Shown: positions 1-64,000, counted from the first letter of the stretch. The stretch is 64,000 bases of DNA from Sphagnum compactum (GCA_965153455.1 OZ234493.1:28944213-29008212); one strand, 5' to 3'. Numbers and translations: made by a program. The notes: generated by a model not told the origin, from the letters alone.

Positions 1-2
1 GT

Positions 3-1899
3 ATTGGTGCTATTCTTCGCCAACTTGATGAGGAAGGCAAGGAATATGTTATCGCCTATGCATTCCGAAGCAACAACAAGGCTGAGAGCAACTACTTTTC
101 ATACGAGGGGGACTGTCTTGTTGTTGTATGGGCCATCATACATTTCAGGCCCTATCTTTATGGCACCAAATTCACTTTGTATATCGACCACCAGCCTATC
201 AAATGGTTGATGACCAACGACAAGCTTATTGGCAAGTTAGCTCGTTGGGCGCTTATACTTTAGGAGTAAGAGTTCAAGGTTATTCACCGACCTAGTATTA
301 CACATCAGAACGTAGATACCATGTCGCAAAGACCCCTCACTACCTCTGAAGATTTCTCAAAAGCCAAGCAAGATTTCGACTAGATTCCAGCAGTACATGT
401 ATCTTATGCATCTAGTTATCTTGCACTACTGCAATGTGACTTGGTTGAACATCCCATTGTGGATATATGGGAGGACTTGGACACTCTGAGGTTTTTTCAG
501 CATGGGGAATACCCTCCCCAAGTTACATTAAGTCATCGGGATTGCATATAATAGTGGTCCAAATGCTACTCATGGAGGGACAATCACCTCGTCCGATGCT
601 TACCACAAGGTGATAGAGTGGTTCCTCCACCACATGAACGGCTTGGTCTTATTCAGAAGGTACACTCGGAGCTTGGACACTTTGGAGTTAAACGTACTTA
701 TAGCCTTTTCGTTCCTCATTACCATTGGAGAGGTATGTATGTTCAAGTTCGAAACGTCATTGCTAGGTGTGAACAATGTGATAGGGTGAGATCTTCCTTC
801 TCCTTTTGACAGCTCACGCTTTCTCCACTCCCTATTCAGGGCATGTTCTATTGCTGGTCATGTGATTTAGCTGGAGAGTTACCACAGACCTCCAAGGGTA
901 ATGTCTACATCATGATTATGATTGAACATTTTTCAAAGTGGGTCGAGCTTGTTGCGCTACCGGACAAATCCTCACACAGCACCAGCCAAACTTTTTTACA
1001 ACAAGTCCTAATTAAGTAGGTTTGGGGCTTGTGCTGAGTGCTTTACTGATCAAGGATCAAAATTCAAAGGAGAATTCCAAGACCTACTTGATCATGCTCT
1101 CATTGACCATTGCCGGACTTCAAGGGATCATCCCCAAGCTGATGGCCTTGCAGAGAGGATGGTTCAGACATGCAAGAAAGGACTTCGAAAAATTTGCCTC
1201 ATTGGGAACAAAGAGGATTGGGACTTGGCCCTACCTTACATCGCCATAGGTTACAGGATGACCAAGCACGCCTCTTTGTCTCATTTATCTCCTTACTTTC
1301 TACTTTTTGGGAGACATCCCATTCCACCCTCTTCCATTGCTGCTCAAATGGACCAGGTTTGTGGACTTGGACTCCCCAGCCACTTGGGCTAGGGTCATCG
1401 CAGAGAGGGCTGCTATATTCAGGAGGGTTATGCCCATGGCCATGGAGAACTTGTCCATTGCACAACATTGAGACACCTTACGGTATGCATACACACATGA
1501 GGTGGTAATTATAAACTTAAAGTGAGACAAGTTGATGTTGGTGACTTTGTGTATCTTTAATGGCAACCTAATGATACTTTATACACTTCTTCCGGTCGCA
1601 CTATCTTGAGGATTAAGGCGATCGAGCCTTCAGGTGTGTTGGAGTTGCAAGGAGCTGATAGACGCACAATTCGGGATCACTCCAAAAATTGTGCGCCCTG
1701 CCACCTACCGAACTTAGATCCTACCATCATCACATCGACTTGGATTCCTCCACTTGACTATCCATGTCAAGTATGTCAAAGGACAGATGATGCTGATCAG
1801 ATGCTGCTTTGTGATAATTGTAATGGTGGATACCATTTATTCTGCCTCAAGCCGGAGCTCAGTCAAGTTCCCGTCAGCATTTGGTATTGTTCATCATAA
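3..1899 (+). pseudogene. Decayed pol (RNase H-integrase-PHD finger)
   Basis: Several in-frame stops and frameshifts. The C-terminal ORF 1606-1899 ends in CQVC...MLLCDNC...YHLFCLKP...VP..IWYCSS* (C4HC3 PHD, last Cys lost). Confidence 0.9.
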
Positions 1900-1966
1900 T
1901 CTCCTGTAGCATTTTGATTTTTACTTAGACCATGCCACGCTTTTTTCGGCTTTGGTATGGGGGGGG

Positions 1967-2141
1967 ATACATGAGAATTTCATCTTAGCCTCCTTTTGTG
2001 CATTGTATATATATGTGCGTGCATATGTTTTTGGTTGATTAGTTTCTACCTTTGACTAGTTTTAGTCTTTTTGTTCAATAAAGTTTATTATGGATTTACA
2101 CCCTTACGACACCAAACATCACGACACTACACGTCACAACA
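1967..2141 (+). repeat. 175-bp direct copy (B1) of the terminal 175 bp (B2, 2458-2632) of the LTR unit
   Basis: ATACATGAGAATTTCATC...ACTACACGTCA(CA/TG)ACA occurs twice, equal length, roughly 90% identical by eye. Confidence 0.95.
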
Positions 2142-2143
2142 GT

Positions 2144-2632
2144 TGTCATGCTCGTATGCATGGGCTCATACATGACGGTCGATTACGGGCATGCCAATCA
2201 TGCCTTTTAGGGTTAATGTACGTTCTTAGGTTACTGTATGCTATTAGGTGTTTTAGGGTTATGGCTTGTTTAGGGTTTTAGCTTGTTGACGACTGTATAA
2301 AAAGCCAAGCTCTTCCCTTCTCTTGTTAGTTTTTCTAGAATTCCCTTATCAGGGAAAGTTTCCTCCATAGTCAAACTGGATTTTTAGATGCTCACGGTGG
2401 CTATTACACGGCCACCGTTTACATACACTACATTTTCTTTCCTTCTTTTCAATTTATATACATGAGAATTTCATCTCAGCCTCCTCTTGTGCATTGTATA
2501 TATATGTGCATGCATCTTTTTTTGGTTGATTAGTTTCTACCTTTGATTGGTTTTAGTCTTTTTGTTTAGTAGAGTTTGCTATGGATTTACACCCTTACAA
2601 CACCGAATGTCATGACACTACACGTCATGACA
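2144..2632 (+). repeat. 3' LTR-like terminal unit (TGTCATG...CATGACA, 489 bp)
   Basis: 7-bp terminal inverted repeat with TG...CA ends; TATA-like TATAAA near 2296; the right end abuts the interrupted LINE ORF2. Confidence 0.75.
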
Positions 2633-5600
2633 ATTACGAACAAGGGTTTTGACTTTCTTTAAAGATGAAAGAGATATGTTTGCATAAGAAGTTGTGTACC
2701 ACATAGATGCAAGGATGATTTGATTTGCAACTAGTATCCTTCCAACAATTGACAGGCACTTAGAACTCCAAGATGTTAACTTCCCTTTCACTAATTGCAG
2801 CACCTTATTATCCTTCTCCTTTTGCGACATTTCGAAGTTGATTGGGAACCCAAAATATTTAGCTTTGTTGTCTAGTGTTAACCAAAGTAACCCTTTGTCC
2901 TCCCCCCAAGACCATTATTTATTCTTCTTGGAAACCCATATGGCACATGACTTGTGCCAATTAACCTTCCCTCTTGAAGCTTCACAAAATCTTTGAAGAA
3001 CTTGGAATGGCTTTTGCGAGTTGTTTGGGTTCCTTTCTAGAAACATCATTGTGTCATTCGCAAACACTTGATTTCGAATTTGGGTACCATCAGGAAAAGT
3101 TAATCCTTCAATTTCGTATCTTGGATCAAAAATTCATATAACCTAATACATTTGCCACAAAGAGATAAAGATAAGGTGCTATGGGACATCCTTGACGAAC
3201 TACTCTCTCCATTTGAAAGGATTTTCCTTTTTGTCCATTCACCCCCACCAAAGTCTTTGCCTCTTCATACAATGTTGCTTTCTATTGAATCCATTGGTTT
3301 GAGAAACCTAGCTTTCTCATTGACTCTTGCAAGAATGTCCAATTAATTTTATCATATCCTTTCTCAAAATCGAGAAGAAGCATGACTAGGTCTTGGTCAC
3401 TTTCATTCGCCCACTCCATTGCCTCAAAAGCTAAAAACACATTGTCTAGAATAAATCTACCATGAAAAAAACCCATTTGGGTTGGTCTTATCCATAAGGG
3501 TAAAGAGGATTGAAGTCTACTAGCTAATGTCTTTGAAGCAATCTTGTATGTGGATCCCAACACTAAGATTGGTTTATAATTAGTGATGAGACTATGATCC
3601 CCTAGCTTTGGGATGAGTGATTGTAGACCAACCTTTAGCTCCTTATGCATCCTTCCTTCTTGAAATGTCTCCTGAAAAAGGTTTTTGATGTCCTCTCCTA
3701 CCTCTTGCCACATTTCATGGAATAATTCCATAGGGATGCCATCTACCCTTGGAGCCTTATGTTTGGGAAGATCCATTGTTGCCCTATGCACTTCAATGTT
3801 TGAGAACTCTTGTAGTAAGAACATATTTTGATCCTCTTTTACTATTGTTGGTACACTGTTGAGACATTGTAGTCTTGCTTAAATATTGTTTTCCACTAGA
3901 GGATCTTTTGTGTAGGCAATGGTAAAAAAAATTGAGCATATTGTTTTATGTCTTCATCTAAAATAGTTTGCCCACCATCTAGCACCTCTTTTGATCATAA
4001 TGAATAGCATATGAGCTTTATGGAATTCAAAGAATTTTCAAAAGCACCTGTTTCCAATTGAAATCCACTTGGTTGCCATTGCATTCTTGGTGGACTCTAA
4101 CTTATCCATTCTTGCATTCTCTAGCAATTCTTGGGCTCTATTAAGCTTATCCCAAGTTTGATCATTAACCCAGTTTGCTATGAGTTCTTCCTCTACTGCA
4201 TCTATTTGTACAAACTATTATGAGTCAACTTTTTGCCTTGTGTTTTGAGTTTCTTTGTGATCACATCACTTTCCTTCTTGGTGTAGAATAAAGCTCTAGC
4301 CACTTGTGCACCAAGTCCTTGGCTTGCTACCTCCTCCATCCCTTATTTCCAAGCTTCCAATAACTGGTGTTTTGTATGTAACAGTTGCAAATTGAATCCC
4401 ATTTGGCTCCTTCTTTTATGGGTTTGTGAAGATAGTTGTAGAAAAGTAGGAGAATGGTCAGAGATATGGACCATTATAGACCAAATCTTGACCTCGCCTC
4501 CTATCTGTTGAACATTAACATTTATGTAGAACCTATCTAGGTGTGACCAAATTAGAGATGGAGACCTTTTACACTAGGTAAAATTCTTCTGCCCTATTCT
4601 CCTAAATTCATTTAGGTTCCATGCATCCATTAGCTCTAAGCTTGCAATGAATGCATTCCATGCATTAGATTCCCTCCCTCCCATGGTGTTGCCAAAGTAA
4701 CCTTGACTATGATCTTCAACTGATTCCACATTGTTGAAGTCTCCTCCTATGATCCATTTGGCTTCAGGTAATGCCACATTTGTTAGGGTTTGCCAAAGTC
4801 TTGCATGCCCTGTAGTGTAGTTTTGTGCATAAATGCACATTATTACCACCTTTATAGCAGAGGATAATTTGAAAATCAGTTATTGAACCCTTCTAGAAAT
4901 GATTACTCCATGTTTTTCCACCAATGGTGCTAACCTAAAAGATAATATTATTGATGTGCCTCCTTTGGATTTTTATTTTTTTGCTGATAATAGAGCATTA
5001 TTCCAAAACTTGTTTTTCCTTTGAAGTCCATTTGGCTTATGTTCTTTAAACAATCTTGCATACCCATGTGATGCTCCTGAAGTAAAATTACTTCTAGCTC
5101 ATGTGAAGTTTTCCTAAAAACCTTACGCATGTCACAACGTCGCCTAATGCCTTGAATCCCTTGGCCAAGACTTTTAATGAAACTATCACCACATCTTGCT
5201 TATTCATCGATTAAATGAAAGTTTTCCAGTAGAGTCTGTTGGGAGTGTCCTTCCTTTTCTACCATAATTTCAAATGCGTTTTTGCTTTGCTTGGAAGCTA
5301 GTCTTGTTGGGGAGATATCCTTGTTCATCACTTCTCTGCCTACTAGAGGGTATACGATTATATCAGCATCTTGGATATGAATCTTCCCACCCAAACTTGC
5401 TCCTATGGCCATTACTCTTTCCACTTCTACTGGATCTGGAAGTTGCCCAAACCTATTTGGCTTTTGGAGGTGTATCTCTTCTTTGTTCATTGGATTGATT
5501 GCCATCCAAACACAATGTTGTGACCTCTCATTTCCTTCTAGCCATGTGTAGTACGAAGAGGCATCATTCCATGTCTTGAAAGGATTTCCTTTGTTATGTT

Positions 5601-7700
5601 CATTTATGATGATTTTGCGCAACTGTAGAAAGGTTTCACTCACAATTTGCTTTTTCACTAGTTTGATGTCCATCAAGTTACTCCTTTTGTGATAGACACT
5701 TGAGCTATTGTTATTCATTTTCCTCCTTGTTCCTAAAGGTCTTTAAGGATATGTGTCTTTTTTTCACCCTTTTCATTAATTTCAAATATCACAAAGATTG
5801 GAAAAATTCTGCCCCTTTTAACAACTAATTTGGATAGCTAGCAAACAATGATTTCCAAAAATCCATTGGTAGTGAAATGGTTTTATACCCCTTCTTCACA
5901 TATTCAACCTCCTTTTAATTGATGTTAGTAATTGAAGGTGAGTTGATTTTCCTTCCTCTCCTTTGCCCCTTGAATCCTCCAAATGAATTCCATTTTGTTG
6001 TCCTCATTTGGAGAAATTGGTGCATCACGAGAGTCCTTAGATTGAGGATTCGGTGAAGATGTAACATGTGACTCTTCAACTTCCAAAAAACATTTGGAGC
6101 TCAATGGGTTTTAATCAAAAGATTGGGGTGAAAGTGCTGGAGTTGTTGAGGTGTCCTTTGAGATTGATGCTCCTAAGATGAAGGGTTGCACCCCTTCCTT
6201 CAAAGTTGTTGCATAGTGCCCTTTCCTTGCCTGTTTAACTTCTCGTGGAAGAAAGTTGTCTAATTACAATCCAATGTCTGTTTATGGTGTTGACAATTGA
6301 AGAGATTCTTGAAGTGTTGGGAAGTTCTCCATAATGCCCACCATCTGATGCCTTGAGTTGTCATCCTTCTTTGTGGCAGTAACATCCTTTGGAAAGTTTT
6401 TGTTTGGGTGTTTGTTTTTCCAACTAACTATTGAGCAAGTAAGTTAGTGGAAGATTTCCCCTTCGCCTCTCCATATTTTCTTGAGGTTTCTCCATCACCA
6501 TTTCTATTGTCGAAACCTTCTTGACTTGGCTTGTCTTTAATGCAATTTTGCTTTGCTAGCTTGTTGCTCTTCCAAGTTGGTTAGATTTCCTCCTCTATTG
6601 GACTTGGTATCTTGTTCTTTCTACCCTTTTCTTGGGTGAGCAACCTTTTCATGAACCCCTATTCCTTTGGCTTTCCAAAAGTTTGTGTGCCCTTCTTTAC
6701 TATTTTTTTTGGTTTGCCTTAACTTTGTTTGGTTTTCAATTAGGGAGCTTTGATTTTGCAATAAGGTCAACACATGGGGCTTTTCCATCTTGAAATGGGT
6801 GAGGTTGCGGAGGAGTAGCTTCACTTCTAGTCTTCCTACTTAAGCTTTTTTGGAGGGCAAACTTTAGTAAGGTGACCATGGGCCCTACATCTATTACACT
6901 AGTTAGGCAAGTTTTCAATGTTCCCTACCACCATTCTAATTTGAGGGCTTGCTATTTTTTAAACATAAGTGTATGAAAGTTCTATTCGAAGAACTTTTCC
7001 AATTTTCCTTGCAAGGATGTGGAGACAAGTTTCATTTATGAGATATTGGTTTAGACCTAAGAATTGTACCCACAATGGATATTGGAGCAAGTTACTGATT
7101 CCTCTTTGTTTGAGGCAAAACTAGGATGCCATGTTGAAAAGACTACATCTGTTCCTTCATAATTGAAAGAATTTTCAAGAATGTGTTTGTAGCTTATCTT
7201 GCTTCAAAGAAGCCTTTTCCTACTTGAGCAAAGGATTGAAGAGAATCATGTAATGTTGAAAAGGCCCAGGCTTTTAAAGCTTTAAAACCAAGGTTGGGAC
7301 CTTGAATTTGACCCAAAACTGTCACCTTTGTTGTTGCCTATCAAAATTGGTTGAAAATATCTTGATATTTCTTTGAAAAGGCTACGGTGAACAAGCCTTC
7401 TTCGCTTTGTGGCTGTGTTCCAAAGTTGTTGAAAACTTTTCCAGCAACTTTCTATGCTTCTGCCTCTCCAAATTCTTGGGTTGTCATGTTCTCACTTGCC
7501 GTTGCTAAAGAAAGTGGTTGGTTTGGAGTTATAGCTTCAGCTCCAAGTTGCACTGGATGTGTTTCTTTACTGCCCATTACCATCTCTCTTTCCACCTCCA
7601 CTTCCTCTCCTCGTACAAGAAAAAACCTAAACCTTGATTATATCCCTAGAAACTAGTTATAAATCCATCTAGAAGCTCAACAAGAAAAGCTTTACCATTT
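2633..7700 (-). mobile_element. L1-like LINE (ORF1 plus APE-RT ORF2), decayed, 3' part interrupted by the gypsy element
   Basis: ORF1 has a DUF4283-like segment VTVLGQIQGPNLGFKALKAWAFSTLH...VGKGFFEA (~7200-7330). APE motifs ILLQEHH and WIIGGDFN (4574-5130). RT motifs KAPRVDGIP, LLDFEKGYD, RQGCPIAPYL, FANDT (3050-3824); KLTSWSSKCLSIVGR follows the RT. 5' boundary approximate. Confidence 0.9.
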
Positions 7701-8282
7701 GTTTTGCTCTACCATCTAAGCTACATCCTTGACTATGCTTTGTCTAACCTTTAACCAACTGAGCTTGCTCTACTTATCGCTTTATCCATTGGGCCACATG
7801 GTTGGCTTTTTGTTTTGTAGATCCAAAATTTTCAAAACAACAAACATGAACATTGCCTTGTCAACATATTTTTAGTGATACACACTAGATTGTTCCATGG
7901 CACTGAATACAATGTGTCTATTATTATTTATAACCATTACTTGGTGAAATTTTCAGAATTAAAAAACCAAGTGTCGAAGTTAAGATTTAAAATTTAATTA
8001 ATTATTCAGTAGTTTGTTGTTGAAATAGTAAAGGTACTACGATATTCAAGCACATTTTGCACTCATAACCTTACATGTTATGAATGTTCCAAAGGGCACA
8101 TAACATGCCCAGTAACATGGTTACATTACTCTAGGTAGGAAGTCTAGTACATGAGATTTTAGGATTCAAAAAAAGGCCCATGCAGAGGTGATGTGCAATG
8201 TGCATGGTTGTGAAATGAAGGTGTCAATTGATTTTAAAGTCCTCAAAGCTAATGATGATGATGATGAGTTGATTTTAGTGTA

Positions 8283-8392
8283 AGGTAAAGTCCTAGGGTG
8301 GGGGTATTCTCAAAATAAAGGGCCTAGGACAAGGCAATAGCGGAGTCCGGCCCCCACATTTTGGGAATGTCCCACACTCGTGGGCTTTACCT
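8283..8392. repeat. Small foldback / MITE-like element
   Basis: AGGTAAAGTCCTAGGGTGGGGGTATTCTCAAAAT pairs imperfectly with the reverse complement of ATTTTGGGAATGTCCCACACTCGTGGGCTTTACCT (~34-bp arms). Confidence 0.5.
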
Positions 8393-11300
8393 ATTGTGAA
8401 GCATGACAACTATTTACACAGATTAGCTTAGTACAAGATGTCCACCAAATGGAATAGTCTTGGGTTTTGCCTAATCCTCCGAATCCAAGAAGATTTGGAA
8501 AAAAGATGTGTGATTTGTGAATCCATGTGACATGTGAATTGTGCCTTGATGTTGAGAATCAAGTGATCCAGCTTGTCAGCACATGTAGCAGTTGTCTTTT
8601 TCGGAGTCCATGGTGATTTCGATGGTTTTGGAACTGTCATGCGGTTTCATTACACATGGACACCATAGCATAGTGGGTGGATCAGATTTAGTCTAAATTA
8701 ATCATTATCCAAACAACTCAGCAGCACTGGATTAGCTTAATTTAAATGGGGACTTCTTCACCTAATTATCTCTTGCCACTTCCTCGGTTTTATATGCCTT
8801 CATATGTTTTTATGCAATTTCCACAGACAAAGTCTGATCTTTTGTCATTGCCTAATACTTTCTCATTCACCTCCCTTAGTTAGTTTCTCATAATGGAGGA
8901 TCCTGAAACTTCACACTTAAAAAGAAATGCACAAACACTTAATTCAACAGATTTAACATCAATAGAAGTATGATCTCACTTCTTTGATTTGGTCAACTAG
9001 CTACCACCCAACACAGCCCTGTGATCATGAGTTCAGAAGAATTAAATTTTATTTTCATTTATAGAAATTTGGAAGTGTTTGCTAAAAACCTGATTTGCTT
9101 TTGGCTTCGGTCATCAAGACTCCCTAACACCCAAGTAGTCCTAAGTGCATTTGAAGTATCCACATGCTACTTACTCACGGCCTTTACGGCATCTCAGATA
9201 GTCTCCACTAACAACATTACCCTGAAGAATTAGAAGACAACTATCCCCTATTGTTCTTCTAGTGATCCTATAGCCTCTGGTTGTATTAGGGTTACTAACC
9301 ATTCATTAGTTAAGATTGATCAATTACAGACTGTTCAATGTGTTCATTACCTGAACTGTCAGTTAGACTGTTTTAGTGGTTATGTCAACTCATTTAGTTT
9401 AACGATTAAGTTTGGATGTCTTGATTTTGTGGTTTTTGTAGATCGTTTGCTTGATTACCGATTATAAGAAGACACTGCAACTTACGATCTGCTTCATCCC
9501 GTTCACAAGAAGAACAACCCATAAATAAATTTCAAAGCCTCAAATTCAGTTAACCTTTGGGTTCTTGTTATGTTTTTTCTTTAGTAGTTGGGTTTTTAGG
9601 TCCGAATATTCTTGATGAATAAAAAAGCTTCAAGCATGTTAAACACTATTTTACCTTCGTTCCTGGTTTGAATTTGTGTGTGCATGTTGTGCACACAGAA
9701 GAAAATTTCTAGTGTATTGGAGGGCGGGGGGGGGGAGGGGGGGAGCACCCTACCGAGCCCTTAAGGTAATGGCCTTAGAGCATGGCATTCCCAAATAAGC
9801 GCTGTGCCCCTCAGCTCCGCCCTATTAGGTAGTGACCAAGGAGCATAGAGCCAAAAGAGCTAACAACAATTTTTGAAGGTATGTATGTATGTATGTATTA
9901 AGGAGCAGCCCAGTGGGTATCTGAGAGACAGAGAGATCTGGAGTTCTAAAATTTGCAAAGTGATGAATTAGAGCACCACCAGTAGACACAGAGCTGAGAT
10001 CACAGCAGCAGAAAGAGCAGCTAACTTTAGCAGCAGCAACAGAGCTCCCTCCCACCACCACCACCACCACTACTTACTAGACTACTTTAGACTCTATTAG
10101 AGCTGCTGTTGCTGCTGCTGCAACAACAACAAAAAGGATTGTCATTAATGCTGTGGCCACATCCACCACAGAAGTGTTTCCAGATTGTCTTCATTCCCTT
10201 GCTGCTGAGCTGAGCTGAGCTCTCAGCTCAGCTCAGCTCAGCTCCCCCTATGAGCATAGATTCTGTGCTGCAGAATGCCATCAATTGCTCTCCTGCTCCC
10301 TGACACTCCACATTCAATGATTCATTCTACTCTAATATTTTTTGCACACATATTATGCACCAGCTGATCTTGCTTGTATCCCATCAATGATGACGACGAC
10401 GATGATGATTGGATTCACTGCTCTTCTTGCATTTGGCAGCTAATGATCAATAGCTCCATGTCCTTCTTGTTGTATTAGTAGCTTTAGTTGCAACAAAATT
10501 ATTATTAGTATTAGCATGTAATTACAGCTCTTCTTTTTTTCTCACTAGCTAACTGCAGATTATTATTTCATGCATTACTTACATGTAGGTGGAGGAGTGG
10601 TACAGTAGTAGTGGTGGTGGTAGGAGGAGGAGGAGAAGGAAGAAGAGGAGGAAGAGGAAGAGCTGGAGGACTAGCTAGCACTCAGGTGCTTAGCAGCCAG
10701 TGGCCATGGGCAGCCTTCTTCCTGCTGCAGCAGAACCATAATTGGGTTTTTGCCAGAGCTGCTGCTGATGGTACTACTGGGTGTGTTGACTGGTGATGAT
10801 CTGCATCATCATCATCTGTCTTTTGTTCTTGGTATTTTAGTCAGCACTGCTGCATCAGACTAGAGGGAGGAAAAAAAAAAGTAGCTCTCAGCCATGTGCA
10901 TAGATTGCAAAATCTACGAGCCCAGGCAGTGGTGTACTGTTATTCCAAGATCCTCAAAGCCACACAGAGAGAGAGAGTGTGTGTGTGTTTTGAGAGAGAG
11001 CGGAAGAGAAAAGACAGGATCATCTTCTTTCTGGTTTGCACTGAGTGGCTGCAGGAGGAGGAGCATTGGGTGAGAGAGGGATGATGAAGAGAGTGCATTC
11101 TCAATGCAGGCATGAAAGGGGAGGTGATGAAGACTTAGGGAAGACTTGTTGCTACATCATAGCAGGTCTTGGGAAGTAGTATTGTGGTAGCACAAACTGG
11201 ACATCAGTAGCAGCTCAGGGACCAAGTTTGTGTTTTTGATCCTCTGTTGACTAGTGTATGTTGCAATGGTGCTTGCTGCTCAGCAGCAGCTGGCCATGGC

Positions 11301-13853
11301 TGCTGGCACACAGCAGCTGTCCGATGAAGGAGCAGCTCTCATTGGCCTCAAGGGGAAGCTGGTGGATGCCGATGGGCATCTTGATGACTGGAAAGAAGCA
11401 GCTACAGGATCAGGAGCTGCAGTGCCTGCTGGAATTCTGAATCCATGCTCATGGACTGGGATCAACTGGAGCAGGCCTGGATCAGCCTGGATCTCTCCTC
11501 CATGAGCCTCACAGGCTCGCTGTCAGGCCCGGACTTGGGCCAACTCAAAAACTTGGTCAACATCACAACAACCTCATCAGTGACGTGCTGGCTGAGATTG
11601 TGACTCTCCCCTGCAATACATCAAACAATTTCAGCAACTACTTCCCTTCCAACTTCTCCCAACTCCAATACCTCCAGGTATGTAAGAAGATTATATGCAA
11701 GTTCACTCTCTTCAGCTTCCTCTTCTTTGGATCATGCCCACTCTCAAGAATCTGTTCCTCTTTGGATTGGAATCGGTACAAGGAAAGTACTTGAGGCATA
11801 TGGATCATGTCCCAGCAACTCCTGTAGAAGAGAGAAATCATGATCCTTCTGCATTGTTGTGATGTTTCTTCACCGTCAGAACAACAGAACCACTTTCTGA
11901 GTGAAGAAGTACTATGCCCAATAACATGTTTTTCATGTTTGTAACAAACACTGCATGTCATAGTTGAGTCGCCTGCAGCTTCGATCCAGAATGTTTTTGA
12001 TCATGGGCATGAGGGGTGCACTGGCTGATGAGTGATGATTGATTGATTGATTGGTTGGTTGGTTGGTTTTGAACAAATTTCTTTTGGCCAGCAGGTGTTG
12101 GACTGCTTCAACAACTTCTTCTCAGGAAATTACCTTCCCTCAAACATTTGAGCCTGGCAGGAAACTATTTTGATGGAAACATTCCAGTTTGAGTATGGCA
12201 GCTTCCTGAGCCTGGTTTACTTGGCCATCAGTGGCAATTCCCTCACTGGAGTTATCCCTAAAGAGCTTGGAAATCTTCCCAGGTAAGAATTGCTTCCTAA
12301 CATCTGTTTCTGGTAGCAAAAAAATATTACACTCTATCTGCATGTAAATATAACTATTAGCTACCCATCACTCATTGATGCAGGCTCACTACAAGAGAAT
12401 GGGGTTTTTCTCAAACAAAAAACCGCAAACTCATGACAGATGTAGCGAGGTAAACTTTGTGGTTTCATCCATTACAATGTACAATATGTGGTGTTTATTG
12501 TGGCATATATTGCATCAAAGTGGCAATTTGATGTCAGGTAATGGCTCATATTACATTTGTGCCACATGTGTCATGAGCTGCAGCTTTCTTTGTGAGGAAA
12601 ACACCATTCTCTTGTAGTGGCAGTGCTTAAGTTGTTGAATTCTATCTTCAAAGTCCAAAGAGTCGGCAGATAATGTACTATCCAAAAATGAAAGGGAGTG
12701 CTCAAGATGTCCTGCACTCGGAGAGGAATAATTCTGCTTCAGTTGACCATGTTAGTCTATGCACTGACAGAATTGTTTGCGTCTGGTTGGTCATATCCAG
12801 AGCTCGAGGAACTGTACATGGGTTCCTACAACACTTTTTTGTCTGGCATCCCAGCAAGCTTTGGCAACTTAACCAAGCTTGTTGGCTAGATCTGGGTGAA
12901 TATGGACTCAATGGATCACTTCCAATCAAGCTTGGGAATTTGGTGAACCTTGTCACGCTCTTTCTACAGCTCAATAGATTCACGGGTGCAATCCCGTTTG
13001 AGTTTGGCAACCTGGTGAACTTGAAGTCACTTGACCTTTCTTACAATAACCTGACAGGCAAGATCCCGCCCACTCTAGTCTACTTGCAAAAGCTGGAGCT
13101 GTTAAGCCTCATGAACAACCAAATTGAAGGCACCATTCCTGCTTGCTTGGGTGACCTCCCCAAAAAGGTGATCCATCTATAAACCTTCTTGATAAGCTCT
13201 TGAAAAAGAAAGTCTAAGTCTTGAAAAGTGATGGGTGATGTGCAGTTTTTTCTGAGCTTTTCAGTAGCTATTCAACTGATGTGGAAAGTTCTCTGTTTTT
13301 GTTTTCTGTTTTGGTTTTGACAGGTACTTTATTTGTGGAAGAACAAGTTGGTGGGAACTATTCCTCAAACACTTGGACAAAATACAAATCTCACACTTCT
13401 CAACCTGTCTTCCAATTTTCTCACCGGGATGATTCCACAAGATTTATGCATTGGCCAAAAGCTTCAATGGCTAATTTTGCAATACGATCAGCTCACAGGT
13501 CCCATACCTGAGAGCTTGGGAAACTGCTGGAGTCTAACAAAACTTTGCCTTAGCTACAACTTCCTTAACAGGTTGATCCCAACAGGACCGTTAGGACTTC
13601 CGAATATCTCAATGGAGGAGGTCAAGGCCAACAACATTATTGGGCCAATCCCATCCACATTCATTTCTGCTCCATTGTTGGGATACTTTGATTTTTCTGA
13701 CAACTATTGTCAAGCAGTTTGCCAGCAAGTATTGGGAACCTCACAAAACTTCAGCAATTCCTGGTATCAGGCAACCAGTTCAGTGGGTTGATCCCACCCC
13801 AGATCTGTGACATGCCTCTTCTGAACAAACTGGATCTGAGTTTGAACAATTTA

Positions 13854-13997
13854 TTGGGCCCGATTCCATCAACAATATCCAACTGTAAGAAACTTGGGTC
13901 CCTTGATTTGAGCCAGAACAATTCGTTGGGCTCAATTCCATCAACAATATCCAACTGTAAGAAACTTGGGTCCCTTGATTTGAGCCAGAACAATTTG
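13854..13997 (+). repeat. 72-bp tandem duplication of one LRR unit
   Basis: IPSTISNCKKLGSLDLSQNN is encoded twice in tandem with near-identical nucleotides. Confidence 0.95.
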
Positions 13998-15013
13998 TCG
14001 GGTGAGGATCCTCTCCAAATCAAGTACATACCCGATCTCTACCTCAATCTTTCTCACAACCATTTGACAGGTCACATCCCACCACAATTGCAGCTGCTAC
14101 AAACTCTGAGCATCATTGACTTCTCCTACAACAATCTTTCTGGACAGATACCACATTTCAAGTTGACCATTATAACCTTTGTGGGGAATCCATTTTTGTG
14201 TGGGGATGTATTGCCATCATGCAACCTTATATCTTCTGCCCCAGCCCCATCTCTCCAGCATCCTAAACAACATGATACAGGCCTTCTATCATGGCTGGTC
14301 GGGATGTTATTCTCAGCTGTTTTCATTGTTTTACTTGTGGGCCTGTGTTGCTTTTTCTGAAACTACATCTGCAGATATTTCCAAAGGAAACCAACAGTCC
14401 ACCCTTGGAAATTAATTGCCTTCCAGAGGTACTAAGCAAAGCATGAACAGCTGCTTCATATGCTGTCACAAAAAGATTTAAAGGAGAGTTTGAATGTCAA
14501 TCTAATGACTATAAGAAAGCTATAATAAAATTGTTGAAGAAAAAACTTCCTTGAGTATCTTCTTGGGTCCCTTTTTGTTGTCCTAATGATCTCATTTGAG
14601 AAAAATGTCTCCAGGTGCTTGATTGCTTGACAGAGGACAACATAATTGGTTGCAGTGGGGTGGGAACTGTTTACAAGGGTGTCATGCCCAGTCATGAGAT
14701 TGTGGCAGTCAAAAGACTATCTGGAGAGGGGAAAGGGGCATCCCACGATCATGGATTCTCTGCTGAGATTCAGACACTGCGGAAAATCTGGCACCGCAAT
14801 ATTGTGCAGCTTCTCAGGGTGCTGCTCTAACCATGAGACAAATCTGTTGGTATATGAGTATATATGCCAAAGGGTAGTCTTGGGGAGCTTCTTCACAGTA
14901 AGGAAAAATCGGGCCATCTCAATTGGGATACAAGGTCAGAAATTCTGGTTCCTAGAATTAATTGATCACACTAATTGACTTAACAACACTGGTGTTGATT
15001 AGCACTTGACTAA

Positions 15014-15349
15014 GAGCAGCTCCAATAGTGTTCAGTATGTGGCCCTGCAAAAGAAAATTAGATGAAGAAAAGTCAAAACATGCCAGTTTGGCTCAGCAAA
15101 ATGGTTTTCACTCAGCATTTTTTAATAGGATGCAGAGGCTGGTAATAGGCACAGCAAAGCCTAACACCTGTTGTTGATTGGCTAGATAGTTTGATCGGTC
15201 TGGGTGGGATGCTATTAGTAGTCTCCCATCTATCTGCAGTCCCAGTTTTAGTTTTATGGGTGGGGTTGGAAAAAAATAAATAACTAAACTTGGATGTGAG
15301 AAATATTTTTGCAGTCACATACTGAGCACTAGCACTGCTCGAGATGCTC
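15014..15349. mobile_element. Tourist/PIF-Harbinger-like MITE in the RLK intron
   Basis: TIRs GAGCAGCTCCAATAGTG...TCAGTATGTG / CACATACTGAG...CACTGCTCGAGATGCTC; TAA on both flanks (15011-13, 15350-52). Confidence 0.8.
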
Positions 15350-16194
15350 TAATCACCAGTTAGTTGTCTTCACAACTGTTGTTGATTAGAACTGGATTCA
15401 TTACCAGTTGTTGAAGACTCATAGCTGTTGAACACAGACAATGGATCTTGGGACTAATTCTTTGTTGGCAATTTACAGGAGGTGATGTTGGTCCTCAGAG
15501 TCACATTATTGTGCTCCAGTGATCTACCAGCAGACCGCCCAACCATGAGAGATGTGGTGCAAATGCCATCAATTGTGAAGCCAAAGAGCAAAGGGAGCAG
15601 TCTTGCAGACTCTCATGAATTGCTGATGGCATTAGATCTTCTGAAGGAGAAGAATGATAATCTTCAACTTGTATGTGAGCAGAAGTAGCTTTAAAACTGC
15701 CACCACCTGCGGCACTTGATTTGCAAGTGGAATCCTGAGCTTTTTATATTCAAATGCATTAAACTCTTGGGTCTATTGCTCGTGTACATTACAGCCAGTG
15801 TAGAGGGTTTTGTAGAGCTTGAAATGGGTGCAAGAATTCTGTCTTTTACAGTTGGTTAAGTGGAGCTGGAAGATTAAAATTTTGAAATTTTTTCAGATTA
15901 GGAAATAGGGAACTAGTGTTGTGTGTAGATAGCATACAGTTAGTTGCTTCTCTTTTTTTGTGTCTGCAGCACACTAGGAACAATGCCATACCTAATGCAC
16001 AACGTGCAACAAATCTGCATCAATTTCATGTTCAACACAAAAAAACTGGAAGAAATCTTCTGAAAGTAAGAGTAGGATATCTGTGGATAACTTTGTGAGC
16101 ACTGTATCTTCAAACTATTTCATCTTTTGATCTGTAATGGAAAGAACCCATTTCTCGACTTGGAATTTTAAAATTGCAAAATCAAGCTAGATGA

Positions 16195-16872
16195 TCAAGT
16201 CTTCCGCTCCTGACGCCATTTGTATACAGGCTTATCCGTAGGTGTGCTGATTTCATCAGGACGTAGCTTGCGCTTTCTGCCCTTGGTTGTCAACTGTTTC
16301 TGCAAGGACATCGTCATAGCCAGTTCTCGCAACTTCTCCGCTCGCTCGCTGCGCTCCTTCAGCTCCCTCTTCACCCCCTTAGAAACCCTAGGAGCACGAA
16401 GCGGATCCTCCGGCATGTCCTTTACCACTGCCGGTCTGAGCTCTTTAGCTTGTTCCCTATCTTCAGCAAAATAGATATGCTTGCTTGATGATTGGCCCTC
16501 ATGGAGCGGAATGAAAGAAGACTGCAACCTCTCCACTTTTTTCTTCTCAGCCTGCCATTTGGACATCAAGTAACCGAAGTCTTGCGTCTTCATCAGCTGC
16601 AGCTCCTCTTCCGTGTACTCCTTCCCACCGGTTTTGGGTCTATGAACGCCATTCACCGTCTTGGAGTTTATCATCTTATAATAAAACTCATCGGGATTCC
16701 TGAATGCCGCCTTCTCCCGCAACCTACGGATGGTGTCCTCTTTCCTGTGAAAATCCTTGGCTCGCAGCACATAGTCCTTGTGCTTCTCAAGCAGCCCGAA
16801 CCTGGCACGGTTCTGAGGTTGCGACCGCTCCTTGTGAGCTCGCCTCCGCACCGCATTCCTTAACGACGACAT
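16195..16872 (-). CDS. UTP11: U3 snoRNA-associated protein 11 (SSU processome), 225 aa, single exon
   Basis: MSSLRNAVRRRAHKERSQP...FGLLEKHKDYVLRAKDFH...AAFRNPDEFYYKM...VYKWRQERK. Intact ORF from ATG 16872 to TGA 16195. Confidence 0.95.
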   Translation of the reverse strand: MSSLRNAVRRRAHKERSQPQNRARFGLLEKHKDYVLRAKDFHRKEDTIRRLREKAAFRNPDEFYYKMINSKTVNGVHRPKTGGKEYTEEELQLMKTQDFGYLMSKWQAEKKKVERLQSSFIPLHEGQSSSKHIYFAEDREQAKELRPAVVKDMPEDPLRAPRVSKGVKRELKERSERAEKLRELAMTMSLQKQLTTKGRKRKLRPDEISTPTDKPVYKWRQERKT

Positions 16873-16932
16873 GCTTGCTGCCTCTCCTCCTCGCTTGAGC
16901 TCCACAATCCTTCCCTTGTTCCTGCTGCCGGC

Positions 16933-17050
16933 AAACCCTATATACACAAAGCCGTGACGGAGCAGCGAGAGAGAAAGGGTCTATGTCGGGCCGGGTCACA
17001 TGTAAATACTACGTACCCGTTCGAAAGGGTCTGTGACGGCGGGCCCGCCT
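16933..17050 (-). promoter_or_regulatory. UTP11 proximal promoter/5'UTR with telo-box and site-II-like motifs
   Basis: AAACCCTA at 16933-16940, and GGGCCG / GGGCCC at ~16988 and ~17041. This combination is typical of plant ribosome-biogenesis genes. Confidence 0.5.
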
Positions 17051-17062
17051 TTTTTTTTCTGG

Positions 17063-17063
<1 letters not shown>

Positions 17064-17101
<38 letters not shown>
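17064..17101. repeat. (TA)n microsatellite
   Basis: About 19 TA units. Confidence 0.95.
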
Positions 17102-17102
<1 letters not shown>

Positions 17103-17345
17103 CTAAAATGCTATATTATAAAGTAAAAGTGCTAAAATCATGTGCTTTTTGAGATTTTCAATATCCATAATTCGACCAATATTGGAAAAAAAATCGCCAG
17201 ATTTCTAAACATGGTGCAAGTATGTAGCCAAAAATATAGAAGGATGATTGTATATATATAGGTTTATAACCAAATTTGGCTAACTCTTCCTAAGGATGAT
17301 CACCATTTTGGCTACAAACAAAAACTCCTAAAAATAAATAAATCA
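17102..17345. repeat. Short dispersed non-autonomous repeat (related copies ~39955-40080, 47690-47950, 49150-49390)
   Basis: Shared TAGCCAAA / CCAAATTTGGCTA / TTTGGCTA motifs; boundaries approximate. Confidence 0.45.
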
Positions 17346-18863
17346 TTACCATAATACATTTACCATTTTGATAATAATTAAATTATTTTCCAAAAAATGT
17401 TGATTTTTTCAAAATCAATTGTTCGCAAAGTTGAAAGTAATAGAAATTTGACATTATTATTGAATGTTTGCCTTAAAGCTTAGTGGTGTGGTATGCCTAA
17501 GTAATGCAAAATTAGTTAGCATTTTCTTTCACCACCTCAACTACAGGAATTTCACGAAATGTTTATTGCCAAAAATGAAAATATGGAAAAAAAATAATTG
17601 TTAAAAAAATGTTAGAATGGTAAAGGTCCTATGATAATTAATAGAGCCTTTTGTTGAACCCCTTAACAAAAAGTGTTGTTTGAACAAATCATTCACTAAC
17701 AACCACATTGCAACAAGGCATGTAGCCTATAAGAATTGCAATTGTTGAGCAAGTCTTCACTCACCAACAACCACATGGCAACAAGGGCTGTAGCCCATGA
17801 GAATTGCAATCATTGAAAGTGTTTTCACATGCTCTAAAAACTGCTATTGCTACAATTCAAAATGCCTCCCAACCTGCATCGTATGAAGAACAATTCATGA
17901 TGGAAATTGTCTACAACATTTCATAAGGGAAATTTGATAATTAGTTTGCGAGAAAATTTTCAAGACCATTGAAAAGTAAGAAATCTCAAACAACAAAGAC
18001 TTCAAGGCCACCTAGGAGAAAAAAAAACCCAAAAAACAAAAACTTTAAGATCATGTAGGAGCAAAAAAAATCAAAGAGCATACATTTTAATCCAAACACA
18101 CTTTCAAAAAATTCCCAAGCACACACATTTTTGTGCAAACACACTTTCAAGTGCACACATTTTCATGCAAACATGTTTATAAAAAATTTGATTACCTCTC
18201 ATGAAGAAAAAAATGAACATCATAAGTGTGCAATTTTTTCTAGAGCTCCTTATTCCTCTAAATTTTTTGTTCACATTGGAGGTGACAAAATCAAATGAGC
18301 CAATCTATCATAGTTAGAGCTAGACCTTTGTTTGAACTTTCAAGCGTTGTAATCGATGTTTTTGGCATCCAAACACCCAAATTAGTAAAACGTTGTGCTA
18401 CAAAACTCAAAAGAGTTTCACGAAGGTAGAAAGTTCAACTTGGCAGCAGACCTCCAATCACTGAAAATATTATTCCTATCACATACATTATCCAAATCTA
18501 GCTTGTTTTATTTTATTAGAAAGTTAGCTACAAGGCACATCTGCATATCAAATTCTAAGCTCTACACCCAAATTAGTAAAAAGTTGTGTTACAAAACCCG
18601 AGAGGTTTTATGAAATTTCTCTAAAATTTCAAGCTCCCAAAACTATCCCTATCAATTTCATTCTTTCAAAAGTACCACTATCATCTAGTCTATTTTCCCT
18701 CTTTCCACCATCTACTAAAACTAATCATTCTTCTCTTCCCAAGGAACAAGTTTTTTCAATATTCAAATCGAAAATTATGTTCGGAAAAAAAAAAACCCAA
18801 ATGATTTGAATTTGTGCCTTTAAAGAGAAGGATAAGGAAGGAGGTGAAGGAAGACCCCAACTC

Positions 18864-18986
18864 GGTGGCCTATGGAAGGTCTAATGCTTGATTGCCCTTG
18901 AAAAGTTTCAATGTTTAGTGGCCCTTGAAAAGTTCCAATGCTTAGTGGCCAATGGAAGGTTCTAACGTTTGGTGGCCCTTGAAAGG
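18864..18986. repeat. ~27-bp minisatellite, ~4.5 copies
   Basis: Units like AGTGGCCCTTGAAAAGTTCCAATGCTT. Confidence 0.8.
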
Positions 18987-20192
18987 CGAAGGAAAATCAT
19001 CCTTTTCACCTCTTCTCATTTTTCCCCCCAACAATTTTACTTAAATTTTTTTTTCCCTATTGATATTAAGGTTTTACTCTACCATGGTTCTAGACTGTTA
19101 TTTTATGCATTTCTTTCCTTTTCCTTGACTTATAAATTATAACCACACATTTCGATGTATCAAGTCTTCACACACATCGTCGAGTTGATTTTGATTGAAG
19201 ATTTTTTTCCTTTCTTAGAATTCATGGCGTTGCACATGACCACTTTTTATGAGTTCACTTCTCTAAACTCTCGTACCTTGGTAATTTTGTTACAAATCAA
19301 CCCCGCTTCTGGTGATGAACCTGAAATTATTTGTGAAAGTTTTTACAAAACTGAAAACACCTCCATCTTTGCATGGTTTTCAATTCTTAACGTTGGACAC
19401 TATTGTTGGTTGCGCGGTCCGATTCGTCGACTACCTCTTAATAGTAAGGCGGATTATTTAGTTTGCACCATTCAACGCATCCTAGATTTCCTACAATTAT
19501 GAACAATCACTATGGCATACCCTAAACTCAACATGTAATTACAATTTTTCGTTGAGCTTATCCATAACCTCAATAAAATTTTCACTCATCATGAAATCCA
19601 TGTTGCCATTCTCACCCTATTACATTATTTATTTTAATCGTTATGTTGTCTTAAATTAATCTTACGCTTACAATGTTTGAAAATTATATTATTTCCATTA
19701 GACCTTTCATTAACACCCCTCAAGTGCTTCACACATCTCAAACATCCTCGCTTACATGACTACCCACAAAATACTAAAACAAGACCAATGTTTTGCTAAA
19801 CATTACGAATTTGGCGTCTACTTCTAACCCCAACCCTTTAAAGATTTCTCACCCTAATCACGCAACTGAGGTTCTAAAACTATGAAAACTAGTTTTTTGT
19901 TGAAGAAAAGAATTAACCTTACACCTTATTCATCCAATATCGAATTTCAAAAAAAAGAAAACAACCCCCCCATGCAACCATGTGCACTCATCATTCTTTA
20001 TTCTAACATGAAGTTGTTAAAAACCCTTAATAGCCTTACCACATCCAAATATTCCTGATGCAATTCTTAAAAATTGAGACTACCGCACATGGCTGTGTCG
20101 GTATGGCTCACACAACCACTTTCATTCAATGCAAAGAATGTCATGACAATTATAACAAAAATTTGAAACATCATGTTTTATTAAGCCCCATT

Positions 20193-23100
20193 CACTAATA
20201 GAAAATGGCCATTTTGCAATTGGTCCATGTGACTAATTTTTAGTTACAAGTGACATTTATAACTAAAATTTCAATAGTCGCATTGGACAAGTCGCATTGA
20301 CACTAGTTGCAAACGACAACAAATTTTGGATGAAAGAAAAAATCAACGAAATACGCCTTCATCTTTTGATTGGTCATATACGTATTGACGCTTGCAACTA
20401 ATATGCGACTTTTTTGGTGAACAATGGGAACAAATTATGTGTTGCCATGTGTCCCAACTTTTAATAATTAAAAATATTTTATTATTATTTTGAAATAATT
20501 TAAGAAGTTTAATTTTTATGTTTGGATGGTTTAGATTGTGACACGTGGTGCAATAAAAATTTGCCATGTGACATATTAATGAAAATTTCCAAATTAAATT
20601 TAAATCAATATTTAGGTATGTAGGTTGAACTAAGTACCTACCTACCCATCTAGGCTAAACATCTATCTAGATAAGACCTATTTATCTACTTAAGCCAAAT
20701 ACCTACTTAGGTAGGTAGGTAAGTTAGGGAAGTAGGTAATTAGGTGTAAGTACATGAATATTTATATTTTATTTTGGGTTAAGTCATTTTTATTGACTCA
20801 TCCCATATGCCCATCTTTCTAAATATGAAAATATGAGACAAGACACCTAGTTTATATATTTTTCAAAAGAAAATGAAAGCCAAAACATATGGGATAAAAT
20901 TTCTAGTTGTAAGTCGTTTGCATTTAAAAATGTTTAGTTGCAAATGACTTGTAACAAAAAAATTTATCCCATATGTTTTCGCTTTCATTCTCATCTTGGA
21001 AAGTATATAATTAAATAGGTAAGTGATAACTAACTAGTTAACTAATTAACTAACTAATTAACTAATAAAATTACTAATTATTTACTGAATACAATATAAT
21101 TTATAAAAAAACTCGCTAATTAATTAATTTACAACTAAATTATAAACTAACTAATCCATTTTATAAACTATCCAACTAACTAATTATTTATAATAATAAT
21201 CATCAAAATCTTATGATTAATGAATTAATTATATTATTAGTTATTATTAAATATGACTTAATTTATTAGCTAGATAAAAATAAAAATATTTAATTTTAAA
21301 TAAATAAATGTATGTATGTATATATATAAATTATAATAATTTATCAACCAATTTAATTAATTAGTAATTGGCTAATATTGAAATAATTAGCTAATTATTA
21401 ACAACTAATAAATTATTATTTTGTAACCAAATAAATTAATATAATGACTGAAATATTCAGTATTTAGTAATTATTAACTATTAATTAATATAAATGTTGT
21501 GTACTAGCTTATATATATATAGTAGCATAAAACCTGTCCTAGGCTAATTATTTTATTATAATTATTCCCATTATTATTTTCATTTATATAGTTAATAATA
21601 TTAATTTATTATAATTAATAATTAATCATTTTCAATCATAAATTTGAAATATAAAATTTTTAAACTATATATTAATATTCCTAGTAATTATTATATTAAT
21701 GTAATAATACTTCATAATTGATTACTTATAATAATAATAGTAATGTAATTTGTAGCTAACATAGGTTAGTTATTTTATTATTATTATTATTATTATATAT
21801 TAATATGTCATTTGTTAGAGCTATTATGATTTATTTTAATTCAATTTTCATTTTAAATAAATAAAAAATAATTCTTAATAAGTACATTAGTCATTTGAAA
21901 AGGATTTAATAAGAATATATTAATATATTAAGTTTTTAATAATTATTTCAATAATTATATAATTATTTTTCCTATCATTTTAATATCATCATCATCATCG
22001 TCATCATCATCATCATCCTGTAATAATATAGTACTACATAAAAATTTTAGTCAAAGATAATATTGAAATTTAGTTTTTTATTACATGTAATTAATATAAA
22101 CATATAATATAATATTAATGAAATAAATAATTAAATGTCATTTATAATAATTTTAAGAAATATAATAAGATGGTTTAGATAAATTTTTAATATGGGCATA
22201 ATATATTTAGCAAATATCTTACATAAAATTTGAATATACTCAAAATATACACTATTTAGTGTAACCACAGTATCAAGGCCATTTACGCTAATAATAATAC
22301 TTGAATACACATCTAATATGGTTGTTCATATAAATTCAAAATATACATTTATAAATCTTAATACACTCAATTATATTCTTTAGAATTCACAAAATACCTT
22401 TGTATCCTCATAAGATTACAACTAAATTGGTCACATTTGCAATTAACGAGACATAAATTGTCAACTTTAGAAAATGTAATCCATTGGTAAGGACATGGAT
22501 TATCATTGGGGAGTTGAAAGGTTGATCAATTTCTGACGCTTGCAACCTATATACATGCTTAAAAGGTTATGAAGGTTGGGTAGGTTAAGCTAGGTTAGGT
22601 AAGCTAGGTTACTACCTACCTATTTGGCTTTTTATGACCTATTTAAACTTATATCCTACTTACTTACCTATACAAAAATATTATTAATTTTGGTAATAAT
22701 CTATAAAAAAAGGGTAAAAATTTGACTAGTCAACTGGTCCATTATCCACTAGTCAAAATGACTAGTCAAATAGTTGAACATTCTGCCAATAAAAAAACCA
22801 CTTAGCTAAGTTGAACAAGTCTAACTTGTCCAAATTGATACGATTGTATTTTTGACACTTGTCCAAATGTGGTCCTTTTTTAATTGTATTTTTTAGTAAA
22901 AAACTACTATGAATTATAATAGTGATTGGATGACTTCTTTTGCAATTCTGGGAATATTACCATCAAGAGGTCAAATATCATCATCAAGAGGCCCACGCAT
23001 GTGTAGGACTACCAATCAACCTACACATGGAGTTTCTTATTACATATATCATAACAAAAAAGTGGTGCAATATAGGCATATGAACAAGCCTTTAACCACA

Positions 23101-25400
23101 TGTGATTCAAATGATGGTGTGTTATTGCAAACCTTGTTAGAAGAGTGGAGTTACACCTCCAAGGCTTAGTTTGAAGCCTTGGAGGAAAGATAAATCAAAG
23201 TTCATTGTTGCTTGCAAAATGAGATGAACACTTTAGAAAAGAATGCATCCAAAACATTTTGGTTGTCCTTGAAATCCTTTGAAAATAAGGTTAAAAGATA
23301 TTTGTCTATGGAAGCATATGTGAAGGAAATTGGCCTAGATCTTTGCATTCACAAAGATATCAAAAGAGGTGTGAGATTCACTAAACATGAATTGGCAAAA
23401 GTAATAAGATATGAAAGCTTAGCAATGTCTACACCAAGCAACATTTGATATGAATTTGAAATTGTTGATTTGCCATACTTATAGAAATGGGATTAATTTG
23501 ATGCCACTATCTTTGTCACCATGGCTTACGAATTGCACATTTTCTTGTAGCTACCTGTGACCAAGGTTTACAAATTGGTAGATCTTCCACCTACAAAAAA
23601 TTGTCAAACCAAGTTTTCAAGATGCCAACGTTTGGTTCTTTCACAAAATTTCAACTAGAGATTATGTGCCAACAAACACATAATTTTCCAAAAGAAGAGT
23701 AATACTATTGACAAGTACCAAGGTGGATGAACCATTATTTTCTTATCAACACATATATGTGGAGAAAGAAAAATTTCAAGATCTAAAATGACTATTTCAT
23801 TTCCTCCATGATACAATATATTTGAATACTAATATAACCTTGACTTAAACCCTTTGATTTTAACATCAGTTCCAATTCACAATAAGGTTCATCAAGTTTA
23901 TTAAGTTTGTTAAGTTTATTTTTAATATTTACTCACAACTATGTTGGAATCTATAGGTGCACCAAGGAAATTATTTGCGAGAATTGATAAACAATGGTGA
24001 AAAATCTCACTTTCCAAAAACAAGTTTTACAAACTGAAGGTGGAGTTAGTACATGCATATGGGTTCACATAAACAAATACCTTTGATGTTAATGGGTTGT
24101 GAGAAGTATGGCTCAAAAACATCTAGAAGTAGTTCTAGGCAATCCATAATGTGTGTTTTCTGTTTTGCTTATAACCTACATGACGTTGCCACGACCATTT
24201 TTGGGTAAAAGGTGATGCATGAATAAAAAAGGAATGCTCAATTATACTTAATGTAATTTGGAAACATATTTGGATCACATTTTTTGTCTAGGGTTGAAAT
24301 CATCTAACCTTATGTTCTCTTAGGTTGTAGAATTACAATCACATAATTGAATATGTTGACAACATACAAGGCTAGTTGTTACATGTGAGACTAGCTAACA
24401 TTGAGGTTGTTCATCTAACTAATTTACAATTGGACATTGTAAGTTTTCTTTTATTTGTTACTTATTCAAATCAAAAAAATTAATTTTAATCGCCATTGTT
24501 AATAATTGGCCCATGCATAAGGTTTTCAAGATCCTATTTGTAATTCAATTATAAATTGTAGTAATTGTTATTCAATTCGAACATATACGCCCACATTTTA
24601 GGACACTTCATAAACTTGCATCTCTTAAAATCGAACCACCCTAGTTTTTTTCATTTGCAACATTGTTCATCATGTTCAATCAACTGCAAGCATCCCATAA
24701 CTTGGAGATTGGAGTTGACCCAAAATTACGCATGGACTTAAAGAAAGACTTCAAGTTACAATAGCCTAGTAAGTGGGCATTATGACAAAATTAAATCATT
24801 TTTTCAAGGATGGAACAAACCTAATCCATGATTTATCCACACAACAAGTGGATGATAAACTTGGGCGGACTTTTCAATACGTTGAAGTGAGGCAAGAGAG
24901 TTGGTAAGAGGACATCAAAATCAAAATTGGAACCATAATCTTCAGTCATCTATTTGATGTTAGAAGGGAAATACGGTTGGCCATGCATGAAGGACTTTTC
25001 ATGGCTATTCATCTTGCAAACACATATGTAAAAGGAAAATTAGACATGTGAACTTGCATTGAACAACTTATTTCACAAACATTAAAGGTATTGTTCAACA
25101 AGACATGTGCCATTACAATGATGTTATCGAGTGAGTAGTGCACCATGAAAAATGAACGGGTGAATGGGCTCAAGGGAGCAAGAAAGAATCTTTGGAATAT
25201 ATTCCATGCCGCATCAACAAAAATTCTTGGAATATATTCATGCCACATGGATTCACATTTTGTGATGTGGCAAAATATTCCATGATGAAGCTTGAAATAT
25301 TCTACCACGTGGACAAAAGTTCAACATGAAGACACCAATTGTTCTTTCAAATGTTGTATATATTTGTTCAAATGATGCTTGTGATTTGTAGCATTAATGT
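20193..25400 (+). mobile_element. Decayed CACTA-like DNA transposon (left end only)
   Basis: Starts CACTAATAGAAAATGGCC with recurring subterminal TTGCAACTA/TAGTTGCAA motifs, a very AT-rich interior and stop-ridden coding-like sequence at ~22.9-25.3 kb. No matching right TIR found; right boundary is a guess. Confidence 0.45.
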
Positions 25401-26127
25401 GGGAAGGTTTTGAAGAATGGAAATGCTAGATTGGGTTAAAGATTATAGACAAATGAATTTGATCACAAATGTAGCAAAATTTTCACAATATCATCAAATC
25501 TTGTTGTAGAAAATGGATGCACCACCTTTGAAGCATTGATCACAATTGAGACAATCTAGCTCCTCCAAGAATGATGGAACTATAACACAATCCAAATTGA
25601 ATCTCTTTGCACTAGACTAATTCTTTGCACATAATCCTTTGAACTTCTCTACAAATTTTACCAACATGAATTGTATTTTTACACACATATTCTTCTAAAT
25701 ATTATAAATAAAATAAACACAAAAAATTAATGCAAACACAACCTTATTATCATATCATTGGCTCTCATATGTTTTAACATACACAAATAGATGTTGAACC
25801 TCGTCCCAACTCCACATGAGATAATGAATGAACTTTTTAGTTTACCCACAATGTATTATGAGATATAATGATATAGGTGTTAACATTGCACCGATGCCCC
25901 ACACCTACCCAAAAAAGTTGTTGACATTATGACAAAGTATATGCACGAGCAATTTGCGTAATTTTCAATTGTCACATTATAACCTTTGTGGCCGAAGTGT
26001 ATGTTGTAGATTCATTCATTCCCAAGTGGTTGACATCTACATGGTGGAAAATAGTTGCAGGGTTAAATAACTTATTGACTTTCCAATTGTTGGTTTGTTG
26101 CACAAAACAATATATATGAACATAGAA

Positions 26128-26500
26128 ACCATTTGATCCTAGAAAATGCTTGGAAGATGTGTTTAGAAAGTGGGGTTCTAAATAATTTATGGAATGAAGT
26201 GAACACTTTAATTTATTTGTTAAATCAATGCCCAACTAGAGCCAATAATGAGATTTTTCTTAAAGAAAAGTATTTAAGATCTCCACCTAACATAAGTCAA
26301 TTCAAATTTTTTGAATCTTGGCCCATACGCATGTGTTAAAAGCTTCGTGAAGTAAGTTAAAGCCTAGGTTGGTTAAAACTTTGTTTCTAAATTACAACAA
26401 TAAAACAAAAGCTTGCAAGCTATATCGTTTAATTAAGTGATAATATAAATTAGTAGGGATGTAAGTGTAAATGAATCAATTCAAGGGTTTCAAAATGTGA
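26128..26500 (+). mobile_element. Ty1/copia integrase C-terminal remnant
   Basis: LENAWKMCLESGV..NLWNE.VNTLIYLLNQCPTRAN...PPNISQFKFF, followed by SKLKPR..KTLFL...KACKLY...ISRDV (Copia integrase/SH3 pattern). Confidence 0.8.
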
Positions 26501-26991
26501 CCAAGGCATCATTAGCTAAAGTTGATTTTTTTTCCCCAAAAATTTTCAAGTCATTGAACTCCAATCTTTCGAACTAAGGACAATCAACTAAAGAGGTGTT
26601 AATACCTAACCTAGCAATCAATGACATGGAAGAAGTTGAACTGATCAAAGTTTCAATTTTACACCCATTATGTCATAGATGACTACCAAATTTGGCATAT
26701 AACCTCACAAACTCATTGGATGAAAGTAGTCCAAATCTAGACAATTAGCAAGAACAAATCCCACTATTAGAAATAGATTATTAATTTTTTAAACACTTGA
26801 AAAATAATATATTCCATAGAGTAGACTAGAATATTACCATTGAATAGTGGTCAACTTGAGCTTTGAGGAATAGGAGTGTGTCAAAAGGCGTTGGGAATCT
26901 AATCCTAGATGTGGCTATGAACAAAGGAACATAGAATGGAGCTTGGTGCAATAGGGAGTGTTGGAAGTGTGATCAGTTTGGATAAGCTTTA

Positions 26992-29900
26992 CCTGGTTAC
27001 ATGCCGATCATCTTTTCTTAAATTATGGTGATCCAAAATTCCACTGTGTAGATTTAGAATCTACATAGAATTTGGATCTGCATTGCATTCTCATTATGAG
27101 TTCTGATCATATTGCTCATGGAAACTTGTATGCAATTGTACTTATGTTTTTGATAATTCACCTTCTTGACAATTCTGATCCTATTTCCAACACTCCCTTT
27201 TGCAACAAGCTCCATGTGAGGAGTCTTCTGTAACAGTGCCAATAACCATGTGAGGCCCAATAACTGAGTCGTAACGTCAGCTCACTCTAACCTAGTCTAC
27301 TTCATAAATTGTCATTCAAGTGCAAAGAATGAACAACATTTCAAGGATTTGTACACCTCCCAATGGATGAGTCACCAATTAAATTATGTTTCTATCAAGA
27401 TTGTGCTTAGAAGTTGTTGATATCGGTTTTAATTAGTGTTGGGTTTGGGAATATCTATCATTGGTTTTTGAAAAGCAATAATTAATATAAATGGATCATA
27501 ACAACAAGACTTTTGAGGTAATGAATATCTTACCTAGCTACTATTGGTGATTGACACTTCTTTGTTGAATATTCATTTATTTTAGAAAAATGAGGTTTGG
27601 TAGTTTCAAATTGAATTTTCCAGAAAATAAGCATGCAAAATACACGTTGTATTGTGTATTTGCAATAGTAACCCAACAATTGGGACAATAAACAAATTTT
27701 CATGAGTCGATAGTTTGATTTTCAACAATTTCAACAAATATCAATTAAAATTTTCCCCCTTTTTCAGCTAAACTTTTTGGCAAATTATTTTGTGCCAAAC
27801 ATCAGTCACAGGAATGGTACTCAGTGTTGAGACATCAATTGGTTGACACTTGAGAGAGTAAGTTCAAGTAAAAAATTGGAAAAATTTGCCAAAAGACAAT
27901 GAATTTAGTTGAAATGGCATTTTAAAATACAGATTTGTCTAAAATTTTCTCAAAATATAAAAAATCACTAGGTTGCAAAAATCTCCTTCAATGTGAAGTG
28001 TCATCAATCAGCATTCTAGTGTGTTTTCTATTTAGCAACTGAACTAACCCAGGCATTGCCATCAACAAAGCTTTAAAGGTTTTCCCATCAGAGCATCCTC
28101 TTACAGATCGATTGACATCTGCGACTTCAATGGTACTCTCAGCCTGTGTAGCATCAACTATTAGAAAAGGATGACAATGCCCAAAGGTGCAAATGTTCCA
28201 CTAAAATTACTGCAATGTTTCAGCTACCAATACATAGTGAGCAAGGCGAGTTCTACAACATATAAATCCATCAATGCTTTAATTATTCAGAAGTTCACCT
28301 TGAAATAGGTTTCAATGAAATACAAGTAGGTTAACGGCCAAGGAGCAGGGCATTCCTGAAATAAGCACCTGCCTCAGGCAGAGAGTGTTACCTGATGCAA
28401 AATACACATTTGTGATGCATGCGACTATGGGTTTCAAATGAATGGGTCCTTTAGTGCATCAAAATGCATACATATTTGAGGTGCATTCTACTTTGAGTTA
28501 CACCTTGCATGTAAAGAAATGTGGCTCACATGCCTTTTTAAAGCCAAATGATGTACATGGAATTCTCAATAATCATATAGAACTTTGAGATGACAGTCAA
28601 ATCCATTGTAGATCTCCAGTCAGTGTTTGATCTGAAGAAAAACTTACTCATTAAGACATACAGGTAGAACTGTTGAGAGTTAGCTGCACTTGAAACCTCT
28701 TGCAGTCAATCAATCAATAAGCAAATTCTATTCAATACAGACTTTTGAGTAGTGGGTCTGCACCATCTTCTCAAATTGTGATCAATCAACAATGGCAAGA
28801 TCAATTTAAAAGTCTTTGTCCAAAAAGGTGGCACGTAGCTTCAGCTCCTGATGATGATGCTGATGTAGTACCTAATTTATTTGCAGGGAAGAAAAAGAAC
28901 AACAAACCCATCTACCAAGACCCATCACAAATTGCAATTTTACTGCATAATTTTCTATGTGCAAAATTTGTCTATTTAGAATCATCAGCAGATGCCACAT
29001 TTCAAGGTTCATGATTTTAATTTTTGTCAGAAGTAGCTGTGTTCGGTCACTTCTCTTCAGGAGATTTCTTCTTCAAAACTCCATTGCAAGTGTGTCCTTC
29101 CCATGTTGGAGTGAAATTTGGAGCACCTAGTAGATCATGAACCGTGAAACTCAGAAGTTTGAATTAACAAAAAACACTGAACCTTAGAACAGTATTTTTG
29201 GAGTTTGATTGCAGAATACAAATGTACTATAGTCTTCTTCTGCAGTCATCTATCTTTCTGAACACATGTCTTCAAGATCACAAAAGAGAGGATTGTAAGC
29301 ATGGAGTCAAATGAGAAGAGTATTCCAGTTTTGGTTCAATTTAGAGGGGTACTAATATGAAATTGAGAAGTGGTTTTGGCAGCTTTCATTCACTCTTCAA
29401 CTTGCATTTTCAGTTGGTCATTTGCAGATATGACGATTCCTTTCTTTGATTGTAACATTTTTTATTGCTTAGTACCTGGATTCAGGAAGATTTTGAGAAA
29501 TGATCCTCACTCCAGGAGGATTCTTAGGAAGAAGAGTAGTGTGAGTGGACATCTTATGACCCCTGCAAACCCTTCTTGAGCTCACCTTCTTCTTCTGTTT
29601 TGTTGATTTTTCTAGACTCTAAAATCTTGATTTCTATCAGTGGCCTAATAATTCTACTGGCTTTCTATCATTTCATATGAATGGGAGCAGGATTTGGGAT
29701 ATAGGCTTAAAAGATGGAGGATAGCAAATCCATCTTTTTGTCTTGATGAATTTCAGTCTCTTTGGAGAGGGGAGGAGTTAGAAACCTGTTAGTATGATTT
29801 GGAATAAAGACCATGTTTGGATGCTCTTCCTCTGATCTCAGTGCCAGTTACAATTTTTCGGACACCATGCTGATATATCATCACATGTTGTGTTAAACTA

Positions 29901-30330
29901 AGTGTCTCTTTCCATTAGGCTGCAATGATCAGAGTTACACACAATATGTTGTGATCACAACAAGGTAATGTATCACACTTCATATGTACCTAGGGAACTT
30001 TGTAAGAAACTGATCAGAACATGTGATCCTAGAAATGAGGATGACAAGTGTCACCTTGTAATGGTTCATCATTAGCTTCTGCATTCCGTCAATGTTTGAC
30101 CTATAGAGCCATGAGCTCAGTGGTCTGAGCACAGCTGGATGAAACAAATGTAATGGAAAGCTACTGTTGAAGCAGCATCTCTGATCACAACAACCTAATG
30201 GAAAGAGACCCTAAGTAGTAGGTAGCTTCTGGGCTTTTTTTCATGACACCCGAGGAAGAGGAGGAGCTAATTCATTCAATCCCTGACGCCATATATCTGT
30301 CCTGGATGTGAACTTGGTCTGGTATGAACT
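26992..30330 (-). pseudogene. Unidentified multi-exon host-gene pseudogene
   Basis: Phase-compatible GT-AG exons (large exon ending 28648; 28391-28299; 28143-28049; 27291-~26992) join into one frame, with stops only at TAA/TGA/TAG codons that could come from CAA/CGA/CAG or TGG. Confidence 0.55.
29902..30211. mobile_element. Tourist/PIF-Harbinger-like MITE
   Basis: TIRs GTGTCTCTTTCCATTAGGCTG...TGATCAGAG / CTCTGATCAC...CCTAATGGAAAGAGACCC; TAA TSD at 29899-29901 and 30212-30214. Confidence 0.85.
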
Positions 30331-32949
30331 TTTAAAACCCTGTCTGTATACACACAAGCCTATTTAACACCCTCAACACCTGTCTGTGTTAGTACCGCCT
30401 GACATGTTAGTCCCCAGTTCCTACAATGTGGGGTTGTTGTACAAGTCTAGTATTGCTACCAGCCTAGTTGGGTTCTTGATACCCATGTTGATACCAGGTG
30501 TCGACCTGTATACCAGGCCAACACCCATCATGTACAGGGCACATCCCCTAGTGTACAAGCCCATCACTAGGTTGTAAACTAGCACATGTGGGTCATTAGG
30601 TAGGTAGAAACTATCAGAATTTACACTTGTGACTAATTCTGCCATGTGCAATAACTTGAAAACCTACCTGCTGAATTTATGTGATTAGGGGTGGTAGAAT
30701 TTATTTTTGAAATCTACCATTCTAGAGATTTTAAAATGAAAAGTAACTGGAGACCTTGAAATTTTCATATCCATCCTTATCTCAACCACTTCTTCAACAA
30801 TTTTTTTAAAAAAAATTTGTTCGACAGAAAATTTGGGAAAATTTTGTTTTTCTAATGTAAGTTTGATTAAATTTTTTTTTTTAGGTGAGAAAATTCGCCA
30901 ATTTTTTTATAAAAAAATTGACTGAAAAAAAAAGCCCTGATCTCAACAGTAAAAATATAACACGAGACCCATGCCCTAACTTGTAAATAGGACACATTAT
31001 GTTGGCCACCTTTTATGGTTACCCAAGTCATTACTTTTATCCAGCCTAAATATGCTTTGTTACTTACCCAAATTGGAATTTTTACAAAGCCTATATTGGT
31101 ATAACTTTTACCTAGCTGAAATAAATTTGAGAAATTATTTATCAATTGGCAAATTGAAATCAATATACCCACCCAATGTGTTGGTTAGGGCATCCACAAT
31201 GACAACAAAATGTCCATAGATGAGTCATTCAAGCAAAATCTATCAAACATTTCAAACCTCTTACAACCTTCTTCTTTCTTTTTGTTTTTTCTTTCTTTTT
31301 GGGTGGCACAAATGGAAATCCATTGCAAAGAATCTCTTATAATTAGCTTTGGTATTCAAATCTACAACTAAACTAGATTAATAGAAAATCTATCAAATTA
31401 TTTAAAGTAAATAAGGAGATGGCTGATTAATGAAGAAGAAAGCTTGGTGTTGCAAACAGTATGAAAATGTTATGTTGAGAAAAAGAAAGGCTACCCAATT
31501 AAACAAGTTTATAATTAACATAATTGTTTTCCGGAAATTACTGTTGACAAAATCTTAGCAACACCACAATGCATGGATAGTTAGTTGATGAAAACATGTG
31601 AATGTCACTGAAAATTTTCCATAGTGACCATACAAGATCTCATCAATCTTGTGGGGTCTTTGCATCATTTCTGTAAATGCAAAACATAAAGGACTTGCAG
31701 CAAGGGTTTTTTTGTTTTTCCTTCATATTTGAAAACACTTCCCCAAGACAAAAAATGCATTTGTCATATTCGTGTAAACAAAATCATATACAAAATAATG
31801 CTGGGTAGTTAGCAGAGAATAAGGTGCCCACTCGAGGTGTACATTTATAAGCTAATTCGACGAAATCTGACACTAAGAAATTGGGGCCTAAGTTTTTGGT
31901 TTGATCTTCAAACTTGCAACAGTTTCATAAGGAACTCTCTCCATACTACTGTAACACTGCTGTCTGTCTCCTTTCTTGAAGTTGTTCAGTTGTTCTATTG
32001 CACACATTTTTGAATGTTTTTTTTGTGCTTTTCCCACTGGGGTCAATATGAGTTTCTTTCTCAAACATGAGTTGCTCATTGCTGGAAAACACTAATCACT
32101 CTATGCATCAAGTACTTATTCAATGATATTGTTTCCATATGAACATGGATTAGTGAACTGCACCCACATTTTGTACCTTATTTATCTTATTTACAAGAGA
32201 AAACAAGGTAGCTCTGTCACAAGAGGCCCTATCCTAAAATAATATATTATATTTAAGATTATATTATGAAATCATGGGATAAGAGTTTGTTGGCTTTATG
32301 AAGGATTTTAAAAATCATTTTTTACATTTGTATTAAGAATTTCTTTTTCTAGCCTTCTTAAATTCATTGTGCATACTTGAAAATTTCAACCATAGTTCCA
32401 TTGCTTTTCTTTTAATCATACAAATGAATATAAAGTTATAAATAATGATATTGTGTCAAAATTCAATCCAAGTTTTTCCCAAACAAATGTAAATAAGTTT
32501 TCATAATGTGCAAGAAGGTGAAACTAGATACTTAGATGTTTGAAACAAACATTAGTAATGAATGGATATCACTTAGATGAAAAGAGTTGGGAAAATTATT
32601 CACTTAATTTTTAGTCTCATTTCAATTTCAAGTTTAAGAATTTGACATTTCTTATCATTTTTGTTGTAACATTTTGGCTTTAGAATTTTCCTTGAAAGGT
32701 GTTTTGTTGTTGTGCTTGATGGGTGTACATGTGGGTAAAAAAACAGTCAATTTTTTTTTCATCTTGTGGTTGATAATTATGATTTTTTGTTTGCACATGA
32801 TCCATGAAAACTAATAAAAATATATAAATTTAGGCCACAAGGTGCCACCATTTTGGGTGTCATTAACTAGATGGAAAATGCAACATTCGTATGCTACATT
32901 TTAAAAAATGGAAGACGATAATGGTTTTTTGTTATACATAAGAAGTGTG

Positions 32950-35900
32950 TTTGGTAATTTGAATGCAATATAAATTGGCTTGTGAAAACCTAACAAATAT
33001 GCTTTTGTTACACTATATTTACATTCATTTCTAGGGACATTTGCCCATATATGGTCTAGTTAAGATCCAACTTTTGTGGTGCTTTCATTAAATTGTAATT
33101 TTAATTTGAATTTATTCATGAAATCTAATAGTTCTTGTTTATTTTTTCCATGGTTATTGTTTTTTAGAATGTCAACATTAAAATATCCCATTATGATGAT
33201 TGGATAATGTTTGGGAGACTGTTGAGTTATAATTTGAAGTTTGTTTAGGAATGTAAAACTAAACATGAATGAGCTTTATACACACATACAATATGTATTG
33301 CTTTTTGTGTATTAATATAAAAAGTTGCTACTACATATTTGGAACCATCATTAATCATTGTATTAAAAGAATCTAAGTGCATGTGTATGTCATACATCAT
33401 CATTAACCATGACCATCATAGATTGAAATATATAAATACTCCGATGAATTTATAAATTTGTGCACATCTACTGATGGATGGTGTATTTTTGTTTTCTATA
33501 AGACATAAGATATGAAACATTTGAAGGTTATGATCATGGTTGATGTCTTCATAATGTTGGCATAAAAAAGTTGTATTCAAGGTCTGTATAATTACATGAG
33601 AATTATGTAAATTCTTAAATTGAGGACTTACTGGTATCCAAGTCAAAATTGTTTTTAATATATTCATTTCTATATGTACTTTTGGATTCACATAAAAAAT
33701 TTCATGTTGGAAAGGAGTTAATAAAAATTAATTTTTTTTTGTTCGGATGTAAGATAATGATGTATATGTTAACCCATGTTTTAAACATTAGTAAGATGAT
33801 CAAAAGCCAATTCATTTAATGATAATCTTTGAGAATGATGGATGGTTTTTATTGTTGTAAGTTTAATTGGAAATTGAATCCTTGCTATGATAAATGATTG
33901 AGATTTACCAATTATTATATATTTGATGATAGGTTCAATTGGTGTCCATTTTGATTCAATGATATTATTATAATAATGATTGTATTTTACTTGGTCATTA
34001 TTACAAATCAATGGAAAGTTTGTAAGATGGTGGGCATGATTAATGATTAATTTCCATTGTTTTGAAAGTAAATGTGGGACCTAATGTATTAATGAACACA
34101 TGTTCATTATGTTTCTGCACAAGTTTAATTGTATAAAATAAATATGGAATAGTAAAATTATTGGGTGGTTGTTGATTACAAATTGAATTTCTAAATTGAA
34201 TATCCTTTGTATCTTTTGTTGCAGTGGGAGATTTGTTCAAAGTTTGTATGAAAACCATATCAGATTATCACATCACTTTATTTAATTCATAACATTGGAC
34301 ATATGTTTGCCAAAAATTTGGTGTTATTGCATTCACATTGTTTTTAATATTCTGAAAAATCTAACTATCTTTCACATGGGGTGCTTGATAAAAATCACTT
34401 GTCATGATAACATCCACACTATCAAAGAATTTCATTTGAATATGTTTTACAGACCTTAACTTATTGTCTATAACATTCAACATTCTAGCAACAACAAGTG
34501 ATATTTCATTTATCACAACAAGTTGTAATTGTTCATATCAACATCTAAACCTATTTAATGAATTTGTTGATAAGTTTGGTAGACTAGATAAGGATTGTTG
34601 GACAATTATGTTCAATGTTGAACGTATTGTTAAACCATCAATATTGAAGGCATCTTTATTTGTTGATGCCATAGGTAAAGCCTTATATTTTGTTAATTCA
34701 GAAGATATGTTTTTATTGTATAATCATAATAATCCTTGAATTGTAAATTTTAATGTAAAAGTTTTATTAATTCCAACACCCCTTGTAAAAACCAAAAAAA
34801 TAAATATATTATGGTATAATTGTTTTTTATGCATAACATCATCAAATATTAATCTTTGTTCTTCATTTAATTATTTAAGCAAATTATGATAATCAAATTT
34901 TTCCATCATCATAGAATTTGAAGATTTTGTGAAATTTTCATCTTCTAAAGTTTGTGATTTTTAGTATGATACATTATGTGGTTGAATCACAAAGTTAGAT
35001 CGTAAATCATATTGTTCAATATTGATTGTGTTTGTAATAGGAATTGCAAGACATGAATCATTTACTTCATTATCTATGTTTTCATTACAAATGTTAACTG
35101 GATGCAATAATTCTCATTTTGAATATATTGAATCATTCATTTCTTTTGTATTTGGATATGACATTTGGTAGTTAAAAATAGATTTAATTTTAAAATTTCA
35201 TCATGTTGTTGACAATATGCATCATGTCATGTTAAACTAGTTCCAAGTTTTGAATTTTTTAAAGTTCAAAATGGTGAATATTATAGAAATTGTTCTCTTG
35301 ACCAATTTTCAATATTTTTATATTTCTTATAATTTACAAACCTAATAATTTTGGGTTTGCGATGTTTTGAAATGTTAATCTTATAAAAATTATTAAATTC
35401 TACTAGTGATAAAGATTCATATTGATTAGGATGACTAATATATTTGTTTATGATTGATGAACACATTATATTAGTTGGATCAGGTTCATTTAATGCAAAT
35501 TGTGGTTTTAACACAAAAACACATTTTTCAAAAGGAGAAGCATTACTAAATTGAAATGTTTAAAATCAATGATATAATGGTAAAGAAAAACACAAAATAA
35601 ACAAGTTGTGTAACCATTTGTTGAGCATTGAAAAGACATTACCCAATTTTTGAATTTTTGTATTTTCATCTATATTATTTGCAAGACATTTTTGTATGAT
35701 AAAATATAATTTGATGTTATTGATTTATCTATTTTAGTCATATATGATGTGCAATATGTTGCAACTCCATATGGGTTTAAGATGAATTGAATATCTATAT
35801 TTCCAAACCACAAATGAGCTACACGTGTACTAAATGCATTAGTTTTTATGTTTTTAGGATTTTTGTTTTAAAAAAATGTGTTTTTTTTTTATTAATTTTC

Positions 35901-37750
35901 TTCTAAAATTTTATATATGAGTATTTTCATCAAGGTTTAAAAAATTTCAAAATTCAAAAAAGATATATCTTCATTTTTTATTTTATTTTAAAGTTTGAAA
36001 TATAGTTTTTGCTTGTGTATGGAGGCATTGTTGTGAAAATGGATAATTCCCATCTATTTGAAATGGTTTTACAATTTTTGTTTCATGCATGGGAGGTAAT
36101 GGATAATGAAATCTATAAACAATTTTAATTTTTTTTACATGTACATGTGTGTTGATGTTGTTGTGCATTTTGCAATGGATTTGGTAACAGTGATACATCA
36201 CAAGAAATAAACATGTCTACAAATCATTCAATTTCTTCATTTGCGCACCCCATACATATGAACATCTTTAATCCATAAAAGTCCATGGTCATGTTTGTTT
36301 CCACGATTTTGAAATTTAATGACAAAATACAAATTGAAAATGTGCCCAAAAAGATAATGGTCTTTTGTCATAAATTTGTGGAAAAAAGATGTTTTATGAT
36401 TGTAATACTTTACACATATGATAGGGTCGTTTCATATCAATTCTACTATATGAAGATATTGTAAATCTTTTATTTTATTTGGGAGATTTAATCTCGAAGC
36501 ATGTAATGTGTGTAAAGCTTTAATGAAAGGATCCCATAATCTTTTAGTATATGTAAAAGTGATAAAAAACGTTGGAGGATCAAGTTGCTTGATCATTACA
36601 AATAAATTATTTTGTAATTTTTCAAAATAATCATGTGAATTATGTAAGCCTTGTAAATCATGATTACCTAAGCATGATTTGAAAATATTGTTTTGGTTTA
36701 TCTCATACTTGAGAAGCTTTTAAGGTTCTACCACATAATTTTCCTTTTCATATTCGCACCCAACTCAAACTTATGACTTTTTATATATAAATTTTACCAA
36801 CTTTAAAAAAAAGGATACATATATTGGTTGAAAAATCCACAAATTTATGAAGTAATTCCCATTGAGTTATTTGTTAATATGAAAAATTTCTTGAGAATTA
36901 TCGAAGTTGGCCATAAAACAATGTTGGAAATTTTAGTTCTTTTGAATGCTTAGTTTTAAATAAACTTAGAAGGTGAAAATGTTGACTTGGGGCAATAAAA
37001 TATAATATTATTACAATCCATTATTTTTGGAGTTTCCAAAAAGTTATGTATTATCGAATCTATTGGTGTATAGTGTAATTATTCACTATTAAAATTAGAC
37101 TTATTAGATGATGCATCAATAAAATTAAAAATTTGGAATTCTAAATCCATATATAAAGTAAACAAAGTTGCCCATTAAAGATGAATGGTAACATTCAAAT
37201 CTTTCAATAATGGTGTCTTAATTAAATCTCATAAAACAATCATCACCATTTTGGACGAACATTTCTTGACATATAAGGCAATTCGTATTCAAAACGTTGC
37301 TTAAGAAACACACCTATTGTTGCATCATCATGTGATAAACATGGTAATATTGATTGAGTTTGATTCGTGTTTGTAAAGACATTAGTAAGATTACCATGCA
37401 TCCTATATTGCCCTTACCCATATAATTTATGAATTTGAGTGAAAACAAGACATAGTGAAATAAGACGTTTTTTTAATTGTGATAATTTTTTGACCGATGG
37501 AATGATTTTGTTTTTGGAGATACCATTGATCTTACGTAAACAACTTGTACATATGTATGATGTAAGGCTAGGTTTTATTTGAAAGTATGTAGAAAGTTGT
37601 TTTGATATTTTGTTTAAAAAATATTTAAGTTGTTTTTAAAAACATAAGCTTTCACAATTAAAACATGCAATTATGGGAACATCTTGGATTTTTTAATTAT
37701 AAATGTCAATGTATATTGATTTTTTTTCATTTTCCATTATATTAACATTA
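32950..37750 (-). pseudogene. Helitron RepHel (Zn finger-HUH/Y2 Rep-Pif1 helicase) fused to AP endonuclease
   Basis: IACFNC/YICTSC (~37.55-37.67 kb); MIKQLDPPTFFITFT; FQNRGNKHDHGLLW (~36.3 kb); RFHYPLPPM; NIDIQFILNPYGVATYCTSYMTK; TRGVGINKT; VVINEISLV; VIMTSDFYQAP; RIQFPIKL..KTIHHSQRLSL. Then APE motifs ILCLIE, IIMGYFNVDIL, STTK...LDHIWAN, HKPIYIAF (33.6-32.95 kb). Confidence 0.9.
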
Positions 37751-40700
37751 TGTTTTATTTTATTTGATTGAACATCGTGTTCCACAAAAATCGTTGTTTA
37801 GGAATTGGTTGTTTAACTTTTTTTAGAGTGCAATGAGTACATGATGATTGAACATTGTCATTTATGGAAGATTCATCTGATTTTTTTGTATACATATCAC
37901 AAGAAGAAATCTTGGGTTTTTCCTCTACCCAAATGCATTATGTTTTTAGTGAATTGGGACAAAGTTCATTAATATGTAAGTTACATGGTTTTGGTAAAAA
38001 AGGACTAATTGATTAACACATTTTTAGTGAAATGTTTTTTGGTTGTTTTGGACAGTGACATGTTGCATTAGATAATTTGTAATTTGAAAAAACTGACATG
38101 GATATTATGAGGTTTGAAGTTAATATGATGTGGATTAACATGTCACGTCATCATGTAACATTTTTAACCCTTTTTTTTTGTCACAAATTGTAAATTTTCA
38201 CAACATGTCGTGACAAAAATACATGCCTTGATTTAAAACTATTATTATTATTTGCGTTTGGTTTGGATTTTCTCAAAATATTTTGAAAATATTGACCATC
38301 ATCGTACATGTTTCATAAACCATATTTATACATGATAACATCAATGTGTCTACACATTACATACATATATGTACGAATTCATCAAGGTTTGAACACAAGA
38401 CTTCATAGAGATGCACCAAGGATTTCAACACCAAACCACTTCCAAATTTTGATGAAATAAAAAGAAAGTTCAACTTTATTATCTTTGACATGAAACTATT
38501 TAAGAAATTCAAACTATAACATACATTTTTTTTTTCAAAATTTATTCAAATGCTACAAATGAAAATATACAGATCTTGAAACTTATTCAATAATTATTCA
38601 TAAAAATAATTATAATTTATAATTATGCAATTTGAAAGGTTCAAAAGTAACTTAAAATAACATGTTATGAATAAAACAAAAAAATCTACAAATCATTTTT
38701 GTTTAAATTCATCTACAATCTTCATAAATGGAATTCAATTGAATGTGAATTCAAAAGTGTTTTCGTTAAATATTTAACAAAGATATTTTTTTGTGTAAAA
38801 TATATGTTCAATTTTTGAAGAGTTGTAAGTTATTTTTCTCAATACGATTATGTACAATATTTATTAGAAAAATTGTGATGTTATTCAAATTATAATCACC
38901 TATAAGTAGTTTTACTTACATTTGCTTATAGAAGAGTTACGGAATTACAAAATTATTTAAATCCTTCAATATTACCTTAAAAATTTATCAATTTTAAATT
39001 TGATAAAATTTCATATTTTTTTGGAAGAAAACCATTGTTGATGTTTCCCCCCTTTTAAATTGGCAAAAATTGGCCACTAAAAAGAACATTAATTAAATAA
39101 TCAATATAACCATTTTCTCTCAACATCATATTTGTAACAATATTAGTTATAGATAAAAATGATTAATTACACAACTTTAAAGAATATTACAACATATTAT
39201 TTATATTATTTTAAATTTTTTTTCCAATAATGTAGCAATACATTTTACATTTTAGAAATTAAAAAAACATAATTTGGTGATATTTTGGCATTAAAGAGTT
39301 GGATTACCTCCCCCCCCCCCCCCCCCTTTTAGTCAACAATTTTTTTTGTTTTATTTTTGGTGGCAAATTTTTGCAAGTTAGTGGTTCTTTTTGGGGGAAA
39401 AAAAAGAAAAAAAATGAAAATTCAAGGAAAAATTTCAAGGGTGGTCATTCATTCAAAAAAATAAAAATATGCTAATATAAATTTAAGGTGTTATATATTA
39501 GTTGTTGGGAAAAAGGTGTAATTTAATTACTTCTCAAATATGGTACTATTTATTTTAATATATATTTATAATTAATATAGATTATGTAATATTTATAATT
39601 TATAATAATATATGTTGGTGTAAAGATGTGTATATTTAAAAATTTAAGTAAGAATAGGGTGAGAAAATAGGTTTAAAAAATCATCTAATACAGTCCAAAA
39701 AATAAATTGTTTGATGCACATGGTTTAGAACTCTAACGATTAGTGACCCCTATGAGAATAATGCAATTTCAATAAATTTTTTAAAAGCTTTGAGATCACA
39801 AATTTGAAAGAACAAATAGAGAACAAAAAGATTATTCATAATGAATAATGATTAATAATTTCAATGTTAAAAACCATAAATAGTTCCAACATCGAACTTA
39901 CTTTAAACTTACTCCAACATGAATATATATAAAAATTAAAATTTTATAATAGGTTTTAGGACTTGTAGCCAAAATATTAAAAGAATTTAACAAATTAATA
40001 TCTTCATATATTGTCTGTAGCAAAAACATAACTATATTTTCTTATCAATAATCATTGTCATTTGAACAACACCACAAAAATAAAATAATAATAATGATAA
40101 TTCATTGATGTCATTATTATGAGATCACCATATTTTATGTTTTTATTTATTTATAATTAAAAATTTTCATCTCTAAATACTTAGACATAAACTTGTAACA
40201 AAAAAAACATAAAAACAAATGTTAAATCATGTCAACAATAAAAATAAAAATGTACCCCAAAAACATTAATTAAGATTTATATTTCTCATATATCAAGAAA
40301 TAAAATGGAGAAAGAATTTAAGCATTGTTTTCTGAGGTTTTGTTATTGTGGCATCATGAACAATTTGTAATAAAAAACTTGTCCAATGACGAACGAACTA
40401 GGGGAAAAACATAAATTTTTGTAAATGTACAAGTTTGAACATTAAATTTTTTAAATAAAAGGTCTACATGGACACTAGATTTTGTATATATGAACATTTT
40501 GACTTAATCTTTAATTCAAATATAGATGTGAAACGTAACAAATTTTTATACATCAATTTCAAGGAAATTATGGTGAGTGTAAAATGTAATTAGATAGTAA
40601 TGGATTTAACACATTCAAAATGAATTATTCAACTCATTTGCAAATGTTGATAGTTCAAGAGATGTGAGCTCTTTAGAAATTATTGCATGTGTTTTATTAA

Positions 40701-41100
40701 ATTATGATAAGTGTAAAATGCAACCCATGAGTAATGGTTTCAACATGATAAAAACGTACAATTCAATTCATTTACCATGTTGATAGTGGAAAGGATGTCA
40801 AAAAAATCACTAACCATTATAGTGCAATGTGTAAATAAAGTTAAATGCTACATAAATTTCCACATCAACAATTTGAATTTTTAAAAAAATAAAATAAGGC
40901 GACTTCTTGTGTAAGTGCAATGTGCAACTTGTGAATAACATTCTCCACTTGTTATCAAACCTTGAATCAACTTGTGCTAGATGTTAATAGTTGAAAAGTT
41001 GTTAACATAATGATTAAACAATATTACCACTCTTGTAAGGAATCTAGGGTTGAGATGTTTTCCATGTCAAAAAAATTTCCATTATTATAAAATCCAACAT

Positions 41101-41920
41101 TGTCGCAACCCCACTTTAAAGGAGTGTGAGGATGACATTCACACTCCCGAAACAGGGACTTGTGAGTTCTCCGAGACTCTCAAAAATTCAGAGTTTGATT
41201 ACAGGGGTCAAAACACCTTGCCTTAAGGTGTTCTTTATACCGTTGGAAAGCTCTTAAAGTGTAGATGTCGAAAATGGCCTCGCATGAGCCATTTAGACAT
41301 CTGCAGCACAAGTTGTGGTCAAAAGAAGGGCCGGGAGTCAAACTGGCAGTTTGACTCTCGACCACTAAAAGTCAGGAATCAACCCGACTCAGATGTGTGC
41401 AAGTGGAGTGCGACACACCGTTGGAAAGCTCTTGAAGAGAGCTACAAGTTTGCTCTAGACCTCATCCCAATCAGAGGTCTGAGCAAGGAGTTATGAACTC
41501 TCAAAGTCCCGGGAGTCCAAACCGAGACAGTTTCGAGATTCCTCCTTGGGAGTCCCGGGAAAAAGTGCCATTCGGATGCAGGTGCCGCGGAGTAACGCAG
41601 AGAATACTATATGGGGGAAGGTGGTGGCTTCCCTCGAGTCCGGGCCGTGGTGAGTCATGTGAGTCCAAGGTCACCCGTGGCTTGTCCCAACACTGAAAGT
41701 GCTTCCGATGTGAACTAACCAACTTGTTGGTTGGTTTGATGCAGGTTCGAGTAATTAAGTAAAGCTTGTCCCTCGCCCTAGTCTAATCCCGGAGCTTCAG
41801 CACGCCCCTCTACCCCTTTTAGTGCTCGAAGCTGGGAGCGTGCCCCAAGTTCCAAACAATTTCGTTGTTTGACTTCTTTGGACCCACCTTGGGTCTAACA
41901 AGGAACTTGGGAGCGTGTCA
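41101..41920 (+). mobile_element. Solo LTR (820 bp) inserted in the Helentron
   Basis: TGTCGCAACC...GCGTGTCA with AACAT TSD (41096-41100, 41921-41925). Homologous to 51263-52082. Strand is a relative label. Confidence 0.92.
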
Positions 41921-42699
41921 AACATGGAGGGAAAATTTGAGTGCTAATGAACAAGGCAATCATTATTTTCACTATGGAAATTATGCACAAATAATTTTTT
42001 AAAAATTACACTTGTTATTTGTGCACAATGATAATTATCAAATAATGGTCAAATTGGACAACTAGTTGTAATGGGTGGTAGTGAAAAAACCTAAAAAACT
42101 TTCTTATGTATATTTCATGTGATTCATAATTTGTGATCTTGTTCTTTGAATATTTGGAAACCTATTAACGAATTTCAATGTTTATTCAAAACGAGTAAGA
42201 TTTGGATAAACATCTAATACTTCAAAAATAATATTGTCAGAAAATGCCTAATCAAATTTTTTTTTCTTTTCTTTTGTGTCATATTACGATCAAAAATTAG
42301 ATTTTGGAAATGTTCCATTTGAACTTTAGGAATTTTTTTAATTTTGGTTTTAGAAATTAAGGTGGATGGACTAGGCAAAATCTCATAATTGATAGGGAAA
42401 TTTGTATTAGTTTTCATTTTTTTGTAAATATTGAATACGATTTTTACTTTGTTTTAAGTAATATTTGTATTGCAAGAAATGTTGAATAGGGAAACAACAT
42501 ATTGCCATTGTGAATCCCAATTTTTTTCAAAATGTCCATTATTGTAGAGTCAAAATTTTCATTCCAATAGAAACACGTAGTTAGTTGTGAGAATTGAATT
42601 TAAAGTTTTTGCATCCCTAATTTTGAAAAAGATGGAAAATCATCTAAACCTATGTGAAATTTGGAATCATTCATTTGAAAACTAGGTGAAGACCGAGAT

Positions 42700-43215
42700 A
42701 GACCATAACATATTCAATTACCTCAAAATGTTGAAAGTTGTAAACTATATGTAAAGGGATAGATTGAAAATCCCTTCCACATCAAGACATAATGCATTTT
42801 GATATTTTATTCCAAATGTAAATTGGCCTTTGTAAATATTCAACTATCCAAAATATTGTAGTGAAATCTCCCCACAAACGTCCCATTGTAACACATAATG
42901 CCATTTTTGTCACATACTGATGTTCATTTATCACCATACCTTGATGTAATTTTTTTTAAAACTTGGATTTAATTCTCAAATATGACATTGTTGAATTTTT
43001 TTTGTATTCAATAATAAACATTGATTTCAATGTGCCATGTTATTTTGCCTCAATTGAAGAAACAACAAACGATTATTCAATAAATAAAATATAGAATCAA
43101 AAAGATAGTTGCTTATTTCATATTTGTATGTTGAAACAAATGAAGATCATAGGAATGCAATATACGTTCAAATGATGAATCAACAAGATTTAATAAAATT
43201 GTTTCCATTATTATG
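42700..43215 (-). pseudogene. OTU-like cysteine protease domain (Helentron cargo), decayed
   Basis: SNYLFDSIFYLL...QLRQ (decayed GNCLF motif), LWGDFTTIFWIVEYLQRPIYIW, PLHIVYNFQHFE (His loop). Confidence 0.7.
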
Positions 43216-43319
43216 AACTTCAATTTAATCCAAATATATAAATAATAAAAATCACCTTCTCACACATACACATTCAAAAAGACATGGAATCAATGATTCA
43301 TTTAAAAAATTATTTACAT

Positions 43320-43682
43320 TGAATTGTTTTTTTACAACTTCTTGGATTGAAAAAATATTTAAATATAAAAAATGCTTATATTGAAAATTTATTTAAATAT
43401 AAACAAATGGTTATATTGAAAAATTATTCATATTAAAAATTTACTGTATTAAAAAACTAATTATACTGAAAAATTGCTTGGATCAAAATTTGATTGGATG
43501 GAAAAACTTCTTGGATTGAAAACTTGTTTATATTGAAAAATGAAGAATTTCTTACATTAAAATATATTGAAAAAATTTCTTACATTAAAAAACTATTGGT
43601 ACTTAAAACTGCTTGCATTGAAAAACTAATTGGATTAAAAAACCATTTGTACTTTAAAACTACTTGTATTGAAAAATCGCTT
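43320..43682. repeat. Degenerate ~18-bp minisatellite
   Basis: Recurring (TTGG/TTAT)ATTGAAAAA units. Confidence 0.65.
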
Positions 43683-43899
43683 TAAACATCCAAAAAGAAG
43701 AAATCACAAAAAGTATGTTATAGGATGTTTTCATATATATGTCCAATATTTGTATATTAATGGTAATCATAGAAAGGTTGCACAAAAACTATAATTAACA
43801 ATTGTAATGTTTAAGAGGGATTCTATTTAAAAACTTACTTCAACTCATCAAAGTGAAGCTTGCGTTTCACATTATGTTGGACATCATCATTAAAACTAA

Positions 43900-46260
43900 T
43901 TGCCAAAGGAGGAACCAACCCCTTAGCACTCAAATTTCTTTCTATTTATGAGATAAATTATTGTATGTCTTCTTGGAAACCAACAAGGGAGATGTGCCCG
44001 ACAATTTACATTTACCGCAAACAAAAATTGAAATAAGGAACTGAACTTGTTTTAGATGAGCCAAATTAAGGAATTCAAACTTTGTCATATGCACAATTGT
44101 TTCGAGCAATTTTCCTTCAATGGTTAATAATATAGGTCCATTTTTTGTTGTAGTGGGAACCCCAAATAAAACTTGATTTATGAACCTTTGATTTTGAATG
44201 ACAAACATTATAATGAACATCACCCATTGAGTAAATGATGGCATTTGCTACATGACAATTTCCACACATTTTTGGAATGAAAGTGCAGTAAAGCTAATTA
44301 TGGACAACACCTTAGTCACCTAAAGAATAAAAACAAAATATGTTAAAATAAAAAAGTAATGAAGAATGCAAAAAAAAAAAAAAAACAAAACAAAAAATTA
44401 TAATGAAAAGAAATTGAGGAAAAGAAAAGGATTTTTCCTTTAGGAGGGACATAATTAAATGGCCATTCAATTGTTAAAAAAAAATTCCTTGGGAAAAACA
44501 CAATCAGATCACCTTCCGAAGGTTATTTTTTTATGAAAAAAATTAGTTTTTTTTAAATTGGGAAGGACATAATTGAGTGGCCGCTTGATTGTTTTTAAAT
44601 TTTTTTCCCTTAGGGGCACAATTAGGTGGCCTTAAGGTGTAATCAAGTGGGCACCCGACTATTTTTAAAAAAAGGTTTTTTTGTTCCCTTAGGGACACAA
44701 TCGGTTGTGTTTTTAAGGTGTAATTAAGTGGCCACCTAGTTGCGTCCCTAAGGCCCAATTGGGTGCCCATTCGATAAATAATAATATAATAATAATAATA
44801 TATTATTAATATTAATTTTCAATTATTTAAAAAAATATTTAAAGAATATTTAATTATTTACACATTTTTCATTATTGTTTAGTATAAATGACTTATAGAT
44901 GAACATTTGGCATCATGAAATATGTTTCCTTTAATTTGAAAAAACTTTCAAAATATTTTTGAAGAAAATGAAAGGAAAGGAATTTACCTTTTTTAATGCA
45001 AGTCGAGCAATTTATAATTACCATGCAACCTGAAAAATGGGTTTGAGTAGCCTTATCAACAACCTTTGTGATAATTGTGTACTATTGTGCTCTCAAATAT
45101 TGATATCCTTTGGATGTTGTTGGCACATTTTTTATCAAGACCATAACACATTGGCATCCATTGTTTATTTTTAAAAATTGTTCATATTTTGTTTCAAAAT
45201 TATTGCCAAAAGTAAGAACATTTTGGTCAAATTCGTCTTTTTCATTTGTAATCAATAACTATTTTTCACTTTTGGGGTCAAAACTTGTAATTAGGAGCCA
45301 AAAGGATTACTTTGGAAAAGGACTACATGTCCTTTTTCCCCAAAAAAACTTTTACATGCAAATGAATTTTTTGTAGCTTGTTCTAAAAAGTATTTAAAGT
45401 TTTAAATTTCCGCATTTTAAAAAGTATGAGTGTTTTTTGAATGTGGCTAATATGTTTTTATGATTTATATTTTTTTCATTGAATTTTTTATATTATATAA
45501 GTCCTTTTAATAGTCCTTTGCAAAATTGTCTCCATCTAACACATAAGTTGTACATTTTCAAACGTCCTAAATTAAAACCAAAATTTAAAATTAGATCAAA
45601 TGAATTTTTACTCTAAGTTCTTAAACATTCATATGAGGGAAAAATGACTAACGTACCATGATTATTATGGTTTTAAATGGTAAAAAAAAAAAAAAAGTTT
45701 GATTTTGACTGATTATATTTAACATCCAACGCCCTTTTTGGCTCTTAGTTACATTTTTGACCTTTTGTTATTCCCTCCTCCCCTTACACAAACAATGATG
45801 ACAACAATAATAATAGAACTTTTATTTTGAAGAAAATTTCTAAATTCTCAAATGGAACCATGTGAAAAAACATGGGAACCAATTTAGGTTCAAAAACAAT
45901 GATTGGTGACACAATGGTTATCGATTCAACTATAATGACAACATGTATGTCATCTTTCTCAAATCCCCTTTTGGACTTTGATTCAATGTCAATAATTTTG
46001 ACGTTCATAAATATGTCTTTATTCAAATACTATTCATGCATATCTATTTGTATGAGGTAATTTGACCTTGAAAGTGACTATGATTAGAGTTGCCCTATCC
46101 AACAAATCACAATACAAATATGCATAGCTTGGATCTTCCATGTTTCTATTTGCAATTTAATCAAAGGTGCCATACCTATTGAACACCTTTGCTTCAAATG
46201 CAACATCTTTAACTCCAAAATCCAAATTACTCACTGCAACAACTAATCAAACTTCTTTCA
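43900..46260 (-). pseudogene. Three-exon RPA70-like (three OB folds plus Zn ribbon) gene carried by the Helentron, decayed
   Basis: Exon ~46260-45830: YLYCDLLDR..VTFKVKLP..YLNKDIFMNV..IESKSKRGFEK..VVIIVESITIVS..LVPMFF. Exon ~45330-44988: KxLLITN..VMVLIKNV..GYQYL. Exon 44319-~43900: CGNC...NVC then GPILLTIEGKLLETIVHMT. AG acceptor at 44321-44320, GT donor at 44987. Confidence 0.6.
44440..44772. repeat. Imperfect tandem repeat within the RPA-like intron
   Basis: Recurring GGGAC/GCACAAT...GTGGCC...CCCTTAGGG units. Confidence 0.6.
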
Positions 46261-46768
46261 CTAAAACAGTAGCCATTGTGCAAGAAAAAATTTAAAAAAT
46301 ACCAAAATGAATTTGACAACCAACACACAAAGTAGTAGAAAAATGGGATTTAGCAAAGGCACATTTGAAATAACTCAAGCTTGTAAAACACATTAATACA
46401 AAATGAAAGTTTAAGTCAAACACAATGTTTGTGCTAGTTAGAAAGAGAACTAACAAACATACAATGTAATATTTATTATGGGACAAAAAAGCCTAACTGA
46501 AACCTTAAACCTAACCTAAACCTTTTACGAATGTTCTTTGACTTTAACTAATTTTGACTACATGTTTGACTACAACGTAACAATAAATAATCATATTTAT
46601 GGTTCAGTAGCTAAGTTATGGTCTAATAATGAATAAGGTATCCTATAAATTTTAATTATGCAACTCATGGGTACATTGAAACCCTAATTGTCTCAATTCG
46701 AATTTGAAATACGACATTTTAACCCTAAACTTTTCAATTGTTTAAACATTTTTTTCATTTTCACTTCA

Positions 46769-46798
46769 ATATATATATATATCTATATGGTATGTATG

Positions 46799-46844
<46 letters not shown>

Positions 46845-46845
46845 A
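46769..46845. repeat. Compound (TA)n/(TATG)n/(CA)n microsatellite
   Basis: Direct reading. Confidence 0.9.
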
Positions 46846-48844
46846 ATATATATTGGTAAACATCAGCTTTTTCATCATGTGCAAGAAAATTTTGGTTACA
46901 CAAAAAGTTGAAATTGAATTGTTTTCCAATTTTTGGTCAAATGTATTCAGTCTTTGATTTTAAACAAGATGTGTTTTTCCTTAAAAAAATTTAATTAATT
47001 TTTTCTGTTGAAATTTTTGCCATGTTTGGTGGCCCACAAAAAATGACATTGATTTTACTATAAAAAAAAGGGGCAAATAGGGAATATCCCCCTCTTTTTT
47101 TCCCAACCACCCAACCCCACCCAAAAAATAACTCCTTAAAATAAAACTCCTTACCCCTCCCACTACCACATAATAAAACTCCTTTATTTTTCAAGTTCAC
47201 TAAAACCCCACATCTAAAAAAACAAGCCCTTCAGAGACAGGAAAAAAATTAAATATTTAAAACCCCTAGGCTCTCCTCACCCAACTTTATTTTAAAACCT
47301 GACACCTAGACTTATCCATTCAGCGTACTTTTGATTCTCCAGCCCGTATACCCGCTCAAAAGGTATTCCCACAATGTCTTTGTAGGACAGAGCCAACAAA
47401 CAAAATGGTATTCCCATGGTATGCACCACCACAAGGTATTGTGTATGTGTAAAAGCAGCACTGAAACCTTGCCATATTCTAACTACAAGATTCACTAGGG
47501 GAAAGGGTAAACCTAATATCACACATCCGTACCCTCATTAGTGCAGACTGTTATTCCCTATCCTTCCTAGCAAACAAAAAACCTACTCTCCACCAATCGT
47601 CCTTTCACAAGAGAGCACTTGGGTTCTTGTAAATGAAATAGCTATCTTGGGTATAATGTGTGCAATGGTAGGGTCGACCTATTTTTTTTGAAGCCTAGAT
47701 CTATTTAGCCATTTGGCTAAAAGAGAATTTAAAATAGCTAAAAATATGTGTTTTTTCTTTTGGGTTTTTTTAGTTGCCACATTTCTGAAGTATTTTTTGT
47801 TTTTGAAAAAACATCTCTAGATTTCTCTATTGATGTAGCCCAAAAACCTGATGGAAACTTAAACTTCGTTTTACTTTCATATGTTGTTGTTAAACTGTAT
47901 TATGGATTGTTCACCAGTTTGGCTATATCAGAATTACACAAAAAAGAAAAAAAAGAAAAAAAAGGGAAGAAAAGCCTCTGGTGTGCATGCTCTAGTGCAT
48001 CCATTGGAGGTTTTTTTCTGGTGCAATGAAGTGTGCACAATTATGGGGTAATTGTAAAGTGATGAAGTCAAATTACATAAAATTAGTTGGAGGCCACAAA
48101 TTTTCATATTCTAATCATATCTTTACAGATTCTGAAAATTGGGTTTCATGACCAAACATAACATAAGACTTAGTTGTGGATGAACCTCAACCGAGTTCAT
48201 ATTTTGGTTTCACCTAGGTAACCCATTCTATAGGAAATAGGTCTCATATATAGGTAGATAGGTAGGAAAATAGGTAACTACTAGGTAAGTAGATGGTTTA
48301 TACATAAGTAAGGGCTGCTTTTATTACCTACCTTCTAACTAATAACCTGCTTGTGGGTTGTTAATAGGTAGGTAGGTAGGTTGAACAAACAAAAGCCAAC
48401 TGAGCTAACCACCATGGTTAGCTAGGGAACTGGAGCCCAACAGAAAACTGTTTCCTCATCACATACCATTCATCCTTCATGGTGCACTGGTGGGTACTGG
48501 TTCACTGTGGCCGTTGGTTGGTGGGTTGCTTGCCTTCTAATTTAAATCATGTTTTAGTACAACAAAGTCTCCTAGTGGCGGTCGGCACTGCACAATAGTG
48601 AGCATGCGGGCTTAAAAAAAAATCAAGACAGATGCGGTCGGATATGGCAGATTCACAACAGGGTGGCCCATAAATCATAGCTTTCTTGCAGCACAAGAGT
48701 GGCATAAGGTGAAGGCAAACTGTCCGGCCACTGAGCTTGGAGAACGCGCTGAAAAAACTTGCATTTTTCACATGTGCACAACTCAAATATGACAAACGAA
48801 CAGCACACCACCAGCCTTCTGGCAGTTCGGGTAATTACTCTGTC

Positions 48845-48965
48845 GACTTTGATGTGGTTGCGCCACATGAAGTCCTCAAGTGATTTCAGATTAGCAAATT
48901 TCTTGACTTTGATGTCGCTGCGCCACGTGAAGTCCTCGAGTGATTTCAGATAAGCAAATTTCTTG
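48845..48965 (-). repeat. 60-bp tandem duplication inside an unidentified ORF (48653-49168, -)
   Basis: KKFAYLKSLEDFTWRSDIKV / KKFANLKSLEDFMWRNHIKV. Confidence 0.9.
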
Positions 48966-50088
48966 GCCACGACGCTTCTCACAACTTCTTGCATTTTTCC
49001 CTCGCTCAGTTGTCTGAGTACCTTTGCATGAATAAAATGATCATTGGGGGTGGGGGGGAGGAGGGGGCCGGCAAGCATCTCATGTGTTTTGTAAGAATTT
49101 TGTTCATAGCTAAAGTTGTGATCATCCATCGGAAGATGTGAAAAAAAAGTGGCAATCATAGGTAGCAAGATTTAGCCAAATCTGGCTATAAGCCAGATAT
49201 GAAATATAAAATATTTATTCATCCTTCAATAATGTTTTTTGGGCTACAAACTGAAAACCCAAATTTAAAAATAAATAAATAAATAAAAATCTGGATAATT
49301 TTCATTTTTATTTCCTCAATTCCAAAATCACTTCATTTTTGTTTTAAAATTTTTAAAATTTCACTTTGTAGCAAAAGTTTTGCCCATTAATAAAGGTTGT
49401 ATGTGACCCACATGAAGTCTCCAGGCCTTCAAGGGTGAACCAGCACCTACACTGGTACCATGGTAAAACCCTCAAAAAAATTGGTGGTCTTGTAAACATT
49501 TTAAAATATTTTAAAATATTTCGTCCTTAAAACCAAATCACAGGTCTGAGTCCAAATTTAACATTTCTTGGGTTCAATATAGCCACCAAGAGGCTTCCCT
49601 CACACAAGAAAGTGAAGGGAGGGAATCCTAGGAAGGGCCCTCTAACCTGACCCTCAAAGACTAGGTGAACTCTTTCTATTTTTCCACCTACCCACTATTC
49701 CCCCCCTTTATACTATTCCCTTTGATGACTTCTGGAGGAATGTTGTTGTTTCAATTTATATTATATTTTCCCATTTAAAAAATATTTTATTTGTATATAG
49801 TATACAAGCATAATTTGGTAAACAAAAATTGTCTAGGTCAATCTCATAGAGAGTGTAAAGTGCCTGCTTTAACCCAACAATGGAGTCAGATAGCCAAGGT
49901 TAAAAAACAGAATGCCAGGATTTTACTGGGGTTGGGACTAAGGTTAAACCAGTCAAACCCTGTGGTAGAAGAGTGCAGCCCAGCTTTTTTTTTTTTGGTG
50001 AACAATCATTAAAAGGTGACACCAAAAAAGGGCTTGCGATAAGGCGGTTGGAAAGAAGGGCCCCTGATTTCAGAAATTTCGTCTAAAG

Positions 50089-53000
50089 CAATTGATGCCA
50101 AGTGGCAACATCGCCACAACGTCTCCATCCCTAAGCCCTAAATCGCCTGTCTCTCTCCCTTAGCAACAAGGCTTTCGCCACTTCTATCGCCATCACTAGC
50201 AACTTTTCACCATACAAACTACAACTTGCAAAGCTCCATCGACAACAATGGCAATGCAACTACAATAACAAATTGCCAACAGTAATTTTACTAATAAATT
50301 TTTAGGGTTACATGAATTTTGGGCATCCATATTTTAGAAAATGGGCGGTTGTAACTTGTATTAGTGATTTGGTAGAAATCAAGAATGTCGTAATCTATAT
50401 GTACTGCAATGCAATCAATGTGCATTAGTTATTTTTGTTAAAGTTTTCGGTAGGTTGATGGATTTTGAGAGCTTGTGGTTGTTAGTGGTGGATATAGCGT
50501 ATGAGGCTTGACCAATGGATTTATGATAATGGGGTTGTTGGCCTCAAGTGTAGCCGTTTGATGTAATTGTGAAAGGCCAAGCATGTTGCAAGACTCATAA
50601 TTTTGACTTAGGTTCTCGTTCAACCCTAATTTCGAGTGTGTTCACTATGCACAGAAAATGGAGGTATGTCATTAGGCAATGGTCACTACTATTTTTGCTT
50701 TGAAATTTCGATTTTATATGAGAGTGGCAAGAGATTGAAGTTGCATCCAAATTCTTGGTTCTGAGTTTTGAATCTTGATCCAATATTCATTATTTGATTT
50801 CTGCAGGTAGATGTGGAGTTCGGACTCTGAATTGTGGTTTTGAATTTAGAAATTAAGGTTTGTCATTTCTCTTTAATCTCCAAGCTTTTGATTGCATCCA
50901 AATTCCAGAGTCTGTAGTTTTTGGTTTTGATTCCTATCTTCAAAACATTTTTCGATCAATATAGGGTTCAAATTTCAAAGTTGCACTAGAGGGTTTGAAC
51001 TTCAATTTTTCAATTTTTAACTTCTTGGACCTTGGTCTTTTTTTTCAAAACCAAATTAGAGTTTGTTGTTTTTTTCAAATTATTTCATAACTCCATAGTC
51101 CAAATTCCATTTGTTATCTTTGTTGTTTTTTCGTGAATCTTATTTCAATTTTCAAACTTGGGTCAAAGTCCAATTTTAACATTCATGGCCCCTCCATAAA
51201 TCCCTAAAAATCTCAAATTCAAGCCCATCTTCCCCCTTTCTTCACTGGCCCCTCAAGATGAGTGACGCGCTCCCAAGTCCCTTGTTGAACCCACTTGAGG
51301 GTCCAACTATGTAGAGTTGTGGAAAGTTGGGACTTGAGGGCCGCTCCCGACTTCCAGCACTAAAGAGGGGTAGAGGGGCGTGCTAGAAGTCCCGGGATTA
51401 GACTAGGAAGAGGACAAGCGTTTCACCTACTCAAATCTGCATCAAAACCAACCCCAAGTTGGTTGGAACTCATTCTGCACCCTTTTGGTGTTAGGATAAG
51501 CCACGGGCTAACTTGAACTCACTTGACTCACCACGGCCCGGACTCGGGGGAAGCCACCACCTTCCCCCATATAGTATACTCTGCGTCTCACCGCGGAGGC
51601 TACATCCGAATGGCTCTTTTTCCCGGGACTCCCAAGTTGGAGTCCCGAAACTGTCCCCGGGTTGGAGTCCCAGAACTTTGGGAGCTCATATCTCCCGGCT
51701 CCGACCTCCGATTGGAGTGAGGTCTGAACCAAAGTTGTAGCTCTCTTCAAGAGCTTTCCAACGCCATGTCGCACTCCTTCAGGCAACGTCGGGAAAGGGT
51801 CGATTCCCGACTTTTAGTGGTCAGGAGTCAAAGTTCCAGTTTGACTCCCGGCCCTTCTTTTGCCCATAACTTGGGCTACAAATGTCCAAATTGCCAATGT
51901 GAGGGCATTTTAGACATCTACACTTCAAGACCTTTCCATTGATATAAAGAACACCTCAAGGCGAGGTGTTTTGACCCCCTGTAATTGCTTTTGAGTTTTC
52001 AGGAGTCCCGGAGGACTCCAACTTCCCACTTTTGGGAGTGTGAGCTTCACCCTCACACTTAGCCCAAAGTGGGGTTGCGACAATGAGGCTAGTGTTGCAA
52101 CTCCCCCCAAGCCCCTGCCATCTATTAGTTGTGTGGTTGTGTCACATGATGATGATAGAAGCAAAAATGTTGTTGTTGATTCAACTAGAACAGCTCTAGA
52201 TGGGGTGAAAAGGAAATTGTATGAACATGCACAGAAGTTTCAAGACACTTGGACCACTTGGTTGCCATGGGCAAAGTCGGTCTTTGATGACAAGGGTCAA
52301 ATCCATCAAGTTTGTTGTATCGTGTGTACCTTTATGGAAGGCAAAGAAAAACTGTTGGCCCCCAAATCGGACACTTTCTTGAAACACCAAAGTCGTCGCA
52401 AGGTTAAGGAATATAGGCCTGGGGCTGATGCATGTGGCTTTTTCTTCAACAAAGATTCCGTCCATGTGAAGAATGAAAGATGTTACACTATTACCAATTG
52501 CCCTTTTGTCTTAGACCGCTTGCAAGTTGATGATCTATCTAAGGAAAGATGGAAATACGTCCAATTTGTTGTTGTCTGTCATCTTTTTGCAAATGGTTGT
52601 CTAATGATTGATTGTGAAAGCTTGAGAGACTTGTTTCAGCTATTGAAAGTGAAATTTATTTTTTGAAAACATTGGACTAATGGGTCTGACTAGGGGATGG
52701 CAGAAGTCATGCACAAGGTTTTGTTGGAAGCCATTAAAGTGGCATTCATAGTTGCTTCCTTTATCGTGGTCAATGCAGACAAGGTTGTTGCAATTGACAA
52801 CACCAAGTGGTTGTTAATCCATTTATACATGGTGTAGTAGTGGAGGAGGAAACCCATTCTCCTTTGCGTGGAAATTATCGATATGTTTGCCACTTTCAAC
52901 AACATATTTGTTCTTATGTTGAAATGTTTGCTTGAATTTGGGGGATTAGGGTTGGAGGAGCTTTGTGAGAAGCTGGTCAGCATTGGCTACGATGATAGTA

Positions 53001-53965
53001 GTGTGTTCCGAGGCCACAAGATGGGGGTAATCTAGCAATTTAAAAAGAAGGTTGCTCCTTTTGTTACTGGGGTGCATTGTTTTTTTCACAAGACAAACCC
53101 CGTTGTGATCATTCTATCGGATGTCCCTTTTGTACATCAGCTTGAGCTTCTCCTATAAAGTTTGTATGCTTTTTTTGCACATAGTTTGAAGAAATTTGCA
53201 AAATTTCAAAAGTTGGCTGATTTCCTCCAAACCAAGGGGAATAAGCCTCTTTGAAATGTAAAGACTCGTTGGATCTCCTTGTTATTTCCAGTTGAATGGG
53301 TATACTCAGAATTTTGTCCTCTCATTGTTAAAATGCATGAAGAGAACCAACGGAATGATGTTGCTGGAAAGAACCTAAAATTATTGTGTGACATGGAGGT
53401 CATTCTAGGGTTGCCATATATCCTCCCTTTGCTCGAATGTGTTCATGTTTTGATCCAGGTTGCAAAAGGCAGAGATGTTTTTGTTTGTGACTTTGTGGAA
53501 ACTCTGAAGGGGGCCCAACAAGAGCTTTACCAGCTGTATTGTGACCCATACACCAAATTTGAAGACCCAACTTTTGATGATTTCAATGCTATTGAAACCC
53601 TTACCAATTCCAATCTCCCAATGGAATGGTTTTTTGATCTCAACAGCGGAGAGGATTATTTGCCATTTTCTTTTGTTAGCCACAAGTATATTATATACTA
53701 CAACAATGATGATGGTGCTGGTGATCCTCAACCTATCACCAGAATTGCATTCAGTCAAACATTCAATAAGATGAAAGATGAGTGCAAAAGTGTAGCCTCA
53801 GGCTTGGTGTTTAAACTAAAAAAGTGAGTCCTAGAGCATGAGATGATGATTGTTTTGGGTGTTGTCTACCCCCAGTTTTGGGCTACAAATATTCTAGAGG
53901 TTGAGAGCAGTTTTTACTCGCACTTAAATGTCCTTAAGGCAACTTTTTGTGTGTTTCGTGTAATT
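50089..53965 (+). mobile_element. hAT-superfamily (ZNF862-like) DNA transposon, decayed and 3'-truncated
   Basis: Transposase ~51185-53965: WLPWAKSV..C.VC..LLAPKSDTFLKHQ, KHW...MAEVMH, NADKV..IDNTKWL, GYDDSSVFRG..GV, GVHCFFHKTN, NVKTRWISL. Possible left end CAATTGATGCCAAGTGGC (uncertain). Confidence 0.82.
51263..52082 (-). mobile_element. Solo LTR (820 bp), same family as 41101-41920, opposite orientation, inserted in the hAT transposase ORF
   Basis: TGACGCGC...GGTTGCGACA with ATGAG TSD (51258-51262, 52083-52087). Confidence 0.92.
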
Positions 53966-55019
53966 GGTCAACAATATTATGTAATTCACAATTATATTCT
54001 CACTTAACTAAATGAAAAATTCCACCTCACCTTTGAGAACTTTCTACTCCTACTAAAATTGGGTTTTTCATATGCACAACTACAAAATTGCAAAGAATCT
54101 TCCTCCTACTATTGTCGTCATCATGGAAACTACTTACAACAAGCAGTTGGTTCTTTTTTGAAAGTGGGTGCATGGGCAGGTTTCTTTTATTTTCTAGAAT
54201 TTGAGAAATAACCATCCAATTGCAACAAACAATCAACTAGACCTTGAAAAAGGAATGGAAAGTGGGTGGAGATTCAAATGGGTTGGTTTCACAAAAGTTT
54301 AAACTTTTTAAAAAAATGTAAAACAAATTAGTGTTGAAGTAGCTTTGTGATTGCATCTCACACAAGATCCACCCAAAGAAAATGTGATCATCCTTTCACC
54401 AATAGATTCACTATAAGAAATTAATGATTTTTTAAAACTCTTATCATACTTTTTGTCATGCCCTAAAAGGGTTCATCAAAGCTTTGCCAAAATGCACATA
54501 GAAAGTTACTCATAAAATTGGCCCCCTTCATTCTCTCCAAAATGTTCAATTTGTGACACAACAAGAAAAACCCTTCATGAAACAAAAAAAAAAACTCATT
54601 ACACTCATTACAAAACTCACAATGCAAGACCAAATTCAAACAATCTTGAATTAAGGAGCAGAAAGAAATTTCATTGTCACTTTTTCCTTTTGACAAATTG
54701 ACATCATGCATTTTTGTGTTCATAACCCCTTTCACCCAAACTTGGAGACTATAACCTACAATTTTCAAAACTTTATGGATAACTTTAATATAATCTATGC
54801 ATATTTTCTTATAGGCCCAACAAGTGACACCTGGATTAAAACATCAAAATGATGAGCTTCATGAGGAGATGTTCTTCATTTGATAAGAATATTTGGTAAA
54901 GAGTTGTTTTTTATCAAATTATGTGAAGTTTTATTTAAGAAGTTCCTTTCACATTGAAGGATTGAGGGAAAAAAATGTTAGCCCTTCGCTAGAAGGACTA
55001 GGGTAGAGAGTCTAGTCAT

Positions 55020-55570
55020 AGTACACTTAAGGTAGGGTTTCTTGTTGTTTTTGCAAGACGGCCCCATTGTTTATGGTGTCCAAAGAGTAGATGGAGCCTT
55101 TCTCTTTGTGCATCTATTGCACTAAATCGACAAAAATGGATTAGAGGCGAGAAAGTTACGGCCCCCTGAAGTAAGGGGAGTCGTTTTTATAGAAAAATTC
55201 TCGATCAAACAATTCATAGCCTATTTTTTAACCCTTCAAAAAATCCTTAAATATTACTCTGTTGCCTTTAGAGTTAGAAGATGATTTGTAGAGCTTAAGG
55301 TGGCGATTTTAGAGCAATTTAAATCGCTCAATTTGAACCAAAAATGAGAAAGTTATGCATTGATGAAGTAGGAGGGGTCAAAATGAAAAAAAAAAGAAAA
55401 AAAAAAGTGTTTTACAATATGAAAAAACCTATTTTCTTTACTGCCCATTTTTGGCTGCTCCTTGGGCTTTGCATTTCGAAGATGATTTGTAACCTTGACA
55501 AAGGCGCTCCTTTAACATTTTAAATCACTCCAAATGGAAAAGAATTGAGAAAGATCTGCCAAAGTGTTCG
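55020..55570. repeat. Dispersed repeat with an internal ~80-bp duplication
   Basis: GAAGATGATTTGTA...TTTAAATC.CTC.A.T.GA...TGAGAAAG at ~55278 and ~55478. Confidence 0.4.
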
Positions 55571-56939
55571 GTCATAGGCTAGTGTTCAATGACGGGCCAG
55601 TGTACCCGATATGCAATTGAAGGCATCAAATGTAAAGGCCTGATGGGAACCAATTTGTAACGGACAGTTAAAGGACAGTTGTACTTAACTGACGACGAGT
55701 CCTCTGTAGGGCTTTTGTTTTATTTTATTTTTATAATAATTCATAAATCAAATTCTTCTTGCATTCCAATTATTGACCCACGTTGCACGGTAACTTCCCT
55801 CCCAGCATTTCTCACCATTTTAATTAGACCTGCCATAAATGGAAATGTGGCAGATCCAATTTATAGCTGCTTCTTTTATTGTGAAACTTAGGCCTTTTGC
55901 CATTCAACACGTGTCTAAGTCTAGACTAGTGTGGTCTAACTATCTAGTTCTAGGTCTAACTAGATGGTTAGCCTAGGTCTAATCAAGTGGTACCACCAAG
56001 TATTCCCAATACAAGACAAGCACATAAAGGTTCAGCTCTTTTTTATGGCAAGTTCCAACAAAATCATGAAAAGTGATCTAACTATGGTTAGATAATTTCA
56101 CTCCATCATGAATTTGATTCAAAGAAAAAGTAGCCTATCAAATACAACTAGGTCTCACACATGGGTTTCAAGTTCAAGTCAAAACTTGACCCCCAAAATC
56201 CTAAGTACACTCATGCAAAACTCTCTTCCCCTGAGTCCACATAGCAAAAAAATTTAAAAAGATATTAGAGTTTTCCCGTATAGTCAGGAAAACACGGCAC
56301 CAGTACCCTGAGTTTGGTCCAAAACCGGCGGGTGAGATTCAAAAAAAATCTGCAAAAAAGTACATTAGCTTTCAACCGGGGGTCAAACTCAGAAATGCAC
56401 TACTTCTTGTGCCAAACTGAGTTTCATCCTGTTTTGACCCCATCTTTCCTTTTTATTTGGAACGCCTCCACTGCTGCTACATATATTTTCACTGCTCCTA
56501 CATGTACAACTACTATAATTACCTCGAACCTTGTGCATTAAATGCTAAGTTTCAGCATTTCATACCTAGATTTGATAAAACTTCATTACTTTGTGTACCT
56601 GATTCAAAGAGGGGATAGGGGGTGAAAAGAGGCCCAAAGACACGGTGAAGACGGAATGACTTTAAGGAAAACTCTATAAATCTTTTAAATTATTACCCTG
56701 GATTAAATCTTTTCAGGGCAGACCCAGATTCTTTTTTTAAAATAAAAATTAAATTCATTAAAATTTTGCACTACCCCTGGATGGGTGGTGATAATCTTTC
56801 AGGAAACCAGTTTACAAACATTAGGATAAAATTTTAATAATCAACTAGAATAATCTGTTGGCCTCAATTAGGGTTACTAGTTTTAAATGACAAGCAGGTA
56901 CATCAGGAGTGTTAGTACTAACAAAGGTCTCACAAAAAT

Positions 56940-58080
56940 CCCAAAAAATGATCGATGGTCAAAACCATCATAGGGAGACAAAAAGGGAGGGGCAAAGAAA
57001 GGCCAAGAGATGTACAACCCCTAGAACCAAAAAAAGGGAGAGAGCTAGTCCCTCTCGTGGTAGGAAGCTATCTCACCCACGGTCCCTCATATGTTGCCAA
57101 CATGCAAATCATGCAATCTAATAATAATGGGAGGTTTAGAACAAGCATCACCCGCCAACGCAATTTTCCTCTCTATAATAGAGGCTAAAGCACATTGAAG
57201 AACAATACTAACACGTTGTTTGAAAAATTGAATGCAAAAAGACAAGAATAAATGACCTCTCAATCATCTATCGTGAAAAAGATGGGCATACACCATGATG
57301 AAATGATCCATATCACATTCGGGTGCATCATGCACCTCCATGGCCATCGAATAAAGTGGTGCCCCTCATGAAGCCCTCTATATTCGCAAATCTTAGCAAT
57401 GGCACTAAATTTCACAATTGCACCTGCTAGTCAACTAATGACATTCAAAGCCCACTGTCTCCCGTGTCAGGTCAGTAACCACCACATTAGCAATGAAGAC
57501 TTAGTCCTCTCGGGTCATATAATGATCGATTCGTAATGAAACTCCTAATGTAAAGGCGTACCACTGCTTTTTCCATACAGTGTGTTCATTTTCTCAAGCA
57601 AGGGCATACATGACATCTCGGATGGCATCATGTGTGGCTATCCACTAACCTCCAAACGAGCAACAAGCTAAGTACGTGCTAGATGCGTCCAACTCGTGTC
57701 CACGATCACATGTGAGAAAAGTAAATGTCGAGGGTTGAATCAAACTGAAACGAAAACACAACGCTAAAATGAAAGTAAAGTGAATGTGCAATGTGAAACA
57801 AATGAATAGATGGCCGAACAACCAACCATAGCCCTACCCCCTAGCCCGAATAAAAACAAATGCAGGTTCTAGATAGTGAAGCAATGGAGTCATCTTTTTA
57901 AATAGACCTAAAGGATGTGTCATGGTGGATGTCCATCAAATATGCATGTAAACCTGAGGCACTAATAACTGCTAGACTCTAAAAAAAAGGTGCATTTCTC
58001 TAGCTGCAAGAGGAAAGCCATTTCATGTTGCACGTAAGCATGATTGAAGCAGGTGTGGGCCCCCTTAACTTGAAAAACAT
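56940..58080 (-). mobile_element. 5'-truncated CRE-like non-LTR retrotransposon tail with restriction-like endonuclease (RLE)
   Basis: GVGLWLVVRPS...LALCFRFSL, C.RGHELD...YLACCSFGG..IATHDAIRD, LRID, FIANVVVTD, AKICEYRG...HHFI.MAMEVH, QRVSIVLQ; stop at 57047-57045. Confidence 0.78.
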
Positions 58081-58494
58081 ATTCCTCCAAAATGGGTCTA
58101 TCGAAAAGTTACTATTAACAAAATAGTAATTAGTAACCAACACCCCTATGAGACATGTTGTTGAATATTCTTTATAATTAGTGTCCAGGTTTGAAAAAAA
58201 AATTAATTATGAAATTTCAAATATCTTTTGACTTTCCACACTTTTTCAAATGATATTTCATGAAAGTATATGAATAGGGTATACCATGGTAGATAGAGTA
58301 AATGGGTATATGTTTGTAATTATTGGATATATTTGTATTTACTAATATTTATTAATTGTTATACGAGTCATTTCTTATTATATTATCATGGGTAAAAAGA
58401 AATATATAAAAGGTAGGTGTTTCAAAACATGAACATTCACCTTTTTTTCCTAGAAAAGAAATGTTCATAACTAGTTGATAATATTTTAATGTGA

Positions 58495-58652
58495 TTGACA
58501 AGGACTCCCAGTTCCTAATGTAATAACTTCAACTACTCAACAAAGACCTATTTAATGCTAACCAAGGACTAATGGATGCTTGACAAGGACTCCCAATTGC
58601 TTGTACAATAACCTAAACCCACTTGACAAGGACTTGCAATGCTAACCAAAAT
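58495..58652. repeat. Imperfect tandem repeat (TTGACAAGGACT-based); related copies at ~59395-59700
   Basis: TTGACAAGGACT occurs three times, with ATGCTAACCAA twice. Confidence 0.6.
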
Positions 58653-61600
58653 CCCAAGAAAGTTGGACCCAATTTAAGAAAAAAATTCCATCTGCTTATA
58701 CATTGGTTTACTTGATTGGACTAGTGGGCTATGTGTTCCCCACCTATGAACACATTCATGAAAAATAATGAACACCCAAAAACATATAATATGCATTACG
58801 TTTTGATTCTTGAACCCTTATTGACCCAATTCATGACTTTGTTTTTCTAAGTGTCCTTACATTTACACATTAAATATTTTTTCCTATTTACTTAATACAT
58901 GCACAAGGGAATGATCCAAACTAGTCATTAAAACAACAAATGGTGAAAATAGTTATCATTTGTGTTCTTGACATCAATGGCCCTTTGGGGCTTCATGATC
59001 TTGATTTCAAAAATTCATAATTAAATCAAAATTGATTCAATCAATTATCTATAAAAGACATCAAGTAGGTTGGAATTTGAAGTATTTTTGAAAATTAACA
59101 TCCAAAAAAAATTCCCAAAAATTAGATTCCTTTTGTGTTCTTAATAAAAAAAATCCTTTGTGTGACATTCTTGAAACTTTTTCCTTATGCATTCATTTTC
59201 CACATCAAAACACATTTTTTTGTAAATTTAATTAGAGTTTTGATTTCTACATGACTTGGGTAACCTTTTGATAAATAATTTGGAATAAATTTTTTTCTTT
59301 ATGTGAGTTCTACGTTGTCCTGAAGTTGAATGGGTCACAAAAATTTGGGGTGTGACATTCCTAGTGGTACCACCCAAGGATAAGTTTGCCAATGGGTGTT
59401 GGACAAGGACTCTTGGTTGCTATCCAAATATCTAATCTAATTACAAGGACCTATAATACTAGTTTAGTTTATTATTGAGTGTTTGATAAAGACTACCTAA
59501 TTAGTTGAATGAATTAGAAAGACCTTTAATGTTAGACAAAAGGACTTACTAGGCGCTTAATAAAGACTAACAATCGTTTGCCCACCAATCTCAACTACTT
59601 GACCTCTTGATGTTATCATCTATATATGAAATCCAAGGATGTGTGGCTACTAAACTACAAGGACCCTTATCCTAATGAAAGGTTTTACAATTGCTTGACA
59701 ATTACACATTTCACTTATCCAAGTGAATAGCTAGGTTCAAATATGCACATTTACCTAGGACCAACATATGTAACACAACTTAACATGTAAAAAACCTTTA
59801 TTTGCAAAAATTAGCTCAAAGCTATGGGCATACCTTGCTTGTGGGTATTGAACAACAAAATGATGAGCTTCATCCCGTTCATGTTTGAACTCGATGCACT
59901 AGAAAGTGGGCATGTGGTAGTGAAAAAATTTAAACCACTGAATCAAAAGGAGGGGTTTGCTTTTGTCAAGGAACGCCTTTGGCTCATTTGATTGTGATTG
60001 CACCCCTTTAACATTTGGGTAAATCTAACCTTAATTTTCATATCTAAATACTAATTGTACAAATAAAAGAAAAAAGGTGCATCAAAATAAATTACCATTG
60101 GTAGGGACACCAAGAAAGATTCTAGGGACATCATTAGCCTAGGGATATCCTTTTAGCAATTAGGTACGAGGGGATAAATAAAAGCACTTTTTCCATCAAT
60201 CTTCCAAGAATGAAAAAATCAAATCAAAATCATGGATTGTTAATAAGTAATGGACTTTTGAATTTTGCCACACTTTTTGTCACACCTACAAAACTTATGG
60301 ATATGACCTTTTATCTTACAATGTGTTAGTCTTATGTGTTTGAAACTTTGGGATATTGAATGAATTATGTTTAAAAACCTAAAGATCCATTGAATGAATG
60401 GAACATGATTTTAATTTATTGTGTTATGGATTTTTTTAATCCCAAAAATTGTAATTCTTTTAAAAGCCCTTTTAAGAATTTAAAAATAATTATTAAAAAA
60501 TTCTCTTGTGATATTTTTTATATGTCTTATAACATCATGATTTGAAATTGGAAATGGAAAAAAATGTTATTTTCAAGGTCAAAACATGTAACTAGGAGCC
60601 AAAAAAAATGTTAGGACCTTACGATTTCAAAAAGGTTTTGGGTTCAAACCAATCTTGTGCATGTTTATTATTTTTGATATATCATTGTGAAAGGGTATAT
60701 ATATTAAATTAATTTACCCATTGAGTTAAAGTATATTAGTGCATTCAAAATTTTCATTAGTTTAAGTACCCTCCTATCATATACCCTCTTATCATATATC
60801 CCTTTTAGAGTAAAAATTGGGCATTTATTTAATTTATTTAATTAAAAATGATGGAAATTTCCTCATTTTGAAAATTTAAAAAATCAAATGTCATATCCAA
60901 TGTCAAAATGCAACAATCAAAGTGTTTGATTCATTCTTGACTAGGATAAACATGCCCATGAATGAACATTTAATATATCAAAATACAATGGTGTCATGAT
61001 TAGTATTTGATTAGTGATGGAGTCTAAAAATAATTTGTAACTTAATTTTGGGTGTTCTAGTAAGCTTTTGGATCATCTAATTCCAATAAATAGCATGAAA
61101 GTTATGGCTAATTAAAATAGGGGGCTTTTCCACTTCAAATATATCTTTACCACACACTTACCACTCCTTTGAATATCTAATATGTGATAAGAATGCATTT
61201 GGAAGGCCCTCCTTTTAATTAATAAAACAAAAAAAAATTTAAGATTAAATCAGTTACCTTTTAAAACTTGGGTATGAATATTTTTTACATGTATTCAAAG
61301 TCATGAATAGGATATACATGTTCAAATTGACATATCTTCGAATATGTGCTTCATTAAAGTATGTTGGTTTGAAATAAATAAGTTAAGGTAAACAATACAT
61401 TTATTTGTATTCAGTGGATATATATGGGTAAAAGATATAAACACACAACATTGGTTCAAACCCATTCTTGTGTAGGTGAAAAAACCTTACTAGGCCTCTA
61501 CCATTAAACTTGCTCTAGGGGTTTCAATGGTTTGTTGGTCAAGTGTGTTATTGTGCTTCCCAAAGAAGAAATTTAGAAAAAAAAAAAAAACAACAACCAC

Positions 61601-62978
61601 AACAATAGTGTTACATTGCCCCATAATTTAGAGTACATTACAAATTAATTACCAGTGACAATTCTTGTCGACCTTGAAACTTGTCATTTAACAAAACAAC
61701 AACCACTTGTTAATTGACATTTGATCAAAACAATCCCAATACAAAAGTGTGAGAGCATGTTGAAGAATCACTATGGCTTGTGGATCTGGAGTGTGTAATC
61801 ACAATCAAACAAATCAAAAAATTTGTCGAATGATCGAAAACTATCAATTTTGTCATAAATATTTATGTAATGCCATTTTAATGTCATGTTGATTAAGAAA
61901 ATTTGTGCTAAATGATTTATATAAGTGTTGAAGATTTTTTTTAAATTATTTAATTTAATAAATTGAGTTTTGGTTTTAGTAAAAGACATTTGAACTTTCA
62001 TTCCATAATTTTTTTATAGAAAGACTAGGTTAAAAAAAAATTTAATAAATAAATTTTGATGGGAAAAAAATTGAAATGATGATAACCTACCATCCGCATT
62101 CAAAAAACACTCATAATTCAAAAATTGTGATACTTGAAAATTTTAAAAATTCAAAATATAATTTTAGAATGTTTAAATTTCAAGAGTTATTTGTCAAATG
62201 TAAATGGGTCACAATGTGTATGACATATGAACAAAGTTGTGGCTTATGACACAAAAAATTAAAGTTTAAAATAGTTAGCATATTTTAGCATGATTTGAAA
62301 TTATGATCATTTTTCAAGAAAAAACATAGAATCTATACATTTTAAAACAATTCTTATTATTAAAAAAACACACACACAAACCATGTAATTCATTGGGGTA
62401 ATTAAAAATATTTTAAAAAACATATTGCAATCCTTCAAAAAATCTTTTCTATGAAAAAATCGAAATGACTAGAAGGGCCCATTTGTGGTTAAATCCTTTG
62501 TCACCATTGGCTCATTTGATTGTGATTACTACTTAAAGGGCTATCGGCACATGTTGTTGATAATAAGAAATAAGCATCATGGGAATTAAAGAAGATTGCA
62601 AATGATGGGCTATAATGACCTAAACACAAGAAATAAAAAAAGAATCGAAACACAAATGAAGACAACCATAAATCTTTATGGCAAGAGGAATGAAGTTGTT
62701 TCCTAATGTGTGGTCTCAATATAATTGTGTCTTTTCCTGAATGGCCACAATTTCATTGCATGTGTTGTCATGGATGATGCACATTGTACCAAATATGAGT
62801 GGAGCGAATTAGCTCTAACATTGTCCGTTAAGGTCCAAAAGCCATTTCTAGTGATCAAATTTTTTATTATTTTGACAATTTTTCAAATCCTATCACCATT
62901 AATGCTAAATCATTTGTGAGATTATCATCAGTCATGTTAAATTTGTTTTGTAATGATGGCCACCCATGTTTCATTAAA

Positions 62979-62981
<3 letters not shown>

Positions 62982-63010
<29 letters not shown>
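62982..63010. repeat. (CA)n microsatellite
   Basis: Direct reading. Confidence 0.9.
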
Positions 63011-63539
63011 TTGGTTTTGATTATTGGTCTTGTTTTAGATGTGGTTCTTACTTTTTTTATGCTTATAGGCGGAGTTTGCAACATTAGGACTTTTCATTTA
63101 GCCAATGAAGTGTGTCGCTTAGTCTCCATAAAGTTTAGACCTATCCATATTACTTCCGCTAGGGTTTCTTACATTTGACAAGGGTTTTTGTATTTTAAGT
63201 GCACTCGTGGGTTCTATGCCATTTATGGAATCATAACTAGTAGAAAAATCTAGGTAAACTTCCTCTAATATGATTAGATGAAACCTTGGTACCCTAAACC
63301 TCATGTCATAGCATAAGTGGCAAATTGGAGGTATACACTCTTGTTGTGGTGCGAAAAGGTGAAGAGCTTTCGACTCTGGACCTTTTTAAAGAATTGGAAT
63401 TTTAAAGAATGAAATAGTTACTAGTCACATTTTCAAAATGTGTTTGAAGTAGTTGGTGTTTGTGGTAGGTGGTTTCAATTCTTCAAATTAGTGACTTTTG
63501 AAATGCAACAAAGTTTTTCCACTTCAACAAAAAGAGAAT

Positions 63540-63650
63540 GAGAAAGAAAAAAAAAAAAAGATTAGGGTTTTCAGTAAGAAATAAAGAAAGAAAGAAAGAT
63601 TAGGGTTTTCAATGGAAGAGAGAGAGAGAGAGAGAGAGTTAGGGTTTCCA
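63540..63650. repeat. Purine-rich/(GA)n tract with three TTAGGGTTT telo-box motifs
   Basis: GATTAGGGTTTT at ~63560 and ~63598, GTTAGGGTTT at ~63638, (GA)n between them. Confidence 0.7.
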
Positions 63651-64000
63651 ACAACTCCTGGTGAGTCCCAATGCAATCTTTGTAGAGGACGAGGAAGGTG
63701 AAAGTGTGTCCTATGGGAATAAAAAAAATTTAAAAAAAAAGTCTAAGGGGGGATCAGGGAGGAGTGATCAATGGCAAATGGATGAGAGGAAGAAGAAAAG
63801 AGGGTGGGTGGGAGGAAAGGGAAGAAAATAGGAGGGAAAGAAGGGGAGGGCAAAAGTCTAGTGTTTCAATGTTGTTGCACATACACTACTCCTATTGACT
63901 GGCACAACTTTCTCATGTTTAACTAACTCATTATGAAAGGGTATAATTCCTATTATTGCACCTTTGATAATAATAGGGCAAGACAAGCATGGCCGAAGGT

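Follow-up and report, generated by a model that had tools for sequence, protein, structure and literature searches.

The question raised by this locus is whether positions 32201-46490 of the 64,000-nucleotide stretch of DNA analyzed here (the window) hold an apparently complete multi-gene Helentron, a self-contained module, as the sequence-only reading proposed. Our results indicate that the segment 32200-47400, on the minus strand and 15.2 kb in length, is very probably one copy of an ancient, inactivated rolling-circle transposon of the Helentron/HLE2 kind in a plant genome. The assignment to the Helentrons is correct, and the canonical plant Helitron with TC...CTRR ends is not the match. 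Elements of this kind are already known, as HLE2 transposons, including endonuclease-bearing ones, were published for land plants in 2024 (Li et al., HELIANO, PMC11417382). With respect to the host, an LRR ORF located 17 kb away matched plant LRR receptor kinases, with a best E value of 1.7e-100. The features of the element are listed in Table 1.

Table 1. Features of the Helentron copy and of the sequences nested in it, from its 5' to its 3' end.
Feature	Position	Strand	Basis or remark
True 5' terminus	47378..47400	-	Similarity to L056, L042/L044 and L024 starts here; upstream flanks unrelated
5' subTIR, GGCTCTGTCCT	47384-47394	-	Directly after TTTGTT
5' untranslated region	46289..47332	-	blastn against loci; partly common to L056 (46289-46636, 46863-47023), missing in L042/L044
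Remnant of two-domain OB-like ("RPA-like") gene	45043..46283	-	tblastn of P0088, P0122 and P0009
Nested MITE, 490 bp	45274..45763	.	Terminal inverted repeats of ~30 bp; splits OB-like gene
Central tandem-repeat block	43346..43676	.	TRF, period 16-17 bp (alternatively 34, 50)
OTU-like protease region, decayed	42659..43137	-	tblastn, P0001 residues 16-168
Nested insertion, 4.2 kb, outside the family	37898..42104	.	42105 joins ~37897 directly in seven distinct copies
Zinc-finger-like CxxC...CxxC region and DUF6570	37252..37767	-	Pfam; aligned to P0001 residues 428-616
HUH/Y2 Rep domain	35670..36719	-	HDH and YCTSYMTK motifs; interrupted by stops and frame changes
Pif1-like helicase	33799..35029	-	Aligned to P0001 residues 1364-1829
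C-terminal AP-type endonuclease	32916..33781	-	Aligned to P0001 residues 1835-2122
3' subTIR, AGGATAGGGCC in window copy, AGGACAGAGCC in consensus	32225-32235	-	
3' terminal region	32200..32275	-	Ends of copy alignments; subTIR, possible 5-bp stem, ...CCTTGTT to 32202, then two more T

The comparison by tblastn with an intact protein of 2126 amino acids (P0001) revealed 12 collinear HSPs, which covered its residues 16-168 and 428-2122 with a mean identity of 42%. P0001 carries OTU, DUF6570, Rep, PIF1 and endonuclease (EN) domains in one intact frame, unlike the window copy, and the collinear order of OTU-like region, zinc finger/DUF6570, HUH Rep, Pif1 helicase and C-terminal AP-endonuclease on the minus strand matched both the family and the gene order previously read from the sequence. 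Pfam was run on translations of the window's own pieces, and the domain bit scores were compared with the cut-off of each model. Helitron_like_N reached 54 bits (cut-off 28.9) on 36252-36704, and DUF6570, upstream of Rep, 32.2 bits (cut-off 24.3). After Rep, PIF1 was found on 34016-35029 with 47.6 bits (cut-off 25.9), while Exo_endo_phos_2 gave 28.7 bits (cut-off 27.4) on 32916-33248, collinear with EN residues 1922-2093 of P0001. With all of these models above their cut-offs, the proposed array of Rep (HUH, YxxSYMTK), Pif1 helicase and AP endonuclease was confirmed. When the three whole frames of 4900 amino acids were scanned with X at the stops, only Helitron_like_N (46.5 bits) and DUF6570 appeared, PIF1 and EN requiring the shorter pieces. 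Both the HUH (HDH) and the YCTSYMTK motifs are readable in the window ORFs; the helicase presents GINKT as Walker A and VINE as Walker B, and the endonuclease reads GYFNVD versus GDFNVD in P0001. Canonical Helitrons (HLE1) have 5' TC and 3' CTRR ends and carry neither an endonuclease nor DUF6570. The ends of the element studied here are TTTGTT... and ...CTTGTT, and EN and DUF6570 are both there. According to PMC11417382, DUF6570 is a mark of HLE2 and the endonuclease a mark of the Helentron subgroup.

The upstream genes could be sustained in part. The proposed OTU protease aligned to the OTU-bearing part of P0001 with 47-48% identity, the domain of that relative lying at residues 24-139 (28.4 bits, cut-off 23.3). 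However, no direct Pfam match to OTU came from the window pieces, among them 101 ORF pieces of the minus strand between 37.7 and 46.5 kb, the region contains 4 stops, and the Cys of the P0001 motif GDCLFDS, presumably the catalytic Cys of OTU, is aligned to Tyr. The tandem-repeat block is indeed present, and also found in L035/36/39 and L056, but its period is that given in Table 1 and not 18 bp. Regarding the gene described as RPA70-like, its first domain lies at 46228-45862 and its second at 45264-45043, with a candidate start Met near 46283, and the remnant bears stops and one frame change. No Pfam match to RPA was obtained on the same 101 pieces, nor to Rep_fac-A_C or a zinc ribbon in the window or its relatives, and the family alignment shows no conservation of the C..C found at 44896-45081 of the window. 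With the frame of this gene, a word-seeded protein search gave 0 matches among 1508 candidates, while the PDB, queried by sequence with this frame and with the profiles A1 and A3, yielded nothing beyond one chance row (ribosomal L8, E 0.2). The AlphaFold2 models of A1 and A3 (pLDDT 41.7 and 52.4) were too poor to judge the fold, and Foldseek had no match at E <= 0.001. The OB-like character of the gene comes instead through relatives (P0088, P0122 and P0009) and the ESM Atlas. Among 50 relatives scanned, one, P0122, gave DUF223 with 23.5 bits against a cut-off of 24.6 (E 7.2e-5), and all ten best named matches in the ESM Atlas were OB/RPA clusters, with scores of 0.91-0.95. These relatives suggest that the upstream gene may have encoded an RPA-like OB protein.

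The 3' end proposed at 32201/32202 (...CTTGTT and a T run) was recovered from the copies, which terminate there at 23 sites. Of 72 HSPs, 34 had their 3' limit within 32197-32203, next to 23 distinct unrelated flanks, and overall the copy alignments stopped at 32197-32211, after ...CTTGTT, which was followed by T in 16 of 23 copies (the window and 22 paralogues). A possible 3' stem, GTGGC aga GCCAC in the consensus, is located 7-8 nt from the end; 4-5 Watson-Crick pairs were present in only 8 of 27 rows, and the window copy retains 3. Reads showed a palindrome next to 32140 that could not be located in the window, where the 36-nt stretch 32140-32175 is present just once. The 5' end had to be moved. 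The alignment of L056 (45764-46636) passes through the position 46490 given in the sequence-only reading, and four independent copies, namely the window and L056, L042/L044 and L024, start at 47400, about 910 bp further out. The 10/13 subTIR on which the earlier bounds rested is attributable to chance, since 190 of 300 random pairs (63%) from the same DNA score at least 10/13. The 5' subTIR now identified lies within a small palindrome (CTCTGT cct ACAAAG in the window copy, ACAGAG in L056), and its consensus from 4 copies matched the 3' consensus from 27 rows at 11 of 11 positions. It must be noted that the window copy's own pair (10/11, 11/13) is not above chance, 15-18% of random pairs being as good. 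The case for true subTIRs is the copy consensus together with the position, and not the window copy alone. A generic inverted-repeat scan returned 360 pairs, all AT-rich noise, and none of them marked the ends. No target duplication was seen in any of the four copies having both ends. Among the related loci sharing a flank no empty site was found, because all of them also carry the insertion.

A complete, potentially autonomous multi-gene Helentron at 32201-46490, bounded by a T run and the 10/13 subTIR, is extremely improbable, although that proposal was right in its gene order and its 3' end. Apart from the results on its 5' bound and its subTIR described above, no open frame within the element exceeds 103 amino acids, and over the 1756 columns aligned with P0001 there are 42 stops, together with 9 or more frame changes, some of which, between HSPs, could be old introns and not frameshifts. 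In addition, two nested insertions interrupt the copy. The 4.2-kb one is missing from seven copies (L004, L010/12, L034, L035/36/39, L049/50, L058/62 and L074-76) and harbors a repeat of very high copy number near 41155-41921 (depth of 163 per orientation over 41218-41868). As this insertion makes up most of the sequence separating OTU from Rep, the unknown ORF previously placed there does not belong to the family. The MITE is missing in L056, where 45764 joins 45273, and is present elsewhere, inverted in L024 and L025-27. Read depth was elevated in the bin of the MITE. The decay is general, as 80 of 80 related loci are decayed and the 25 loci covering at least 1200 P0001 residues have 30-65 stops each. 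In attention to its stops, frame changes, altered key residues, 4.2-kb insertion and MITE, the window copy is incapable of the transposition steps, and what was taken for a self-contained module is a dead, interrupted relic.

The inactivated, once multi-gene Helentron has also to be weighed against two other origins. A different repeat, lying by chance beside a 5'-truncated Helentron, might be the source of the OB-like gene and of the sequence that precedes OTU, as could be suggested by the uneven depth (1-4 per orientation at 43171-45123 versus 5-27 over Rep to EN) and by HELIANO, which restricts RPA within HLE2 to subgroup a and reports the endonuclease for subgroup b (PMC11417382). We consider such a juxtaposition very unlikely, since three distinct paralogous copies (L056, L042/44 and L025-27) repeat the same order and orientation, from the 5' end through the OB gene, the repeat block or OTU and helicase/EN to the 3' end, the 5' terminus bearing the matching subTIR is further upstream than the OB gene, and Thomas et al. 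2014 drew Helentrons with an RPA ORF (PMC4067079). The OB-like gene and the 17-bp block recur in other copies, and the RPA/OTU and RepHel/EN parts, whose separation in other copies the sequence-only reading had named as evidence against itself, occur together there. The other origin, a recent horizontal arrival from an animal, would fit Helentrons being best known from animals, and the hosts of subgroup b are mixed, with fishes, molluscs, cnidarians and land plants (PMC11417382). It is highly improbable nonetheless. The element is inserted at the same place in L011/14, L055, L023 and L003, whose collinear flanks, 4.7 kb long, are 91-93% identical (7-9% divergence), and since related loci share the insertion and these flanks, it is old and was in place before the split from those relatives. 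The paralogues are 73-88% identical, and all of them are decayed. Moreover, the 20 animal-named rows (16 species) of the tree described below fall outside the clade of the window. The element family was repetitive in 4 of 4 read runs, from four organisms, with a read depth per orientation of about 0 in 31453-32103 and about 22 in 32104-32754, a step located just before the 3' end. Flank bins in the raw-read run had depths of 0 to 3.4 per orientation. Three further runs, labelled "moss metagenome", and several organisms contained about 0.10 of the sampled words, which is not taken as an indication of host or habitat.

An inactivated Helentron with both termini being the preferred reading, the ancestral element can be read from the copies, three of which (L056, L042/44 and L024) kept both termini after internal deletions that removed most of Rep/helicase. 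It would have begun with a 5' end rich in T that carried a palindromic subTIR, followed by a small two-domain OB-fold (RPA-like) gene. Then would come tandem repeats of about 17 bp and one long gene for OTU-like protease/zinc finger-DUF6570/HUH-Y2 Rep/Pif1/AP endonuclease, and finally about 0.7 kb of sequence, the matching 3' subTIR, the possible short stem and ...CTTGTT(T). The movement of an active element, which is deduced from the family and was not observed in the window, would start with the nicking by Rep of one strand at the element ends. The helicase would then peel the nicked strand 5' to 3' and the OB protein would coat the single strand, while the endonuclease would nick a T-rich target, into which the strand would be pasted without target duplication.

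In the FastTree analysis of 80 rows, which comprised the relatives found with P0001 only, the window and metagenome copies were placed in a 16-row clade with an SH-like support of 100. This clade includes the two nearest intact proteins, P0001 and P0161 (uncharacterized protein LOC131876217), with 42 and 35% identity to the window reading; the latter, from the conifer Cryptomeria japonica, is its sole named member. P0161 is intact, unlike the window copy, and its precomputed Pfam list is without the endonuclease. In the PDB, P0001 matched only Pif1 helicases (18 sequences), with no Helitron transposase among them. An old plant-resident lineage of endonuclease-bearing Helentrons, common to the conifer and with an OTU-transposase fusion and its own very diverged RPA-like OB gene, is a tentative proposal that we regard as possible but rather doubtful. 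If true, Helentrons would have been present in the genomes of early land plants and would not have come late from animals. A contrast that leaves Helentrons to animals and fungi only is in any case outdated, as HLE2 was found in 13 of 74 land-plant species and the endonuclease-rich subgroup b counts land plants among its hosts (PMC11417382). The gain for biology is modest, this being a worked example for that 2024 report, with a hint of an old plant-resident clade where endonuclease, OTU and OB gene travel together, and no long-standing question is opened. For annotation, one plant Helentron family now has its ends and subTIRs located and its genes mapped, and it must be considered that nested insertions and decay can mimic extra genes.

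In comparison with known systems, the family shares with Helentrons and HLE2 subgroup b, as described in PMC4067079 and PMC11417382, a Rep-Pif1 helicase that carries an AP-type endonuclease at its C-terminus, DUF6570 located before Rep, putative OTU and RPA-type genes as optional parts, central tandem repeats, end-keeping deletion derivatives, subTIRs of which the 5' one is palindromic, T-rich ends and possibly a short stem near the 3' end. It differs in the fusion of OTU to the N-terminus of the transposase in the relative P0001, in an OB gene too diverged for the Pfam RPA models and in the subTIR spacing, which is 6 nt (5') and about 22 nt (3') here and 2-4 and 38-60 nt in the mite families (PMC4067079). 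It also differs from the HLE2 of HELIANO, where RPA and endonuclease are in different subgroups (PMC11417382). HelenSM92 from Sphagnum magellanicum, compared by its description only, is likewise a land-plant HLE2, whose terminal inverted repeats are short and whose sites are T-rich (TT), but it has a captured GIY-YIG domain and not the OTU, EN and OB gene (PMC11417382). Finally, canonical plant Helitrons (HLE1) with RPA-like genes (for example PMC4683698) have in common with the window element HUH Rep and Pif1, the rolling-circle logic and a putative RPA-like OB protein, whereas the window element lacks their 5' TC and 3' CTRR ends and has endonuclease, DUF6570 and subTIRs.

The element, a minus-strand Helentron (HLE2) copy whose 3' end lies at low coordinates, was AT-rich, with a G+C content of 27% over 32-47.4 kb versus 36-40% in the flanks, and its longest stop-to-stop frame was 103 aa. 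When the three whole minus-strand frames were scanned with X at the stops, Helitron_like_N (46.5 bits) and DUF6570 (26.5 bits) were the sole Pfam matches. Five of the 2438 candidates in a Rep-seeded protein search reached E <= 0.001. The top match (E 4e-57) was P0001, an intact relative of 2126 aa in which the Pfam domains are ordered OTU, DUF6570, Helitron_like_N, PIF1 and Exo_endo_phos. This protein aligned with the window by tblastn in 12 collinear minus-strand HSPs, with a mean identity of 42%. The window's own translation, taken in HSP pieces, passed the Pfam cut-offs for Helitron_like_N (54 bits), PIF1 (47.6 bits), DUF6570 (32.2 bits) and Exo_endo_phos_2 (28.7 bits). Since these cut-offs were passed on the window's own pieces, collinear with P0001, the sequence-only reading of a zinc finger-Rep-Pif1-endonuclease gene was correct. 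Its OTU call is upheld by homology to P0001, but the window itself gave no Pfam match for that domain.

Coordinates of the features located in the element and its surroundings
Feature	Window positions	Strand	Remarks
Plant-type LRR receptor-kinase-like gene	12631-14975	+	several frames (introns or decay)
Utp11 ORF, 261 aa	16198-16980	-	uninterrupted; 204 bits
P0001 residues 428-2122	37767-32916	-	tblastn
P0001 residues 16-168	43137-42659	-	tblastn
490-bp MITE	45274-45763		~30-bp inverted ends; missing from L056; other position in L024 and L025-27

The window copy is a relic. Over the 1756 columns of its alignment with P0001 there were 42 stop codons, the frame changed at least 9 times between successive HSPs, and conserved residues were altered, so that the description of the element as apparently complete has to be abandoned. 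In the OTU-like region a Tyr replaced the Cys of the P0001 motif GDCLFDS, the helicase region had VINE versus VLDE, and the endonuclease region had GYFNVD versus GDFNVD. The sites are conserved, and the functional labels given to them are putative.

The 3' end was well delimited by related copies. In blastn comparisons of the window with the related loci from the metagenome collection, 34 of the 72 HSPs over 32300-32600 stopped at 32197-32203, most often at 32201/32202. The 3' alignment combined the window with 22 paralogues whose flanks are unrelated and 4 loci that have the window's flank; its consensus was ...AGGACAGAGCCTCTCGTGnCAGAGCCACTTGTT, after which the sequences diverged, and the following base was T in 16 of 23 copies. 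The 3' boundary and CTTGTTTT proposed from the sequence were thus confirmed, as copy alignments ended there. A 5-bp stem (GTGGC aga GCCAC) was present in the consensus 7-8 nt from the end, with 4-5 pairs kept in only 8 of 27 rows.

The 5' end had been placed at 46490, a position that the alignment of locus L056 (45764-46636) runs through. Mutual similarity of the window, L056, L042/L044 and L024 started instead at window 47400, where the minus strand reads TTTGTTGGCTCTGTCCTAC..., and the DNA upstream was unrelated in each. These three relatives (L056, L042/44 and L024) are derivatives that have lost internal sequence but retained both ends, and no target duplication was found in any of the four copies that possess the two ends. 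The 5' subterminal inverted repeat (subTIR), GGCTCTGTCCT (11 nt, 47384-47394), is enclosed by a small palindrome; its reverse complement equals, at every base, the 3' consensus AGGACAGAGCC, whose site in the window (32225-32235) has the letters AGGATAGGGCC. The 10/13 subTIR reported earlier was matched by 190 of 300 random pairs from the same DNA and was discarded. Within the window copy the true pair matches at 10/11, a value that 46 of 300 random pairs also reach and that is not significant in one decayed copy; the case for these subTIRs rests on consensus and position.

When the metagenome collection was searched with the back-translated endonuclease end, 109 relatives were found, 80 of which were kept as loci (48 groups at >= 97.5% identity). 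All 80 were decayed, with 30-65 stops in each of the 25 loci spanning at least 1200 P0001 residues. Paralogues were 73-88% identical. The region was repeated in all four runs examined (reads and contigs, four organisms), where depth over the 3' 2.6 kb was about 2-4 times that over Rep. At the 3' boundary, depth rose from ~0 at 31453-32103 to ~22 per orientation at 32104-32754.

Part of the window copy's length came from nested insertions. Window position 42105 was joined directly to ~37897 in seven distinct copies, so that 37898-42104 is a 4.2-kb insertion in the window copy. At least its first 1.2 kb was present in the loci sharing the window's flank. Once it is removed, OTU is ~0.7 kb upstream of the zinc finger, the same arrangement as in P0001. 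The insertion contains a very high-copy, G+C-richer repeat (41155-41921), the commonest of the region, with a depth of 163 reads per orientation versus at most 27 elsewhere in the element. This repeat was also found, in either orientation, in L001/2, L010, L015, L025/26, L028, L030 and L079/80, and Pfam gave no match to its frames.

With respect to the upstream 'RPA70-like' gene (OB gene), neither Pfam on 101 ORF pieces nor a word-seeded protein search gave a match. A full HMMER scan gave 185 representatives at E <= 0.001, with few exceptions short fragments. The MITE lies between the sites matched by the two longest, P0122 (268 aa; 46228-45862) and P0088 (232 aa; 45264-45043). The sole OB-type match in 50 relatives scanned was DUF223 on P0122 (23.5 bits, below the cut-off of 24.6; E 7.2e-5), a protein that also had weak tRNA_anti-codon and OB_MEIOB_N matches. 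In an ESM Atlas feature search, which offers a lead and not a test, the ten best named matches were all OB/RPA clusters (0.91-0.95). No DBD-C or zinc ribbon was found in the gene. Overall, it probably encodes a two-OB, RPA-like single-strand binder. Three distinct copies (L056, L042/44 and L025-27) have the OB gene together with the rest of the element, with order and orientation unchanged, as the sequence-only reading would have it; most loci end short of the upstream region and are uncounted here. The tandem block had a period of 16-17 bp and was common to L035/36/39 and L056. Also inside the element, 44312-44818 (minus strand) is low-complexity: a peptide-like motif recurs loosely in it, and there are A/T runs; its depth was low (~1-4 per orientation), and part of it was shared only by L035/36/39 and L074-76.

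The Helentron insertion itself was shared by L011/14, L055, L023 and L003, where 4.7 kb of flank is also collinear, at 91-93% identity; therefore, it predates the split of these loci from the window. Element identity with them was 84-88%. Just past the 3' end, L011 had ~365 extra bases (7095-7460), likewise L014, L055, L023 and L003, which are missing at window ~32118-32136; either an insertion in the flank-sharing loci or a deletion in the window would account for the difference. The 36 nt at 32140-32175 in the 3' flank, once in the window, occurred with other neighbours in ~400 reads of run X21, where the consensus to their left contained a 12-nt palindrome; they probably mark where another abundant repeat has its edge. 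Beyond the 5' end, 47728-49000 is a high-copy repeat (~43 reads per orientation) that occurs in many lengths and has an opposite-strand joint at 48168/48479. Long open frames of 223 and 190 aa (51995-52663 and 53255-53824, plus strand), without Pfam match at E <= 0.001, are by eye candidate transposase-like frames. Retroelement remains were located at 1012-1896 (plus) and 3285-3878 (minus), comprising a PHD-finger ORF adjoining an integrase-like ORF (labelled by eye, no Pfam match) and a reverse-transcriptase ORF (RVT_1, 40.7 bits).

Among solved structures, the window's LRR gene best matched plant LRR receptor kinases (E 1.7e-100 with GSO1 but 1e-24 with the animal protein SHOC-2), which supports a plant host. 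P0001 as query gave 70 proteins at E <= 1e-20. Identity was 40-46% in the closest group, where one protein, of the conifer Cryptomeria japonica, is named, and 26-32% for the proteins named from animals. Identity to the window was 42% for P0001, 35-37% for P0156-P0161 and 26-31% for animal rows. In a FastTree phylogeny of 80 rows and 1581 columns, with SH-like support only, window and locus rows built on P0001 coordinates and biased composition in many rows, the window grouped with 8 metagenome copies (support 100), with P0001 as sister (99). Both lay inside a 16-row clade (support 100) containing the conifer row, and the animal-named rows (20 rows, 16 species) fell outside it.

The identification as a Helentron and the 3' end hold, while completeness, the 5' end, the original subTIR and novelty do not. 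Our full-text literature search found no further paper tying Helentron or Helitron2 to mosses. The text and table of HELIANO (PMC11417382) report HLE2 in 13 of 74 land-plant species and six of eight classes, with entries for mosses, a lycophyte and two conifers, and its figures S8/S16 may show similar plant families. HELIANO gives DUF6570 as an HLE2 marker, places the endonuclease almost only in HLE2 subgroup b, with land plants among the hosts, and confines RPA within HLE2 to subgroup a (PMC11417382). The Helentron hallmarks given by Thomas et al. (2014; PMC4067079) are subTIRs, a 3' palindrome, T runs, a TT target and central repeats, and some Helentrons have an RPA ORF and occasionally OTU. 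As compared with HELIANO's text and table, the window element is one more member of an already known kind.
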